A DNA stretch of 64,000 nt from an uncultured Pseudomonadota bacterium (GTDB lineage: Bacteria; Oederibacteriota; Muellerivitia; Muellerivitales; Muellerivitaceae). This document shows positions 1 through 64,000 of the stretch, piece by piece (the first letter of the stretch is position 1; every line of letters starts with the position of its first letter). The stretch is taken from positions 32,001 through 96,000 of the forward strand of contig CAWIIP010000002.1 of assembly GCA_963836235.1 (NCBI GenBank). Reading direction: 5' to 3'. Position numbers and translations under genes: made by a program. The notes below the pieces were generated by a model. The model saw nothing but the letters and a program-made list of their open reading frames with translations. It ran no database searches and was not told the origin of the DNA.

Positions 1-460
1 GGAGGATGAGGGGCGGAAGGGTTCCCGGCGGCATGTTTTTCAACGCCCGGGTCGAACGAGATACGACTTCCCCCATCGCTGCGGACATGTCCGTGTCCGG
101 GTGGAACAGAAGCTTCAAAAGGGTGACTTCACCGATACTCTTGGACTCAATATGCTCGATTCCGTTGACGTAGGAAAACTGTTTTTCAAAGTTGTAGGCG
201 ATAAAGCTTTCCATTTGTTTCGGATCCATCCCACCATAAGGTTCCACCACAAAAATACTGGGTGTTCCCAGGCTTGGAAAAATATCGAACTGCATATGAA
301 ACAAAGAGGTGACAGCCCCCAACGCGATGGCGATCGAGAGCACCACCATCGTGATAGGCCTGCGCATGGCTAATTGGACCATTCCCACCCGAAATATCTG
401 TTGGAGAACGGGGCTTTGAGTTTTAATTTTTTTACTAGTTTTCAGTCGCGGGTAAGTCAT
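1..460 (-). CDS. RND efflux transporter permease subunit (AcrB/CusA family), N-terminal part, runs off the window
   Basis: Not in ORF track; hand translation gives MTYPRLK...MVQLAMRRPITMVVLSIAIALGAVTSLFHMQFDIFPSLGTPSIFVVEPYGGMDPKQMESFI...VNGIEHIESKS...MPPGTLPPLIL, a typical RND N-terminus. GGAGG precedes the ATG at 460; in-frame alternative ATG at 382. Confidence 0.9.
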   Translation of the reverse strand, partial: MTYPRLKTSKKIKTQSPVLQQIFRVGMVQLAMRRPITMVVLSIAIALGAVTSLFHMQFDIFPSLGTPSIFVVEPYGGMDPKQMESFIAYNFEKQFSYVNGIEHIESKSIGEVTLLKLLFHPDTDMSAAMGEVVSRSTRALKNMPPGTLPPLIL

Positions 461-606
461 TGGGATCCTCCGAAATCTCGGCCGCGCCTTGACCGGTCAA
501 TAGGCGTGATGGCGCACTTTTCCCCATCCGGATGGGTTGGAACCGGTGGCGAAAGGCCAGCGGCACCCCCAACCTTATCAGGGAGAACTATTTTCACGAG
601 ATTCCT

Positions 607-954
607 TTAAATGCGAAGGACGACCGTACGGAGGGAAGGCACGGCGTAAACAGCTTTGGGGGTTTGGCCCCAAGCCCCAAAAAAGGGCGTTAATTCAGCC
701 AGATCAATATAAGAACGCAAGGCCATCACCGGCACGGCCTGTTGTTTGTCTTCCCGATTAAAGGAACAGCGAAGGGTAGCGTGGGTGACCGCGAAAGGTG
801 ACTTTTCTTCCAAGCGGTTAGTGGAAGAGGAGCTGCTTTGGACGGGTTCCCAAGAAGTCGGTACCAGCCGGTTGACCAAGCTGGGCCTCAAGGAAAAAAG
901 AAGGACGCTCAAAACCAGTAACAGCCTGGTGGATATTTTAAGGACTTCCCGCAT
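607..954 (-). CDS. hypothetical protein with N-terminal hydrophobic segment, upstream of RND pump
   Basis: 115 aa ORF, ATG start, hydrophobic LLLVLSVLLFSL segment, co-oriented with neighbours. Confidence 0.5.
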   Translation of the reverse strand: MREVLKISTRLLLVLSVLLFSLRPSLVNRLVPTSWEPVQSSSSSTNRLEEKSPFAVTHATLRCSFNREDKQQAVPVMALRSYIDLAELTPFFGAWGQTPKAVYAVPSLRTVVLRI

Positions 955-1089
955 GTTCTACTTCCCGCATGAGTGGACTTCTAAAATCGAGCGAAATTAT
1001 GGAACCGTCCCGGCCCCTTTTCAACCCCTATCCGAAATATCCCATCCCATTAGAGCGAAAGTGGCCAAAAAGGCTTGCGCCGGGCGCTT

Positions 1090-2433
1090 TTAAGTCTGGT
1101 CCCCTTCCACGTCCACTGATTGCCCGGTTTTCGCGGGGGCCTTTTCATTGAGTTGTTTGCCCTGAGCGTCGAATTTCTCATAGGACCCGTCGTTCAGGAT
1201 TAATTTAATTTCCATGGCCCCTTTGCTGTTCTTAGAAAACTTCACGTCCTTGACGTCGCTTTCCAGGAAAAGAGGCTTAAAGGAGTTTTTCGCCGAATCA
1301 TAAAGAAAGGCGTCGCCCTCTCCCCCGACAATCTTCACCATACGCGTTTTGTCTTGGCTGGGGAATTCGACGATGTCCTTGGACAGGTTTGAATTCTCTT
1401 CCATGTTGGATGACCCGGCCACATTGCCGTTCGTCGGAGGTTGGTTATAACTATTCCCGCCCGCGTTCGCGTCGGCCTGGTCGGTAGGCGCATAGTTGCC
1501 ATTTTCATAAATGTAAACCGTGTTCGTTCCCGGATCCTGCCAATACCACTCGTTACCCCACCAATAGCACCAACGGGCTCCCCAGGAATCGTACCACCAC
1601 CAATTATCTCCATAATATTGGGTCCAAAAGAAAGAATCACCCCAGCACCAGCCAAACCAGTTACAACCCCAGCGATCGAAATAGTGGCAATAGTTCCAGC
1701 CACCCCAAGAATGCCAATAGTAATTGTTCCGGAGGACATCGGAGCGGTTAAGGGATGCGATCCTACCTGAGAAAGCAGTGCCGCGGGAAATGGAGGCCAT
1801 ATGACTTGTCACCAGGGATGAATTCATCCGGCTGGGAGAAACCAGGGAAGCTGAAAAAGCCTTGCCCGACGGTCCCGTGCTTGGAAGCTTTACTACTGAG
1901 TGTTGAAGAGAATGCGGAAGCAAGGAACTATGGCTCAGCGGACGAGGAGAACCAGAAACATAGGAATGGGTAAAAGCTCCCGTTGAAGTGTTGAAGTGAT
2001 GAAGATTTGTTGAATTGGAATGGAAGTTAGCGCCGTTCGAGCCATGCGCGCCATAGGAACGGTTGAAATGACGGACTTGGCCGTATCCGTACGATCCATA
2101 AGTACCCCGTTGGTAATAGCCGTTGCCCCCCGAACGGAAATTTCCCCCGTTGGAACGGGAAGAATTGGAATAAGCGTGGTTATTGTTGTTGGACGAATGA
2201 TCCGAAGAATCGAAAGAACCGGCGTTTGACCCGGAAGAACTGTCGCCCCCACCGCGATCACTCCCGCCACTGCCACCTCGGTCATCACCACCGCTCCAAC
2301 CACCGCCTCCACCTCCACGGTCTCCCCCGCCGCTCCAGCCGCCTCCCCCGCCGCCAGCCCCCGCATCGCGAGCCAAAATTGCTCCGGCCGGAAGGGATAA
2401 TAGGATTGCCAATAACCAGGTTATTTTCTTCAT
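1090..2433 (-). CDS. exported protein with Gly/Ser/Asn-rich low-complexity region and Trp/Tyr-rich domain
   Basis: Signal peptide MKKITWLLAILLSLPAGAILA, GGGGGWSGG repeats, dense W/Y segment, globular C-terminus. Confidence 0.8.
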   Translation of the reverse strand: MKKITWLLAILLSLPAGAILARDAGAGGGGGGWSGGGDRGGGGGGWSGGDDRGGSGGSDRGGGDSSSGSNAGSFDSSDHSSNNNNHAYSNSSRSNGGNFRSGGNGYYQRGTYGSYGYGQVRHFNRSYGAHGSNGANFHSNSTNLHHFNTSTGAFTHSYVSGSPRPLSHSSLLPHSLQHSVVKLPSTGPSGKAFSASLVSPSRMNSSLVTSHMASISRGTAFSGRIASLNRSDVLRNNYYWHSWGGWNYCHYFDRWGCNWFGWCWGDSFFWTQYYGDNWWWYDSWGARWCYWWGNEWYWQDPGTNTVYIYENGNYAPTDQADANAGGNSYNQPPTNGNVAGSSNMEENSNLSKDIVEFPSQDKTRMVKIVGGEGDAFLYDSAKNSFKPLFLESDVKDVKFSKNSKGAMEIKLILNDGSYEKFDAQGKQLNEKAPAKTGQSVDVEGDQT

Positions 2434-2681
2434 TTCGCACCATCCTTGGGTTTAAACCCATCCGTTTGAAAATGATATTGAAGTGCTTCTATTGTTTAGA
2501 CGTTCTAGCCCATTAAAAGGATACTCTCTTTTTCAAACCATATTTGACGCTGATTTCCGGTGGTTTTTTCGTTCAAATTTGAAAAAGATTCGGGATGGCG
2601 GGAGTGAACAGCAGATTCCAGACTTCTTCGACCTATTTCACAACATGTTTCGTGTTATGGACAAAGAGTATCAGAGTATGC

Positions 2682-3287
2682 TTATTCTGAATTTTTAAAA
2701 CAAAGCAAACGCCAATAACCGAAAGGTTGGATAGGAATATCCACCGCTCCCCTCATCCCCGCTCGGTCCAAAAACTCGTCCAAGTAAAAGAGCGGTTCAA
2801 AACCCAATAGGGGGGCGAAGGGACGCAAAGCCCCTTCAATAAGGCTCATGAAGGAGCCCTTTTGGCTGAAATGATTCAGGATGTAAATGTCTCCGCCCCG
2901 GCGGGTCACTCTTTTCATCTCTCGGATCATCGCGACCGGATCGGGCGTGACTGAAGCCACGAACATGGCGATGCTTTTGTCGAAACAATGGTCCGGGAAA
3001 TCCAGCTTTTGGGCGTCCATCAAATGGAGTTGGACGTTGTTCAGTCTCAAAAGATCAACGCGTTGTTGGGCCTGTTCCAGCATTTCAGCGGTTAGGTCGA
3101 TACCGGTGACATCGACATTCGAGGGATAAAGCGGCAAAGACAACCCGGTTCCAATCCCAATTTCCAATACCTGGTGTCCGTCTTTAAGCTCCATTTGCCA
3201 CACGGCCCTGGAACGTCCCGGATTCAGCGCAAAAACATAAACACGCGCAAAACGTTTATAGCTTGATAAAACCGAAGTGTTATCCAT
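2682..3287 (-). CDS. class I SAM-dependent methyltransferase, PmtA-like (phospholipid N-methyltransferase)
   Basis: VLEIGIGTG motif I, GIDLTAEML, MDAQKLDFPDHCFD, ILNHFS; start placed at MDNTSV. Confidence 0.8.
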   Translation of the reverse strand: MDNTSVLSSYKRFARVYVFALNPGRSRAVWQMELKDGHQVLEIGIGTGLSLPLYPSNVDVTGIDLTAEMLEQAQQRVDLLRLNNVQLHLMDAQKLDFPDHCFDKSIAMFVASVTPDPVAMIREMKRVTRRGGDIYILNHFSQKGSFMSLIEGALRPFAPLLGFEPLFYLDEFLDRAGMRGAVDIPIQPFGYWRLLCFKNSE

Positions 3288-3467
3288 CTTTGTCCAGTCT
3301 CTAAGACTTTCAGGATTTAGAATCGCATGTATTTTACAACCAGCCCGTTCAGAAAGCGAAGCCAGAAACAACCCTTTTTGATCTTTCAATTTTACGAATC
3401 TGTAACGCGAATCACTCTCACATTTTAGGACAATTCAACCCATCAGCCCGACGCATTTACTTGTTTT

Positions 3468-3983
3468 TCAACCCATATGCTCCCGAAGCCATTGGATTTG
3501 CCCCGTATGATGCCGTCCGTGCCAGGCATAAATGCAAAGCGCCCGAGAAAGGGGAATAGTACGCCCATCCGGATGGATGAAGGTCCGGGTATATTGTTCA
3601 TCCGTCATTGATCGAAGAAGGCGAACCCATCTTTGATGGACGCCTTCCAGCAAGAGAAGCGATGGTTCTACCGAACCTGTTTTAGCCTCAGTTAAATCCG
3701 ACCAAAGGTTTTCGTCGTAAGCCTTGATCGTGGGCTTTTCCTCGGTCAAAGTCCATTTGAACCGGATATAACTGTGCACATGGCTGTCGGCAAGGTGGTT
3801 GACGATTTGCCGCATATTCCAGTTCTTATAAAGTGTTCCCATTTGCTCGTCGGATAATTCCGAGACCGCCTGCCGCATCAGGGAGGGGGCCCGCTCGATT
3901 TGCGCAATAAGTTCCTCCCTGCGCCGGGCATCGACATCTTCCCCGACTTGAACCGGACCAACTGGAAATTTGGGCGCTTCCAT
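3468..3983 (-). CDS. YfiT/BstA-like DinB-superfamily metal-dependent thiol transferase
   Basis: WNMRQIVNHLADSH, PTIKAYDENLW and YAWHGRHH metal-binding His motifs. Confidence 0.85.
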   Translation of the reverse strand: MEAPKFPVGPVQVGEDVDARRREELIAQIERAPSLMRQAVSELSDEQMGTLYKNWNMRQIVNHLADSHVHSYIRFKWTLTEEKPTIKAYDENLWSDLTEAKTGSVEPSLLLLEGVHQRWVRLLRSMTDEQYTRTFIHPDGRTIPLSRALCIYAWHGRHHTGQIQWLREHMG

Positions 3984-4006
3984 ACTTTTCCTTAATTTCA
4001 GAATGG

Positions 4007-4699
4007 CTAAACCTTGCAACTAGCCTCGGCGACTTGATTTTCAACCCGGCCTTTTGAACATGCCTCACATTGGCTATTTCTTTCGGGAATAATGGAGCGC
4101 ACTTCCCTTTTTTGGATATCCACCTTCCAAAGCCGGTAAGGCCCTTCTTTCCGCGCCAACCGCAGGGCCTCGTGGGCCTGAAGATAACCAATGGCTTGTG
4201 AAAAAGAGCCCAAGACCCCCGCTTCTTGGCAAGTGGGCATGGCAAAAGGAGGAGGGATTTTAGGAATAAGACATCGAAGGCAAGCCGTCACGCCCGGAAG
4301 AACAGGCAAAACCTGGCCCTCAAACTTTACGACCCCCGCGTGGACAAAGGGCTTTCCCAATTTCACGCACCAGTCATTCAGCAAAAACTTTTTTTCTAGC
4401 CGGTCCAAACCATCAATGACCAAATCATAGGGTTCCAGTATCTTTTCCGCGTTCGAGGAGCCAAAAGCTTCGGGCATAAGCAATGTTTTGGTTTGGGGAC
4501 ACTGCTTCTTTAGGTATTCCTCGGCGGTTTCCACTTTGGGGCGTCCCAAGTCCTTTTCGGAATAAAGGATCTGGCGGTGAAGATTCGATAGTTCCACCTT
4601 GTCCGGGTCCATTAGGCCCAGTGTTCCAACACCCGCCTCGGCCAATAAGATGGACGCAGGACAGCCCAATCCCCCCACACCCACAATTAATATTTTCAT
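4007..4699 (-). CDS. ThiF/MoeB/HesA family adenylyltransferase (E1-like), lacking the N-terminal helix
   Basis: VGVGGLG, DPDKVELSNLHRQ, GRPK, IDGLD, CLRC...CEAC zinc pairs, PTCQEAGVLG Cys loop; in-frame TGA 5 codons upstream fixes the start. Confidence 0.92.
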   Translation of the reverse strand: MKILIVGVGGLGCPASILLAEAGVGTLGLMDPDKVELSNLHRQILYSEKDLGRPKVETAEEYLKKQCPQTKTLLMPEAFGSSNAEKILEPYDLVIDGLDRLEKKFLLNDWCVKLGKPFVHAGVVKFEGQVLPVLPGVTACLRCLIPKIPPPFAMPTCQEAGVLGSFSQAIGYLQAHEALRLARKEGPYRLWKVDIQKREVRSIIPERNSQCEACSKGRVENQVAEASCKV

Positions 4700-4714
4700 T
4701 TTTTTACCGCACCC

Positions 4715-4909
4715 TCAAAAGAAGCCAAAAGCCAAAATGACGGCCCCCGATCCGATCAAGGAATAGCCAAGCGTGAGTAAAAGGAAATAATTCCAGGGGA
4801 TTCCGTTTTCTTTTTTGGCGTTGGCCGAGTAAATGGAAAACATGCCGGATAGTTGAAGCACAATAAATCCCAATATTCCCAAAGCCAACCCACCCATAAA
4901 ATAACCCAA
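4715..4909 (-). CDS. small two-TM membrane protein
   Basis: 64 aa, two hydrophobic helices, fills the gap between AKR and thiF, GAGGCGG upstream. Confidence 0.6.
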   Translation of the reverse strand: MGYFMGGLALGILGFIVLQLSGMFSIYSANAKKENGIPWNYFLLLTLGYSLIGSGAVILAFGFF

Positions 4910-4928
4910 TATTCACCGCCTCAGAATA

Positions 4929-5912
4929 TCAATAGGGGCCCCGAATATGGGCCGCTACTTCTGTTTGATAAAATTCTTTTAGCTTCCGGTGTAGTTCCCC
5001 GGAAAGAGGCGGCAAGTCGCTGGCTTTCGCGTTTTCAACCGCCTGTTCCGGGTTTTTGGCGCCGGGAATAATCGTGGTCACTGCGTCGAAATCCAGGCAC
5101 CAGCGGTTTGCCATTTGGCTCAAGCTCATTCCCGACGGTACCATGGATTTCAATTTATCCGCCAGTTCAACACCCTTCTCAAAAGGGAGGCCCGCGAAAG
5201 TCTCCCCGACATTAAAAGCCTGACCGTCCCGGTTATAAGTCCGGTGATCCTGGGGAGAGAACTTCGTGTCCTTCTTGTATTTTCCCGCTAAAAGCCCACT
5301 GGCGAGGGATAAACGGATGATGAGGGATACCTTTTTCGCCTTGGCTTTCTCAAAAAGAACATCGATAGGTTTTTGGCGGAAGAGATTGAAAATGATTTGG
5401 AGGGACGCCAAACATTCTTGTTCCATGCAAAAAAGGCCTTCCTCCATGGATTCCACGCTGGCGCCAAAATTTTTGATCTTGCCTTCTTTTTTCAAAAGCC
5501 TCAGCCACTCGAACACTTCCCCGCGCTTCAAAACATCGAAAGGCGCGCAATGGAGTTGGGTCAAATCCAATGCTTCTAGACCCAACCTTTGGAGCGAATT
5601 TTCGGTGTGCTGGCGGAAAGCGTCCCAAGTAAAATTTTGAGGCCATCCGGGCTTTGAAAAACGGATGAGCTTGGTGGCGATAAAGACCTTGGACTTGGAT
5701 TGCTTCAGGAACTTCCCGATGATGCTTTCACTGCGGCCCATCCCATAAACATCCGCCGTATCAAAAAAATGTACCCCGGCCTCGACCGAAGCTTGAAGGG
5801 TCTTTAAAGCCGTGTCTTCCGACACTTCGCCCCAATCTCCCCCAAATTGCCAGGTTCCGACACCTACTTCCGAAACCTTGCTTCCCGTATCAGCGAATAG
5901 CCTTTGTTTCAT
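4929..5912 (-). CDS. aldo/keto reductase
   Basis: GVGTWQFGG, FFDTADVYG, IATK, SLQRLG..LDLTQLH, IPGAKNPEQ. Confidence 0.93.
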   Translation of the reverse strand: MKQRLFADTGSKVSEVGVGTWQFGGDWGEVSEDTALKTLQASVEAGVHFFDTADVYGMGRSESIIGKFLKQSKSKVFIATKLIRFSKPGWPQNFTWDAFRQHTENSLQRLGLEALDLTQLHCAPFDVLKRGEVFEWLRLLKKEGKIKNFGASVESMEEGLFCMEQECLASLQIIFNLFRQKPIDVLFEKAKAKKVSLIIRLSLASGLLAGKYKKDTKFSPQDHRTYNRDGQAFNVGETFAGLPFEKGVELADKLKSMVPSGMSLSQMANRWCLDFDAVTTIIPGAKNPEQAVENAKASDLPPLSGELHRKLKEFYQTEVAAHIRGPY

Positions 5913-5954
5913 GTTGATAAGCCTTCTTCCATTCCCCTTCAAGGGAACAGCCTT

Positions 5955-7283
5955 TCATTGGTTTGCGGACCTGACCACTATAATTTTATTTAACTCCCGC
6001 CCATCCTTCGAGTAAATCGCGAAATAAGAGCCCAAGGGTACATCATGCCCTTGGTCATCTTTTCCATCCCACTCGACCCAGGCATCGGCTTGGGCCACGA
6101 CTTTCTTTTCGAACAAGTTCCGCAAGGGATGTAGCGCGCCATCAAAAACCTCCAACCGATAAATCCCTGGCCCATCGGCGAAACTGATGTAAATATTAGC
6201 AGGCGGTTCCCCGAAGACAATGGTTTCGGCCTGTTGGCCCGTTGCTTCCTGGGTAAAAGAAGAGGTCGGAGTGGGTAAAAAGAGGTTTTCTTGCACTGCG
6301 GGAGCATTGACCACAACGGGCTCGGCGACGTCCCTGGGCGCGAATTCAAATGTGGGCGTCGGCTTTGGCCTGGCTTTTTTCCGGCGCGTTGGGGGCTTGG
6401 GTATGGCTGGCCTTGGAAACACCGGTGTCGAAGTGACGATCGGCCAGCTGGGCGGCAACTGGGTCGGCAAGGGTGATGGCCGCCACTGCGGGACGACTTC
6501 GGGTATCTTTGTCGGAACCGGCATCGGAGCCAACCAGGACGAAACCGTCGCGGTCGGTAGGGGTTCCTCCCTTACCACCTTTCGGGCCAGTGGGACCGGA
6601 GCCATCTCGGCCACTGTTTGCGGAGCGCAATAAGGATTAGGCCCGATATCCAAATAAATCTTTCTACGGTAGAGATGTCTCTCTCCGGGATATTGAGACC
6701 TTGAGCTAGTACCCGTGGCCGAAAGAAATTGGGCCGCCAAATTTGTTTCGGGGTCGGTCAATAGGGCCAGATTCGGTATAGATGTTCCAGTGCTTTGCGC
6801 TTCGAGCCAGCCACTGTCGTCAAAAGCCAGCTTCCGCCAGCCCCGTGGCTCGGCCTCCATCCGGTTCGGGATATAGGCCGATCTATGGTCGGCCAGGTCG
6901 TTGCTGGAAAGGGTTAATTCCGCGCCATTCGAAAAACGAAGCCGAAGGATATAGGCAAGTCCAACCCGGTCGTCGACAGGTTGCGGAACCTTGTAGGCGT
7001 CCTGATTCTCTATGGCTAATATGTTTTCCCTTTGGAAATAACATAAGTGTTGGGGGGTACATATAATTTTTTGGAGTCCCGTGGAGTCGGGAGTTCTGCG
7101 GAGGCTATCCACGATTTGAATGTCGTTTAGCCAAATATCGGCCCAATCATCGACGGAAATATATATCGTGGCTCCGGTTAGGTATGGGCGCTGATCTTGC
7201 GAATAGGCCGGTAAGGCAAGGAATATCCCGACAAGTACCCGTGCAAATACGGCATAACTCCGAAGCTTTCTCATCCTCATCAA
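5955..7283 (-). CDS. exported protein: beta-sandwich N-domain, Pro/Thr linker, C-terminal FlgD-type Ig domain
   Basis: Signal peptide, SVDDWADIWLN..GWRKLAFDDSGW sugar-binding-like motif, C-terminal WDGKDDQGHDVPLGSYF. Confidence 0.7.
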   Translation of the reverse strand: MMRMRKLRSYAVFARVLVGIFLALPAYSQDQRPYLTGATIYISVDDWADIWLNDIQIVDSLRRTPDSTGLQKIICTPQHLCYFQRENILAIENQDAYKVPQPVDDRVGLAYILRLRFSNGAELTLSSNDLADHRSAYIPNRMEAEPRGWRKLAFDDSGWLEAQSTGTSIPNLALLTDPETNLAAQFLSATGTSSRSQYPGERHLYRRKIYLDIGPNPYCAPQTVAEMAPVPLARKVVREEPLPTATVSSWLAPMPVPTKIPEVVPQWRPSPLPTQLPPSWPIVTSTPVFPRPAIPKPPTRRKKARPKPTPTFEFAPRDVAEPVVVNAPAVQENLFLPTPTSSFTQEATGQQAETIVFGEPPANIYISFADGPGIYRLEVFDGALHPLRNLFEKKVVAQADAWVEWDGKDDQGHDVPLGSYFAIYSKDGRELNKIIVVRSANQ

Positions 7284-8221
7284 GTCAATTCATTGCGGTG
7301 TCTTTGGACGTAAAAAGCCACCTCTGCCCCGAATAAGATGACAGTCCAGGAAAGAAAAAACCAAATCAGGATCACCGGGACCATCCAGAGGGCTCCGTAA
7401 ACGTGGGAACGCTCCAACACTTTCAAGGTATACCAATTCATCGCCCATCGGGCCGTTTGCAAAAGGGCCGCCACCAGCAAGCCTGTCAAGATGGCGGATT
7501 TATGCTCCACTTCGGTATTGGGTATCCAGATATACATCCAAGCGCAGGCCGACCAAAGAAGGACAAAGGGTATCACCGTTGAGAAAAGCCAATGGTGGAC
7601 GGAAGGGTGGAGGATATTCCAACTTCCCACCCATCCTTTCAAGGTCAAAAGAAGAAGGGCCAATAGCGGCATTCCAACGAAAAAAGTGGCGTGACGAATC
7701 ATTTGGTCGATTACAGGCCTTCCTTTTTCAACGCCCCAAAGCAAATTGAAAGAATTTTCAACATCTCTCATCAGGAAAAACACAATGGCCAGGAAGCCCA
7801 TGAAGCCAATAATCCCGGCCTTTTGGGAATAGAGCGCGAATTTTTTGACTGACAGGCGGATCTGCTGCTTCCCCACCTGGTTCAATTCCTCGAGGTTTTT
7901 CGGTTCGTCGGGGTCCAGGAAGGAATTGGTGGTTTCGGTCTGGACGGGATAAATGGCGTCTACAATCTGGTCAAGAAGCTGTTCCCTCTTTTGGCTGAAG
8001 GCGTCGCTGGAGAGGACCGCCATGATAATGGCCAACGCCGGTACCAAGGCCAAGAGAGTCTGAAAGGCAAGCGACCTGGCGTAAAGGCGCTTGTGTCCTC
8101 GGGTGCGATCATTATTTTTCCGCAATACCTGCCCGGTGGCCCAAAGGACGGCTTTAAAGTCCCCCCATATACCCTTAGAGGGTTGTTGCCGAAGCCGGTG
8201 ATGTCCGTAAAAATGGGCCAA
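7280..8221 (-). CDS. YihY/virulence factor BrkB family membrane protein
   Basis: SLAFQTLLALVP, ENSFNLLWGV, VYGAL..PVILIWFFLSWTVILFGAEV. Confidence 0.9.
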   Translation of the reverse strand: MAHFYGHHRLRQQPSKGIWGDFKAVLWATGQVLRKNNDRTRGHKRLYARSLAFQTLLALVPALAIIMAVLSSDAFSQKREQLLDQIVDAIYPVQTETTNSFLDPDEPKNLEELNQVGKQQIRLSVKKFALYSQKAGIIGFMGFLAIVFFLMRDVENSFNLLWGVEKGRPVIDQMIRHATFFVGMPLLALLLLTLKGWVGSWNILHPSVHHWLFSTVIPFVLLWSACAWMYIWIPNTEVEHKSAILTGLLVAALLQTARWAMNWYTLKVLERSHVYGALWMVPVILIWFFLSWTVILFGAEVAFYVQRHRNELT

Positions 8222-8275
8222 AATCTCTCCCTAGAGATTAGAATATGGCCCATTGTAAGCAAAAAAAGGCGGTCC

Positions 8276-8920
8276 ATGAAGAATATCCCCCATCTCGATT
8301 CACGTCCTCCAAAGACCCTTCCTTTGCGTTATTCGACTCCGCCCAAATGGGCAGACCAAGTCCTGAAGGAACCCCTCGCCCTTCTTTCAGATCAAGCCTA
8401 CCTGGAAAAGAAGGCCGCCAATAATGCCTTGGAGTTCATGAACCTCTGGCCCACAGCCGAAGCCCCTCTCAATTGGCTTTCTTCGATTGCCACCATTGCT
8501 CAGGATGAAACCTCTCATTTAAGAATGGTTTTGAGACTCTTGGAAAAACGGGGCGGAAAGCTGGAACGATCCCACAAAAACCAATATGCCCTGGACTTGC
8601 GGCAATGCATCCGCAAAGGCAAGGGCCAGCAAGACTTGGCCGACCGCCTGCTGGTTTCGGCTTTGATCGAGGCACGATCTTGTGAAAGGTTTGAACGGCT
8701 AGTGGAGGCAGGAACCGACGCTGAATTGTCGAAGTTCTACGCAGGTTTAATCGAATCCGAAAACGGCCACTATCAGTTATTCGTGGATATGGCGAAGAAG
8801 GTCTTGCCCGCCAAGGAAGTTAAAAATCGTTGGGATAAGTTGCTGGATATCGAAGCCGAAATCATCCAGGCCCAACCACCCGGACATCGGATTCACAGCG
8901 GGGTTTCTGGAGCTTGGTAG
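8276..8920 (+). CDS. miaE: tRNA ms2i6A37 hydroxylase, MiaE-like diiron protein
   Basis: LEKKAA, DETSH, DRLLVSALIEARSCERF, SENGHY; start placed at MKNIPH. Confidence 0.88.
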   Translation: MKNIPHLDSRPPKTLPLRYSTPPKWADQVLKEPLALLSDQAYLEKKAANNALEFMNLWPTAEAPLNWLSSIATIAQDETSHLRMVLRLLEKRGGKLERSHKNQYALDLRQCIRKGKGQQDLADRLLVSALIEARSCERFERLVEAGTDAELSKFYAGLIESENGHYQLFVDMAKKVLPAKEVKNRWDKLLDIEAEIIQAQPPGHRIHSGVSGAW

Positions 8921-9059
8921 AATAATATACCAATATCAGATACTTACTTAGTTGATCCACATCAGAAATGGAAAAAGACAGGATAAAAATAATTAAAGAT
9001 GATTTCTTAAAAAGGACACTAAGCAGCTCAATCTAAAATTTAGAAAACCAAAGGCACTT

Positions 9060-10262
9060 ATGATTATCAGAAAAGTAATGTTATTGCTTACTGTTTACTT
9101 TTTTTCATCGCTTACATTCGCCGATAACAACGGCTTCAATTTCTTGAGCATTTCTAATAATCCATACACTTATGATGGCGGCACATTGGCTGTCACAATC
9201 AAGGTAAGCAGATTAAAAGAGGACTACGAAGGTTTAGACTTGAACCTAGAGTCTATTTTTGATTTCCAATATTTTGATGTGGTTTCGGATGATTCTTCTA
9301 GCTCCGTTCTAAAAATAGCAGCTCACAACTTTAAAATTCATTTCAACCTAAAAAATAATATAAAAATTATCCAAAACGGGAGCAACGATTCTTCACATTC
9401 AAAAGAAGTTAAATTCACATTTAAAATTCTCCCTCATGCTGGGTTTAGTTATTCGATCAATTGCACCGCAGCTTTATTGGGAAGCAACAAAAAAACCGAA
9501 ACCGTCATTTACGGTCCTTCTCGATTTTCCTTTTACAACCTCGATCCTTCTTTCAAAGGTTTTTTCGAAAAAGCTCTTGTAGATGCCCGTGAAGAAGTTT
9601 GGAACAATATTTTAAAAACCATGTGGTTAGATAAAAAAAACTTAAATCTGGCCTTTATTAAAGAAAACTATCCTCTCAAAAACTTCGATGTTCTTGTTGG
9701 GAACTTAAAAGGAAAGGGCAATGATCAACTCATACTTAACCTCGGTAGTTATTTAGGAATGGGTGGTTCCAAATACGGCGTTTTCGTTTTCGATTTTGAT
9801 AAAACCGGATATAAAAAAATATTTTCAAAACTCGGTTACGAAGTTTCCACACAGGTAATAACGTGGAGCGGTAAAACGGGCTTATTAGTTTGGGATAGTG
9901 AATATGACGGTAAAGATTCTAATGCCCAATTACTTTTATACAAAGATGGCCAAATTGTTCCGGTTCTCGATTACGCTTTTTCGAATTGTATTGTTCACGT
10001 TGGTTGTAGTTTCAGAACATTTCTTGACGACAGAAACAATAAGTTGTACTTGTACAAGATGAACGGCCAGAACGATGGGGATGGCCACATTGGTTGTTAT
10101 TCAATTAAAAAACAACCTCTTCTTTGGGACGAAAAAAATTTCAAATTTGATCCGGGCGCAGAAACAATCGTAAGTAAAGAGGATTTAGATTCGCTTAAGA
10201 AGTCCTATGCTAATTCAGCTAACGATTTGGCCTGGATAGAAATTTGTCCCAATGGCAAATGA
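9060..10262 (+). CDS. AT-rich orphan exported protein
   Basis: 400 aa ORF with signal peptide; visibly more AT-rich than flanks; no family recognised. Confidence 0.75.
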   Translation: MIIRKVMLLLTVYFFSSLTFADNNGFNFLSISNNPYTYDGGTLAVTIKVSRLKEDYEGLDLNLESIFDFQYFDVVSDDSSSSVLKIAAHNFKIHFNLKNNIKIIQNGSNDSSHSKEVKFTFKILPHAGFSYSINCTAALLGSNKKTETVIYGPSRFSFYNLDPSFKGFFEKALVDAREEVWNNILKTMWLDKKNLNLAFIKENYPLKNFDVLVGNLKGKGNDQLILNLGSYLGMGGSKYGVFVFDFDKTGYKKIFSKLGYEVSTQVITWSGKTGLLVWDSEYDGKDSNAQLLLYKDGQIVPVLDYAFSNCIVHVGCSFRTFLDDRNNKLYLYKMNGQNDGDGHIGCYSIKKQPLLWDEKNFKFDPGAETIVSKEDLDSLKKSYANSANDLAWIEICPNGK

Positions 10263-10318
10263 GGAAGTTATCTGTTTTTCCAAATGTAACCCGGATCACT
10301 TGCCAAAAAGACTGGCCC

Positions 10319-10951
10319 TCAGTGATAAGCTTTTTCCAAAGCGTTCACAAAAGTTTTCACATCCTGTGCGCCCGATATTACGAACTTGTCGTTAAAAACA
10401 AAAAATGGGACCCCATTGACACCAATATCATAGGCCTTTTCCTCCGCCCCTCTCACCTCTTCCTCAAATTCATTCCCTTTTAAAAGTTTCTCTACCTTGG
10501 CCTTGTCCAACCCAGCGGAAACAGCCACTTCCACCAGAGTCTTGGTATCCCCCAGGTCCCTACCCTCGGTGAAATAGGCCTTAAAGAAAGCGTTATGGGC
10601 CGCATTACCCTTCCCTTCCTTTTCCGCCAACCAAAGAATCCGGTGGGCGTTAAAGGTGTTGGGGGTTCTTTCAATATCATCAAACCGATAATCAATTCCC
10701 GATTCTTTGCCAAGAGCCGTCAACCGGGCATGGGCTTGGTCCAGCACATGGGTTCCCCCAAACTTTTCGGCCAGGTGCTTTTTGTGGTCCAATCCTTCGG
10801 CTGGAGTAGCCGGATTCAATTCATAGGGTAAAAAGTGGACTTCGGCCTCGGCTTTCTTCCCTGAAGCTTCCAAGGCCTCTTCCAGCCGCTTCTTCCCCAA
10901 ATAGCACCAGGGGCAAATCACATCTGAATAAACGTCGATCTTTAAGCTCAT
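10319..10951 (-). CDS. DsbA family oxidoreductase (FrnE-like)
   Basis: SDVICPWCYLG, PNTFNAHR, GVNGVPFF, SGAQ. Confidence 0.92.
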   Translation of the reverse strand: MSLKIDVYSDVICPWCYLGKKRLEEALEASGKKAEAEVHFLPYELNPATPAEGLDHKKHLAEKFGGTHVLDQAHARLTALGKESGIDYRFDDIERTPNTFNAHRILWLAEKEGKGNAAHNAFFKAYFTEGRDLGDTKTLVEVAVSAGLDKAKVEKLLKGNEFEEEVRGAEEKAYDIGVNGVPFFVFNDKFVISGAQDVKTFVNALEKAYH

Positions 10952-11044
10952 GGCTTTCTCCTTGCTTGACCCAAGATATGGTTTTTCCCTTGGGGAAATA
11001 AGCCCTTCTCTGATTTTTTGAGTTACCCCGGATATACTGGGGCC

Positions 11045-11449
11045 ATGAAAACATTAAAAATTCAAACCTCCGAGCGGGAACACATTCGGGATATTACTTC
11101 CCACATCCGTGAATGGGTGGCTAAAGGGGGTTACGAATCCGGTCTTTTGGCGGTCTATTGCCCCCATACCACCGCCGCCATAACCATCAATGAAAATGCC
11201 GATCCTGACGTGAAACGGGACATTCTATTTCACCTCAAAAAAACAATTCCTCAATCGCCGGAATTCAAGCATTTCGAGGATAACGCAGATGCCCATATCA
11301 AATCGGTTCTAATCGGATTCTCTTTGGCCCTTATCGTGGAAAAAGGAGAGATTTTACTGGGCCGCTGGCAGGGAATTTACTTTTGTGAGTTCGACGGACC
11401 GAAAGAGCGAGAAGTTTGGCTCAAGTTTATCGGCGGCAAAGACCCCTAA
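11045..11449 (+). CDS. yjbQ: YjbQ/UPF0047 family protein
   Basis: PHTTAAITINENADPDV, NADAHIKS, LGRWQGIYFCEFDGP. Confidence 0.92.
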   Translation: MKTLKIQTSEREHIRDITSHIREWVAKGGYESGLLAVYCPHTTAAITINENADPDVKRDILFHLKKTIPQSPEFKHFEDNADAHIKSVLIGFSLALIVEKGEILLGRWQGIYFCEFDGPKEREVWLKFIGGKDP

Positions 11450-12393
11450 CCGCCCTCTTTCTCGAATTCCTCTTCGAGACTGAAGTAGCGCTCGCCCATA
11501 TCACAGCAAATAGTTACGATTCGGGCTTCCGGGCCTAATGTCTTGGAAAGTTTCAAGGCCGCGGCCACATTGGCGCCGGAGGAAATCCCCAAAAGCAAGC
11601 CTTCTTCACGAGCCAAGCGCTTCGTCATTCGGTAGGCTTCCAAGTCTTCAATTTGAATGAGTTCATCTATTACTGACCGGTTCAAAACAGATGGTACAAA
11701 CCCGGCGCCGATGCCTTGGATGCGATGGACCCCCGCTTTTCCACCCGAAAGCACCGCCGAGGAAGCAGGCTCCACCCCGACGATTTTGATTTTCGGGTTC
11801 TTGGCCTTGAAATATTCCCCTACCCCGGTGATGGTCCCGCCGGTACCGATACCCGCCACGAAAGCGTCCAATTTTCCTTCGGTATCCTTTTCGATTTCCG
11901 GCGCCGTAGTCCTTTTGTGGGCTTCAGGGTTAGCCCGGTTGGCGAACTGTTCGGGCATAAAATATTCGGGATGCTGTTTCTTGATTTCCTGGGCCTTGCG
12001 GACCGCTTCCGCCATCAATCCCTTGGCCGGGGTTAAAACCAGTTCCGCCCCATAGGCCTTCAAAAGAACTCGCCGCTCCTGGCTCATATCCTCAGGCATC
12101 ACGAGAATCAGCTTATATCCTCTTTGAGCGCAAACCAGGGCCAAGCCGATTCCAGTATTGCCGCTGGTGGGTTCCACCAAGGTTCCACCGGGCTTCAATA
12201 AACCCCGGTGCTCCGCGTCGTCGATCATGGCCAGGGCGATACGGTCTTTCACACTACCGCCCGGATTATAAAATTCCAATTTGCAAAGGATTTGGGCCCG
12301 GCCCTTTTCCGGAATGGCTTGAAGTTTTAAAAGAGGCGTGTTTCCAATGATTTCGGTAATGTTGGAAGCCAGGGGATACCGGTTATAGGTCAT
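11446..12393 (-). CDS. cysK: cysteine synthase A
   Basis: IGNTPL, NPGGSVKDR (PLP Lys), EPTSGNTG, GIGTGGT, HRIQGIGAG, GISSGA; ATGA overlap with the upstream gene. Confidence 0.95.
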   Translation of the reverse strand: MTYNRYPLASNITEIIGNTPLLKLQAIPEKGRAQILCKLEFYNPGGSVKDRIALAMIDDAEHRGLLKPGGTLVEPTSGNTGIGLALVCAQRGYKLILVMPEDMSQERRVLLKAYGAELVLTPAKGLMAEAVRKAQEIKKQHPEYFMPEQFANRANPEAHKRTTAPEIEKDTEGKLDAFVAGIGTGGTITGVGEYFKAKNPKIKIVGVEPASSAVLSGGKAGVHRIQGIGAGFVPSVLNRSVIDELIQIEDLEAYRMTKRLAREEGLLLGISSGANVAAALKLSKTLGPEARIVTICCDMGERYFSLEEEFEKEGG

Positions 12394-13058
12394 GGAGTGA
12401 CGACCGCACCCTCTTCCAATAGCCGGGCGGGGCATTTATAAGTCGGCTGGACTTCATGATGATAAGACACGCCCGAATCCAAGGAAGTAATCCAAACCTT
12501 GCCTTCCAAAGGCGACTGCCCCTTCAATATCCATTGAAGGGCTTCGGAAGCGGCCATCGCCCCCATCAGGCGTTGCACGGATGGCTGTCCCTTCGTGAAA
12601 GCTTTTGGATTCATGATTTCAAAACATTCCAAACAAGGACATTGGCCGCCTTGATGGCGAATAGCCAAGAGAGCGAATCCGCTTCCGGCCGGCCAAGCAT
12701 ATAGGGCGGGTTTAGCTTGGTGTCTCAGCCAACGGCTCAGACGCCGTCGGGCTTCTTTATTCTCAGTGGAAACCACCGTAAGGGACGCATTTGGTAGATA
12801 CTCAAACTCCTCGGGCAGAACGTCCACTTGCAGGTTTGGAAATTGGGATGTCAGCGCAAAGGATTCGAAATTTCCATAAGAAAGGACAAAAAGTTTGGAG
12901 ATGCCTACCGAGGCCAAGGCGGTGGCGGCAGACTGGAGGGCAATGCCTTCTCCTACCAACAACACGGAAGATTCCAACCATTTTTTCTGGCCTTCCGGCC
13001 CAACCGAGGAAAGGATAACCTGCCGGGAAAACCGGTCTTGGCTATTCGATGTCGGCAT
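12390..13058 (-). CDS. degenerate ThiF/MoeB-like protein (inactive adenylation domain)
   Basis: RFSRQVILSSVGPEGQKK N-terminus and CPCLEC retained; GxGxxG degraded to VGEGIAL; NLxRQ motif and Cys loop absent. Confidence 0.8.
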   Translation of the reverse strand: MPTSNSQDRFSRQVILSSVGPEGQKKWLESSVLLVGEGIALQSAATALASVGISKLFVLSYGNFESFALTSQFPNLQVDVLPEEFEYLPNASLTVVSTENKEARRRLSRWLRHQAKPALYAWPAGSGFALLAIRHQGGQCPCLECFEIMNPKAFTKGQPSVQRLMGAMAASEALQWILKGQSPLEGKVWITSLDSGVSYHHEVQPTYKCPARLLEEGAVVTP

Positions 13059-13063
13059 CCAGC

Positions 13064-13309
13064 TTACTCGACGATATCTTTGACGATTGGATTGACGTCG
13101 ATACCCTGTTTGGTGAGATCGTCCAATGCTTTTTTGACTTCCGGCTCTTCGCCCTCGATTTCCATTTGAACATAGCCAAAGCCCTTGGTAATGGAGGCCC
13201 GGCGGATGTTCACCGTAATTCCATATTTTTTTATGGTATTGGAAAGAACCGGTTGGGTGACAAGCTCGGTAGGATAATCCAGTTCAACAAGTTTCTTGAT
13301 GGCCGCCAT
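13064..13309 (-). CDS. stand-alone NIL (ACT-like) domain protein
   Basis: LDYP..LVTQPVL...KYGITVNIRRASI..GFGYVQMEIEG pattern; 81 aa. Confidence 0.85.
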   Translation of the reverse strand: MAAIKKLVELDYPTELVTQPVLSNTIKKYGITVNIRRASITKGFGYVQMEIEGEEPEVKKALDDLTKQGIDVNPIVKDIVE

Positions 13310-13346
13310 GAAAATAATCTCCCAAGGAATTTAAAAATAAGACAAA

Positions 13347-13637
13347 TTAAGAATTCGGATGAATCCCACCGGCGATGGCTGGCACAATGGAAACTTGGTC
13401 ACCCGCCTTGACCATCGTGGCTTCCCCTTGCAGGAAACGGATGTCTTCTTCGTTGAGATAGATATTCACGAACCGGCGGATTTTTCCGTTTTCGTCGCAG
13501 AGGCGGTCTTTTAAACCGTTGTAGTTCTTTCCCAAATCGTTGATAAGGTCCGCAATCGTTGCGCCATCGGCGTTAACTTCAGCCTGGTTGTTGGTCAGAT
13601 TCCGTAAGGGAGTCGGGATCAATACTTTCGCTGCCAT
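13347..13637 (-). CDS. MoaD/ThiS/CysO-like ubiquitin-fold sulfur carrier with C-terminal extension
   Basis: IPTPLR, RRFVNIYLNEEDIRFLQG, IVPAIAGG followed by IHPNS; AGGAGG RBS. Confidence 0.92.
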   Translation of the reverse strand: MAAKVLIPTPLRNLTNNQAEVNADGATIADLINDLGKNYNGLKDRLCDENGKIRRFVNIYLNEEDIRFLQGEATMVKAGDQVSIVPAIAGGIHPNS

Positions 13638-13800
13638 AAAAATTCCTCCTGAAACGAATGGGTAAGCTGGATTATGACTGAAATGACCGTCGGATTTCCA
13701 GCCATTTTTCATTTAACCGGGTGCGGACTCAGCCACCGGTTCTAAGTAAACTCTCTATCGCCTTATCAGCCATGGTTTGAAATCATCGAAAATTTGTTGG

Positions 13801-15843
13801 TCACTTTTGAAGGGGAAATTCGGTCACTCTTAGCCGGGTCGACCCATAAGGAACCAAGGTCAGTTCTTCCATCGGAGCCGAACTCTCTACCGGACTTTGG
13901 GGTGGAGGTTCCGCCGCTCCTTGGACAAAAGACCAGGATTCCAACCGCCGTCCTTGGACCGACACTTTCACCGGGGCACCTTCCAAAGTAAAGGGATCAC
14001 CTTTGAGAACGCCATCTTGGAAAGTCAGGCTCTTTTCGGGTGATTGGGGATCGAGAACCAGGGCATAATTCCAGGGACTCCGGGGCAAAAGCATGTAATC
14101 GCTTTTGCCTCCTCCCTTCGGCTCAAATTGGAAAGGCCGGAACCCCTTCCATAATTCTTTAAGGCCCAAGCTGAAAACAAGGGGTCCCCGTTCAACGCTA
14201 ACGGCGTCCTGGTAACCCCGCCTCACCTTAAAGGCCATGGGTAAATTAAGCTGAAGGGTCTCGTTCCCACTCCACTCGCGAAGTACTTGATGAAAACTTC
14301 CGGATTTCAGGTTTTCTTTGGTTCCATCTGGCAAGGTCAATATGGCCCCTTCCGTCCATTCAGGCACCCGGAAATAAATTGGGAACTTAGCCGGTTGGGC
14401 GGTCGTCACCTTGAATGTTAGATTTTCATTGAAGGGATAATTCGTCACCAATTCCACGCTCACTGGAACACCGGAAACCATGGTCTCAACCCTTGAAGGC
14501 GCGTAAACCACCGCGGCCAATCCCCCGTCCGGAGTTCCCATCCAAAGATGCGAAACAAACTTGGGCCAGCCTTGGTGAAAATTGGCCGTACAACAGCCAA
14601 ACTGGGGTTCCAATCCAAATAAATTGGCGACCCCGCTATTCGTGGAGTAAACCGGATTGGGATCAAAAACACAGGCGATTTGGTTCGCCTGTTCCACATA
14701 TTGGTGGGTCCAATAGTCCGGGGCGATGGCCGCGGGCAGGGCGTTGAAGGCAATCTTTTCCAACCGGTCCGCGAGGGCAACGTCCCCCAGCACCGAAAGC
14801 GAGTTTTCAAGGGAAAACATGGTTTCAACGATGGCGCATAGTTCGGTGCCTTGCGAAGGGCTTTTGCCTGCCAGGCACTCGTCGCCACTGAAAAGGCCAT
14901 TGGCCTCACCATGGTAGCGGTCCAATTCTGGAAGCGCCTTGAGGGCTATTTTTTTGAACCGGTCATCCCCCGTCAACCTGTAAAGCATCGCGGGGGTTTT
15001 GATACCCATAGCGTTGTTCACCACATGTCCCGCCCAATTCCATTGTGGGGACTTCTCCTTGACGGGTAAGTCGGAAAAATGCTTGGGCCAGTTATATCCC
15101 TGGCTAGCCGCTTTATAAGCCAGGTCCAACAGCCAGCTCTCTTTTGTGCGGTCATAAAGCCAATAAAGGCTCACCAATAGGTCGCCCCAACGAAAAAAAT
15201 TCCAGGCGAATAGGGGCCGTGAATCTAATTGGGAATTCAAGGACCCCAGATCCTTGAGCATGGCCGGGATAATCCGCTTATCCCCCGTGGCTTCCTGGTA
15301 CTGGGCCAAACCCTTCAGGATAACGAACTGCGGCCAGGGGTCCCTTGCGGCATTTGGGGGACCCTTAGTGCCAAAAGGCCCCTTCCCCTGCTCCGGACCC
15401 AACCACCCGTCTGATTGCTGATGGGAAAGGATATAGTCGACCCAACGCTTGGCTTTGCCTTCAAGCCTTTCGTCGCCAGTAAGGAAGGCCAGGGGGATCA
15501 TGCCATCCAGCCAATAGGGCGCCCGCTCCCAGCCTTCGGCCTTTCCTCCTATCCACCCACTGTCTTTAATATCCGGCCAAAACTCGTCCAAATGGCCCGA
15601 CTGCCCGCCCGCTTGGAGTTTCAATTGGTCCAACAGCCAGCCTTCGGGTTTGACCGTTCCCAAGGGTAATGGCTGAAAAGCCAGCGGTTCCAAACCCAAA
15701 GGCCTGTTGGCGATCTTTTCCTGTTGATGGCGGTTATAAAGAACCCAAGTCAACAAGGCCAATCCCATGAAAATAAAAATCAAAAGTAGTCTCGTTAAGG
15801 AAAAAAAATTTTTGGGGGGTGCTGGGGGAATCAGTTCTTCCAT
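13801..15843 (-). CDS. membrane-anchored GH127-family (beta-L-arabinofuranosidase-like) glycosidase
   Basis: GWERAPYWLDG, HVVN, SGDE, TELCA, GCCTAN motifs; N-terminal TM helix; start placed at MEELIPP. Confidence 0.85.
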   Translation of the reverse strand: MEELIPPAPPKNFFSLTRLLLIFIFMGLALLTWVLYNRHQQEKIANRPLGLEPLAFQPLPLGTVKPEGWLLDQLKLQAGGQSGHLDEFWPDIKDSGWIGGKAEGWERAPYWLDGMIPLAFLTGDERLEGKAKRWVDYILSHQQSDGWLGPEQGKGPFGTKGPPNAARDPWPQFVILKGLAQYQEATGDKRIIPAMLKDLGSLNSQLDSRPLFAWNFFRWGDLLVSLYWLYDRTKESWLLDLAYKAASQGYNWPKHFSDLPVKEKSPQWNWAGHVVNNAMGIKTPAMLYRLTGDDRFKKIALKALPELDRYHGEANGLFSGDECLAGKSPSQGTELCAIVETMFSLENSLSVLGDVALADRLEKIAFNALPAAIAPDYWTHQYVEQANQIACVFDPNPVYSTNSGVANLFGLEPQFGCCTANFHQGWPKFVSHLWMGTPDGGLAAVVYAPSRVETMVSGVPVSVELVTNYPFNENLTFKVTTAQPAKFPIYFRVPEWTEGAILTLPDGTKENLKSGSFHQVLREWSGNETLQLNLPMAFKVRRGYQDAVSVERGPLVFSLGLKELWKGFRPFQFEPKGGGKSDYMLLPRSPWNYALVLDPQSPEKSLTFQDGVLKGDPFTLEGAPVKVSVQGRRLESWSFVQGAAEPPPQSPVESSAPMEELTLVPYGSTRLRVTEFPLQK

Positions 15844-15868
15844 GAGGTTCTCCTTGGAAGAGAATACA

Positions 15869-16624
15869 TCAGGAAGGCTTGGCCAACAGCCGAGAAAGTG
15901 GCCTCCAAACCTTATCATGCGGTAGTTTTTCTTGAAAATATTTCCTGTCGGACCAATAGACCTTGTAAACGCCGGCTTTGGGCTTGGAAATAGCAACCCG
16001 ATATTTCTCTCCCATCACTTCCAAAGCCGCGCAATTGTCGATGGCGATGGCCACACCGGGGGGTTTTAGCATCATTTCTTTGAGTTCGGGTCTACGGTCT
16101 TTTTCAACATCGTAATGGGGACAGGCTAAGGCATCGATCAATCCTAACCCAGTGACCTTAATGAGTTTAGCCTTGGGATTGTGGAACTTGCGGGAATCCG
16201 AGTTCCCCTGGCGGAACCAACAAATGGCCCCAGCGCTGGGCCCGCAAAGCACTTTCCCCTTTTTTTCGGCTTGTTTTAAGAGTCCCACAACCCCAAGCTT
16301 TTTCCAACGGTTGATCATCAAGAGGGTATTACCACCTCCGACATAAATAATGTCAGCAATCCTTATTTTTTTAGCGATTTCTGAATATTTCGGGGGTTGT
16401 TTCAGGAGAAAAAGCGAGTCCACCCGGCATCCCAATTTGTTTCCAAAATGATTTTGGACCGCTCGGACATAAGCTTTGTCGTCCGAACTGGCAGTAGGAA
16501 TAAAAAGAAGACGGGGGACCTTCTTGCCTGAAAGCCGGATGATTTCCCGGCTAATCGACATCACTTCAGGCTTGGCCGCGCCGAACCCGATGCTTCCCCC
16601 GCCAATGGCAACGATTTTCCGCAT
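15869..16624 (-). CDS. peptidase E (S51) family protein
   Basis: IVAIGGG, FIPTAS, IYVGGGNT, GPSAGAICWF, PHYD. Confidence 0.9.
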   Translation of the reverse strand: MRKIVAIGGGSIGFGAAKPEVMSISREIIRLSGKKVPRLLFIPTASSDDKAYVRAVQNHFGNKLGCRVDSLFLLKQPPKYSEIAKKIRIADIIYVGGGNTLLMINRWKKLGVVGLLKQAEKKGKVLCGPSAGAICWFRQGNSDSRKFHNPKAKLIKVTGLGLIDALACPHYDVEKDRRPELKEMMLKPPGVAIAIDNCAALEVMGEKYRVAISKPKAGVYKVYWSDRKYFQEKLPHDKVWRPLSRLLAKPS

Positions 16625-16631
16625 TGGCTTC

Positions 16632-17078
16632 TTAAGTCGGTGTGGATGGTTTTTTCGACTTGGGTAGGTACCGGTAACTCCAATAAGCCATCCAGCCTAA
16701 GGTGATGAGCGAGAGAAGAATGGCGATCATTGAGAGGACATCCGAAAATCTGCCCCGGGAAGCCCATGGGCTTCCGGCCCGAATTCGGGCGATGAACTTA
16801 CGCAGATCCGGGTTGTCCGGGTGCAAGCGAAGGCTTTCCTCCATAGCGACGAGCGCTTCAGTACGATTGGCCGACTGGTAATAAGCCTCCCCCAAAAACT
16901 GGTAGGCCTGCCAGTAATCGGGCCGCTGGTCCACTGCGGCGTGGAAATATTGGACGGCCTTGTCGTAATCGTGGTTTTTAAACAGATCCATGCCGGCGGC
17001 GTAATAGTCTTCCGGAGCGATCGCCCAAACCCACATTGGCACCAGGGCAAAGACCAAGATCAAAAAAACTTTCTTCAT
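16632..17078 (-). CDS. exported TPR protein with C-terminal TM anchor
   Basis: Signal peptide, two TPR-like repeats (PDYWQAYQFLGEAYY, LRLHPDN), C-terminal hydrophobic helix. Confidence 0.8.
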   Translation of the reverse strand: MKKVFLILVFALVPMWVWAIAPEDYYAAGMDLFKNHDYDKAVQYFHAAVDQRPDYWQAYQFLGEAYYQSANRTEALVAMEESLRLHPDNPDLRKFIARIRAGSPWASRGRFSDVLSMIAILLSLITLGWMAYWSYRYLPKSKKPSTPT

Positions 17079-17082
17079 TGTT

Positions 17083-18315
17083 TCAAGCCGGAACCAAATG
17101 CGTCGCCTCGAAAGCGGCTAGGTTGGGTTGGATGATATTCAATGCTTTCAAGTGATCCGTCACCGCCTCCTGGGTTTTCAACCCCGTCCCAGTGATATAG
17201 GCCACCGTAACCGCGTCCGGGTTCAAAGCGCCAGCCTCGGTCAGTTTTTTCAGACAGCCGATAGTAACTCCCCCTGCCGTTTCGGCGAATATTCCTTCGG
17301 TACGAGCCAAGAGTTTTATCCCTTCCACAATTTCCTCATCCGTCACCATTTCGGCTCCGCCGTTGGACTCCGCGATGGTTCTTAAAGCGTAGAACCCATC
17401 CGCCGGATTGCCGATGGCCAGGGATTTGGCGATAGTATTGGGCTTGACAGGTCGGAAAGTATCGGTCTTGGCTTTGTAGGCCGTCGTCACCGGCGAACAA
17501 CCCGTGGCTTGCGCCCCGAAAACCCTCATGTCTTTCTTCTCAATCAAGCCGACCTTGATGAACTCCTGCGTGCCTTTCCAAATCTTAGTCAACAGAGACC
17601 CCGAAGCCACCGGAACCACCACTTGGTCGGGCGCTTTCCATCCTAATTGCTCCGCCACCTCAAAAGCCAAGGTCTTGGATCCTTCGGCATAATAGGGTCG
17701 CATATTGATATTCACGAAGGCCCATTTGTATTTCCCGGCAATTTCGCTGCAAAGCCGGTTAACGTCGTCATAATTGCCGTTCACCCCGATTAAGTTCGGA
17801 TCATAAATAAGGGAAGCCGTGACCTTGCTGGATTCAAGATTTGAAGGAATGAAAACAAACCGTTTCATGCGGCCCCTGGCACCATAGGCCGAAACCGCGT
17901 TGGCCAGGTTGCCCGTGGAGGCGCAGGCTAATGTGTCAAAGCCCAGTTCCAAAGCTCTGGTAGAAGCAACGGCCACAACTCGGTCTTTGAAGGAATGGGT
18001 GGGATTGGCACAATCGTTTTTGATATAAAGATTGGAAAGTCCCAGCTCTTCGCCCAGTCGTTCAGCGCGAATAAGAGGGGTATAACCTTCCTCCAGGGTG
18101 TTATAACGATCCCCTTCGATCGGCAGAAACTCCCTGTAACGCCAAATGTTCAAGGCCCGTGAGGCGATCTTTTCCCGGGAAACATCCTTTTTAATTTTGT
18201 CGTAATCGTAAGCCGCTTCCAAGGGTCCGAAGCAAAACTCACAGACGTATTTGGCCACCTTTTCATACTCTTGGCCACACTCACGGCATTTCAGCGCTTT
18301 CACATAACTCATCAT
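17083..18315 (-). CDS. threonine synthase-like PLP enzyme (second paralog, SAM-riboswitch controlled; probable O-phosphohomoserine sulfhydrylase)
   Basis: N-terminal CxxC..CxxC, NPTHSFKDR, CASTGNLA, EGSKT, ETAGG; a separate thrC sits in the hom operon. Confidence 0.85.
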   Translation of the reverse strand: MMSYVKALKCRECGQEYEKVAKYVCEFCFGPLEAAYDYDKIKKDVSREKIASRALNIWRYREFLPIEGDRYNTLEEGYTPLIRAERLGEELGLSNLYIKNDCANPTHSFKDRVVAVASTRALELGFDTLACASTGNLANAVSAYGARGRMKRFVFIPSNLESSKVTASLIYDPNLIGVNGNYDDVNRLCSEIAGKYKWAFVNINMRPYYAEGSKTLAFEVAEQLGWKAPDQVVVPVASGSLLTKIWKGTQEFIKVGLIEKKDMRVFGAQATGCSPVTTAYKAKTDTFRPVKPNTIAKSLAIGNPADGFYALRTIAESNGGAEMVTDEEIVEGIKLLARTEGIFAETAGGVTIGCLKKLTEAGALNPDAVTVAYITGTGLKTQEAVTDHLKALNIIQPNLAAFEATHLVPA

Positions 18316-18350
18316 TTTCTCCTGGCTGCTCCCGAAAGGGCCTTCAAAAC

Positions 18351-18382
18351 AAAAAGGCCTCCATCTCGAGATGGAAGCCTTT
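18351..18382 (-). terminator. intrinsic terminator, expression platform of the SAM riboswitch
   Basis: Minus strand AAAGGCTTCCATCTCGAGATGGAGGCCTTTTT; its CCATCTC can alternatively pair with GAGATGG overlapping the aptamer P1 3' strand. Confidence 0.85.
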
Positions 18383-18400
18383 GGTCATTGGGTTTTCCAT

Positions 18401-18521
18401 CTCTCATCTCACCCCGGTTTTTTTGATTCAACCGAAGCAGGAATTGGCACCTAACAGTTCCTTACGGAACCTGGTTGCCGTGGCATCGCAGGGCCTGTCC
18501 CTCCGCCACTCTGGATAAGAG
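18401..18521 (-). ncRNA. SAM-I riboswitch (S-box)
   Basis: Minus strand CTCTTATCCAGAGTGGCGGAGGGACAGGCCCTGCGATGCCACGGCAACC...GGTGCCAATTCCTGC...GATGAGAG matches the SAM-I consensus. Confidence 0.95.
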
Positions 18522-18538
18522 CGTTAAATTGTTCTGTG

Positions 18539-18568
18539 ATGTTACTAACAGCCGGCGTTCCATGTCAA
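18539..18568 (-). promoter_or_regulatory. sigma70-type promoter for the SAM riboswitch leader
   Basis: TTGACA-18 nt-TAACAT. Confidence 0.6.
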
Positions 18569-18574
18569 GCCGCT

Positions 18575-19054
18575 TTAGTCCGCCGCCACCTCGATCTTGA
18601 GTATCTGGTACTGCAAAAGTCCCGCGGGAATTTGGATGTCCACTTTGTCTCCTATCTTTTTACCCATCATTCCCCTGGCGATGGGCGTCCCTAGGGATAT
18701 CTTGTTCTGCGCGAAGTTGGCTTCTTCTTCCCCAACAATCCGGTAAATTTCTTCCTGTTTGGTCTTCAGGTCTTTGACCGTCACCACGCAACCAATGGAA
18801 ACATGCTCCCCGGTGATGTTTTCATCCTCCAATATGCGGGCCCGGGCCAGCTTGTCCTCCAACTCACGGATGCGGGCTTCCAATAAGGCTTGTTCTTGTT
18901 TGGCCGCGTCATATTCTGCGTTTTCCTTCAAATCGCCATGGGCACGAGCCTCTTCCAGCGCCTTGGCCACCTGGGGCCGCCGAACCACCTTTAATTTATT
19001 GAGCTCGTCCTGGAGTTTATCCCGGGTTGCCCTTGAGACTAGGAAGTCCGACAT
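18575..19054 (-). CDS. greA: transcription elongation factor GreA
   Basis: ARAHGDLKENAEYDAAK, ISLGTPIARG; start placed at MSDFLV. Confidence 0.95.
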   Translation of the reverse strand: MSDFLVSRATRDKLQDELNKLKVVRRPQVAKALEEARAHGDLKENAEYDAAKQEQALLEARIRELEDKLARARILEDENITGEHVSIGCVVTVKDLKTKQEEIYRIVGEEEANFAQNKISLGTPIARGMMGKKIGDKVDIQIPAGLLQYQILKIEVAAD

Positions 19055-19076
19055 ATTCTTCTCCTCAACTAAAATA

Positions 19077-19535
19077 TTACTTACCGTTCTTCTGACACTT
19101 TTGACACAGCCCATAGAGCTGCATACGATGGGATGTGATCTTAAACCCATGTTTCCGGCTGACTTGTTCCTGAAGCTCCTCAATTTGCGGGTTCAAAAAC
19201 TCAATGTAAGCTCCGCACTGGTTGCAAATCATATGGTCATGATGTTGGTGGTTATATTCAGGTTCATATTTGATTCTTCCGTCCCCGAAATCTAGTTCAC
19301 GGGCCAAACCGCACCGGGTCATATGTTTTAAAGTGCGGTAAACCGTGGCAAAACCCACGTGGGATTGTTTTTCACGGGCCTTTCCGAATAACTCCTCAGC
19401 TGAAATATGGCCCCGATGGTTCAAAAAGACCTCTAAAATCAACTCCCGCTGGGCCGTCAGCTTCAGGTCCTTTTCTTTGAGGTATAGCCTAAAAACTTCA
19501 TACTCATCCCTTTTTGTTTTTAAAACACCCTTCAT
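19077..19535 (-). CDS. fur: Fur family transcriptional regulator
   Basis: LTAQRELIL, HISAEEL, ATVYRTL, HHDHMICNQCG, GLCQKC. Confidence 0.92.
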   Translation of the reverse strand: MKGVLKTKRDEYEVFRLYLKEKDLKLTAQRELILEVFLNHRGHISAEELFGKAREKQSHVGFATVYRTLKHMTRCGLARELDFGDGRIKYEPEYNHQHHDHMICNQCGAYIEFLNPQIEELQEQVSRKHGFKITSHRMQLYGLCQKCQKNGK

Positions 19536-19587
19536 AAAAATATCCTTAATTCATTAGCCCACGGGGAAATAAAGTTGTATTGGAAAC

Positions 19588-20022
19588 TCAGTTAAGCATG
19601 ACCGGCATTAAAACATTAGAACGGACGACATGTTGAAAAGCTCCGGCAATATTGTCGGTGACATCGTTTAAGGTTTGCAAGTAATCTTCTTCCACTTCCC
19701 TGCTCTCAATCAAAAAAGAGGTTTTCAAAAGAACGGACAATTGCCCTTTAATCACTTTGGACACTCGAAGCATTTCATTGCGAAAATAGTCTGGATGATC
19801 CTTCCGAAGTCTTTTAAGTATCCTTGGCCGCGTGTATTTTTTTTGGCCAACCGCTATCGAGGCGATCATCTGGGCCAGGTGATTTTCAAGCATAGGCCTG
19901 TCCACATGTTGCCCATGGACTAGGCGTTCAATAATTACTTCAAGGTAAGAAACGTGGGAAAAAAGTTCCCGGTAAAGCTCGAGGAAACTTTCCCGCACAT
20001 CCGAGTCTTGTGATTGACCCAT
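19588..20022 (-). CDS. hypothetical helical protein
   Basis: 144 aa ORF with GGGGGA RBS, co-oriented with neighbours. Confidence 0.65.
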   Translation of the reverse strand: MGQSQDSDVRESFLELYRELFSHVSYLEVIIERLVHGQHVDRPMLENHLAQMIASIAVGQKKYTRPRILKRLRKDHPDYFRNEMLRVSKVIKGQLSVLLKTSFLIESREVEEDYLQTLNDVTDNIAGAFQHVVRSNVLMPVMLN

Positions 20023-20108
20023 GGTATCCCCCGACCGGCTGTTTTAAAAATTATACCCTTTTTAACCTTTTAATCAAAGGGTGGTTCATCATTACCCATG
20101 GGGTTTGT

Positions 20109-20639
20109 TTATTCCGCCAAAAGTTTTTCAATAGCGCCGACAAAATCACCTTCCGGATGAACCCCAACAAAGGACAAAGCGATTTTCCCCGACTTGTCGA
20201 TGAAAAACGTCGTGGGAATAGGATTAATGCCATAGGCTTTCAAGGTCTCCATGCTGGCAAGTCCGATAGGGTATTGGATTTGAAAATCAGAAATAAACTT
20301 GAGGAAATACCCATTGGGTTTGCCATCATTGCCCTCGACTGAAAGACCCCACAACTCCAAACCTTTGGAATGATAGGCATCGTACATTTTCACCAATGTG
20401 GGAATCTCCATTCGACAGGGTCCACACCATGTCGCCCAATAGTCCACCACTAATAATTTTCCCTTCATTTGTGCCAAATTCAGACCATTAGGTGCGTTCA
20501 AAAAAGAAGCTTGGATTTCGGTGGCCGGTTCCCGGTTTCCGGGGGAAATCAACTCAACATTGTTCCCGGAGGTCTCATTTGTTCCACAACCAGAAAGGCT
20601 CGCCATCATTAAAAGAATGGGAATAAAAAAAAATTTCAT
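20109..20639 (-). CDS. TlpA-like thiol-disulfide oxidoreductase lipoprotein
   Basis: Lipobox LSGC, YWATWCGPC, IPTTFFID. Confidence 0.92.
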   Translation of the reverse strand: MKFFFIPILLMMASLSGCGTNETSGNNVELISPGNREPATEIQASFLNAPNGLNLAQMKGKLLVVDYWATWCGPCRMEIPTLVKMYDAYHSKGLELWGLSVEGNDGKPNGYFLKFISDFQIQYPIGLASMETLKAYGINPIPTTFFIDKSGKIALSFVGVHPEGDFVGAIEKLLAE

Positions 20640-20686
20640 TTAAGCCTCTCAATCAAAATTTGAGTTATCAAATTTTCATCAACAAA

Positions 20687-21457
20687 TTAGAAAAAGCTGA
20701 TGTATTGAACCCGCAAAATTCGCGAGAATAAATCACTCCGGTTAATATCCCTAAAATCGACGCCTATTCGCAAGGGCGTGTCCACATTGAAGACAACATT
20801 GGCGTTGAATTGCCAATAAGCGCTTAAAAGCTGGTTAAGTTCCAAGTTAAACATCAATGAATGGGCGACCGCAAAGGACGTTCCGAGAAAACCTCCCAAA
20901 TCCTGGCTTGAATCAAAGTTATCAAATTTCACCACGTTCATGCCACCATGGAGCTGAAGCCATCCCAGTTCCTGAAACTCATGGCTCCCGACGACGTAAA
21001 ACCCCTCTTGTGTCCCCGGAAAGAACCGGCCATCTTGTACCGTTCCATAGCCCCGATCGTCCCAGGCAACCGCCAAAGCAAGTGGTGAACTTTTTTGGTC
21101 CAAAATTTTAAACTTTAGGAACAAGCGCGGAGTCTGTATCTGAATGGTTCCCTGTCCAACGACGTTGGTAGCGTTTGCGGAAAAACCGAACATGAAAAAT
21201 TCCTTAAAACCAACATCGGCCCGAACGAACAATCCGCCATTTTCATACAGTTCCGTAACCATGTCATATCCGCCATGCATGAGGATGTAAGCTGTGGGGG
21301 CTTCCACCATTTCATAGTTCGTGGGCGAAGAGGCCACATCCGCCTTGGGCCAAGCACAGGAGAAGCAGAGGAGAAAAAAAGAGGTAAGGAAAAGTTTTAA
21401 AGGTCTGACGAACGGCCTCCATTTTTTCAATTTTACGGCCTGAAACTCCGATGTCAA
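20687..21457 (-). CDS. outer-membrane beta-barrel protein (YjbH-like)
   Basis: Signal peptide, amphipathic beta strands, C-terminal RVQYISFF BAM-type signal; start uncertain. Confidence 0.65.
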   Translation of the reverse strand: MTSEFQAVKLKKWRPFVRPLKLFLTSFFLLCFSCAWPKADVASSPTNYEMVEAPTAYILMHGGYDMVTELYENGGLFVRADVGFKEFFMFGFSANATNVVGQGTIQIQTPRLFLKFKILDQKSSPLALAVAWDDRGYGTVQDGRFFPGTQEGFYVVGSHEFQELGWLQLHGGMNVVKFDNFDSSQDLGGFLGTSFAVAHSLMFNLELNQLLSAYWQFNANVVFNVDTPLRIGVDFRDINRSDLFSRILRVQYISFF

Positions 21458-21469
21458 TCAATCGAATTT

Positions 21470-22273
21470 TCAGTATTTTTCAATGAAAATCTTTTCAACC
21501 TTGGGAATATGGCGCCCCAAAAAACGCTGGGCTTGTTCCTTAAATTTACGAGAAAGGTCACTGACGAAATACTTTCCGCCCCCGTGACCGTTCATTTCGA
21601 CCCCGTGCATCTCAAGGTTGCGGTGGAGGCTGCGAGCCGTTTCTTCCGCCGAATCCACGATCTTAACCTTAGGGCCGGCGACTTTGGAAAGGGTTCGTTT
21701 TAAAAGCGGATAATGAGTACAACCCAATACCAGGGTATCGATCTTCGCTTTTAAAAGAGGACTTAGGTACTCACGGGCTACTGCTTCAGTCAAAGGCCCC
21801 GTTAGCTTTCCTTCCTCGACCAATGGAACAAAAAGTGGACAAGCCTTGGAAAAAACTTTTGCATTGGGCATCAAATGATGAATGGCCTTCAAATATGCTC
21901 CGGAAGCGATGGTTCCCTCGGTTCCAATGACGCCGATGCGCCTATTTCGGGTCACCTCTACCGCTGCGTAAGCTCCCGGCTCGATCACTCCCAGGATGGG
22001 AATGGGAAATTCTTTTCGGACGGTCTCCAAGGCCCAGGCCGAGGAAGTATTGCAGGCCACCACCACGCATTTTACTTTTTGCGCCTTGCGGAAAAAACGA
22101 ATAATCTGGCGGGCATAACGGATGATGGTGTCCGGGCTTTTGGTGCCATAAGGAATACGGGCCGTATCCCCAAAATAAACTAGTTTCTCCCTCGGCAGCT
22201 CTTTTTGGATGGCCTTGACGACAGTCAAGCCGCCCAAACCCGAATCGAAAATGCCGATGGGATAACGCTTCAA
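21470..22273 (-). CDS. murI: glutamate racemase
   Basis: FDSGLGGLTV, ACNTSS, LGCTHYP. Confidence 0.96.
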   Translation of the reverse strand: MKRYPIGIFDSGLGGLTVVKAIQKELPREKLVYFGDTARIPYGTKSPDTIIRYARQIIRFFRKAQKVKCVVVACNTSSAWALETVRKEFPIPILGVIEPGAYAAVEVTRNRRIGVIGTEGTIASGAYLKAIHHLMPNAKVFSKACPLFVPLVEEGKLTGPLTEAVAREYLSPLLKAKIDTLVLGCTHYPLLKRTLSKVAGPKVKIVDSAEETARSLHRNLEMHGVEMNGHGGGKYFVSDLSRKFKEQAQRFLGRHIPKVEKIFIEKY

Positions 22274-23868
22274 CGAGAAGCTCGTTTGGCACTTTTTTCC
22301 CTGCCGCTGTCCTTTAGAAGTTTATAGTCGATAGAATCGACTAACGCTTCCCAAGAAGCTTCAATGATGTTTTCAGAGACACCGACCGTTCCCCAGCTGT
22401 CCTTTTGGTCCCGGCTTTCGATTAAAACCCGCACCTTGGCCGCCGTACCTTCCTTGGCGTCCAGGACACGCACCTTGAAATCGGTCAAATGGACGTCCTG
22501 AAGGCTGGGATAAAACTTAGTGAGCGCTTTCCGTAACGCCTGGTCCAAGGCATTAATGGGGCCATCTCCTTCGCCCACCGTGTTTTCTAAAACGCCGTTG
22601 ACCCTCAATTTAATGGTCGCTTCACTGACCAATTTCCCGTCACCCCGATTTTCCACGATGACACGGAATCCCACGAGATCGAAAAAGTTGCGGTGTTGGC
22701 CGAGGGCCTTTTTCATGAGAATTTCAAAAGAGGCCTTGGCCCCCTCGAATTGGTACCCTTCGTTTTCCATTTGTTTGACTTTATCGACAACCGACTTGGC
22801 CTCATCCTTGTCTTTCAAATGGATATGGCTGTCCCCCGCCTTGTGGAGAACCACCGCGAGCCCCGCCTGGTCGGACATTAGAAGATTCCGGACATTTCCC
22901 ACCAGTTCGGGATTGATATGCTCATAGGACTTGGAGGCCTTTTTAACCGCCGCGATATGAACCCCCGCCTTATGGGCAAAGGCGCTCTTGCTGACATAAG
23001 GGGCATTTTCCCTCGGATGCATATTGCAGATTTCATCCACCAGCCGGGAAGTCTCCGTCAATTTATCCAGATGAATGGGCTTGATGAAACCATAGCCATA
23101 TTTCAATACGAGGTTGGGGATCAGGGATGTCAGGTTAACATTGCCCGTTCGTTCGCCATACCCGTTGACGCAACCCTGGATTTGGGTGGCTCCAGCCGCA
23201 ACCGCGGCCAGGCTATTGGCAACCGCAAGGTCGCTGTCATTGTGGCAATGGATTCCCAATATCGCTTGAGGAAACCGTTGGCTGACACGAGTGACAACCG
23301 CCTCAATGTCCTCGGGAAGTCCTCCCCCATTGGTATCGCAAAGCACCAGGCAATCCGTGCCACCCGCAATGGCCGCTTCCAGGCATTTCAAGGCATACTC
23401 GGGATTGGATTTATAGCCGTCAAAAAAATGCTCAGCGTCGTAAAACATTTCCTTAAATTTGGATTTGAGAAATTTCACCGAGTCATAAATGAGTTCCAGG
23501 TTCTCCTCGCGAGAAATTTTTAAGGTGTGGTCAACATGAAAATCCCAACTTTTCCCAAAAATCGTCACCGTAGAGGTGCCCGCTTTGACTAGATTCAGGA
23601 GCACCGGGTCTTTCGAAGCCTTGTTTTTAGCGCGGCGGGTCATCCCAAAAACCGACAGCTTGGCGTTTTTCAGTTTGAGCTTTTTGGCTTCCTTGAAGAA
23701 AGCGTCATCCTTGGGGTTGGCCCCGGGCCACCCGCCTTCAATATAGTGTAATCCCAGTTCATCCAGTACCTGGGCCAGGCGCAGCTTGTCCTTGACCGAT
23801 AGGTTGATCCCTTGGGTCTGAGAACCTTCCCGCAAGAGGGCGTCATAAAGAACTAACTTTTTATCCAC
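22270..23868 (-). CDS. cimA: citramalate synthase
   Basis: LREGSQ, EGGWPGANPKD, YDAEHFFDGY, HCHND, WGTVGVSENIIEASW. Confidence 0.92.
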   Translation of the reverse strand: MDKKLVLYDALLREGSQTQGINLSVKDKLRLAQVLDELGLHYIEGGWPGANPKDDAFFKEAKKLKLKNAKLSVFGMTRRAKNKASKDPVLLNLVKAGTSTVTIFGKSWDFHVDHTLKISREENLELIYDSVKFLKSKFKEMFYDAEHFFDGYKSNPEYALKCLEAAIAGGTDCLVLCDTNGGGLPEDIEAVVTRVSQRFPQAILGIHCHNDSDLAVANSLAAVAAGATQIQGCVNGYGERTGNVNLTSLIPNLVLKYGYGFIKPIHLDKLTETSRLVDEICNMHPRENAPYVSKSAFAHKAGVHIAAVKKASKSYEHINPELVGNVRNLLMSDQAGLAVVLHKAGDSHIHLKDKDEAKSVVDKVKQMENEGYQFEGAKASFEILMKKALGQHRNFFDLVGFRVIVENRGDGKLVSEATIKLRVNGVLENTVGEGDGPINALDQALRKALTKFYPSLQDVHLTDFKVRVLDAKEGTAAKVRVLIESRDQKDSWGTVGVSENIIEASWEALVDSIDYKLLKDSGREKSAKRASR

Positions 23869-25096
23869 GGACTCCCGCCACTTTCTTTCCTAAGTTAAAT
23901 TTTTGATGAATGGCTGAAACCGCCTTCGCCACATCCTTCTCATTGATGACGACGGATATTCTGATTTCCGATGTGGAAATCATTTGGATATTCACTTCTT
24001 TCTCAGCTAGGGCTTTGAACATTTTTGCCGCAACACCGGAATGAGACCGCATTCCCACACCCACCACCGACACCTTGGCGATATGCTCGTCGGAAATAAT
24101 GCCTGCGGGCTTGAGTATCTTCGATGCCTCATTGACCACTTTCATGGTCTTTTTGAGTTCCGACCGCTCCACGGTGAAGGACACGTCCGAATGGCCTTTC
24201 TCTCCAATGTTTTGGATGATCATGTCAACATTGACGCCGGCAGCTCCCAGCTTTGAAAAAAGGATGGAGGCGACTCCGGGCCGATCCGGCACACCTCTCA
24301 CGGTAACTTTAGCCTCGCTCTTATTATAGGTCACCCCGCTGATGACCACCTTTTCCATAGCTTTTGTTTCCTGCATGACGATCGTCCCTTCTTTTTCATT
24401 GAATGTCGGCCTCACATGAATCTTAATGCCGAAGTTTTTCGCGAATTCCACAGACCTGGCATTCAGCACCTGCGCTCCCGCACTGGCCATTTCCAACATC
24501 TCATCATAACTGACCAAAGAAAGCTTCTTGGCGTCCTTCACGATATGGGGATTGGCCGTGAAAACACCATCGACATCTTTATAAAACTCACAGACATCGG
24601 CTTTCAAGGCCGCAGCAATCGCAACTGCCGTCAAATCGCTCCCGCCCCGGCCCAAAGTGGTAATTTCATTGTCTTTGTTCATCCCCTGGAAACCAGCCAC
24701 CACGACGACTTTGCCCTGAGAAAGGGCCTTCCGGATGGTGGTATCGCCCACCTTCACGATGCGCGCCTTGGTATGGGCATTATCCGTCACGATGCCCACC
24801 TGGTGGCCCGTAAAGGAAATGGCATCACATCCGCAAGACTGTATAGCCAGTGCCAAAAGGGCGATGGCTTGTTGTTCCCCCGTGGCCAAAAGAACGTCCA
24901 TTTCTCTTTCATCAGGACTCTCGGTGATCTTGTGAGCCAGGGTAATCAGGTCGTCCGTGGTGTCCCCAGGCGCCGATACGACGACGACTACCTGGTGTCC
25001 GCTTTTCCGGGCTTTGGCAATACGCCGGGCTACTTCCAACATTTTGGAAGCGTCGGCTACCGACGACCCGCCAAATTTTTGGACAATCAATGCCAT
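23861..25096 (-). CDS. lysC: aspartate kinase
   Basis: VQKFGGSSV, TTLGRGGSD, two ACT domains, STSEIRIS. Confidence 0.96.
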   Translation of the reverse strand: MALIVQKFGGSSVADASKMLEVARRIAKARKSGHQVVVVVSAPGDTTDDLITLAHKITESPDEREMDVLLATGEQQAIALLALAIQSCGCDAISFTGHQVGIVTDNAHTKARIVKVGDTTIRKALSQGKVVVVAGFQGMNKDNEITTLGRGGSDLTAVAIAAALKADVCEFYKDVDGVFTANPHIVKDAKKLSLVSYDEMLEMASAGAQVLNARSVEFAKNFGIKIHVRPTFNEKEGTIVMQETKAMEKVVISGVTYNKSEAKVTVRGVPDRPGVASILFSKLGAAGVNVDMIIQNIGEKGHSDVSFTVERSELKKTMKVVNEASKILKPAGIISDEHIAKVSVVGVGMRSHSGVAAKMFKALAEKEVNIQMISTSEIRISVVINEKDVAKAVSAIHQKFNLGKKVAGVRG

Positions 25097-25146
25097 TCTT
25101 CACCTTTATAAATTTTTAATTCACAATCAAAACTAAAATCCTCAAT

Positions 25147-26208
25147 TTACAACTTGAGGGCCCTGAGGATTTCTCCCATATCAGGCTTGATGACCGTGGG
25201 TTTATTGCTTCTCAAAATCGCCGTATCGGGATCTTTTAAGCCGTGGCCCGTCAAGGTACAAACAATTCTTCTTTTGCCGTCGATGAAATACCCTTCTTTG
25301 TTTTTCTTAATGACTCCGGCTAACGAGGCGGCCGAAGCCGGTTCGCAAAAGATACCTTCCATGGCCGCCAACATCTCGTAAGCCAAAAGAATTTCCTCGT
25401 CTGTTACAGCCTCGATCAAACCGCGGGACTCGTTCCGGGCCGCCTCGGCGGCCTTCCAAGAAAAAGGATTCCCAATTTTAATGGCGGTGGCAATGGTATG
25501 GGGATTCTCAATGACCCTCTGTTCGACGATAGGAGCCGACCCCGCCGCCTGGAACCCACACATGCGGGGCAGTTGGGTGGAAAGGCCCTTCAGTTTATAT
25601 TCCTTATACCCTTTCCAGTAAGCGGTGATATTCCCGGCGTTACCCACGGGGATAGCGTGATATTCGGGAGCGTCCCCGATGGTGTCGACAATCTCGAAAG
25701 CCGCTGTTTTTTGACCTTCCAAACGGTAGGGGTTGTTGGAATTGACCATGGTAATGGGATGTTCCTCCGCCAATTCGCGGGTCAATTTCAGGGCCTGGTC
25801 GAAGCTTCCCTCGACCGCCAAAACCTTCGCCCCGTAAATCATGGACTGGGCCAGTTTGCCCAAGGCGATGGAACCGTGGGGCAAGAGAACCGCACAGGAA
25901 ATGCCCGCGTGGGCCGAATAGGCCGCAGCGGCCGCGGAAGTATTTCCGGTGGAAGCGCAAATGACGGCCTTGGCACCCTCCTCGACCGCTTTGGACATGG
26001 CCATGGTCATGCCCCGGTCCTTAAAGGAACCGGTGGGATTAAGGCCCTCGAACTTCAAATAGATATTAAGGCCATTCCCGAGTTTCTTGGAAATGTTTTT
26101 GGCGTGGATGAGCGGGGTGTCGCCCTCTTTCAAGGTGATGACGGGCGTTTTTTCCGTAACCGGCAAATAGGCCCGGTATTCCTCAATAACACCCTTCCAA
26201 TAAGGCAT
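25147..26208 (-). CDS. thrC: threonine synthase
   Basis: NPTGSFKDRG, CASTGNTS, PVGNAGN, EPASAAS, TGHGLKD; in an operon with hom and lysC. Confidence 0.95.
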   Translation of the reverse strand: MPYWKGVIEEYRAYLPVTEKTPVITLKEGDTPLIHAKNISKKLGNGLNIYLKFEGLNPTGSFKDRGMTMAMSKAVEEGAKAVICASTGNTSAAAAAYSAHAGISCAVLLPHGSIALGKLAQSMIYGAKVLAVEGSFDQALKLTRELAEEHPITMVNSNNPYRLEGQKTAAFEIVDTIGDAPEYHAIPVGNAGNITAYWKGYKEYKLKGLSTQLPRMCGFQAAGSAPIVEQRVIENPHTIATAIKIGNPFSWKAAEAARNESRGLIEAVTDEEILLAYEMLAAMEGIFCEPASAASLAGVIKKNKEGYFIDGKRRIVCTLTGHGLKDPDTAILRSNKPTVIKPDMGEILRALKL

Positions 26209-26209
26209 A

Positions 26210-27532
26210 TTATTCTCCCCGGTCCATGCGGATAAGGAGGGTCTCTTCCTGGATGAAGGGTAGACCGTTGATCTTCTTCAGTGCGTCTTGCACGTTTTTC
26301 TCAACCGCCTCGTAAGTAACGATGACGACCGGTACTTTATCGCCCTTCTTTTGTTCTTTTTGGATGACGGAAGCGATGGAAATTTGGTGCTCGCCCAGGA
26401 TACGGGAAATCGCCGACAGCACGCCCGCCTGGTCCAAGACGGAAAACTTCAGATAATAACGGGACTTGATATCACCCATTTTCTTGATGCGCTTGATTTG
26501 GGGGTTGTCCGATAGGAACCAGCAATTGGAAATCTCGCCCGCCACGTTGTCATGGACGCTCCGGCAGACGTAAATCAGGTCGCTCATCACCGCCGAGGCC
26601 GTGGGTTTGTTTCCCGCGCCCAGGCCGTAATACATAGTGGACCCCACGAAATCGCCCGTGACGAGGACGCCGTTATACTCGCCGTCGACCTTGGCTAAAA
26701 GATGGTCTTCCGGGATCAGGGTTGGGTTGACCCGGACTTCCAATTCATCTCCATCCACTTCAGCGATGGCGAAAAGTTTTACCACCCGTCCGAACTCCTC
26801 CTTGGCAAACTCAATATCCTGAAGAGTGATCCGTTCGATGCCTTCGACGTAAATGTCCTCCACTTTGACCCTTTTGGAAAAAGCCAAGGAAGCCAAGATC
26901 GCCAGCTTGTGGGCCGCGTCCATGCCGTTGATGTCCAGCGTCGGATCGGCCTCGGCCAAACCCTTCTTTTGGGCCATCTGCAGGGCCTCTTTAAAAGATT
27001 TCTTTTCCTCGGTCATTTTCTGGAGGATGAAGTTAGTGGTTCCGTTCACGATACCGTAAATAGAAGTGATGTTGTTCGGCGCCAATCCATCGTTGATGGC
27101 CTGGATGACGGGGATACCCCCGCAAACCGCCGCCTCAAAGTAAATATCCACTTTATGTTGGCGGGCGGTCTGGATGATCTCATCCCAATGCACGGACAGG
27201 ACCGCCTTGTTCGCGGTTACGATATGCTTGCCCCTGCCCATGGCCTCCAAAAGATAGGACCGTGCGGGTTCATAGCCCCCCATCAGTTCCAGAACCACGT
27301 CGATTTCGGGGTCGTTCAGGATGTCTTCGTAATTGGTCGTCAGCATGCCCTCGGGCACGGTAACTTCCCGCTGCTTCGTCAGGTCCTTGACCATCATCCT
27401 TTTGATGCGGATTTGAGCCCCGATTTTGGCCTCAATGAGTGTTCGGTTTTTCTCCAGCAGGCGGTAAACCCCCTGCCCGACGTTGCCGAAACCGATCATG
27501 CCGATTTGAATGATAGATTTTCCGTCCGCCAT
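26210..27532 (-). CDS. hom: homoserine dehydrogenase with C-terminal ACT domain
   Basis: GFGNVG, VTANKA, EAAVCGGIP, NGTTNFIL, AEADP; start placed at MADGK. Confidence 0.96.
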   Translation of the reverse strand: MADGKSIIQIGMIGFGNVGQGVYRLLEKNRTLIEAKIGAQIRIKRMMVKDLTKQREVTVPEGMLTTNYEDILNDPEIDVVLELMGGYEPARSYLLEAMGRGKHIVTANKAVLSVHWDEIIQTARQHKVDIYFEAAVCGGIPVIQAINDGLAPNNITSIYGIVNGTTNFILQKMTEEKKSFKEALQMAQKKGLAEADPTLDINGMDAAHKLAILASLAFSKRVKVEDIYVEGIERITLQDIEFAKEEFGRVVKLFAIAEVDGDELEVRVNPTLIPEDHLLAKVDGEYNGVLVTGDFVGSTMYYGLGAGNKPTASAVMSDLIYVCRSVHDNVAGEISNCWFLSDNPQIKRIKKMGDIKSRYYLKFSVLDQAGVLSAISRILGEHQISIASVIQKEQKKGDKVPVVIVTYEAVEKNVQDALKKINGLPFIQEETLLIRMDRGE

Positions 27533-27738
27533 AAACTCTCTCTCCATGCTTTTATAAAAAACTTCATCCCCTACGCAAAGGCTTCGGGGATTAGGCAACC
27601 TCTTCACAAAAATATGGACTGTTGCCTAAATAGCAAAACGCCCCGTGCTTGCGAAAAGCCGGGGCGTTTGTTGAAAAAGGAGCCTTAGATTATAAGAAAA
27701 CAGGGGTCAATTCAAGGAAAAGCCCGGTAAAGAGGCCT

Positions 27739-28902
27739 TTAAACCGCCTCTTTGATTCGCTTCAACCCTTCCAGGATGACCTTCTCGCTTGTGGCGTAGG
27801 ACATCCGCATGTAACCCTCTGCGCCAAAGGCGATGCCGGGGGTCAGGGCCACCTTAGCCTTGTCCAACAAATACTCGGAAAGCTCCAGGGAATTGGAACG
27901 GCCCGCCTTGAAGAGCCCCTTCATATTTGGAAACACGTAAAAAGCTCCCGCCGGTTTCAGGCACTTCACGCCCAGGATAGCGTTCAGGCCTTCCACGATC
28001 ATGTCCCGCCTTTTGCGGAAAACCTCGACCATTTTTTGAATCTCCGAATCAGGCATGGCCAAGGCCGCAACTCCGGCCTTTTGGACAATGGCGGTGGCAT
28101 TGGAGGTCGATTGGCCTTGTAGATCAGCGATAGCTTTCATCACATTGGCGGGCCCCGCTGCGTAACCCAGGCGCCAACCCGTCATGGCATAGGCCTTGGA
28201 CATGCCATTGACCAAGAGCGTTTGAGCCGCAACTTCTTTAGACAAAGACGGGAAGCAAACATGCTCTTCCCCATAAACCAACTTGGCATAGATTTCATCC
28301 GAAACAACTATGAATTTATGCTTCAAGGCCAACTCGGCGATACCTTCCATGGCCTTACGGCCCACTACTGCGCCGGTAGGATTACTCGGAGAATTAAGGA
28401 TAAGGGCTTTGGTCTTGGGGGTGATCTTGGCTTTGAGAGCTTCCGGCGTCAGTTTGAACTCTTCGACTTCGGAACATTCCACGAAAATGGGGACTCCACC
28501 CGCGAGTTTGATTTGTTCGGGATAGCTGACCCAATAAGGCGATGGAATAAGAACCTCGTCGCCCGGATTGATGATCGCCATGAAAATGTTATAGAGGGAA
28601 TGCTTGGCCCCACAGGAAACCACGATTTCACCGGGCTCGTATTTGACCTTATATTCCCGATCCAGATATTGGCCGATGGCCTTGCGCAGTTCCAACGTGC
28701 CCGGTACAGGAGTGTATTTATGATGGCCTTCGTCAATGGCTTTCTTGGCCGCGTCGCAAATGACTTGGGGTGTGTTGAAGTCCGGTTCCCCTGCCCCAAA
28801 GTTAAGGACGTCCACTCCTTCTTCCTTCAATTTTTTGGCCTTCGCGTCGATAGCCAGTGTCATCGACGGGGCGATTTGTTTCATGCGTTCCGAGATATCC
28901 AT
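27739..28902 (-). CDS. class I PLP aminotransferase (aspartate aminotransferase-like)
   Basis: GAGEPDF, NSPSNPTG, SDEIY, SKAYAMTGWRLG. Confidence 0.92.
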   Translation of the reverse strand: MDISERMKQIAPSMTLAIDAKAKKLKEEGVDVLNFGAGEPDFNTPQVICDAAKKAIDEGHHKYTPVPGTLELRKAIGQYLDREYKVKYEPGEIVVSCGAKHSLYNIFMAIINPGDEVLIPSPYWVSYPEQIKLAGGVPIFVECSEVEEFKLTPEALKAKITPKTKALILNSPSNPTGAVVGRKAMEGIAELALKHKFIVVSDEIYAKLVYGEEHVCFPSLSKEVAAQTLLVNGMSKAYAMTGWRLGYAAGPANVMKAIADLQGQSTSNATAIVQKAGVAALAMPDSEIQKMVEVFRKRRDMIVEGLNAILGVKCLKPAGAFYVFPNMKGLFKAGRSNSLELSEYLLDKAKVALTPGIAFGAEGYMRMSYATSEKVILEGLKRIKEAV

Positions 28903-28921
28903 TCTTTTCCTCGCTTAGATT

Positions 28922-30103
28922 TTAAGAAAACAACTTTTTCATGTTTCTCAAAGCCTGACGAATACGGTCCTTGTTCTCCACCAGGGCCATTCGAACGTAT
29001 CCTTCACCCAACTTACCAAAACCCGACCCGGGGGAGATGGCCACGGCGGCCTCTTTCAATAACATCATGGAGAAATCAAGGGAACTCATTTTGGCGTAGC
29101 GTTGGGGTATCTTGGCCCAAAGGTACATGGCGGCCCTGGGTTTTTCAACGGGCCATCCTATCTTGTTCATTCCATCGGCCATGATGTCGCGTCGTTCCTG
29201 ATAAACCGCCGCTAATTTTCTCAAGTTTTCTTCCGGGCTGTCCAAGGCCGTAATCGCCGCCACTTGGATAGGCGTGAAGATGCCATAATCCATATAGCTC
29301 TTAATTTTCGCTAACGAGGCGATGACTTTCGGATTTCCCGCGATAAACCCCACCCGCCATCCCGCCATGTTATAAGACTTGGAAAGGGTAAAGGCTTCTA
29401 CGCCAATATCCTTGGCCCCAGGCGTGGCCAGGAAACTTGGGGATTTGTAACCATCAAACACGATGTCGGCGTAGGCCAGGTCATGCACCACCAGTACCTG
29501 GTTTTTCTTCGCCCACTTGACTATTTCCTTAAAGAACTCGGCCTCGACGCTCACCGTGGTGGGATTATGGGGAAAATTGATGATGAGTAGCTTGGGCTTG
29601 GGCCGGGATTTGGAATAGGCTTTAGCCAAGTTCTTCAAGAATTTTTCTGGGCCCTCCAGAATAGAGATGGGCACCAAATCACCCCCCGCAATAATGACAC
29701 TATAGTGGTGGATAGGGTAGGTAGGGGTAGGGGTTAAAACCTTATCACCCCGATTGATGACGGCTAAACCTAAATGGGCCAAACCTTCCTTGGAACCGAT
29801 GACCGAAACGGCCTCAGTATAGGGATTAATGGAAACCCCATATTTACGGTCATACCACCGGGAAACTGCCTTTAAAAAAGCCGGTATTCCTTTGGAAGTC
29901 GAATAGCGGTGGGATTTCTTGTCTCGCACCACCTCGATCAATTTGTCCACGACCGGTTGAGGTGTGGGATTGTCCGGATTCCCCATTCCGAAATCAATGA
30001 CGTCCTCTCCCTTGTGGCGTGCCGCCAGCTTTTCGGCGTTCAGCCGGGCAAAAAGATAGGGAGGAAATTTTTTAATGAGATTGGCTTCGGTTTGTAGGGG
30101 CAT
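28922..30103 (-). CDS. class I PLP aminotransferase (AlaC / LL-DAP aminotransferase-like)
   Basis: FGMGNPD, GSKEGLAH, NFPHNPT, HDLAY, SKSYNMAGWRVG. Confidence 0.88.
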   Translation of the reverse strand: MPLQTEANLIKKFPPYLFARLNAEKLAARHKGEDVIDFGMGNPDNPTPQPVVDKLIEVVRDKKSHRYSTSKGIPAFLKAVSRWYDRKYGVSINPYTEAVSVIGSKEGLAHLGLAVINRGDKVLTPTPTYPIHHYSVIIAGGDLVPISILEGPEKFLKNLAKAYSKSRPKPKLLIINFPHNPTTVSVEAEFFKEIVKWAKKNQVLVVHDLAYADIVFDGYKSPSFLATPGAKDIGVEAFTLSKSYNMAGWRVGFIAGNPKVIASLAKIKSYMDYGIFTPIQVAAITALDSPEENLRKLAAVYQERRDIMADGMNKIGWPVEKPRAAMYLWAKIPQRYAKMSSLDFSMMLLKEAAVAISPGSGFGKLGEGYVRMALVENKDRIRQALRNMKKLFS

Positions 30104-30118
30104 TTTTAGGCCTTCAAT

Positions 30119-31036
30119 CTAGATTTTCACTTTCGGAATACTAGCGAACCGATGGTATTCCATCGATCGCTTCCTCAACTTGGACTTGTTCAAACCGGCA
30201 ATGGTTTTTGTCCCGAATCCCTGGACCGTAAAAGAAGCCACTAAATTACCGGCAATGACGGCTTGCTTCAGGATGTCCGGGGTCAGTTTACCCGACCTCG
30301 CGACGTAACCGATGAAAGCCCCGGCAAAAGTATCCCCCGCGCCCGTCGGGTCCACCACATAATCCAGGGGCACCGCTGGCGAAAGGAAGGTCCAATCCTG
30401 CCCAAAAAGCATGGCGCCATGTTCTCCTTTTTTCACGATGACCGTCTTGGGTCCCATCTTTTGCAGGGCCCGAGCGCCTTTCATCAAGTGCATTTCACCG
30501 GTCAGCAAACGAATTTCCTGGTCATTGACGACGACCAAGTCCGTTTTCCTTAAAACTTTCAGCAGGGCTGGTTTGGTGATATTGATCCAGAGGTCGCGCG
30601 TATCCAACACCACAAACTTCGGCTTAATCATTTGTTGCAATACCTTCATCTGCAAATCTGGATGAATCGCGGCCAGAAATACGAACGGGATATTGCGGGC
30701 TTGGCCCGTTATATGCGGGTCAAACCGTTCGAAGACGCCCAAGTCAATCTTCACCGTATGGGCCACTGCCATATCATTCTCGTAATAACCCTTCCAATAA
30801 AAGGTTTTTCCCTTTTCCCGGGTGACGAGATCGGTATTAACCCCGTGGCGTTTCAACATTGTCAACTCAGAATCCTTAAAGTCATCTCCTACCACGCCCA
30901 CCATCTTCACAGGGGCGAAAAGCGAGGCCGCGAGGCTGGAGTAGGTGGCTGCCCCACCCAGAACCCTTTCAGCTGAACCATAGGGAGTCTTGAGGCCGTC
31001 ATAAGCGACAGAACCAACAATAAGGACTTCGGACAT
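30119..31036 (-). CDS. PfkB family carbohydrate/nucleoside kinase
   Basis: VGSVAYD, LGGAATY, KKGEHGA, DPTGAGDTFAG. Confidence 0.92.
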   Translation of the reverse strand: MSEVLIVGSVAYDGLKTPYGSAERVLGGAATYSSLAASLFAPVKMVGVVGDDFKDSELTMLKRHGVNTDLVTREKGKTFYWKGYYENDMAVAHTVKIDLGVFERFDPHITGQARNIPFVFLAAIHPDLQMKVLQQMIKPKFVVLDTRDLWINITKPALLKVLRKTDLVVVNDQEIRLLTGEMHLMKGARALQKMGPKTVIVKKGEHGAMLFGQDWTFLSPAVPLDYVVDPTGAGDTFAGAFIGYVARSGKLTPDILKQAVIAGNLVASFTVQGFGTKTIAGLNKSKLRKRSMEYHRFASIPKVKI

Positions 31037-31070
31037 TTCTTTACTCCTGAAAATTAAATGAACAGGATTT

Positions 31071-31505
31071 TCAGCTCGGATCAAACAAAACGTATTTTCT
31101 CGTCGAACAATAGACAAAAAACACCAACACCGCTAGAAGAGTGTCGCCCGTCAGTTTTAAAACCATGGGGTTATCTTCATGCTTATTGCACTTCACTTTT
31201 AAACCGTGGGCCGTTTCCCCAACGAAGTAATAATGTTTCTCATGATCGTAGGTAAGGGGTTGGAGGAAGCCCGCCTGAACCAAAGCGTTCTCATCAATGT
31301 CTTCGGTGACAGGCTTATCCAGATGGGCTTGATTCCACTGGTTGACAGCCTTTTGGAGGGTGATGACGCGGGAATAGCAATCCAATTCGTCCCGGGGAAT
31401 CAAAAGCTGCCGGAGAGCGTAAACGGCCACAAAGGTAAATAGCCATGATATGCCGAATATGATAAGCCCGGTCTTCCATGTCAATTTTTTGGTCGTGGAT
31501 TCCAT
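31071..31505 (-). CDS. two-TM membrane protein with Cys-bracketed extracytoplasmic domain
   Basis: GGGGAG RBS before MESTTKK; TM, C...C domain, TM. Confidence 0.7.
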   Translation of the reverse strand: MESTTKKLTWKTGLIIFGISWLFTFVAVYALRQLLIPRDELDCYSRVITLQKAVNQWNQAHLDKPVTEDIDENALVQAGFLQPLTYDHEKHYYFVGETAHGLKVKCNKHEDNPMVLKLTGDTLLAVLVFFVYCSTRKYVLFDPS

Positions 31506-31605
31506 CAAAGCTCCCCGAAAATTTGGACGAGTATAGCAAAAGAGGGCCTTTTTTATTGAAAAATTAGGAAAAAGCCATTGTGTTAGCTGAGGCTTGTTGA
31601 ACCTT

Positions 31606-32724
31606 TCATCCTCTCCCACTCACCAACACTGGCCTTCGAGTAGCGTAGGAAACATTCAAAAGCATTCCCACCGCCGCATAACTGAATACTAGGGAAGATC
31701 CCCCGTAACTGATGAAAGGAAGGGTGAGGCCGGTCACGGGCAAAAGCCCCACAGTCATGCCCACGTTGATAACGATCTGCACGGCGAACATGCTGGCGAT
31801 CCCCAGTGCCAAAAGGGATCCTTCACGGTCCCTGGCTTTGCGGGCGATCTCAAACGATTTCTGAATCAACAGGTAATAAAGGCCCAAAACTATCGCGCAT
31901 CCTACGAAACCCCATTCCTCACCCACCACCGAAAAGATAAAGTCCGTATGATGCTCTGGGATAAAAGAAAGCTGGGTCTGGGTGCCCTGCATATAACCCT
32001 TCCCGGAAATGCCCCCGGAACCGATGGCGATAACCGATTGAATAATGTTATATCCAGCGCCCAGAGGGTCATCCTGAGGATTGACGAAAACCGCCAGTCT
32101 CTCCCTTTGATAGTCTTTTAGGAAATGCCAAACTAGAGGGCTGGATGACGCGCCGATGATGAACATCCACATCAGCCATTTAAATTGGATGCCGCCTACA
32201 TACATCAAAACCAGGGAAACCGGCACGAGTAAAAGAGCCGACCCCAAGTCCGGCTGTTTCAGGATGAGAATCAAGGGAATGCCCAGCATCGCCAAAAGAA
32301 AAAAAAGTTTGCCAATGTAAAACAATTCCACGGTTTTACTTCCGATATAACGCGCCAAAACCAAAAGAATCGAGAGTTTGGCCAGTTCGGAGGGCTGGTA
32401 AGAAAGAATGCCCAGCTTGATCCATCGTTTTGCTCCGTTAGTCTCGTCGCCAATCACAAACACCGCCAATAGTGAAAAAATGGCGATCCAATAAAATATA
32501 TAAGAAGCTTCGATCCAAAACCGATAATCCACCTTCGAGAAAACCCACATCCCAAACATAGAGATGAAGAACCAGAACAATTGTTTCTTCCACAATTGGG
32601 AGATATCAGCATTGTGAAAAGTGGCGGAAAAAACGATCAAAAAACCAATAACCGATAGAGCGAACACTTCGGTAATGAGTACCCAATCCATGGACTTGAA
32701 ATAGGTTTTAATGGCAGCTTTCAT
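31606..32724 (-). CDS. rodA: rod shape-determining protein RodA
   Basis: GAKRWI, QPSELAK, QPDLGS, PEHHTDFIF, LPFISYGGSS. Confidence 0.95.
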   Translation of the reverse strand: MKAAIKTYFKSMDWVLITEVFALSVIGFLIVFSATFHNADISQLWKKQLFWFFISMFGMWVFSKVDYRFWIEASYIFYWIAIFSLLAVFVIGDETNGAKRWIKLGILSYQPSELAKLSILLVLARYIGSKTVELFYIGKLFFLLAMLGIPLILILKQPDLGSALLLVPVSLVLMYVGGIQFKWLMWMFIIGASSSPLVWHFLKDYQRERLAVFVNPQDDPLGAGYNIIQSVIAIGSGGISGKGYMQGTQTQLSFIPEHHTDFIFSVVGEEWGFVGCAIVLGLYYLLIQKSFEIARKARDREGSLLALGIASMFAVQIVINVGMTVGLLPVTGLTLPFISYGGSSLVFSYAAVGMLLNVSYATRRPVLVSGRG

Positions 32725-32760
32725 GCAAAGCTCCTCGAAAAAGCAGCAATAAAAACCTCA

Positions 32761-34626
32761 TCATGGCCCCACCCCCGTGACTGTCGTCGGCGTGGGAAGC
32801 GGCGTGCTGGAAGCTTCTACGGGTGTCGGCGTTTGCCAGGGTGTTACTTCCTGACCCAGTTCCAATTCCATCAACCGCTTGGCAATGGGGGCTGAGACCA
32901 CGCCCCCTTCTCCGCCGTTTTCCACCAGTACAATAACCGCCACAGTCGGGTCTTCCGCCGGGGCATAGGCGGTGAACCATGCGTGGTTGTCCCCATGTGG
33001 ATTTTCTGAGGTTCCGGTTTTTCCTGCCACCCGGACCCCCGCAATCCGAGCTTTTTTCCCAGTTCCATTAGGAGAACTGATCACCTTTTCCATAGTGGCC
33101 TTGATGAAGTCCAAATGTGCCGTGGTGATATCGGCTTCATTGGAAAGCTCCGGCTGCTTCTCAAAGAGGGCCCTTCCGGTGGTCCTGTCCACCACCCGGT
33201 ACATCAGATGGGGACGGTAAAACTTGCCGTCCATGGCAATGGTGGAGGTAACGTCCAACATTTGCAGTGGCGTGGTCAAAAGATAGCCTTGTCCGATACT
33301 CATGTGAATCGTATCGCCCGGGAACCAGGGCATATGTTGGGTGCTTTCCTTCCAACGAGAATTAGGTACCAGCCCCGGCACTTCCGAATCCAAGTCGATT
33401 TTCGTCTTGCTTCCCAATCCCAGCTCACGAGCCATATGGTAAATCTTGTCAATTTTAACCAGGAGACCTAATTGATAAAAATAAATATCGCAGGACTCGA
33501 TGATGGCCCGCTCCAAATTGACCCAACCATGCCCCGAGATTCGCCAACAGCGGTAAGGCCACACCGTATACCAATAGATGCCCCGGCATAGGAAAACCTT
33601 GTTCAGGTCAATAACGTTGCCCTCAAGAGCGGCGAGGGCGGTCACCAATTTAAAAATGGAACCCGGCGGATATTGGCCCTGAATGGCGCGGTTTTCCAAG
33701 GGATGGTTTTTGTCCTTAAGTAATTCGTTCCATTCTTTATAGGAAATACCGCTGACAAAGGAATTGGGATCAAAATTTGGCCGGCTGACCAGCGCCAAAA
33801 TCTCTCCTGTTTGTGGATTGGTAACAATAATGGAACCGATTTGGTCTCCCAGTAGATCCTCAGCTAGTTTTTGAAGTTTCCAGTCCAGTGTTAGTTTCAG
33901 GGTCTGGCCCTGAATCGGATCACGGTAAGCCAGGGTCCGGCGTTGGGTTCCCGAGGCGTCCACCTCTACCTCCACGCCACCATTTCGGCCCCGGAGGATT
34001 TGGTCATAGGTACGCTCGACCCCTTTTTTCCCAACTTGGTCGCCCTCCGTATAGCCGCTGTCCCTCAAACGGGCGAGGTCATCCTCACTGATTTCACCGA
34101 TATATCCCAGAACATGAGAAGCCAAGTCTCCATGGGGATAGTAACGTTCCGGTTCCATTTGGACATAAACCCCCGGCAAGTGAACCCGATTCTCTTCAAT
34201 TTTATCCACCAAATCCTCGTCCAAGTGGGATTGAAGGCGAATCGGCTCAAATCTTCGCCGCTGCCGGCGACTTTCCACAAGGTCTTCTAGGGAGGAAAGC
34301 GGTTCCTCTAGTATTTGGCTGAGTTTTAATAAAGCAGAACCGTAAGTTTTAATATCCGCTGGCACCAAAAATAAGGAGTATGTAGGAACATTAGTGGCCA
34401 AGACCTCATTATTGCGATCGGTAATAAGGCCCCGTGGAGCCCTTTGAGGTATCAAACGCAGGCTATTGGTGTCCGAAAGGCCACGGTAAAGGGGATAGTT
34501 CAGAATTTGCAGGTAAAAAAGTTTCAAAAAAATGCCAGCAAAGGCAAAGGTCACCATGCCGAGCAAAAAACCCATCTTCTTTTCGGAAGAGCCTCCGAAT
34601 TTTCCCCGCGGAAACTTCGTCGCCAC
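32761..34626 (-). CDS. mrdA: penicillin-binding protein 2
   Basis: PGSIFK (SxxK), SCD, KTGT; within the mre operon. Confidence 0.95.
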   Translation of the reverse strand: MATKFPRGKFGGSSEKKMGFLLGMVTFAFAGIFLKLFYLQILNYPLYRGLSDTNSLRLIPQRAPRGLITDRNNEVLATNVPTYSLFLVPADIKTYGSALLKLSQILEEPLSSLEDLVESRRQRRRFEPIRLQSHLDEDLVDKIEENRVHLPGVYVQMEPERYYPHGDLASHVLGYIGEISEDDLARLRDSGYTEGDQVGKKGVERTYDQILRGRNGGVEVEVDASGTQRRTLAYRDPIQGQTLKLTLDWKLQKLAEDLLGDQIGSIIVTNPQTGEILALVSRPNFDPNSFVSGISYKEWNELLKDKNHPLENRAIQGQYPPGSIFKLVTALAALEGNVIDLNKVFLCRGIYWYTVWPYRCWRISGHGWVNLERAIIESCDIYFYQLGLLVKIDKIYHMARELGLGSKTKIDLDSEVPGLVPNSRWKESTQHMPWFPGDTIHMSIGQGYLLTTPLQMLDVTSTIAMDGKFYRPHLMYRVVDRTTGRALFEKQPELSNEADITTAHLDFIKATMEKVISSPNGTGKKARIAGVRVAGKTGTSENPHGDNHAWFTAYAPAEDPTVAVIVLVENGGEGGVVSAPIAKRLMELELGQEVTPWQTPTPVEASSTPLPTPTTVTGVGP

Positions 34627-34722
34627 TTACCACTCCTTAAATACAACCAGTATTTCAAATGCTAGTTAACAAATTTTTAATGGTCGATTAAATTTTTCCC
34701 ATAACTTCAAACTTGGAGCCGC

Positions 34723-35205
34723 TTATGCCGTGGCGGGATCAAACCGTCTTCTTCGAAACCGCACCACAAAGAAACTAACCACCGCGCCCGCGAGAGTTGT
34801 AGCCAAGAGGGTTTTAACGCAAATCCAGAGAACGTCTTGTATTTCCGGAGCCGAACCATCCCATTTTAGCATCCACCAAATGACGGCTTCGTGAAAAAGG
34901 GTAGCTCCGAAAATCAGTAAGGTCTGGGTCAAAACCCTTTCCCGATAGATGTGCCGTTTAGAAACCGAGGAAAGCATTCCGGTTAACGTTTTAGCGATTG
35001 TGTTGGGACCGATCCAAGAGGTGGACAACATATCTTGAACCAACCCCAGGAGGAAACCCCAACCAGCGGCCTTCGGTACCGTGGTTCTCAAGCCCGTCAA
35101 CACGACGAACAGAAGAGGCAAATCAATACCCCAAGTGGAAATGGCTGGAAGCTGCTGGGCGAATAAAAGAGCCAGTATCAAAACAATCTGCCGTGAAATC
35201 CTCAC
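34723..35205 (-). CDS. mreD: rod shape-determining protein MreD
   Basis: Hydrophobic, GFLLGLVQD, located between mreC and mrdA. Confidence 0.88.
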   Translation of the reverse strand: MRISRQIVLILALLFAQQLPAISTWGIDLPLLFVVLTGLRTTVPKAAGWGFLLGLVQDMLSTSWIGPNTIAKTLTGMLSSVSKRHIYRERVLTQTLLIFGATLFHEAVIWWMLKWDGSAPEIQDVLWICVKTLLATTLAGAVVSFFVVRFRRRRFDPATA

Positions 35206-36032
35206 TGGAAGACGTCCACCGGCGGTAGGATGAAGACATAATCCAGCGCGGCCGCATCCACCACCGGCTGCAATTCAATTTCCATGTTGAGGCCGTTTTC
35301 CGATTCGTTTTTCTTTACAACCGTGCCGATGGAATAGCCCTTGGGGAAAATACCTCCCATACCCGAGGACACAATCACATCGTCTTTTTGGACGTCCTCA
35401 CCCGCGCTCACATAACCGAACTTCAATTGGTTGCGCCCCGTCCCCTGCACAATACCCGTCACCCGGGACCGATCATCAATTCCGGCGACGCTGGATTCTG
35501 AATCGGACAAGATCAACACCCTGGAATCGTGAGGCGCCACCTCCAAAACCCGGCCAACAATTCCCTGCTCCGAAATGACCGGCGAATCGACCAAGATTCC
35601 ATCTTCCGATCCGACGTCGACGACAAAACTACTATTCCATGTGCTGGGATCGTGGGCGATGATGCGGGCAATCTTGGCCTGCCGGGGAAGTTTGGCCTTG
35701 ATTTGAAGGACGTCTTTCAATCGGGCCAATTCCGACTCTGTGGATTTGTGGTTTGAGAGCTCCAAGCGCAGGGATTGGTTTTCCAGTTGGAGCCTGTCGA
35801 CTTCCTGCCGCAAGTTCTGCAGTTCACGAACAGCGTTGAGGGTGTTTTCGGGGAAAGTGATCAACCAAGTAACGGACCTTTGAATCGGCATCCAGAGATT
35901 TATCGAAATGTTTTTGAGGGGATTGACAGGGCCTTCTCGATGGGAATTACGGTGAACCAGTAGCCACACACAAATCGAAAGGATCGCTGTAAGAAAAAGG
36001 CCAGAAAGGTTTTTTATGAAAAATTTCAGCAT
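35202..36032 (-). CDS. mreC: rod shape-determining protein MreC
   Basis: TM plus coiled coil, GIVGRV, SSGMGGIFPKG. Confidence 0.93.
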   Translation of the reverse strand: MLKFFIKNLSGLFLTAILSICVWLLVHRNSHREGPVNPLKNISINLWMPIQRSVTWLITFPENTLNAVRELQNLRQEVDRLQLENQSLRLELSNHKSTESELARLKDVLQIKAKLPRQAKIARIIAHDPSTWNSSFVVDVGSEDGILVDSPVISEQGIVGRVLEVAPHDSRVLILSDSESSVAGIDDRSRVTGIVQGTGRNQLKFGYVSAGEDVQKDDVIVSSGMGGIFPKGYSIGTVVKKNESENGLNMEIELQPVVDAAALDYVFILPPVDVFQ

Positions 36033-36148
36033 GAGACCCCGGCAAGAGGCAATTTTGGATGATAAATTTTTAATTTTAAACTTTTGAAGATTTTCACCTT
36101 CGTGAAAAACAACCAAAATTCAAAATTAAGAATTTAAAATCGCTTTTC

Positions 36149-37189
36149 TTAGACGTATTCTTTTTCGAGGACGGAGATGCGCTTAAGGAAATCCATCGAC
36201 CGATCCAAAAGATGCCCAGCCCCCATCGCGACTGCGGTAGTAGGATCGTCCGCCAGGTTGACAGGAACGCCGGTTTCATCCCGCAGACGCTCATCCAAAT
36301 TCTTCAACAAAGAAGAACCGCCAGCTAGGATGATACCCCGGTCGACAATATCCGCCGCCAACTCGGGAGGTGTCCGCTCCAAGGTCATTTTGATGCACTC
36401 GATAATGGGAATCAGGGGCTCTTCCAAAGCGCCTCGAACCTCTTCCGAAGTCAATTCAATGGTTTTAGGAAGTCCGGTCACCAAATCCCTTCCTTTAATC
36501 TGCATACGCAGTTCCTGCTCCAAAGGAAAGGCCGATCCGATTTGAATTTTGACATCCTCGGCCGTTCTCTCGCCCACAAGGATGTTATAGGTGCGTTTAA
36601 TGTAATTAATAACCGCCTCGTCCAACTCGTCTCCCGCCGTTCGGATAGACTTTCCATAAACAATATCACCCAGGGAGATAACAGCCACTTCGGTAGTGCC
36701 GCCACCGATATCCACGATCATATTTCCCTGCGGTTCGGCGATCGGCATGCCGGCCCCGATGGCAGCCGCCATCGGCTCTTCCACAAGGTAAACTTCCCGC
36801 GCCCCCGCTTGCTCGGCGGAGTCACGAACAGCCCTTTTCTCCACCTCGGTACAACCTGAAGGAATGGCCACAACAATACGAGGACGGATTAAGGAACGGC
36901 GATTATGAACCTTTGAAATGAAATAACGCAGCATTCGTTCTGTGACTTCAAAGTCGGCGATCACGCCGTCCTTCATTGGACGAATGGCGACGATGGAGCC
37001 GGGAGTTCTTCCCAGCATTAGTTTGGCGTCATTACCCACGGCCAAGATTTGATTGGTGGCCTTATGGACGACAACGAGGGAAGGTTCTTGGAGGACGATT
37101 CCACGTCCTTTGACGTAAACGAGTGTGGTCGCTGTGCCCAAGTCGATCGCGACGTCGCTTGAGAAAAGCCCCAATAGAAAATTAAGCAA
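36149..37189 (-). CDS. mreB: actin-like MreB
   Basis: [32 protein letters not shown]. Confidence 0.97.
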
Positions 37190-37465
37190 TCAAATCTCCT
37201 TTACCGGGCCTCCCGGAAAATACCTAAAAGGCGCCCAGTCAACCCGTAAAACTTTTCCCGGAATGATGAACGGGACAAAAAAAAGAACCCCGGTTGGAAA
37301 AACCGAGGAATTCAAAAACCCTTTATAGCCAATAAGTCAAGAGGTTGCAGTGTAACACAGCGGTTTATTGAGTCCAATCCTTTTAAATCCAGCCAAAAAC
37401 ATAGGGGGGCTCCGGATAAAACCCATAAAGTTTTTTAGGAAATAATTACCAAACCATTGAACGCG

Positions 37466-37936
37466 TTATTTATTTTTCTCGATAACAGGCGTGGGTTTGG
37501 GTTCGGATTTCTTGGACTTATCCCTGAGGATCCTCTCAAACAGCTTCAAGTATTCTTTCTTAAGTTCGGCTGGGGAAGAATTTCGGTACAGACCTTCATT
37601 GAACTTTTCACCCAAGTACTCTTTGCTTTCGCGGATGAATGTTAAAAGGGCCCCGACATTTTCATCGGCCTCAGTAGTGCCGGAGGGAGTTTCGATGACA
37701 ACTTTTTGAAGCACCCCTTCCCGGTAGCGCCCGACTTGGTCTTCGGTCGGATTAACGATTCCTGAAATTTTTCCCGTGAAGTTTTCAATAAAAAAAAGGA
37801 TTTCGATTTCTTTACCATACAACTCAGAAATACCTACAAGGGGCTTGGATTGCGGATGACTTTGTAAGTCGATCCCGCATTCACTGCAAAATTTGTTTTT
37901 AGGGTCGTTTTTAGTCCCGCACTGGCCGCACTTCAT
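37466..37936 (-). CDS. zinc-ribbon domain protein
   Basis: N-terminal CGQCG...FCSECG. Confidence 0.8.
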   Translation of the reverse strand: MKCGQCGTKNDPKNKFCSECGIDLQSHPQSKPLVGISELYGKEIEILFFIENFTGKISGIVNPTEDQVGRYREGVLQKVVIETPSGTTEADENVGALLTFIRESKEYLGEKFNEGLYRNSSPAELKKEYLKLFERILRDKSKKSEPKPTPVIEKNK

Positions 37937-38275
37937 GTGAATCCTTCAATATAGAGTCTCTAAGTTGGCTAACTATACCATGTAAGATTGGTGTTTCAAG
38001 TGGTTTTGCCCTATTTTCACGTTATCTTGACAATACTAACGACCCTTTATGGCGTAACTTGAGAACCTTTGAGGCACAGATTAAGAGAAGTTAACTATTC
38101 CAGAAAGTTCCGTAAAATTGAAATTGCAATTTCGGTCTTGTCGAAAATATCGTTTCAAGGAAATGTAAATAATATTTCAACTTATTCACATTCAAAATTG
38201 TCGGATCAAGTTTGAATATTCTTATTGAATACACCATCAATTTGGATATATTTTTCATCCATGTCAGTGAATAAG

Positions 38276-38434
38276 ATGAAAAGCAAATTAAACGCTTCAG
38301 GACAAGCGGCTGTTGAATATCTTTTGACACTCACAGCAATTTTTATCGCTTTTGCGGGAGTGTCGATTCTCTTCTCGAACCAGGTAAATCATTATTTATC
38401 GTTGTTGTTCGACCTGATTATTCTACCGTTTTGA
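38276..38434 (+). CDS. small Flp/TadE-like pilin
   Basis: Prepilin motif SG|QAAVEY followed by a hydrophobic helix. Confidence 0.75.
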   Translation: MKSKLNASGQAAVEYLLTLTAIFIAFAGVSILFSNQVNHYLSLLFDLIILPF

Positions 38435-38462
38435 AGCGAGCTTTTTTCAAAGGAGAAGTGAA

Positions 38463-38654
38463 ATGAAGAAGCCTAATCAAAAGGGCCAAGGAATGACGGA
38501 GTATATTTTAATCGTCGCCTTAATTGCCGTTGCTGTCATAGGCGCCGTTAAATTCTTCGGAAATAAAACAAGTGCAGGATTCACAAATACAGCCAATGCC
38601 ATTAATGGCGCTGTTCAAAGCGGAGTAAATTCAGGTTCTGCTCCCGTAACCTGA
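38463..38654 (+). CDS. flp: Flp family type IVb/c pilin
   Basis: KG|QGMTEYILIVALIAVAVI Flp motif; AAGGAG RBS. Confidence 0.92.
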   Translation: MKKPNQKGQGMTEYILIVALIAVAVIGAVKFFGNKTSAGFTNTANAINGAVQSGVNSGSAPVT

Positions 38655-38658
38655 ATCA

Positions 38659-39192
38659 ATGTTAAGAAACCAAAAGGGGCAATCAGCGGTGGAGTTGGCG
38701 GTTATTGCCCCTTTTTTATTTTTCTTTTTTTTTGCTGTAATTCAAGTTTCCTACATTTCTTATGTTTCACTCGCTGTTCAACGAGCCGCTTTAGCCATTG
38801 CCCGAACAGCCTCGGTCGGCGGAAAAAATAATTCTACCGCTTTTAAAATCCAACTTGCCATTTCCCTGCTTCCCCTCATTAGTTTGAATCAAAAAACACT
38901 TTTAACGATCTTATCAAGTAATTTCGAGATTATAACTTCTTGGGACAACACTAATGTTACAGCCCGGGTGAGTTACCCTATGCCCATTTGGGTTCCATTA
39001 GTAGGCAATGTTTTTTGCAATCAACTTGTACCTTCTGTGAATTATAACAATACGTCTGAGGGTCAGGCTGTTAAAACAGCTTTACAACTTCTAAATCTGA
39101 ATCCGCCTGATTTATCTTTTCAAGGAGTTCAATTGCCCGTCCGTTGGATCACTTATGAAGCTACTACTTTCAACGAAGCTTACTGGCACTAA
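38659..39192 (+). CDS. TadE-like pseudopilin
   Basis: KG|QSAVELAVIAP..., AALAIARTA. Confidence 0.85.
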   Translation: MLRNQKGQSAVELAVIAPFLFFFFFAVIQVSYISYVSLAVQRAALAIARTASVGGKNNSTAFKIQLAISLLPLISLNQKTLLTILSSNFEIITSWDNTNVTARVSYPMPIWVPLVGNVFCNQLVPSVNYNNTSEGQAVKTALQLLNLNPPDLSFQGVQLPVRWITYEATTFNEAYWH

Positions 39193-39197
39193 ACAAA

Positions 39198-40316
39198 ATG
39201 ATAACTCTGAAGAATTTCAGCCAAAAACCTTGTGGGCAAGTCCTATTAGCTACTCTTCTTTTTTGTTTTATTTTCATTGCTCTATTTGCTGGCCTCTACA
39301 AAGCCGGGACGGCTTATATCATGAAAGAACAATCTCGGAGAGCGGTAAATTTAACAGCCTTGTCAGCAGGCGCAATTTATGCCAACGGCCTAGAATTGGT
39401 CCGAGAATCCAACGCTATCATTTTGGTTTGGGCCGGATTTGATGCAATAGTAGTTGGCGATGCTATTGCAGCAGCATTAATGGCACCCCCCCCGTTAGAC
39501 ATTGGAACTGTTATGTTTGCCGCTGAAGAAGCCGATCCCCATACCCGGGATCCTTGGCAGGACGCCTTTGCTTCTGTATTTGGCGTAGATACGCCTGCCG
39601 GAGCTGGGGCATTTCCATCTCTTATCGAAGGCCAATCCCTCGCGACCGCAAACGAAAACGGACTTTCATTTATGCCTGTTTTTCTCTACAACTACGAAAC
39701 CGGGACCGCTACGGATGTCATTGTGCCAAACATGGCTCTGCGTTTTCGTTATGCAGATGAATTCCTCCCGGAAGATCAAAAAGCAACTTATTCATTAATG
39801 CATAATGGCCAAAGGAGTTATTTTTCGGCGGATCAAGTTGAATCCGCCAACAATCCAAAAAACCCGAACCAAATGCGAGTCAAGGAAAGTTTGGGCCCAC
39901 CCTATGCCGGCTGGTGGGTCCGCAAGGAAACCGATGGAAGCAATGATGATACCCAAGGACACAATCCCCTTTCCGTATTTGGTCCTATTTCCAAGTTGAA
40001 ATTTATTAAGGATTATTTGCATCAATTCAAATTGGACATTACCGATAGAGACGACCCACCTTGCCATACTTTCACCCTCCTCGGGAATATCAATGGAAAA
40101 TTCGGGAATAAAAATAAATCTTTTTATCAAGCAAGTGAAGTAAGGATAGAAACTAATGGACTCGCACCATGGGACCTGCTGAATCCTTTTCAAATTTATT
40201 TAACACTCGTGAATATCGGTGAGTTCCCGGTTTTACGGGAGGCGTTTGAGACATTTAATAACATACCTGTTTTGAAACAAATCCTTCAAACTTCCGATGC
40301 ATTGAATGGAATATGA
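39198..40316 (+). CDS. TadG-like pilus-associated protein
   Basis: CG|QVLLATLLF hydrophobic start, AVNLTALSAGA; position in the tad cluster. Confidence 0.7.
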   Translation: MITLKNFSQKPCGQVLLATLLFCFIFIALFAGLYKAGTAYIMKEQSRRAVNLTALSAGAIYANGLELVRESNAIILVWAGFDAIVVGDAIAAALMAPPPLDIGTVMFAAEEADPHTRDPWQDAFASVFGVDTPAGAGAFPSLIEGQSLATANENGLSFMPVFLYNYETGTATDVIVPNMALRFRYADEFLPEDQKATYSLMHNGQRSYFSADQVESANNPKNPNQMRVKESLGPPYAGWWVRKETDGSNDDTQGHNPLSVFGPISKLKFIKDYLHQFKLDITDRDDPPCHTFTLLGNINGKFGNKNKSFYQASEVRIETNGLAPWDLLNPFQIYLTLVNIGEFPVLREAFETFNNIPVLKQILQTSDALNGI

Positions 40317-40780
40317 GAATTTTCAAAAATATTAAAACTGAAAAAGGCCAGGCACTTATCGAGATGCTTATCGCCCTCCCGCTCCTGTGCCTCTTCTCCG
40401 CCGGCATTATCCAGTTTGCCATTCTGTTTTTGTCTTATGTCCAATTTGAACACGCTTGTGGCGAAGCTGCTCGGCAATATGCCGCTGGAATAATTGGCAA
40501 AGATTCTCTTGAACCCGAAATCGAGAATAACTTGGGTTACTTCCGGGGTTATTTTGATTTGTATTCACTGACCGCAACGATTCAACAACCTCAATCAGCC
40601 CCGGACCGTGTTTTAAATAACGTAAGGAACATCGTTTCAAAAATACCTGGCGGCCTCACATACGATGGTTATGAATGGTCCGTTAACATCAATTGCAGGC
40701 CTCCCTTCTTCTTCGCCGCTATTTTTACAGGCGGCATTCCCTTCCATACCGTTATGCAAGTTTACCGGTATCCAGGGTAA
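40313..40780 (+). CDS. TadE-like pseudopilin
   Basis: KG|QALIEMLIALP, ACGEAARQ. Confidence 0.88.
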   Translation: MRIFKNIKTEKGQALIEMLIALPLLCLFSAGIIQFAILFLSYVQFEHACGEAARQYAAGIIGKDSLEPEIENNLGYFRGYFDLYSLTATIQQPQSAPDRVLNNVRNIVSKIPGGLTYDGYEWSVNINCRPPFFFAAIFTGGIPFHTVMQVYRYPG

Positions 40781-40782
40781 CC

Positions 40783-41505
40783 ATGAAAAACCATAAGTGG
40801 TTTTGGATAACATTTGGCACCTGGTGTTTTATTGCGACAATGGGCGCATGGGCTTTGATTTTTGCGCCTTTTCACTTGAATTCAAAAAAGATTTCTGAAT
40901 TCCAATTGAAAATCAACGGATATCCGAGTCAAAACCAAGTTTTAGCCAGCTCAGCTCCAATTGACAAATCTTTGAATGCGATAACCGGACAATGGGAAAG
41001 TGAAGGTTGGAAATCTCAGACAAATACTATAAATTTGGCTCCCATCCTCATGAACATTCCAGAAAATTACGAAAAGTTGGCGTCTTCATTAGTGCAACTT
41101 CAGATATTTCAAAAAAACGGGGATTATCGTCTTTTGGGACTCTTTGATAACTCCAACAATAATCAAACTTATCAATGGATTGAAGAGGTCCCTAAAAAAG
41201 CAATCCAGTCCGAAGATCCATCTAAAGTTGAATTTCCGCTGAAACCTCCACAATCTGCTTTAAATGTTTTTACGATTAAGTCCAAAAAAATTGAAACATG
41301 TGGTTGGTCATTTTCCTCAAGTTCAAAAATCGAAGATCAATTCATCCACACTTATGCTTCCGAAGGATTCAATGGAAAAATTTGGTCGAAACATACTGGT
41401 GAATCAGTTTATATCCTCCAAAGGGGGACTATTAAACTTTTAGCTGTCCTGAATCAATCGGGCAACAGAAATACAATTTCATTGGTGAAACTCAACAAAA
41501 GATAG
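40783..41505 (+). CDS. hypothetical membrane-anchored protein in the tad cluster
   Basis: ATG 2 nt after the tadE stop; N-terminal TM. Confidence 0.7.
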   Translation: MKNHKWFWITFGTWCFIATMGAWALIFAPFHLNSKKISEFQLKINGYPSQNQVLASSAPIDKSLNAITGQWESEGWKSQTNTINLAPILMNIPENYEKLASSLVQLQIFQKNGDYRLLGLFDNSNNNQTYQWIEEVPKKAIQSEDPSKVEFPLKPPQSALNVFTIKSKKIETCGWSFSSSSKIEDQFIHTYASEGFNGKIWSKHTGESVYILQRGTIKLLAVLNQSGNRNTISLVKLNKR

Positions 41506-41567
41506 TTTAAAATTCAGTGCATTTTCTATTCAAGGTGATTTTTTGACGTAATTGGCGCGGGGGCATC

Positions 41568-42350
41568 ATGAATAATCGGAATTCAATCATCGCACTCATT
41601 GTTGGAGTTTTCTGTGGTGCGCTAGCTTTCTTCTTGCTTTATCAAACCGCTTCCGAAATCGAAAAGAAGGCAACACCCGTTCAAGTATTAGTTGCTTCCG
41701 ATTACATACCAGTTGGCGTCTTTTTAAAAGCCAATATGGTTGAAAAAAAAACCGTCCCAGAGTCGTTTGTGAGCCCGAGTGCTATACGCGATTTGCGGGA
41801 AGTGGACGATTTGATGACATTAGTTCCTATTTCAGAGGGCGAACAAATCCAGTCCAATAAGTTTGGAACGGGTGAAGAGACCCTGGCCTTGTCCCTAAAC
41901 CCCGGTTTCCGGGCCTATACTCTTGAAGTAAATGAAACCAGTGGTGTCGGAAACCTCATCCGGCCCGGCAATCATGTGGACATTCTAACCAAGCTCGATT
42001 CCGACAAACGTGAAGTGACTTCCTTTGTTTTCCAGAATCTACAAGTATTGGCCGTCGGTCAAAAGCTGAATTCGATTCAACATTCCAAAAAAGAGAAAGA
42101 GTCTATCGTCGATGATAGCAATTCTGGATATAGCACTATCACTTTGGCCGTCACCCCGGAGCAAGCTGAAACCTTGATGTATTTGGACGGCCGTCCCCTT
42201 CGATTGATATTGCGGAGTTCCAATGACGACGAAATTGTTTCGGTAACAAATCAAAGTGAAGCGGAAGTTCTTTCAAAACTTGGGCATTTCGTGCCGTCCA
42301 CGCATCACAACATTGAAATTATTCGGGGCGGTGTAAAGCAAGGAGAATAA
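41568..42350 (+). CDS. cpaB: Flp pilus assembly protein CpaB/RcpC
   Basis: SAF domain VLVASDYIP, PGFRAYTL, GVGNLIRPGNHVDIL, TLAVTPEQAE. Confidence 0.93.
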   Translation: MNNRNSIIALIVGVFCGALAFFLLYQTASEIEKKATPVQVLVASDYIPVGVFLKANMVEKKTVPESFVSPSAIRDLREVDDLMTLVPISEGEQIQSNKFGTGEETLALSLNPGFRAYTLEVNETSGVGNLIRPGNHVDILTKLDSDKREVTSFVFQNLQVLAVGQKLNSIQHSKKEKESIVDDSNSGYSTITLAVTPEQAETLMYLDGRPLRLILRSSNDDEIVSVTNQSEAEVLSKLGHFVPSTHHNIEIIRGGVKQGE

Positions 42351-42352
42351 GT

Positions 42353-43357
42353 ATGCGTAAGAATAATTTTAGGTTTTTTCTTTTTTTGACGATATTTACA
42401 TCGAACGTTTTTGCCGGGCCCAGCCCTATACACTTAACCATTGGCGAATCAAAGTTAATTCATGTCGAATCCGCCAAAAAAGTCGCCATTGGAAACTCTG
42501 CTATCGCAGATGTAACCGCCGTCAGCGACCAAGAAATTTTAATTTCAGCCAAATCAGCCGGAAACACCAATCTTATTTTTATCTCTCCCGATGGTGAAAA
42601 AGAAACCCGTGCCATAACCGTTTCGACTCATAATCTGAAGAAATCCATGGTGGAAGTAGACGTTGAAATCATGGAAATCGAGTCCACAAGTGCGCTTATG
42701 GCTGGTTTAAGCTGGGGTTCAATTTCGGATACTTCTACTACTACCAATATTACACAAAATAACATTTCCATAAGTGAAAACTCCCCTCCACCGCTTGTCG
42801 CTTTCAGTTCACTAACCCGACAAGCCCTTTCAGCGAGTATCCAACTACTGATTAACCGAGGCAAAGCCAAGATTCTTTCAAAACCAAAACTTTTAGCAGT
42901 AAGCGGAGAGGACGCCAGCTTTTTGGCCGGTGGCGAAGTTCCTTATGTCACGCAAAGCCAACTCGGTTCAACGAACGTTCAATGGAAACCTTACGGTGTG
43001 AAACTAAAAGCTCGTCCAACAATCGATGCCGATGGCAATATCGCTGCTAGCCTTCGAGCTGAAGTGAGTGGACTCGATCCTCAAAATGGAGTGTCCACCG
43101 GAAACGGGATTGTCATTCCCGCCTTACGGACCCGTTGGGTAGAAACAACGGTATATATGAAAAGTGGAAGCACATTGGTGATTGCTGGACTCATCGACGA
43201 TGAAAGTCAAAAATTGACTTCTGGAATTCCCTTGTTGAGTGACATACCCATTCTCGGCGAACTTTTCCGATTCACTGATAATACTCACAATGAAACCGAA
43301 CTCGTCATTTTTGTCACAACCTCTTTAGTAGGACAAACAGACGAAGAAGAAAATTAA
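42353..43357 (+). CDS. cpaC: Flp pilus secretin CpaC/RcpA
   Basis: VAIGNSAIADV N-domain, ASFLAGGEVP, GIPLLSDIPILGELF, ELVIFVT. Confidence 0.92.
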   Translation: MRKNNFRFFLFLTIFTSNVFAGPSPIHLTIGESKLIHVESAKKVAIGNSAIADVTAVSDQEILISAKSAGNTNLIFISPDGEKETRAITVSTHNLKKSMVEVDVEIMEIESTSALMAGLSWGSISDTSTTTNITQNNISISENSPPPLVAFSSLTRQALSASIQLLINRGKAKILSKPKLLAVSGEDASFLAGGEVPYVTQSQLGSTNVQWKPYGVKLKARPTIDADGNIAASLRAEVSGLDPQNGVSTGNGIVIPALRTRWVETTVYMKSGSTLVIAGLIDDESQKLTSGIPLLSDIPILGELFRFTDNTHNETELVIFVTTSLVGQTDEEEN

Positions 43358-43358
43358 T

Positions 43359-43874
43359 TCATTTTTCTGCTTTAGGCGCCCCCAACACCCCTTCCACTAA
43401 ATCCCCTGCTTTAAGCCCGTTTTGGGTGAACCAACCAGCGTTCATTTCGAGCGCGAATTTGGCGGGCCCATTGGAAGGAAAAGTTTGCTCGGTTTGTGGG
43501 GGCATTTCCAGGGTATTCAGAACGACCCCCTTCTCATCCATAAAAGCGATGCTGAGGGGGATAACGGTGTTTTTCATCCAAAAATAACGTTGCGCCGTGT
43601 CGTCAAAAACAAAAAGCATCCCGTTGTCCCAATCCATGCGCTGACGGAACATTAGACCCGTTTCTCGGGTTGCTTCTTGATTGGCTACCTCCACAAAAAT
43701 CTCGTGCCCATTTAATTTCAGGGAAGAAACGGGCAGATCACTCTTGAGAACATGCCGACAGGAGAAACCAAAAAGAACAACCATCCCAAAGAAGAGAATG
43801 GTTTTCAAAAATGTCCGGTTCAGTTTAAAGCTATTCAATTTTCCATCCTTAACTCTTAACCTAACCAGCACCAA
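43359..43874 (-). CDS. DUF192 family protein
   Basis: GLMFR, GMLFVF, FWMKNT.IPLSIAF, ALEMNAG; start uncertain. Confidence 0.9.
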   Translation of the reverse strand: MVLVRLRVKDGKLNSFKLNRTFLKTILFFGMVVLFGFSCRHVLKSDLPVSSLKLNGHEIFVEVANQEATRETGLMFRQRMDWDNGMLFVFDDTAQRYFWMKNTVIPLSIAFMDEKGVVLNTLEMPPQTEQTFPSNGPAKFALEMNAGWFTQNGLKAGDLVEGVLGAPKAEK

Positions 43875-43958
43875 AAACCTGAAAAAAGCCTTATTTTCAA
43901 GGGCTTTTCGAGTGATTTAAATTGACCTCGCTGATCAACTTACTTTAATATATCCCAT

Positions 43959-45074
43959 ATGAAAAAACTTTGTTTAACTTTTGTTTTCATTTTAATGGCC
44001 CTCCCCTTCCTATCTCAAGAAGCCTTTTCAGCAACTCATAAGAAGAAGAAATCTAAAAAAGTAGTTTTGGCCACAACCCCGACACCCGTGGTTACTCTCG
44101 CGCCAACTCCTGCCCCAGCAATTGTGGAACGAAACCACGGGGTTCCTCGTGAAAAACTATCGGTCGCCTATGGCTATGCTAAAAGCCTCTTTGCCGCAAA
44201 GGATTTTGATAAAGCAAAAGAAATCTTCAAGAAGCTTGTGCTGGTTTCCACCGATTCGGACCTTAACGCCAATTCTCTTTATTTATATTCCCAATGCTCC
44301 TTCCGCACTGAGGATTATGCGGCCTGCGTGAGGGCCCTGACCATCCTGGCGAAGAGGTGGCCCACCACCCCTCTTATCAAAACTGGTTATGTTTCCCACT
44401 TTTGCTCGGCTCTCATCAAAGAAGTCGCTAGCGTCCAGACCAATTGGGATTATTACCGTTTCAAGGAAAGAATAAATGAGGATGGAACCCCCCTTTGGAA
44501 GGAAAGCATCCCGCCAGGCTTCAAGATTAAGCGGATCAATTTCAAGCTAGGTTTCGGCCTTTACCGCGTCTTGAAGATCATCAATCCCGACGCGCCGGAA
44601 GCCCGACTCGCGAAAGCCCAGTTAAATTACATGCTTAACGCTCCCATCACCATGCTTTGGGTGGATGAAAAAGCGCCGTCCAATAAATGGGGTCATCCGG
44701 AGGATTTTGTTTCTTATTTCTCAACGGTGGAGAAAAAGGATTTTTCGAACGTGATATGCGACAGGATGTTCTTCGATTGGAAAACCGAGAAACTTTACCT
44801 GTTCCTGAACATGGATGACGATGTGCGCAACTTGAAGCCTCGCTTCATCGCCATGACCAAGGAAGCAGACGAATCCGAAGCCCCGGCCGCTCCTTCTTCT
44901 GCTGTTCAAGGGGCGCCTCCCGTTCCCGGAGTTAACGCTACCGCCATTCTACCCCAGCAGGATCCAACAGCCGTCTTGACCCTGTCCAAATTGTTTCTTG
45001 TCTCCGGTTATAATCCTTACGACGACAGTTACACGAGCACTATTGAATCCTCACCCACTGACCTGAATCTTTGA
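43959..45074 (+). CDS. exported TPR-containing hypothetical protein
   Basis: Signal peptide, TPTP linker, TPR-like helices (YAKSLF..KDFDKA, SLYLYSQCSF). Confidence 0.7.
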   Translation: MKKLCLTFVFILMALPFLSQEAFSATHKKKKSKKVVLATTPTPVVTLAPTPAPAIVERNHGVPREKLSVAYGYAKSLFAAKDFDKAKEIFKKLVLVSTDSDLNANSLYLYSQCSFRTEDYAACVRALTILAKRWPTTPLIKTGYVSHFCSALIKEVASVQTNWDYYRFKERINEDGTPLWKESIPPGFKIKRINFKLGFGLYRVLKIINPDAPEARLAKAQLNYMLNAPITMLWVDEKAPSNKWGHPEDFVSYFSTVEKKDFSNVICDRMFFDWKTEKLYLFLNMDDDVRNLKPRFIAMTKEADESEAPAAPSSAVQGAPPVPGVNATAILPQQDPTAVLTLSKLFLVSGYNPYDDSYTSTIESSPTDLNL

Positions 45075-45081
45075 GTCACCC

Positions 45082-45459
45082 ATGAATTTCCGTTTGTGCT
45101 TTCTGGCGGCTTTTTTCTTAATTTTCTCAACTGTCTTGGCCGCTGATTTACCTACCGCAACTCCAGACACTTCTTTAACAACATCCGCGACTCCCAAACC
45201 CACTCCCGTCAAACCCAATTATTCCAATAGCCCCAGTACGACAGAAGCCCTTGTGATTCATAAACCCAAACCATCCCCGGCTTGGGGAAAAGTCATTCAA
45301 TACCACCGGGAGCAAGTAACATCCTTGTCCGATAAAGAGCAAGAAACGCTACATCAGTTCGTTTTTCAGGATGATAACGGGATTATTCGAACCGCTATAT
45401 TCCACGAAAACGCTTCAGGCGATGGTTACTGGGAAGTTTGGGTATGGGATCAACCTTAG
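45082..45459 (+). CDS. small exported hypothetical protein with Pro/Thr linker
   Basis: Signal peptide ending VLA, PTATP/PKPTP linker. Confidence 0.7.
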   Translation: MNFRLCFLAAFFLIFSTVLAADLPTATPDTSLTTSATPKPTPVKPNYSNSPSTTEALVIHKPKPSPAWGKVIQYHREQVTSLSDKEQETLHQFVFQDDNGIIRTAIFHENASGDGYWEVWVWDQP

Positions 45460-47507
45460 AAAGCAAAGGAACGATCACCTCTTTTTTAGGTGCCAAAGGC
45501 GGCGTTGGTTGCTCTATTCTGACATCTCTCTTGGGTCGGATCATAGCCAAGAAAATTCCTAAAAAAATCGCCGTTATTGATGCGGCCCCTTCCCGCCATT
45601 CCCTGCTTCCATCCTACTTATCCATTCTATCTTCTAGTCATTGTTTAACCCAACTTCAACCCTACCAAGACCAAATTTCTCCAAACATGATTGAAAACTT
45701 TTTTTCCTTCTCTCCCGAAGGAGCGGCTTATGTTCCGATCAAATCAAACGATGAAATCCAGGTTTCTTTTTCCGATCTTTCTTTGCTGCTTCAAAAACTC
45801 GGTCAATGGTTTTCAGAAATTTTCATTGATCTCTCGTCTTTTCCAAACGACCAATATTTTTCTTTTCTCGAAAAAAGCGATAGGGTCTTCTTCATTTCCT
45901 CTCTAGAGCCAACTTCTCTCGCCGCTTTGAAACATTGGGAAAAACGTTTATTGCCTTTTCACTTTCAATTTCAAAGTCTTGGAATCATTTTCAACCAAGA
46001 AAATATCAGTCACTCAGTTCCAAAAGACATTTCCAATTGGGCAAAAAATTTTAGCCATACCGGGAATATTCCATTTTTGGGGGGAAATTTATCCATAGAT
46101 TTACTTGAAAACAAGGAATTAACAACCTTCTTGGAAAAAACCTTGTTTCCAATATCGGAAAAAATATTGGCCTCACAACAATTCATTCATGCGTTCAACC
46201 CTATTGGAACCAACCCCTCACTCAATGAAAACATTGAATCCGATTCCTGCCCTATCTCTTTAGAACAAATCCACCAACTCCATCAAAAATTACTGGATCA
46301 GTTAAGAAAATCTGGAGCCATGAAAAATCAAAAAAATGGTGAAATTTTACAACGACAGGCATTAGAACCCAACGCACGTGAAATTTTGGATCAGCTTATT
46401 CAGGAAATGGAAATTCAAAACAGAGAAACTCGCCAAAAACTTGTCACCGAAACTCTCAATCTCGCTTTTGGACTTGGCCCTTTGGAACCTCTCCTTCAGA
46501 ACGAGGAAGTTACCGAAATAATGGTCAATGGCCCCCAACAGATTTATATAGAAAAAAAAGGGATGTTAGAAAAAACAAATCTTCATTTCCTTGACGATCA
46601 ACAATTAAGAACCGTTATCGAAAGAATATTGGCGCCCATTGGCCGCCGAATCGATGAAAGCCAACCCTATGTCGATGGCCGTTTATTGGACGGTTCACGA
46701 ATAAACGCAATTATCCCGCCCTTAAGCTTAAACGGCCCAATTTTAACAATTCGTAAATTTTCAAAAAGAAAACTAAAAGTGGAGGATCTTGTAAATTTAG
46801 GTTCCCTGACCTCGGAAGCGGCGGATTTTCTCGGAGCATGTGTAAGAGCAAAAAAGAACATCGTCGTATCGGGCGGAACAGGATCCGGCAAGACTACCTT
46901 GCTAAACATACTTTCAAACTTCATTCCAGCCAATGAACGTATCGTCACCATCGAAGATTCAGCTGAATTACAGCTTTCACAAGATCACGTCGTCCGCTTG
47001 GAAAGTCGTCCCTCAAATCTGGAAGGAAAAGGACAGGTGGCTATTCGGGATTTGGTAATCAATGCCCTTCGAATGCGGCCCGACCGGATTGTGGTGGGCG
47101 AATGCCGCGGCGGCGAATCACTCGATATGCTTCAAGCCATGAATACCGGTCACGACGGATCATTAACTACGGCTCACGCCAATTCGCCAAGAGATGTTCT
47201 TTCACGCCTTGAAACAATGTGTCTTTTTACCGGCCTCGATCTTCCTTTAAAAGCCATTCGCGAGCAAATCGCAAGGGCTGTTCACCTTGTCGTTCAACAA
47301 AACCGCCTGCCCAACGGTAAAAGATCTGTGACTCAAATTTCACAAATTCAAGGTATGGAAGGAGATGTCATCATCACCCAGGATGTATTTAAATTTGAGG
47401 AAGGCAAAGGACTTATTCGCCTTCCTTTCACACCATTATTTATCGAAGATTTAAATTCAGTGGGATATCAATGGCCAGGGCATAAAGAAAAAAATCATAA
47501 TATTTAA
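45438..47507 (+). CDS. CpaE(TadZ)-CpaF(TadA) fusion, Flp pilus ATPase
   Basis: N-terminal GAKGGVGCS deviant Walker A (MinD/ParA-like); C-terminal [40 protein letters not shown]. Confidence 0.92.
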
Positions 47508-47965
47508 TTTTTCGAGAGTACTTTCTTTTGCATATCTTTTTCTAAAGTCGTCAGCGGAGCGGGCTGGTAACTGCTGTCCCCCACGGGTGTGATTTGCGCC
47601 ACCTCATCTTTGTATTTTTGGAAATCAGGACGTAAAGTCCGAACATCCGCGTCCAAGGGGCCCTCAGGCGGTATCCAATCCCCTATATAAGCCCTGCAGA
47701 TAAATTCCTTTTCCGCCGCCCAATCCACCCAATGGGTATGGGGTAAATAATAGAACTCCTGGACTTCCTGGTAATCCCACATCGCTTCTTTATATTTCTT
47801 GTCGGCAAAATGGGCTTCGCCCCTCTCATAAGCCGCATGGGCACGCCGGACGACTTCCAAGTTCGCCATCCCATACATGATTAAAAGAGTGGCAAAGATT
47901 AAACCCGCGGTTTTAAACCCGTCTCGTTTAAAAAAGGGGCGTTTTTCATTTTCAGTAACGGTCAA
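47504..47965 (-). CDS. hypothetical membrane-anchored protein with a TPR-like helix pair
   Basis: GGAGG RBS, TTG start, one TM. Confidence 0.7.
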   Translation of the reverse strand: MTVTENEKRPFFKRDGFKTAGLIFATLLIMYGMANLEVVRRAHAAYERGEAHFADKKYKEAMWDYQEVQEFYYLPHTHWVDWAAEKEFICRAYIGDWIPPEGPLDADVRTLRPDFQKYKDEVAQITPVGDSSYQPAPLTTLEKDMQKKVLSKN

Positions 47966-47979
47966 GAGAAAACCTCCAT

Positions 47980-49026
47980 TTAAAATTGCTTTAGGAACCT
48001 TAGGTCGTTCTGATAAAAAAGGCGAACATCGTCGATATCATACTTGAACATAGCGATACGCTCCACACCCATTCCAAAGGCAAATCCGCTCCATTTTTCA
48101 GAATCGATACCGCAATTATTAAAAACCGCCGGGTCGATCATTCCACACCCCATCATTTCGACCCACCCCGATTGCTTACAGATTCGGCAGCCTTTCCCAT
48201 CGCAAAAAACACAGGAAATATCCATTTCAGCGCTCGGCTCAGTAAAGGGAAAAAAGCTCGGGCGAAAACGGGTTTTAATTTTGGACCCAAAAAGCTTTTT
48301 AATAAAGACATCCAGTATCCCTTTCAAATTCCCGAAATGAATCCCTTGATCGACAAGAAATCCCTCCACTTGGTGAAAAATATGATGGTGGGTCGCGTCA
48401 ATGGCCTCATTCCGGTAAACCCTTCCCGGGGCGATGACTTTATAGGGAGGTTTTAATTGCTCCATTACCCGAATTTGGATGGGAGAAGTGTGGGTTCGCA
48501 TCAAGATGTCCTTTTGCAAATAAAAGGTATCTTGGGCGTCCCTGGCCGGATGATCCGGAGGAAAATTCAGAGCCAGGAAATTATAATAATCCGTTTCCAC
48601 ATCCGGACCCTCAACCAGATCAAAACCAAAGCTCTTGAAAATATCGCAAATCTCTTTATGAACGGCAGTGATAGGATGGGACTTTCCAAGTGGAATTTTC
48701 CTGCCGGGTAAGGTGGGATCCCATTCCGGCGATACCGATGAAGTGTTTTGGCTTTCAAGTTCTTCCTTTTTCTTGTCGATTAAGGAAGTAAGGCTACTTT
48801 TAATTTCATTCCCTACTTTGCCAACTCCAGGACGAATATTAGGATTAAGCATGCTTAATTGTTTAAGATAATCGGTAATATCACCATTTTTCCCAAGGTA
48901 AAAAACACGAATTTCTTCCAGCACATTGATAGCTTTTGCTTCAGTGATCTTATTTTTGGCCTCTTGTTCAAGCACACGAAGGTCAAGAACGACGGGAATA
49001 TTTTCAATGGTTTCGTCGTTAATCAC
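47980..49026 (-). CDS. pheS: phenylalanine-tRNA ligase alpha subunit
   Basis: HPARDAQDTF, RTHTS, FPFTEPS, GFAFGMGVER. Confidence 0.97.
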   Translation of the reverse strand: MINDETIENIPVVLDLRVLEQEAKNKITEAKAINVLEEIRVFYLGKNGDITDYLKQLSMLNPNIRPGVGKVGNEIKSSLTSLIDKKKEELESQNTSSVSPEWDPTLPGRKIPLGKSHPITAVHKEICDIFKSFGFDLVEGPDVETDYYNFLALNFPPDHPARDAQDTFYLQKDILMRTHTSPIQIRVMEQLKPPYKVIAPGRVYRNEAIDATHHHIFHQVEGFLVDQGIHFGNLKGILDVFIKKLFGSKIKTRFRPSFFPFTEPSAEMDISCVFCDGKGCRICKQSGWVEMMGCGMIDPAVFNNCGIDSEKWSGFAFGMGVERIAMFKYDIDDVRLFYQNDLRFLKQF

Positions 49027-49076
49027 ACAAAACCTCTTTATTGAATAGATATACGGCGAACACGAATGAATATTAT

Positions 49077-49310
49077 TTAGTTTTCAAGAAAAAATTGCAC
49101 TAAGAAAAAATCAGGAAGGCAAATCCAACGGAACCAGCTTTTCAACAGCTTCAATCTTTTTAGAGTAGCGCAAATAATCCTTAACGGAGCCGGTTTTCTC
49201 AAAACGCTCCCACAAAAATTCCGGGTTTTCAGGGAAAGATGTTCGAGATTCGGTTTGGCTTTTTTCCATGATTTACACTGCTCTTTTTCAGGATTTTTGA
49301 AGTGTATCAC
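49077..49310 (-). CDS. possible small hypothetical protein
   Basis: 77 aa GTG ORF filling the trmH-pheS gap; no motif. Confidence 0.3.
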   Translation of the reverse strand: MIHFKNPEKEQCKSWKKAKPNLEHLSLKTRNFCGSVLRKPAPLRIICATLKRLKLLKSWFRWICLPDFFLVQFFLEN

Positions 49311-49325
49311 CGCCTTAATGGAGAG

Positions 49326-50144
49326 TCAAGAAACCGGGTGCTGAAAGCTAGACCAGAACAACGCAAGACTGGCTGCCACCGCCACATTGAGGGATTCTAC
49401 CTTTCCGCCCATGGGAATGCTCGTCCGTTCATCGCAAGATTCCGTCAATTCATCAGGCAAACCCAACCCTTCCGAGCCAACCCAAAATGCCAAGGGTGTC
49501 GGAAGTTTTACTTCCGGTAAGGTTCGATTTCCCCCTAGGGTCAAGGCGATGGAATGAATATTTTTTTCTTTGAACCAAGCTTGATAGGTTTCCCATTTTT
49601 CGTTTTGGACCAAAGGTACCCGAAACAAGGAACCCATAGAGGCTCTTACCACCTTCGGATTGAAGGGATCACAACAACCCTCGGTCAAAAACAATCCTTG
49701 TACGCCAAAAGCCTCGGCAGATCTAAAGATAGTTCCCATATTACCTGCGTCTTGAATTTGATAAAGTCCCAGGATACGGGTAAAGGGTGGTCCAGGCCAA
49801 ACCGGATCTATCTTTTGGGCAACCGCCAGGATTCCTTGTGGAGTGACTGTATCTGAAATATAGACAATAATTTTAGAAGGAACTTCAAAACATTTAATTT
49901 TTTCTCGATGGGCCGCCACATAAAGTCTTTCCCCTTCAGGGCATCTCCAGGCTTCAGCAGTTCCGAAAATAAAGCGAAGGCGCAGGCCGCTTTTGAGGGC
50001 TTCTTCCACTAAATGAAACCCCTCGCACAAAAAGTCATCACTCTGTTTTGATTTCTTGGGAATCTTTAGTGAATAAGCATGCTTCACCATTGAATTTTGA
50101 ACGCTTTGGATGGAAGGCAAGGAGGGCATTGACTTTTCCCACAA
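49326..50144 (-). CDS. TrmH/SpoU family RNA methyltransferase
   Basis: TPQGILA, QDAGNMGTIFRSA, RASMGS, GSEGLG, ESLNVAVA. Confidence 0.93.
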   Translation of the reverse strand: MWEKSMPSLPSIQSVQNSMVKHAYSLKIPKKSKQSDDFLCEGFHLVEEALKSGLRLRFIFGTAEAWRCPEGERLYVAAHREKIKCFEVPSKIIVYISDTVTPQGILAVAQKIDPVWPGPPFTRILGLYQIQDAGNMGTIFRSAEAFGVQGLFLTEGCCDPFNPKVVRASMGSLFRVPLVQNEKWETYQAWFKEKNIHSIALTLGGNRTLPEVKLPTPLAFWVGSEGLGLPDELTESCDERTSIPMGGKVESLNVAVAASLALFWSSFQHPVS

Positions 50145-50152
50145 TCATAAAA

Positions 50153-50189
50153 AAACACCCTTCAAGAATCGTAACATCGAAGGGTGTTT
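50153..50189 (-). terminator. intrinsic terminator after rplT
   Basis: AAACACCCTTC...GAAGGGTGTTT hairpin followed by a T-run on the minus strand. Confidence 0.7.
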
Positions 50190-50207
50190 GGTTTGAAAAA
50201 CCTAATT

Positions 50208-50567
50208 TTAAGAAACTTTCGCCTTTTTAGACTCTTCGACCAATTGAGTGAAAGCCTTGGGATCGCTCAGGGCCAGATCCGCCAATACTTTACGGTCCAA
50301 ATCAATCGAAGCCAACTTCAAGCCCCGAATAAAGGTGCTATAGGACATGCCATACTCACGGACGGCTGCGTTAATACGGGTGATCCAAAGCCGACGGAAC
50401 TCCCGCTTGCGAGCCTTGCGATCGCGGAAAGCGTAATTTCCAGATCTTTTGCTAGCTTCCCGAACCGTTCTGTATTGACGGCTCTTTGCCCCAAAATAAC
50501 CTTTGGTGAGTTTGAAAAACTTCTTCTTTCGTTTTCGTTTTGCGACAGCCCTTTTTATTCTTGCCAT
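50208..50567 (-). CDS. rplT: 50S ribosomal protein L20
   Basis: [27 protein letters not shown]. Confidence 0.98.
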
Positions 50568-50579
50568 CTTTCTCTCCCC

Positions 50580-50780
50580 TTACAACCGAATCATTTTTTT
50601 AATCTTGACGGCCGCAGTATTGCTAAGAACCGGCTGCCGTTTTAATTGTCTCTTTTTTTTCGAAGACTTATGGGCCAGCAAATGACCCCTTCCTTGGTTT
50701 TTCTTGACCATCACTTTACCGGTTCCGGTGATTTTGAATCTTTTCATGATGCTCTTTTTAGACTTCGGACCTTTACCCAT
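50580..50780 (-). CDS. rpmI: 50S ribosomal protein L35
   Basis: KRFKITGTGKV, HLLAHKS; between infC and rplT. Confidence 0.95.
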   Translation of the reverse strand: MGKGPKSKKSIMKRFKITGTGKVMVKKNQGRGHLLAHKSSKKKRQLKRQPVLSNTAAVKIKKMIRL

Positions 50781-51345
50781 TTTTCTCTTCCGTTTCCGTT
50801 AAATCTTCTTTAACTAAGGCCTTATGTGGCACAATCTTGGAATTAAAAACAGCCACAATCTGCATTCCTTCATCCTTCGGTGGAGCTTCTAATTCGGCAA
50901 ATTCGCTCATATCGGAGACAATTCGGTCCATTAACTGCCGACCCAAATCCTTGTGACTCATTTCCCTTCCACGGAATTGCAAGGCAACTTTCACCTTATC
51001 CCCGTGGTCGCAAAAATTCCAAGCCATACGCAACTTCGTCTGATAATCGTGCTCATCAATCTTCGGGCGGATTTTGAGTTCTTTAACCTTTATAACTCTT
51101 TGTTTTTTTGAGGCTTCTTTCTCTTTTTTTCGCTGTGCGTATCTGAATTTTCCATAATTCAAGATACGACAAACAGGAGGAACGCCTTCGGGCGCAACTT
51201 CCACCAAATCAAGGTTTCTTGCGCGGGCAGTGGCAAGAGCATTACTGATATCGACAATTCCAAGCTGTTCACCCGCATCGCCCACTAGGCGAACCTGTCG
51301 GGCACGAATTTGATGATTGATCCTTAATTCTTTTGACGAAGAAAT
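50773..51345 (-). CDS. infC: translation initiation factor IF-3 (ATT start codon)
   Basis: The ORF-track frame extends 20 codons upstream (ISSSKELRINHQIRARQVRLV) to an ATT 8 nt after GGAGGT; LDLVEVAP, FRGRE. Confidence 0.95.
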   Translation of the reverse strand: MSSSKELRINHQIRARQVRLVGDAGEQLGIVDISNALATARARNLDLVEVAPEGVPPVCRILNYGKFRYAQRKKEKEASKKQRVIKVKELKIRPKIDEHDYQTKLRMAWNFCDHGDKVKVALQFRGREMSHKDLGRQLMDRIVSDMSEFAELEAPPKDEGMQIVAVFNSKIVPHKALVKEDLTETEEKNG

Positions 51346-51369
51346 GTGTAGTTACCTCCAAAAAGATTG

Positions 51370-51508
51370 ATAAAAAAAAAGACCGACTTCGCAAGGCGAA
51401 ATCCGTCTTAAAAATGAAAATATCCAAGACATCTATGAAGCTGGATACTATCAAAACCCGTTCGCGCCTAAAAGGGCTTAAGGTGAGGGACGGAGGCCCC
51501 TGCTTGAG
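51370..51508 (-). ncRNA. L20-leader-like cis-regulatory RNA with terminator
   Basis: AAGCAGGGGCCTCCGTCCCTCACCT resembles the L20 leader 5' core; AAGACGGATTTCGCCTTGCGAAGTCGGTCTTTTTTTT hairpin plus U-run before infC. Confidence 0.65.
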
Positions 51509-51514
51509 GGTGAG

Positions 51515-51543
51515 ATATTAGCCTTGTGGATTTTTTTTGTCAA
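51515..51543 (-). promoter_or_regulatory. sigma70 promoter of infC-rpmI-rplT
   Basis: TTGACA-17 nt-TAATAT. Confidence 0.75.
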
Positions 51544-51560
51544 AGGATTTTTAGCCAAAA

Positions 51561-53387
51561 TCACAGTGGCAATTCAATGTCTTCAAAATTATCCATGAAT
51601 CTTTGTTGTATTAATGCCAAAAGTGCGTTTTTTGCTTTTTCGGAAGTCACCTGGGTCTGTTTTTCGACTGCGTAACGGCGCCAAGTAACCGTTTGATCCT
51701 TCACTTCATTGGCGCCTACAATCCATATATTTGGAATTTTCTTCGTAATGGCGTTCCTAACCTTTTTAGAAAAAGAGTCATTAGTCAAATCCACCTCTGA
51801 CCGAACCATTGAGTCTCGCAACTCCAAGGCCAGTTTTTCGGCGTAAGGCAGAAAATCTTCTGCCACCGGCACAATTCGTACCTGAATTGGCGACAAAAAT
51901 GTCGGAAAAGCTCCGCCCCATAACTCAATCAAAAACGAAATAAACCTTTCGTGAGTACTAAGAGGAGATCTATGAATGATGAGTGGTTTTTGTTTAGAGC
52001 CGTCAGCGGCCGAATATTCCAAGTTGAACCTTTCAGGGTTTGAAAAATCCAATTGAACGGTTGAAATAGTTTCTTCCCTTCCCAGGACATTTTCAGTTTG
52101 GTAATCAATCTTGGGGCCATAAAAGGCCGCTTCCCCAATGGCCTCTTCGTATTCGACATTCAATTCCCGCAAAACTTCCCTTAAGGTATTTTCCGTTTTT
52201 GTCCAAAGCTCTTCGTTATCAACAAATTTTTCTTTGTCCTGATCATGAAGGGATAATCGGATCCAGATTTTATTCATCCTGAATTTTTCGTAGTAATTTT
52301 TGGTCAAAGCGACAACTTTTTTGATTTCTTGCTTGACTTGGGCCACCGTACAATAAATATGTGCGTCATTCTGAGTGAGCCCTCGAACCCGCAACAATCC
52401 CGCCAATTGTCCGGATTTTTCATAACGATATACGGTTCCATACTCGGCCAACCGTAATGGCAATTCGCGATAACTCCGCGGGCGGTTAAGGTAAATCATG
52501 TGATGATGGGGGCAATTCATCGGTTTCAAATAAAATTCTTCAGAAGGCGCCTCCGGATCCTTTTCAACGCTTCTCATGGGGGGGAACATGGATTCTTTAT
52601 AAAGAGGAAGATGTCCAGAAAGTTTGTAAAGTTCCCCGTTGGCGATGTGAGGTGTGGCCACGCGAACATATCCGTCCTTGAATTCCAAATCCTTAGCTAA
52701 ACTCTCCAGCTCATCCCGAATGATCGTACCATTGGGAAGCCAAAGCGGAAGGCCCTTCCCAACCTCCTCACTGAAAGTAAAAAGTTCCAGCTCTTGGCCC
52801 AACTTTCGATGGTCCCGTTTCAAGGCCAGTTCACGGTTTCTAATGAATTCTTTTAATTCGCTCTCACTGGGAAAAGCCAATCCATAAATGCGGGTCAGCA
52901 TAGGACGCTTCGAGTCGCCCCGCCAGTAACTTCCTGCGATGGAATCCAACTTGAATGACATGACAGGAATTTTAGAGGTGTCGAAAACATGGGGGCCCTC
53001 ACACATATCGACGAAAGGACCGCTGGTATAAAAACTGAGGGCGACATTTGTTTCCAGGAGTTCCTTTGCATATTCAGCTTTTAAGCCCTGCCCCATCGAC
53101 GCCAACTTTTCAAGAGCTTGATCCTTAGGTAAATCTTCTCTTTTGAATTCCTGCTTTTCCTGAATGATTTTGCGCATTCGCTTTTCTAAATCAGGAAGGT
53201 CATTTTCGGTTAGCGGTTCTTCCAAAAGCATGTCGTAATAAAAACCAGTACGGATCGGGGGGCCAAAACCCAATTGGGCTCTGGGACGAACCTGTAACAC
53301 AGCCTCGGCCAAGATGTGGGCAAGTGAATGTCGCATCTTGAGAAGTGATTCGTCCATTTTAAATTTAGGCTCGTGTTTTTCAGACAT
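51561..53387 (-). CDS. thrS: threonine-tRNA ligase
   Basis: RHSLAH, DMCEGPH, KPMNCPHH, RVRGLTQNDAH, GEAAFYGPK. Confidence 0.97.
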   Translation of the reverse strand: MSEKHEPKFKMDESLLKMRHSLAHILAEAVLQVRPRAQLGFGPPIRTGFYYDMLLEEPLTENDLPDLEKRMRKIIQEKQEFKREDLPKDQALEKLASMGQGLKAEYAKELLETNVALSFYTSGPFVDMCEGPHVFDTSKIPVMSFKLDSIAGSYWRGDSKRPMLTRIYGLAFPSESELKEFIRNRELALKRDHRKLGQELELFTFSEEVGKGLPLWLPNGTIIRDELESLAKDLEFKDGYVRVATPHIANGELYKLSGHLPLYKESMFPPMRSVEKDPEAPSEEFYLKPMNCPHHHMIYLNRPRSYRELPLRLAEYGTVYRYEKSGQLAGLLRVRGLTQNDAHIYCTVAQVKQEIKKVVALTKNYYEKFRMNKIWIRLSLHDQDKEKFVDNEELWTKTENTLREVLRELNVEYEEAIGEAAFYGPKIDYQTENVLGREETISTVQLDFSNPERFNLEYSAADGSKQKPLIIHRSPLSTHERFISFLIELWGGAFPTFLSPIQVRIVPVAEDFLPYAEKLALELRDSMVRSEVDLTNDSFSKKVRNAITKKIPNIWIVGANEVKDQTVTWRRYAVEKQTQVTSEKAKNALLALIQQRFMDNFEDIELPL

Positions 53388-53491
53388 GGATCCGCCTAGG
53401 TCAAAGAGAAAAGTTGAAGAACATTAAATACGGTCGTCGGATTTCGGGAAACATTCTTCGAACAAAACCTCAGATCAATTGAAGCGAAGAA

Positions 53492-53568
53492 TGGTGGGCG
53501 TAACTGGACTCGAACCAGTGACCCCTTCCATGTCAAGGAAGTACTCTAACCAGCTGAGCTATACGCCC
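53492..53568 (-). tRNA. tRNA-Val(GAC)
   Basis: GGGCGTATAGCTCAGCTGGTTAGAG...CTTCC-TTGACAT-GGAAG...GGTTCGAGTCC...TACGCCCACCA. Confidence 0.96.
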
Positions 53569-53665
53569 CCAATATCCCTACCATTACCCGTTTCAACTTT
53601 CAAAGAAACGAACCCTATCTTATAAAGCTTTCATCCATTCGTTTCAACATTTTTGAAAATTTTTA

Positions 53666-54337
53666 TTACATCAAGACATTTTTAATGGTGTCCGAGAAAT
53701 CCGAAAACTTATCGTTATAATCCTTCTCGCTCAGGCGAATGACTTCAAACGCTTCTTCCCTCCCATAGGTATGGGCAATTTCTGTTTTGCCTAAATTGAC
53801 CGACGGAAAATCTTTGTAGGTCAGGAAATAATGGCGAAGACGATCTATGAGGTTGTGAGGGCAATCGTTAATGTCCGCCATATTTCCATAAACTAGGTCA
53901 CTCCGCAGGACCGCAATGATCTTGTCATCCGCTTCCCCATTATCGATCATCCGTAGTCCGCCAATCGGCTTGGCTTCCACCATAATGTCACTTTTGAAAA
54001 TCGGCCTCTCAGACAAAATACAGATATCTAGCGGATCCATATCCCCGGTGATCTTGTCAAGCTTCATTTTCTTCGCAAAATATTCGGACACTTTTGGTCC
54101 ACAATAGGTCCGCGGGATAAAACCATAGAGCGACGGGCATTGGCTGGAAAAAGCTTGGGGTCGGTCCACTTTCAAAAAACCAGTTGTCTTATCCACTTCA
54201 TACTTGACCATATCCGTTGGGGTGATTTCAACATAAGCGTTAACCACTGTCGGTGCATTTTTTCCAATATCCATCCCATGCCAGGGATGATGGCGAAACA
54301 AAAACCGTGAATATTTGGAAAAAATGTCATCGGCCAT
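53666..54337 (-). CDS. ppa: family I inorganic pyrophosphatase
   Basis: HPWHG, KYEVDK, YGFIPRT, DMDPLDI, DNGEADDKIIAV. Confidence 0.95.
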   Translation of the reverse strand: MADDIFSKYSRFLFRHHPWHGMDIGKNAPTVVNAYVEITPTDMVKYEVDKTTGFLKVDRPQAFSSQCPSLYGFIPRTYCGPKVSEYFAKKMKLDKITGDMDPLDICILSERPIFKSDIMVEAKPIGGLRMIDNGEADDKIIAVLRSDLVYGNMADINDCPHNLIDRLRHYFLTYKDFPSVNLGKTEIAHTYGREEAFEVIRLSEKDYNDKFSDFSDTIKNVLM

Positions 54338-54527
54338 TTAAAACTCCAACCTAGGTTGATCAAAGCTATTCTGTGCTTCCAAAAGGATGGCACGATTCTA
54401 TCCAACTAGATCAGTCTGTCTACTTTTTATTTCGAAACATCAATCAAAGACTTCCGAATAATGCCCCCATCAGAAACGATCAAACTAGGCCCAGTTTACT
54501 TAAAAGTCTGCATGATAAGGTCCATAA

Positions 54528-56096
54528 TTAAGGCTGGTGGGCTGGTTTTAAAAGGTCGAAAACCGTTTTAACTGGAGTGAAAGTTTCTATCGGAACCTCG
54601 ATGAACATCGTCACCCAATTGGCCATAGCCCCGTTCCACAATCCAGGTAGTTCCAACGCTTTTAATTCACGACCTTCAAAGGATTTATGACTAATAAAAA
54701 CCGCATTAGGGTCCCGGTATTTTCTCAAATCAAAAGCTCTTCCCTTCCAATCCCGGACACCACAAATCAAATCCACCGGATTGAAATGGGTTGAACTCTC
54801 AAATATTTTTTTCTGTTTTACATTAGCCCAATCAACTTGAGCGCTTTCAACAATTTGCAATGAAAGTTTTCCTTTTTCGTCTCTCACCCAAAAAGGGCCG
54901 CCGCCCGGTTCACCACTTGCCGGAACAACGCCACAAACACGGATCGGCCGATTTAGGTATGCCTTCAATCGTTGGGCCTGTTGTCTATTGGTTAAGTGGT
55001 TAAAATCCTTTCCAAGTTCCAACCTAAGCGTTCGTCTGGCAAACTCTTCGGCCTCCAGCAAAACGCCTCTCCTGATTTTTCGATTATGAAGTTTAACCAT
55101 CATTTTAAATAAATAAGACTGGACTCCCGACAAGTAACCGCCCAGGATTTTCTTCCACTGGACCGTTTCCTCCAAGTGTTGTTCTAAAGCCACATTATCG
55201 ATATTCTTGATAAAAACGAGGTCTCCTTTGAGCCTATTTAAATTTTCCAAAAGGGCCCCATGCCCCGAAGGACGGAAGACCAAATTTCCCTTTCGATCTC
55301 GAAAAGGTTGGCTTTGTGTGTCAGCAGCCAAAGTATTGGTACCGGATTCCTGGATCGAAAAATCGACGTCAAACTTTACGCCGTATTTTTTCTCATATTT
55401 CTCTCGGACTAACATAAAGTGATTTCGACACTGATCCTTATGTTCTTCCGATACAGTAAAATGTATTTGGCATTGCTTCCTCCTGTCCTTCACATACTGG
55501 ACACCTTCAACCAGATGCTCTTCCAAAGGAGTCCGTTTTTCTGAGGAATAAGCATGAAACTGGATTAGGCCTTTTGGTTTTTGTGAATAGTTCAGCCCTT
55601 CCGGTAACAACAAGGCCTTCAATATTTCCTGAAAGCGCCCTTCCCGACGTAAGGTTTCCAGGTCTAACCGTTTCTTGGCGAGCGTGTGGCCAAGTTCGTC
55701 AAAAAATGCGATTTTGGATAATGATTCCATAAAATCAAGGAACTGACAGCTTTCCTTTTCTCCATGTAAAACCTCAGCCTTGAGAGACGCCGCGGAAAAA
55801 GGTTCCCGCTGCAAAAATTTCATGAGCAAGTGAAACATGCGGCTGGCGGCACCAGAAGCTGGCACAAATTTAGTAAGTTTTCCTTTGGAAACGGCCTTCT
55901 CGTAGGTTTTTAAAGCTTCTTTTTTTTCAGCGGAACTTAATCGGCGAATGCCATCATCAACTTGAGCCGGACGTTCTAATTGGATAAAAGAGGGAGGATT
56001 TCGAAAAAGACAGAGTTGCCGTGAAGCTTCCTTGAGATCAATACCCAAGGATCTCATCTGTTTAATATCTTTCGGGGTCCAGTCGAAGGATTTCAC
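54528..56096 (-). CDS. DUF4301 family protein (nucleotidyltransferase-like)
   Basis: KFVPASGAASRMF, RPSGHGALL, IKNIDNV, GEPGGGPFW, THFNPVD, LPGLWNGAM. Confidence 0.9.
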   Translation of the reverse strand: MKSFDWTPKDIKQMRSLGIDLKEASRQLCLFRNPPSFIQLERPAQVDDGIRRLSSAEKKEALKTYEKAVSKGKLTKFVPASGAASRMFHLLMKFLQREPFSAASLKAEVLHGEKESCQFLDFMESLSKIAFFDELGHTLAKKRLDLETLRREGRFQEILKALLLPEGLNYSQKPKGLIQFHAYSSEKRTPLEEHLVEGVQYVKDRRKQCQIHFTVSEEHKDQCRNHFMLVREKYEKKYGVKFDVDFSIQESGTNTLAADTQSQPFRDRKGNLVFRPSGHGALLENLNRLKGDLVFIKNIDNVALEQHLEETVQWKKILGGYLSGVQSYLFKMMVKLHNRKIRRGVLLEAEEFARRTLRLELGKDFNHLTNRQQAQRLKAYLNRPIRVCGVVPASGEPGGGPFWVRDEKGKLSLQIVESAQVDWANVKQKKIFESSTHFNPVDLICGVRDWKGRAFDLRKYRDPNAVFISHKSFEGRELKALELPGLWNGAMANWVTMFIEVPIETFTPVKTVFDLLKPAHQP

Positions 56097-56212
56097 GAGG
56101 CACCTTCAAAATACAAATAGCATTTATACCATTTAAAGCCAAAAGAGCATTCGACAAAACTACCAAATCCTGTCCCACAAGTAACAACTAAATTTATTTA
56201 AAAAATTAAATT

Positions 56213-56288
56213 TGGAGGCGGCAGGCGGATTTGAACCGCCGAATCGCGGTTTTGCAGACCGCTCCCTTAACCACTTGGGTATGCCGCC
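56213..56288 (-). tRNA. tRNA-Cys(GCA)
   Basis: GGCGGCATACCCAAGTGG...GCGGT-CTGCAAA-ACCGC...GGTTCAAATCC...TGCCGCCTCCA. Confidence 0.95.
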
Positions 56289-56386
56289 TCATGCTTCGAA
56301 TTTAAACGAACAAGCCCAGACAAAGCCTGGGCTTTTGTAAAAATCCAGCCATCTTAGCCTTTAATCTCGCACTGAGAAAAAATAAA

Positions 56387-56461
<75 letters not shown>

Positions 56462-56498
56462 ATATCGGGGTATGATAAGCCCGATCAAATGGAGCGAA

Positions 56499-56527
56499 AT
56501 TATACTTTCCCTAGCTTTCCGCGTCAA
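56499..56527 (-). promoter_or_regulatory. sigma70 promoter of the tRNA-Gly/Cys pair
   Basis: TTGACG-17 nt-TATAAT. Confidence 0.8.
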
Positions 56528-56597
56528 TCAAGGCCCTTCAAAGTTGCCATTAGTAGCGATGACTTATATTTTTCCCGCATGGCAAAGATAAAATTTA

Positions 56598-57419
56598 TCA
56601 GTCTTTTTTCAAACCCAAATCTTTAACCACTTGTTCAATGATATCAGCATCAATATCTTCTCTTTTCAACAAGTAACCTTCCAGCATCGCATTATCGCAA
56701 GTCGTATTAATCAGGCGGGGAATACCCTTGGTGTAATCGAAAATTCTTTGATAAGCATTTGGCGTGAAAACATCGCGTTCACAACCAGCCACACTCAACC
56801 GGTGCTTGATATATTGTTCCGTTGTTTCTCGGGTCAAAGATTTGATAAAAAATTTCATCGCAACCCGTTGCAAAAGTGGCGGGTCCAAGCCAAGGTACTT
56901 TTCCAACTCGGGAAGTCCTAGAAGAACGATGGAAATAAGCTTACGACCCGGCACTTCCAAGTTCAAAAGCCCTCGGAATTCTTCAAAAATTTCTTTTTTT
57001 TGAAGCATATTAGCTTCATCGATCAATACTACGGCTTTACGGCCTTCTTCATAAATTTTCATAAGGCGTTCGTAAAGTTGCGAAATAATTTGACCCTTAC
57101 TTTCGCCAGGAGCATCCACGCCCAATTGGTGCGCAATTTTCTTTAGCATCCATTCGGCTGAAATTTCACTATGGACGATAACGAGAAGGGTTGCCTCGTA
57201 CTGAGAATCTTGCTCCAATTTTTCAAGGGCCTTGCGAGCTAATAAGGTTTTTCCCGCTCCGATATCACCCACCACTACCGTCAAGCCCTTCATTGTATCA
57301 ACGGCGTGAAGCATACGAACCATAGCCTCAGCATGCTGACTGCTTTCAAAATAAAAGCGGCTATCAGGTGCATTGGAAAAGGCTTGTTCTTTTAATCCAT
57401 AAAAGTTCTCGTAGCTCAT
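56598..57419 (-). CDS. ExeA/GspA-family AAA ATPase (no C-terminal domain)
   Basis: YENFYGLKEQAFSNAPD, GDIGAGKT, LIDEA, GLPEL, GIPRLIN..CDNAML. Confidence 0.92.
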   Translation of the reverse strand: MSYENFYGLKEQAFSNAPDSRFYFESSQHAEAMVRMLHAVDTMKGLTVVVGDIGAGKTLLARKALEKLEQDSQYEATLLVIVHSEISAEWMLKKIAHQLGVDAPGESKGQIISQLYERLMKIYEEGRKAVVLIDEANMLQKKEIFEEFRGLLNLEVPGRKLISIVLLGLPELEKYLGLDPPLLQRVAMKFFIKSLTRETTEQYIKHRLSVAGCERDVFTPNAYQRIFDYTKGIPRLINTTCDNAMLEGYLLKREDIDADIIEQVVKDLGLKKD

Positions 57420-57566
57420 CAGGTGTCCTTAAACAGGCCTTAAAAAGAGCTACAAGGCTGCCTGTCACCCTGAAACTCCAGCCTACCGGAAGCCGTCAGG
57501 TGGAATCTGGGATATGGGAAATAGACCGAAGAGTTCCCTCGATGAAATTCCCTATTTATTTAAAAA

Positions 57567-60113
57567 TCAGACGTAGCCTACCCTATTTGACTTTTTTTTG
57601 CCACCCGAATCTTTTTCAGGTTCACCTGGATTCGCAGTCGTGGCAGGAAGCGCAGAAGGCTTGGCCCCAGCTATACTTGAAGCGGAAGTTGATGGAGGCG
57701 GCACGGCAGGGACGGATTCAGGTTCCGTCTTACCGCCCTTAGATTTTATCAAGTTTTCAACATCTCTCAATTTTCTTTTGGCTTCCAAATTGTCAGGTTC
57801 ATTTTGAAGAATACGCCTGTATATTTTAGCGGCCTCTTCTGACAAGCCCTGCCGAACATAGATATCCGCAACGGCAATGGTCATAAACTCATCGTGATTT
57901 TCCTCAAGAACATCCCCCTTAGAAGGTGGCGGCGTACGAGAAGTCGAAAAATCCCCGACCAATGCAGCCTTATGTTTGTCTTCTTGAGTTCTCTTCGCGA
58001 TTTCTTCGCGGGTTCGGCGTTCAGCTTCATCACGAAATTTCTGTTCCATCTCTTCCTTAGATTTCTTTTCTAACTCCTCTCGGACTTTTCGATCAACTTC
58101 CTCCTTGGCCTTTTTCAAACCATCTTCCTTGAGGCGTCGTTCAATTTCTTCTCTTGTTTTTCTTTCCACTTCATCTCTAATTCGCTTTTCCGTTTCCGCG
58201 TGGGTAAGACGCTCCATTTCTTCTTTGGCTTTCTTTTCGGCTTCCTCGCGGGCTCTTTTATCAAGTTCCGTTCGTGCCTGGTTTTCGGCTTCCAAACGAG
58301 CTTTTTGCTCCAATTCTGCCCTTAAACGTTTAGCTTCTTCTTGGGCTTTCTTCTCCATCTCCCCCCTTAAACGTTGTTCTTCTTCTTTGATTTTCTTTTC
58401 TTCTTCCAAGGCACCAATAACATCTTCGCCGGTTTTAACATAAGCTGTATATGCCTGGTTCAACCTAGTTTTGATTTCAACATTTTCCGGATGAGCCTCA
58501 ACTAGCTGCTGATAAATCTCAATAGCCTCTTCAACTAAACCTTGTTTCACGTAATTTTCAGCAATGGACATTTGATCGGCGATTTCGTCCTCATGATTCA
58601 ATTCCATCGTAACAGACTTTATTTTTTCAGGAACAACAGGAATCGAAACGGGCACAGATGAACTCGGGGTAGGTCTAGTATCTTCTGCAAAAGGCTTTGA
58701 AACATCATGCTCCAAATCCAATACACCGGTCACAGAAACCTTCGGAGGCGCAGCGTTTATCTTGGGAGGTAAATCAGGGGTTCCAGTGGAAGGAAAAACA
58801 GACGCGCCAGCGACAACTTCTCCCATCATACGTTTCTGTGCTTCCGAATGTCCCGGATTCAATTCCAAAGTTTTCCTTATAAACTCTCCAGCTTGATCCT
58901 TTTTGTTTTGTTTTTCATAAACCAACGCCAATTTAAAGAAAGCATCCGCTGCCCCATTTTTATCATCCAGTCGTTTCAAGGCATCAGCCAATTTCGTGTA
59001 AGCAATCGCTGAATTCTCATCTATCGCGATGATCGATCGTGCCAATTCGGCAGTTTTCAAATGTTCGTTTTTTGAGGCATATTGCTCGATGAGAATCATA
59101 AGATTATTGACCGCTTCGGTCTTGTTCCCTTTCTTAAGAGAAACCTCAACCCAAGCCTCCAAAGCAACCACATTGTCCTTTTCTATTTTCAGGGCTTTTT
59201 GAATATTTTCCGCCGCTTTATCCGGCTGGTTAAGTTCCAAAAGAACCAATCCCAGATTGGTTAAAGCGCCAACATGATTAACCTTGAATCGAAGAAGACT
59301 TTCGAACTCGGCTTTTGCGTCGGAGAGTTTTTGTTTTTTGAAAAGCACCATACCCAGCACATAATGAGCTTCGATACTCTTTAACTCGACCGCCTTGGCG
59401 GCATAGGCATCGGCATTGACGAGGTCGCCCGCATTCAAAGCCTGTTCAGCCGCGTTCAAGTATTCTTTTTTTGCGTCGCCTTCCGATCCTTGCTTGACGA
59501 ATATTTGGGCTAGGTTAATATGGGCCTCGGTACTGGAAGGATCCAGTTGGACCACCCTCGCATACATTTCCTGCGCTTTTTTATACAAACGATTTTTCAG
59601 GAAAGTCGCACCCAACACTTGATATTGTTTGACGGCCTCGGCCACTTGCCCTTTTTTCTCGAATAATTCCCCAAGTTTATAAAAAGCCGCAAGATTTTCG
59701 CTGTCCATTTTTAAGACTTCGCTTAAAGCCTCAATAGCGGAATCCACATCCCCCTGCTCCATGGCCGTCTCAGCTTTTAGGGTTTGTTTGATCATGCTTT
59801 GTCTTTTCTGGGCGTCGGAAGGAAGAAGACCCGTATCCAAAACGGCTATTTTTTTATTAACAATGGCAGCCTTGTCCGACTGCCCGCGGGATGAAAAATC
59901 TGCAGAAACTTTAACATACTCTTCGAACGCTTCACGGGTCGAACCCTTTTTCACGTATACATCGCCTAACATATTATGGGTATTAATATCTTCAGGATCC
60001 AAAGCAATGAGTTTTTTGTATTCCTCTATCGCCTTGTCCCATCGGCCTTCTTGGAAATAAATATAGGCCATTTTAACGATATTTTTTTTATCCCCGCTGG
60101 CAGGAGCGCTCAT
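57567..60113 (-). CDS. large cytoplasmic TPR protein with E/K/R-rich helical insert
   Basis: Many N-terminal TPRs, Pro-rich linker, long EEAEKKAK-type charged region, C-terminal TIAVADIYVRQG TPR. Confidence 0.88.
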   Translation of the reverse strand: MSAPASGDKKNIVKMAYIYFQEGRWDKAIEEYKKLIALDPEDINTHNMLGDVYVKKGSTREAFEEYVKVSADFSSRGQSDKAAIVNKKIAVLDTGLLPSDAQKRQSMIKQTLKAETAMEQGDVDSAIEALSEVLKMDSENLAAFYKLGELFEKKGQVAEAVKQYQVLGATFLKNRLYKKAQEMYARVVQLDPSSTEAHINLAQIFVKQGSEGDAKKEYLNAAEQALNAGDLVNADAYAAKAVELKSIEAHYVLGMVLFKKQKLSDAKAEFESLLRFKVNHVGALTNLGLVLLELNQPDKAAENIQKALKIEKDNVVALEAWVEVSLKKGNKTEAVNNLMILIEQYASKNEHLKTAELARSIIAIDENSAIAYTKLADALKRLDDKNGAADAFFKLALVYEKQNKKDQAGEFIRKTLELNPGHSEAQKRMMGEVVAGASVFPSTGTPDLPPKINAAPPKVSVTGVLDLEHDVSKPFAEDTRPTPSSSVPVSIPVVPEKIKSVTMELNHEDEIADQMSIAENYVKQGLVEEAIEIYQQLVEAHPENVEIKTRLNQAYTAYVKTGEDVIGALEEEKKIKEEEQRLRGEMEKKAQEEAKRLRAELEQKARLEAENQARTELDKRAREEAEKKAKEEMERLTHAETEKRIRDEVERKTREEIERRLKEDGLKKAKEEVDRKVREELEKKSKEEMEQKFRDEAERRTREEIAKRTQEDKHKAALVGDFSTSRTPPPSKGDVLEENHDEFMTIAVADIYVRQGLSEEAAKIYRRILQNEPDNLEAKRKLRDVENLIKSKGGKTEPESVPAVPPPSTSASSIAGAKPSALPATTANPGEPEKDSGGKKKSNRVGYV

Positions 60114-60516
60114 AAAACCTCTAAAACTATATGAAATACCAAAGTTACTATAACATTGGCATTTTTTATTCGCAAGGAAATGAGACTTATTGCAAGGCTT
60201 TCGACCCTAAAGAAACAAAAAATTTCATCTACAAGACAAGAAGATATGACAAAAGGGGTAGAAACAAGACAAATCTAGCCATAAAGTGTCGAAAAACCTT
60301 TTCCAATCTGATCGACAACCAGAATCCAAAACAGATCAATAGAATTTTTTCTGAAGAGAACCTCTTCGAGGAATCATTCCTCTTTTGATCCATTTGATAA
60401 AACACACAAAAGCCGACTACCTTTCGAAGCTTTTTTTATCCTTCAAAAGAAATAAATTCTTCTTTAGTTTTTTCGAGAGACCTTTAAACTTGGCTAAGTC
60501 TGACTTCCAAATGATA

Positions 60517-60855
60517 TCAAGCTTTGAAATCGATATGGCGAATTGATTGGTTCTGAAGGGAACTTTCCTTCGCTTCCGAATCCTCGTTTTCCAGCGAACC
60601 GTCTTTTAAATATCGCGAAGGTTTATAGCCACCCGCGTCAGAATTCGCTTCACCCTTTACATTGTCGATCTTTTCCGGGCTATTTTTTTTAAGAAATTCT
60701 TCTGAGACTTGATGGGCCTTTTCAACTTGCTCTGCCACCTCCGCCCTGGCGCGATTAGCTTGGCGAAGTTTCGTGGACTCCTGAGCGGCCTGGGCAATCG
60801 CCATGCTATCGGCAATTACCTTCATATAATTATTCGTATTTTGAACACCCCGCAT
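60517..60855 (-). CDS. hypothetical protein
   Basis: AAGGAGG RBS; 112 aa; ends HIDFKA. Confidence 0.7.
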   Translation of the reverse strand: MRGVQNTNNYMKVIADSMAIAQAAQESTKLRQANRARAEVAEQVEKAHQVSEEFLKKNSPEKIDNVKGEANSDAGGYKPSRYLKDGSLENEDSEAKESSLQNQSIRHIDFKA

Positions 60856-61034
60856 CCCGACAAACCTCCTTCACATTAGAAAAAAGAAATCGAATACATT
60901 TTCAATTCTTGATTTTAACAATTCTCAAGGATAAAGTTCAATTGTGTCCTATCTCAAAAATCTCGAAAAAACCTAAGAAATTGTCCACAATTTGTGAACC
61001 TTTTCAAAACTTGAGGTTATATTCTTTTTTATCA

Positions 61035-61628
61035 TCATCTCGCTTTATTATTCAACTTTGCCAATGGGGCATAACGAAAACAACTCTGGATATGGTCATT
61101 AACCATTCCAACAGCTTGCATATGCGCATAAAGTACCGTGGGTCCTAGAAATTTGAACCCTCTTTTTTTCAAATCCTTTGCCCAAAACAAAGCTTCCGGA
61201 ATTTGAGTTGGGTAATCCTTTAAAGTTTTAAATCGATGTTGACGTGATTTCCCTCCCACCCAGGACCACATATATCGAGAAAATGTTCCAAATTCCCGGC
61301 GAACATCAAGGAATCTTTGGGCATTACTAATGGTCGCAAGTATCTTTGCCCGATTGCGAATGATCCCTTTGTCATTCATCAACCACCGGACATCATTGAG
61401 TCCAAAACGGGCAATTTTATTTACGTCAAATTCCGAAAAATCCTTTCGAAAATTGTCTCGTTTGTGTAAAACGGTTCTCCAGGAAAGACCCGCTTGAAAT
61501 GATTCCAACACCAGAAACTCAAATATTTTCCGATCATTGCGAACCGGAACACCCCATTCCCGATCATGGTAACGTCGCATGAGGACATCATCCTCACCCG
61601 GCCAGGGACAACGTGATAATAGTTTCAT
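61035..61628 (-). CDS. tag: DNA-3-methyladenine glycosylase I
   Basis: RCPW, YHDREWG, QAGLSW, IIRNRAKI, MQAVGMVNDH. Confidence 0.95.
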   Translation of the reverse strand: MKLLSRCPWPGEDDVLMRRYHDREWGVPVRNDRKIFEFLVLESFQAGLSWRTVLHKRDNFRKDFSEFDVNKIARFGLNDVRWLMNDKGIIRNRAKILATISNAQRFLDVRREFGTFSRYMWSWVGGKSRQHRFKTLKDYPTQIPEALFWAKDLKKRGFKFLGPTVLYAHMQAVGMVNDHIQSCFRYAPLAKLNNKAR

Positions 61629-61723
61629 GGAAGTGGATTGAACTGGTTATAGAATCGAGTCATCGTCCCTAGTTTGGAGCGTCAGTAGAAAGGACCAAGA
61701 AGACAAAAATAGAAGAATCGCTT

Positions 61724-62767
61724 TTACCGAGTAAGGGTAGTAAGGTCAACTTCATCCCCGATCCAAGCGGATCCAACGGCTATGCTCGGACCAGCCACGA
61801 TAATATCCGTTACAGCAGCGTTATAAGCCACTCCGTAAGTTCCCGTTCCAGCAGGCGCTGGGTAAGCCGAAACTGGATAAGTGAATGGCGAACCCACGCT
61901 GGTACCGGTGGGAGATTGATAAGTCGTCACAGCAGCGGGAGAAATTTCTTCTACGACTGCGGAATCATAATTCCCGGGGTAAACCGCACTGGCCGTAGAG
62001 CCATTTGCGGCGATAGTAATATTACCCGGAGCGTTGACGGTTGCGGCTGCGGTTCCCAGTGACGTCACGGCATAAAGAGAATATGGAGAATTGGGAACAT
62101 AGGTAAAGGAATCGGATGCAGCCACATACTCTGCAACAGAAACACCGGAGTAGGTTGTGTTGGCCGTGTAAGTTACTGGAATAGAACCATTCAAGGGAGT
62201 AATTAGCGTCACCGCAGCAGTGGTGTCGGGAATTAGATTCGTAGAGATATACACAGTGCAGGTTGTCGCTGTAACGCTGTAACTATATCCGCTAATTGAA
62301 ACGTTCGTCAAATCTTCAAGGAAAATACCTACGACCATAAGCCCCATAGTTCCAATGGGAGTAGGCGTGAATGTCGGGGTTCCAGGAACCGGAGTTGCAG
62401 TTTTCGTGAAAGTGAAGGTCGAAGTCGAAAGTAAACTGGTATTGGTGGGGGTTGAAGAGCTTGTGTCTGTCGGAGTATTAGAATATGTAAAGGTAAACGT
62501 AGGGGTGTAAGAGAATGTGGAAGTATAGGTAGGCGTAAAGGAAGAAGGAGTTGAAGTAGCTCCCCCTGGGTTAGTGGCTGTGGAAGTAAAAGTGAAAGTA
62601 GGAGAAAAGGTCGGGGTGGAAGTAAAGCCGCTCATATTCGTAGGGGTTGGGGTCAATGCCAATGAAGCCGATATGGGCGCCGTCACGTAACTTTTTTCGC
62701 AAGCAATCGGTGCCAGGGAAAGAACGGCAATAATCCATAAGGCACGTAACTTATAACGATTTTCCAT
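61724..62767 (-). CDS. Thr/Pro-rich lipoprotein
   Basis: Lipobox-like APIA|C after MENRYK, about 110 aa of TPTFT repeats, beta-rich C-terminal domain. Confidence 0.8.
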   Translation of the reverse strand: MENRYKLRALWIIAVLSLAPIACEKSYVTAPISASLALTPTPTNMSGFTSTPTFSPTFTFTSTATNPGGATSTPSSFTPTYTSTFSYTPTFTFTYSNTPTDTSSSTPTNTSLLSTSTFTFTKTATPVPGTPTFTPTPIGTMGLMVVGIFLEDLTNVSISGYSYSVTATTCTVYISTNLIPDTTAAVTLITPLNGSIPVTYTANTTYSGVSVAEYVAASDSFTYVPNSPYSLYAVTSLGTAAATVNAPGNITIAANGSTASAVYPGNYDSAVVEEISPAAVTTYQSPTGTSVGSPFTYPVSAYPAPAGTGTYGVAYNAAVTDIIVAGPSIAVGSAWIGDEVDLTTLTR

Positions 62768-62992
62768 AAACACCCTCAAAATATAAAATTCAAAAGCAGA
62801 CGAATTATACCATAAATAAAGCAAATGAAATTTGGATGGTTCTAACTTTTCACTTTGTCCAAAAAGACCCATAACCAAAGGATTTTTGCCAAACTAATTA
62901 AATAAAAAGGAAGAGCCGACGATTAATTTCAGAAAAATCGATTAAATGAAAAGGTTTCACACATCATGCGCTCGAAGGAAAAAGAGCCTAGG

Positions 62993-63358
62993 TTATTTTG
63001 AAATCTTTTGAAGATAGGTACCTAAATCAACAGCGTCATCTTCCTTGATGGCTAAAAAATGAAGCCCGGCTCCGGAAGTATTAGACCATATCACCTCAGC
63101 AAAAGCCGAAAGAGGAACAGACCGGGAAGGAAGAGAAATCTTCAAGGTGAGAATATCCCCCATGTTTAATACTTGGTCGGCCACAATAAACATCCCTCCC
63201 AAGCTCGTATCTTGCGTTTGGCCCACCTTGGTTTTTTCTCCTAATTCCCTGATATTCCGAATTTCCTTGTGGTCTTCCATCACGAGGTAGCTAACGGGAA
63301 TTTTGGCCGGAACCCTAGGATGAGCCCTTTTATCTAAAAAGATATTCGCTTCTGGCAT
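62993..63358 (-). CDS. PilZ domain protein
   Basis: RAHPR (RxxxR) and DTSLGG (DxSxxG). Confidence 0.92.
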   Translation of the reverse strand: MPEANIFLDKRAHPRVPAKIPVSYLVMEDHKEIRNIRELGEKTKVGQTQDTSLGGMFIVADQVLNMGDILTLKISLPSRSVPLSAFAEVIWSNTSGAGLHFLAIKEDDAVDLGTYLQKISK

Positions 63359-63475
63359 TTCAATCCCCCCACTTGAACAAGTTTAAATGTAATCGAGAAA
63401 AGACTATGACTTTCTAAAATTTGTTGGCCCCGCTTGGCTGAAATTTAAAGTCACGTCCCTACCTCGGTAAAAAAC

Positions 63476-63847
63476 CTAAGAACCCTTGGAAAAGGTTTGT
63501 AGGTAAACCTCTAAAGCCTTTGCGTCTTCCTCCCGCATAGATAAAAAATGGAGACCCACACCTTCCGCCTTGATCCATACCACCTCAGCAAAAGCGGAAA
63601 GCGGTGTCGTCCGAGAAGGAACCGAAAATTTAATTGTCAGGACATCTCCCTTGTTCAGGGCCTGGTCACCCGCGAGCATCAACCCACCCAGACTTGCGTC
63701 AAGGGTTTCGGCTTTCTTAGTTTTTTCGATCAATTCTCGAATGTCTTTAATTTCTTTATGCTCTTTCATCACGAGAAACGTAACGGGAATATGAACCGGT
63801 ACCCGAGGAAAAGCCCGCTTATTTAAGTACATTCTCGCTTCGGGCAT
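63476..63847 (-). CDS. PilZ domain protein (tandem paralog)
   Basis: RAFPR and DASLGG. Confidence 0.92.
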   Translation of the reverse strand: MPEARMYLNKRAFPRVPVHIPVTFLVMKEHKEIKDIRELIEKTKKAETLDASLGGLMLAGDQALNKGDVLTIKFSVPSRTTPLSAFAEVVWIKAEGVGLHFLSMREEDAKALEVYLQTFSKGS

Positions 63848-64000
63848 TTATCCAACCCTTTCCTCTTCAAATCCATCGTCCACTTCAATCCACAATTTGA
63901 ACTTTATCGGTTATAAGCAGGATTGTCAATCACGGGGAAGATGGCTCCTTTTTTCACAAGAGGAACAAATTATGGCCGTCTAGTGTCGAATCATCACTTT

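Follow-up and report, generated by a model that had tools for sequence, protein, structure and literature searches.

The window, the whole stretch of 64,000 nucleotides that was analysed, carries on one strand two genes for proteins of the ThiF/MoeB type, here called A (230 aa) and B (222 aa), which a sequence-only reading had already placed there. They are listed with their neighbours in Table 1. The same reading had taken the gene of a sulfur carrier to adjoin B; a MoaD-like carrier is indeed encoded nearby, but the gene for a NIL-domain protein, ending 5 nt upstream of B, lies in between. The carrier also matches the NCBIfam models SAMP1 and MoaD_arch below their cut-offs, and its start is most likely Met26 (13637), since the alignment with orthologues begins near residue 24. 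Its C-terminus reads ...SIVPAIAGG followed by five extra residues (IHPNS), and AIAGG with 1–7 further residues is found in 25 of 26 orthologous carrier frames. The CysK frame as listed extends to 12435, and its likely start codon, an ATG at 12393, shares bases with the TGA that ends B (ATGA). The threonine-synthase-like enzyme, parted from the carrier gene by three inserted genes, is a candidate homocysteine synthase of the MetM type. PLP synthase families of both kinds (CysM-type and ThrC-like) are present and linked to the carrier. Among the window genes scanned, no E2-like family was found. Outside the window, contig C1 has a stand-alone Prok-JAB gene (136 aa) that directly adjoins a second PALP gene.

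Table 1. Features of the A/B module and its surroundings (positions in the window)
Feature	Position	Strand	Assignment and basis
A	4007-4699	minus	ThiF/MoeB-type adenylyltransferase, catalytic motifs intact, without N-terminal arginine-finger helix
TGA in frame, 5´ of the ATG of A	4717-4715	minus	Sequence read; also stop of a 64-aa hydrophobic ORF (4715-4909)
CysK/CysM-type PLP cysteine synthase	11446-12393	minus	NCBIfam cysK TIGR01139, 446 bits, above cut-off
B	12390-13058	minus	ThiF-fold protein, degenerate ATP-binding motifs, invariant N-terminal helix (R9, S11, R12, Q13)
NIL-domain protein, 81 aa	13064-13309	minus	Pfam NIL PF09383, E 2.6e-15
MoaD/ThiS-family beta-grasp sulfur carrier	13347-13637	minus	Pfam ThiS, E 4.8e-18; ORF as listed to 13712
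Threonine-synthase-like PLP enzyme, N-terminal zinc ribbon	17083-18315	minus	Pfam PALP and NinF-type ribbon; NCBIfam threonine synthase models

Protein A is a ThiF that begins late. It covers positions 22–237 of the 238 in the Pfam ThiF profile (PF00899; E 9e-64), and its residue 2 aligns with residue 30 of E. coli ThiF and residue 33 of MoeB (PDB alignments), so that its first residues form the Rossmann strand and the N-terminal arginine-finger helix (MoeB R14, ThiF R11) is missing. The sequence-only reading had argued that the start is not mis-called, and this holds: the in-frame TGA is the sixth codon 5´ of the ATG, with five codons between, which excludes an N-terminal extension. The helix is likewise absent from 28 of 28 A-type frames (G000, 26 family members and G043), all of which have 5–37 unrelated residues after the preceding stop, and RYSRH...GQKK is retained by all three canonical paralogues examined. 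Judged by these sequences, the truncation is old. The catalytic motifs, as claimed, are kept. In an alignment of 108 sequences, G12 of the P-loop GVGGLG (residues 7–12) is invariant and G7, G9 and G10 are conserved in at least 90%; SNLHRQ (38–43), K55 and D96, which align to Uba4, are invariant, as are C140, C143 and C211 of the two CxxC zinc pairs, with C214 at 90% or more and the crossover-loop C157 invariant or at least 90%. For MoeB, the residues named as contacting ATP or Mg are R73, K86 and D130 (PMC12355090). A lacks a rhodanese domain, and neither A nor B has a Pfam domain besides ThiF.

Protein B shows the opposite defects. Its significant Pfam ThiF match is limited to profile positions 1–56 (E 1e-10), and residues 8–65 align with MoeB 10–67, placing R12 of B at MoeB R14. 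In profile–profile alignment with the A family (hhalign), a 23-residue deletion removes NLHRQ...K55, a 7-residue deletion takes out the crossover cysteine, and no Asp stands at the position of D96. These losses agree with the sequence-only reading, which had also considered GxGxxG to be gone; here the description needs correction, since the P-loop of B (GEGIAL, against GVGGLG in A) has lost the third glycine and kept the first two. The first CxxC (C142, C145), the only one in B, is retained, and R12, C142, C145, H201 and C209 are invariant in 92 relatives, in which the helix reads R-x-x-R-Q; that helix and CxxC persist in B is thereby borne out. Across the same relatives, the window 140–154 around the CxxC is the most conserved and the N-terminal helix (10–24) the second, and the former ATP-binding region (57–87) is the least conserved. 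An AF2 model of B alone has a pLDDT of 90.4, with low confidence at residues 1–20 only, which fits a segment that would become ordered only on a partner. The top Foldseek matches of this model are ThiF (1zud) and MoeB (1jw9), with E 1e-13 and TM 0.75, and the predicted fold is that of ThiF/MoeB. Longer fused relatives of B were searched for and not found, which is weak evidence. The features of A and B are not due to chance, being conserved across about 100 relatives of each. The two appear to be paralogous adenylation-fold modules of which only A is predicted to be catalytically competent.

Co-occurrence of the two forms had been set beforehand as the observation that could refute their pairing. 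In a sample of 99 genomes of the phylum, full-length matches to B occur in 28 of 30 genomes of the family of the window and in the single genome of a second family (f2), and A orthologues in 26 of 30 and one of one, respectively; 12 genomes of other families match B only over the N-helix region (residues 1–79). Within the family, 26 genomes have both, two have neither, two have B only (one of them 63% complete, the other with its hit at a contig edge) and none has A only. A and B share a contig in 18 of the 26, at distances of 0–21 kb, and in most genomes of the family several kb separate A from the carrier operon. In the sister family the genes form one operon (ThrC-like, carrier, NIL, B, CysK, A), and in G043 the same-strand order is ThrC-like, ThiS, NIL, B, CysK, A, CysD-like, CysN. 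In G060 a single base ends B and begins A, the stop of one overlapping the start of the other. In G043, G046 and G068 the NIL gene immediately precedes the dead ThiF, and the ThrC-like gene immediately precedes the carrier. A different arrangement is seen in G052 (93% complete), which has A (71% identity) and a diverged B (34% identity) on separate contigs, next to genes for transposase and integrase, and in which no carrier or NIL was found using the proteins of the window as queries. Other families of the phylum have HcyS-type operons in which the ThiF is full-length.

The pair is also found in a second lineage, mostly Candidatus Binatia MAGs, with 12 dead-type loci. At nine of these a complete N-truncated active ThiF lies 2–3.7 kb upstream on the same strand; one has a truncated-ThiF fragment at the locus edge and two are cut by the contig end. 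By comparison, none of 68 canonical ThiF loci has an N-truncated ThiF. The carrier and CysK genes lie between the two ThiF genes in 10 of the 12 loci, and five also have ThrC-like and NIL genes between the pair, with NIL directly upstream of the dead ThiF. As NIL is missing from five of the 10 complete modules, it is not a core part. In trees, the truncated forms of both lineages fall on one side of a branch (SH-aLRT 98), as do the dead forms (SH-aLRT 95), in the latter case with a quick tree method and four long rows flagged; long-branch attraction could contribute to the dead-form clade. Two metagenomic proteins, P0263 (460 aa) and P0326 (488 aa), each fuse an active but truncated ThiF to a TusA domain and then to a dead remnant that keeps the helix, R(F/Y)ARQVVLPEVGEAGQ, followed by what remains of a dead P-loop. 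The co-occurrence check was thus passed strongly, and with two distant lineages, operon linkage, an overlapping stop and start and a natural fusion, the functional pairing of A and B with the MoaD-like carrier is well supported.

We consider it probable that A and B together are a heteromeric carrier-activating enzyme for thiocarboxylate-dependent synthesis of cysteine and homocysteine. They would be two subunits of one E1-like adenylyltransferase, in which B, a ThiF-fold pseudoenzyme, takes the position that a second copy of the protomer has in the usual ThiF/MoeB homodimer and supplies in trans the helix lost by A, with its invariant R12 (equivalent to MoeB R14). We infer a physical A:B heterodimer and the donation of R12 to the ATP site of A, as the sequence-only reading had done, and its view of the pair as obligate is a conjecture; the invariance of R12, the co-occurrence and the fusions lend indirect support to a heterodimer with the arginine in trans. 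The activated carrier would be converted into a thiocarboxylate, to be used by the neighbouring CysK/CysM-type enzyme for cysteine and by the zinc-ribbon ThrC-like (MetM-like) enzyme for homocysteine, and the JAB peptidase encoded elsewhere in the genome may trim the residues after the Gly-Gly of the carrier. The NIL protein upstream of B may be a ligand-sensing regulator. The role of NIL, the sulfur donor and what the two PLP enzymes act on are likewise inferred parts of the proposal.

Thiocarboxylate pathways of this kind include CysO/CysM/Mec/MoeZ of M. tuberculosis and HcyS/HcyF/HcyD/MetY of Wolinella. The steps of the MetM/MetO pathway (Streptomyces MetO/MetM/Mec/MoeZ) are described in the GapMind 2026 preprint (10.1101/2024.10.14.618325). 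Like the A/B module, the CysO/CysM, MetO/MetM and HcyS pathways bring together a carrier and PLP enzymes of the CysK/M type, the ThrC-like type or both, with a JAB peptidase encoded in the genome; they use one full-length ThiF/MoeZ, often with rhodanese, whereas here the activator in the operon would be A plus B, with NIL in addition. The E. coli pairs MoeB-MoaD and ThiF-ThiS (PDB 1jw9, 1zud) share the fold of A and B, the ATP-binding, Mg-binding and Zn-site motifs and crossover-loop cysteine kept in A, and a beta-grasp carrier with a Gly-Gly tail as substrate. MoeB and ThiF are described as homodimers of identical complete protomers (PMC12355090, PMC10557695), and one active site of the ThiF homodimer is reported to be built from the N-terminus of one monomer and the C-terminus of its partner (PMC12596934); in A/B, by contrast, helix and catalytic core reside on two gene products.

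Asymmetric pairs of one active and one inactive adenylation-fold subunit are SAE1/SAE2 and NAE1(APPBP1)/UBA3, in which the inactive subunit is reported to contribute an N-terminal arginine (PMC12355090), and yeast Tcd1/Tcd2, for which Arg59 is assigned to the inactive subunit (PMC13139853). In A/B, unlike these eukaryotic heterodimers, the helix has been physically lost from the active subunit. The sequence-only reading saw a mirror of the eukaryotic E1s; this is apt for the adenylation core and goes too far beyond it, since A, at 230 aa, has no more than a short crossover loop, and A/B has no catalytic-Cys domain, no UFD and, among the window genes scanned, no E2. Eukaryotic E1s have these domains and hand the modifier to an E2, and Tcd1/Tcd2 acts on tRNA, whereas A/B is bacterial and would be metabolic. 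Among bacteria, BilD, the E1 of Bil antiviral systems, is described as an asymmetric pseudo-dimer with only one active site, to which the IAD (the inactive domain) supplies Arg9 (PMC10557695). BilD, however, joins IAD and AAD in one polypeptide with a CYS domain and, together with an E2, serves protein conjugation and phage defence, whereas a part in sulfur-carrier metabolism is proposed for the two gene products A and B.

The arginine finger is reported to be non-essential in MoeB, ThiF and Tcd1 and absent from TcdA (PMC13139853), and A might therefore work without B. We think it rather unlikely, while giving it real weight, that A alone is a homodimeric adenylyltransferase needing no arginine finger and that B has a non-catalytic part in the same pathway, as an adaptor or regulator which docks, e.g., the carrier, CysK or the NIL protein without completing the active site of A. 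The retention of every catalytic motif in A speaks for this, as do the position of NIL, where present, always directly upstream of B, and the rank of the CxxC window ahead of the N-terminal helix in the conservation of B. Yet A lacks the whole helix of about 30 residues that belongs to the dimer active site described for ThiF (PMC12596934), not one arginine, and truncated forms were found only together with dead ones. An A acting alone also leaves without explanation, in three contexts, why the R12 helix is kept: in a B devoid of an ATP site, in the Binatia-type form and in the fusions.

A further reading separates A from B: B would pair with or modulate a MoeZ-like enzyme, the real carrier activator, and A would have another substrate. 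A canonical full-length MoeZ-like gene (386 aa) does exist elsewhere in the genome of the window (contig C2) and in five of five second-lineage genomes, and its product has the rhodanese domain that A is missing; the distance of A from the carrier operon in most of the family agrees with this as well. We regard it as improbable: at none of the loci examined is the MoeZ-like gene linked to the module, the operon includes A in G043, G060 and every one of the 10 complete second-lineage modules, and G051 and G054, from which A, B, carrier and NIL are all missing, still keep a MoeZ-like gene. That the pair is an artefact of a mis-called start of A and a decaying pseudogene B is scarcely credible. 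B is interrupted in G067 and most relatives are MAGs, but this reading is already contradicted by the stop 5´ of A, the uniformly short A-type frames, the intact B frames in about 90 relatives with their invariant residues, and the confident fold of B. The preferred reading of A:B as one enzyme is itself weakened by the lack of rhodanese in A, the arrangement in G052, the possible long-branch attraction, the absence of NIL from half of the complete second-lineage modules and, weakly, the lack of longer fused relatives of B in the search for them.

In conclusion, the complementary defects of A and B and their joint travel with the carrier and with cysteine and homocysteine synthesis genes in at least two bacterial lineages suggest that bacteria have a counterpart, made of two subunits, to the asymmetric E1 enzymes that are known otherwise from eukaryotes.

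Two minus-strand reading frames of the window, proposed in the sequence-only reading as a pair of ThiF/MoeB-type genes, are both present as open frames: A, with an intact catalytic core and no N-terminal arginine helix, and B, with the helix and a dead core. The NCBIfam MoeB, ThiF and SAMP-E1 models score well on A, below their full-length cut-offs, in matches that all begin approximately 23-150 profile positions in, and alignment to solved structures equates residue 2 of A with residue 30 of E. coli ThiF, 33 of MoeB and 36 of Uba4. This short N-terminus is not a start-codon error, because an in-frame TGA (4717-4715), which also terminates a 64-aa hydrophobic ORF, is the sixth codon upstream of the ATG. 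When the frames of A-type orthologues in 28 genomes are read to the preceding stop, the Rossmann strand is preceded by just 5-37 unrelated residues; the motif RYSRH...GQKK is kept in all three canonical (full-length, helix-bearing) paralogues examined. By motif and fold, the helix is the single feature of the ThiF/MoeB family that A fails. Across 108 close relatives collected and aligned, the P-loop glycines, D31, SNLHRQ (38-43), K55 and D96 are invariant or at least 90% conserved, as are both CxxC pairs and the crossover-loop Cys157, in keeping with the initial description of A as retaining its ATP-binding motifs, zinc-type cysteine pairs and crossover Cys.

Features of the module and its surroundings in the window
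Feature	Position	Strand	Remarks
447-aa ORF	1090-2433	-	signal-like N-terminus
DinB_2	3468-4019		overlaps the end of A
A	4007-4699	-	230 aa; Pfam ThiF profile positions 22-237 of 238, E 9e-64
CysK-type cysteine synthase	after B	-	probable start codon shares ATGA with the TGA of B
B	12390-13058	-	222 aa; significant Pfam ThiF match at profile positions 1-56 only, E 1e-10
NIL-domain protein	13064-13309	-	ends 5 nt before B
Carrier, MoaD/ThiS family	13347-13637 (listed to 13712)	-	C-terminus ...AIAGG-IHPNS
Interposed genes	13801-17078		GH127-like beta-L-arabinofuranosidase homologue, peptidase S51, small TPR protein
Threonine-synthase-like (ThrC-like) gene	17083-18315		N-terminal zinc ribbon

Residues 8-65 of B align to MoeB 10-67, so that R12 of B corresponds to MoeB R14. 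In the B family (92 close relatives, collected and aligned) R12, G23, G52, C142, C145, N150, K152, E172, H201 and C209 are invariant. Profile-profile alignment of the B and A families (probability 94.5%) places GEGxAL in B at the GVGGLG of A; a 23-residue stretch with NLHRQ...K55 is absent, the D96 position has no Asp, and the seven residues containing the crossover Cys are gone. The complementary defects proposed for A and B are confirmed, with small corrections. In a sliding-window measure, conservation in B is highest at residues 140-154 (CPCLECFEIMNPKAF), followed by the N-terminal helix (10-24), and lowest in the former nucleotide-binding region (57-87). An AlphaFold2 model built on the 92-sequence alignment has a mean pLDDT of 90.4 and is confident except for residues 1-20; its nearest structures are ThiF (1zud) and MoeB (1jw9), with a TM score of 0.75 and 19-22% identity. 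The ThiF fold is present in B and the catalytic features fail. At one locus (L008, contig C2 of genome G067, 9685-10670), NIL and B share one frame without a stop, B is disrupted by a frame change near the CxxC, and the database entry for the product (P0085) has a NIL domain. An assembly indel probably explains this better than a genuine fusion or a pseudogene would.

The genome of the window (G000) has four ThiF-family genes: A, B, a canonical 386-aa MoeZ-like gene with a rhodanese domain, and a Cap2-like E1-E2 gene. The last lies outside the window at about 203000-205100 of contig C4 (locus L080, 42-2025), encodes a 464-aa protein (PADLOC E1-E2, E 6e-32) and has a JAB (Cap3-like) gene and then an SRAP peptidase gene after it; this set resembles part of a CBASS-type defence locus, with no relation to the sulfur module. 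Co-occurrence of the truncated and the dead form across genomes had been set as a test of the pair, and a sample of 99 genomes of the phylum bears it out. In the window's family, 28 of the 30 other genomes give full-length matches to B, as does the sister family's one genome (G043); 12 genomes of other families match residues 1-79 only, which is the helix of ordinary ThiFs. Orthologues of A, in open frames of 227-273 aa, occur in 26 of the 30 genomes (identity 52-82%) and in the sister family (47%). Within the window's family, 26 genomes have both genes, none has A only, two have B only (G055, 63% complete; G058, a partial hit at a contig edge) and two have neither (G051; G054, 80% complete); the genomes are related, so these counts are not independent trials. 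Searches for the carrier and NIL in the two genomes with neither gene found both absent as well. Of the 26 genomes with both genes, 18 have them on a shared contig, at distances of 0-21 kb. In G052, A has 71% identity and B just 34%; they sit on separate contigs (loci L075/L076, contigs C60/C45) and have transposase and integrase genes as neighbours. Queries with the window's carrier and NIL proteins gave no match in this genome, and the module may therefore be breaking up in this genus; it is wholly lost in the sister species G051. G052 hints that A is able to persist after such a break-up.

The gene order ties the pair to a sulfur carrier. In the window, the carrier, NIL, B and CysK form a tight minus-strand cluster. 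The sister-family genome has eight genes head to tail on one strand: ThrC-like with its zinc ribbon, ThiS-family carrier, NIL, B, CysK, A, CysD-like (a PAPS-reductase fold) and CysN. In G060, B and A overlap by a single base, at the end of B and the start of A. G046 and G068 have the order ThrC-like, carrier, NIL, B, CysK intact, with A 3-5 kb further downstream, and the window has this same backbone followed by A, plus insertions: the ThrC-like and carrier genes, adjacent in G043, G046 and G068, are separated by the interposed genes, and CysK and A lie about 6.7 kb apart. DinB_2 was considered as a further member of the system and rejected, as it is not a conserved neighbour of A in G046 or G068. 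Elsewhere in the window, the 447-aa ORF has long Gly/Ser/Asn-rich low-complexity stretches and a Trp/Tyr-rich block (WWWYDSWGARWCYWWGNEWYW), and the G+C content falls from about 0.50 to about 0.42-0.44 from around position 38000, staying low through 64000, the window end.

The carriers of the window's clade extend beyond Gly-Gly (13347-13361 in the window) by 1-7 residues, free in length and sequence among close relatives (e.g. K, R, C, F, IHPNS, SGENKDI), which would call for a peptidase; most carriers of the second lineage described below terminate exactly at Gly-Gly. The candidate peptidase is encoded outside the window on contig C1 of G000 (locus L079, 1459-2790), where a stand-alone Prok-JAB gene (136 aa) lies immediately next to a second PALP (CysM/CysK-like) gene. 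A JAB gene beside a PALP gene is also the arrangement of mec and cysM in actinobacteria.

A profile search with the B alignment against 1.84 billion representative proteins yielded 12 representatives with E-values of 1e-30 or better and then a gap. Below it are many proteins of 205-250 aa with a highly conserved QIERYSRQIILPEVGGRGQ N-terminus; in 30 that were aligned, both CxxC pairs are present, the P-loop and NLxRQ are absent, and Y10, S11, R12, G20, Q24, G52, G54, C145 and C148 are invariant. With this alignment, 80 genomic loci were fetched. As the helix itself made up the search patterns, 68 of these are ordinary ThiFs, usable as a control; 12, mostly from Candidatus Binatia MAGs, are dead-type. 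Nine of the 12 dead-type loci have a helix-less ThiF with GxGxxG and NLxRQ 2-3.7 kb upstream on the same strand, one has a fragment of it at the locus edge, and two are cut by a contig end; no truncated ThiF was found in the 68 canonical loci. The carrier and CysK lie between the truncated and the dead ThiF in 10 of the 12 loci, five of which also enclose ThrC-like and NIL genes, with NIL immediately before the dead ThiF; half of the complete modules of this lineage lack NIL. Sulfate-activation genes come next, and a long canonical MoeZ-like gene is also kept in all five genomes tested.

In other families of the phylum, full-length ThiFs follow CysK; these were considered as plain orthologues of A, and this was rejected since the tree puts them in the canonical group. 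The nearest full-length relatives of A in those families belong to ordinary carrier operons: CysK-ThiF, ThiS-MetY-ThiF-DsrE-TusA-JAB, or ThiS-MetY-ThiF and, after it, a fused JAB-sulfite reductase-TusA protein. A branch with support of 98 has the truncated forms from the two lineages on one side, a branch with support of 95 does so for the dead forms, and the 40 canonical rows of the first tree group together (86). These were quick IQ-TREE runs with SH-aLRT support only and several long rows flagged, and long-branch attraction possibly accounts for part of the dead-form clade. The branch supports for both forms make one ancient origin of the pair, followed by vertical descent or transfer, the simplest reading. 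Two metagenomic three-part proteins, P0263 (460 aa) and P0326 (488 aa), join corresponding parts in one chain. The N-terminal part is an active ThiF domain whose first element is the Rossmann strand (the Pfam ThiF match opens at profile position 18-20); a TusA sulfur-transfer domain comes second; the C-terminal part has R(F/Y)ARQVVLPEVGEAGQ and, after it, a dead P-loop with a short remnant. Each protein thus combines a truncated catalytic domain with a helix-bearing degenerate module. A search for orthologues of P0263 in species-representative genomes returned canonical ThiFs only, and the search with the B alignment among longer proteins found no further fusions, which is weak evidence.

An active site of ThiF draws on two monomers, one contributing its N-terminus and the other its C-terminus (PMC12596934), and ThiF R11 and MoeB R14 are described as arginine fingers from the neighbouring subunit (PMC13139853). 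Active/inactive dimers with one complete site are described in passages on SAE1/SAE2 (PMC12355090), BilD, with IAD Arg9 (PMC10557695), and yeast Tcd1/Tcd2, with Tcd1 Arg59 (PMC13139853). An A homodimer would be without the N-terminal arginine element and an A:B dimer would have exactly one complete site, as in these three systems; A:B would on this basis most likely be a heteromeric activator of the operon's carrier, feeding CysM-like and MetM-like steps. The MetM/MetO pathway itself is outlined in the GapMind 2026 preprint (10.1101/2024.10.14.618325), which cites Hasebe et al. 2024. As for sulfur transfer, A retains the crossover Cys without a rhodanese domain, and TusA is present in the fusions. 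The pairing, proposed as obligate in the sequence-only reading, may not be so, and B could act mainly as a structural or regulatory partner and less as an arginine donor. NIL is the methionine-binding regulatory domain of MetN, and a regulatory role of the NIL protein in the module would be a guess. One reading, to which we give not quite an even chance, extends heteromeric activation further: A and B would be an ancient bacterial two-gene asymmetric E1, its tasks split as in eukaryotic E1s between a catalytic module and an arginine-donating pseudo-module, that arose in sulfur-carrier metabolism independently of conjugation machinery. Distant phyla would have carried it in modules of four to six genes (A, carrier, CysK and B, in some cases plus ThrC-like and NIL), with B and NIL as a ligand-controlled switch of carrier activation by sulfur amino-acid supply.

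The sequence-only reading had compared A and B to eukaryotic heterodimeric E1s. The likeness stands for the predicted adenylation core, with one catalytic and one degenerate module, and goes no further: canonical conjugating E1s have a Cys domain, a UFD and an E2, whereas the pair has none of the three. In PMC12355090 and PMC10557695, the ThiF/MoeB-type enzymes of bacteria are described as homodimeric, both sites being complete; the latter (the Bil preprint) states that known bacterial E1-like proteins homodimerise. The asymmetric active/inactive core is reported there for eukaryotic E1s and, as a single chain, for antiviral BilD. No description of such a pair came up in literature searches over main texts outside subscription journals, and the portions covered of a 2006 survey of prokaryotic Ub-like systems, of the 2025 reviews PMC12355090 and PMC12596934, and of the Bil preprint do not mention one. 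Relatives of A and B carry plain database names, 'adenylyltransferase' or 'hypothetical protein'.

If the proposed pairing is true, an asymmetric E1 core can evolve and persist without E2s, and the pair would offer a simple, separable system for probing the role of the N-terminal arginine helix. It would also mean that two little-studied lineages, the FCPU426-like bacteria and Candidatus Binatia, make cysteine/homocysteine by a thiocarboxylate-dependent route in a variant not described so far.
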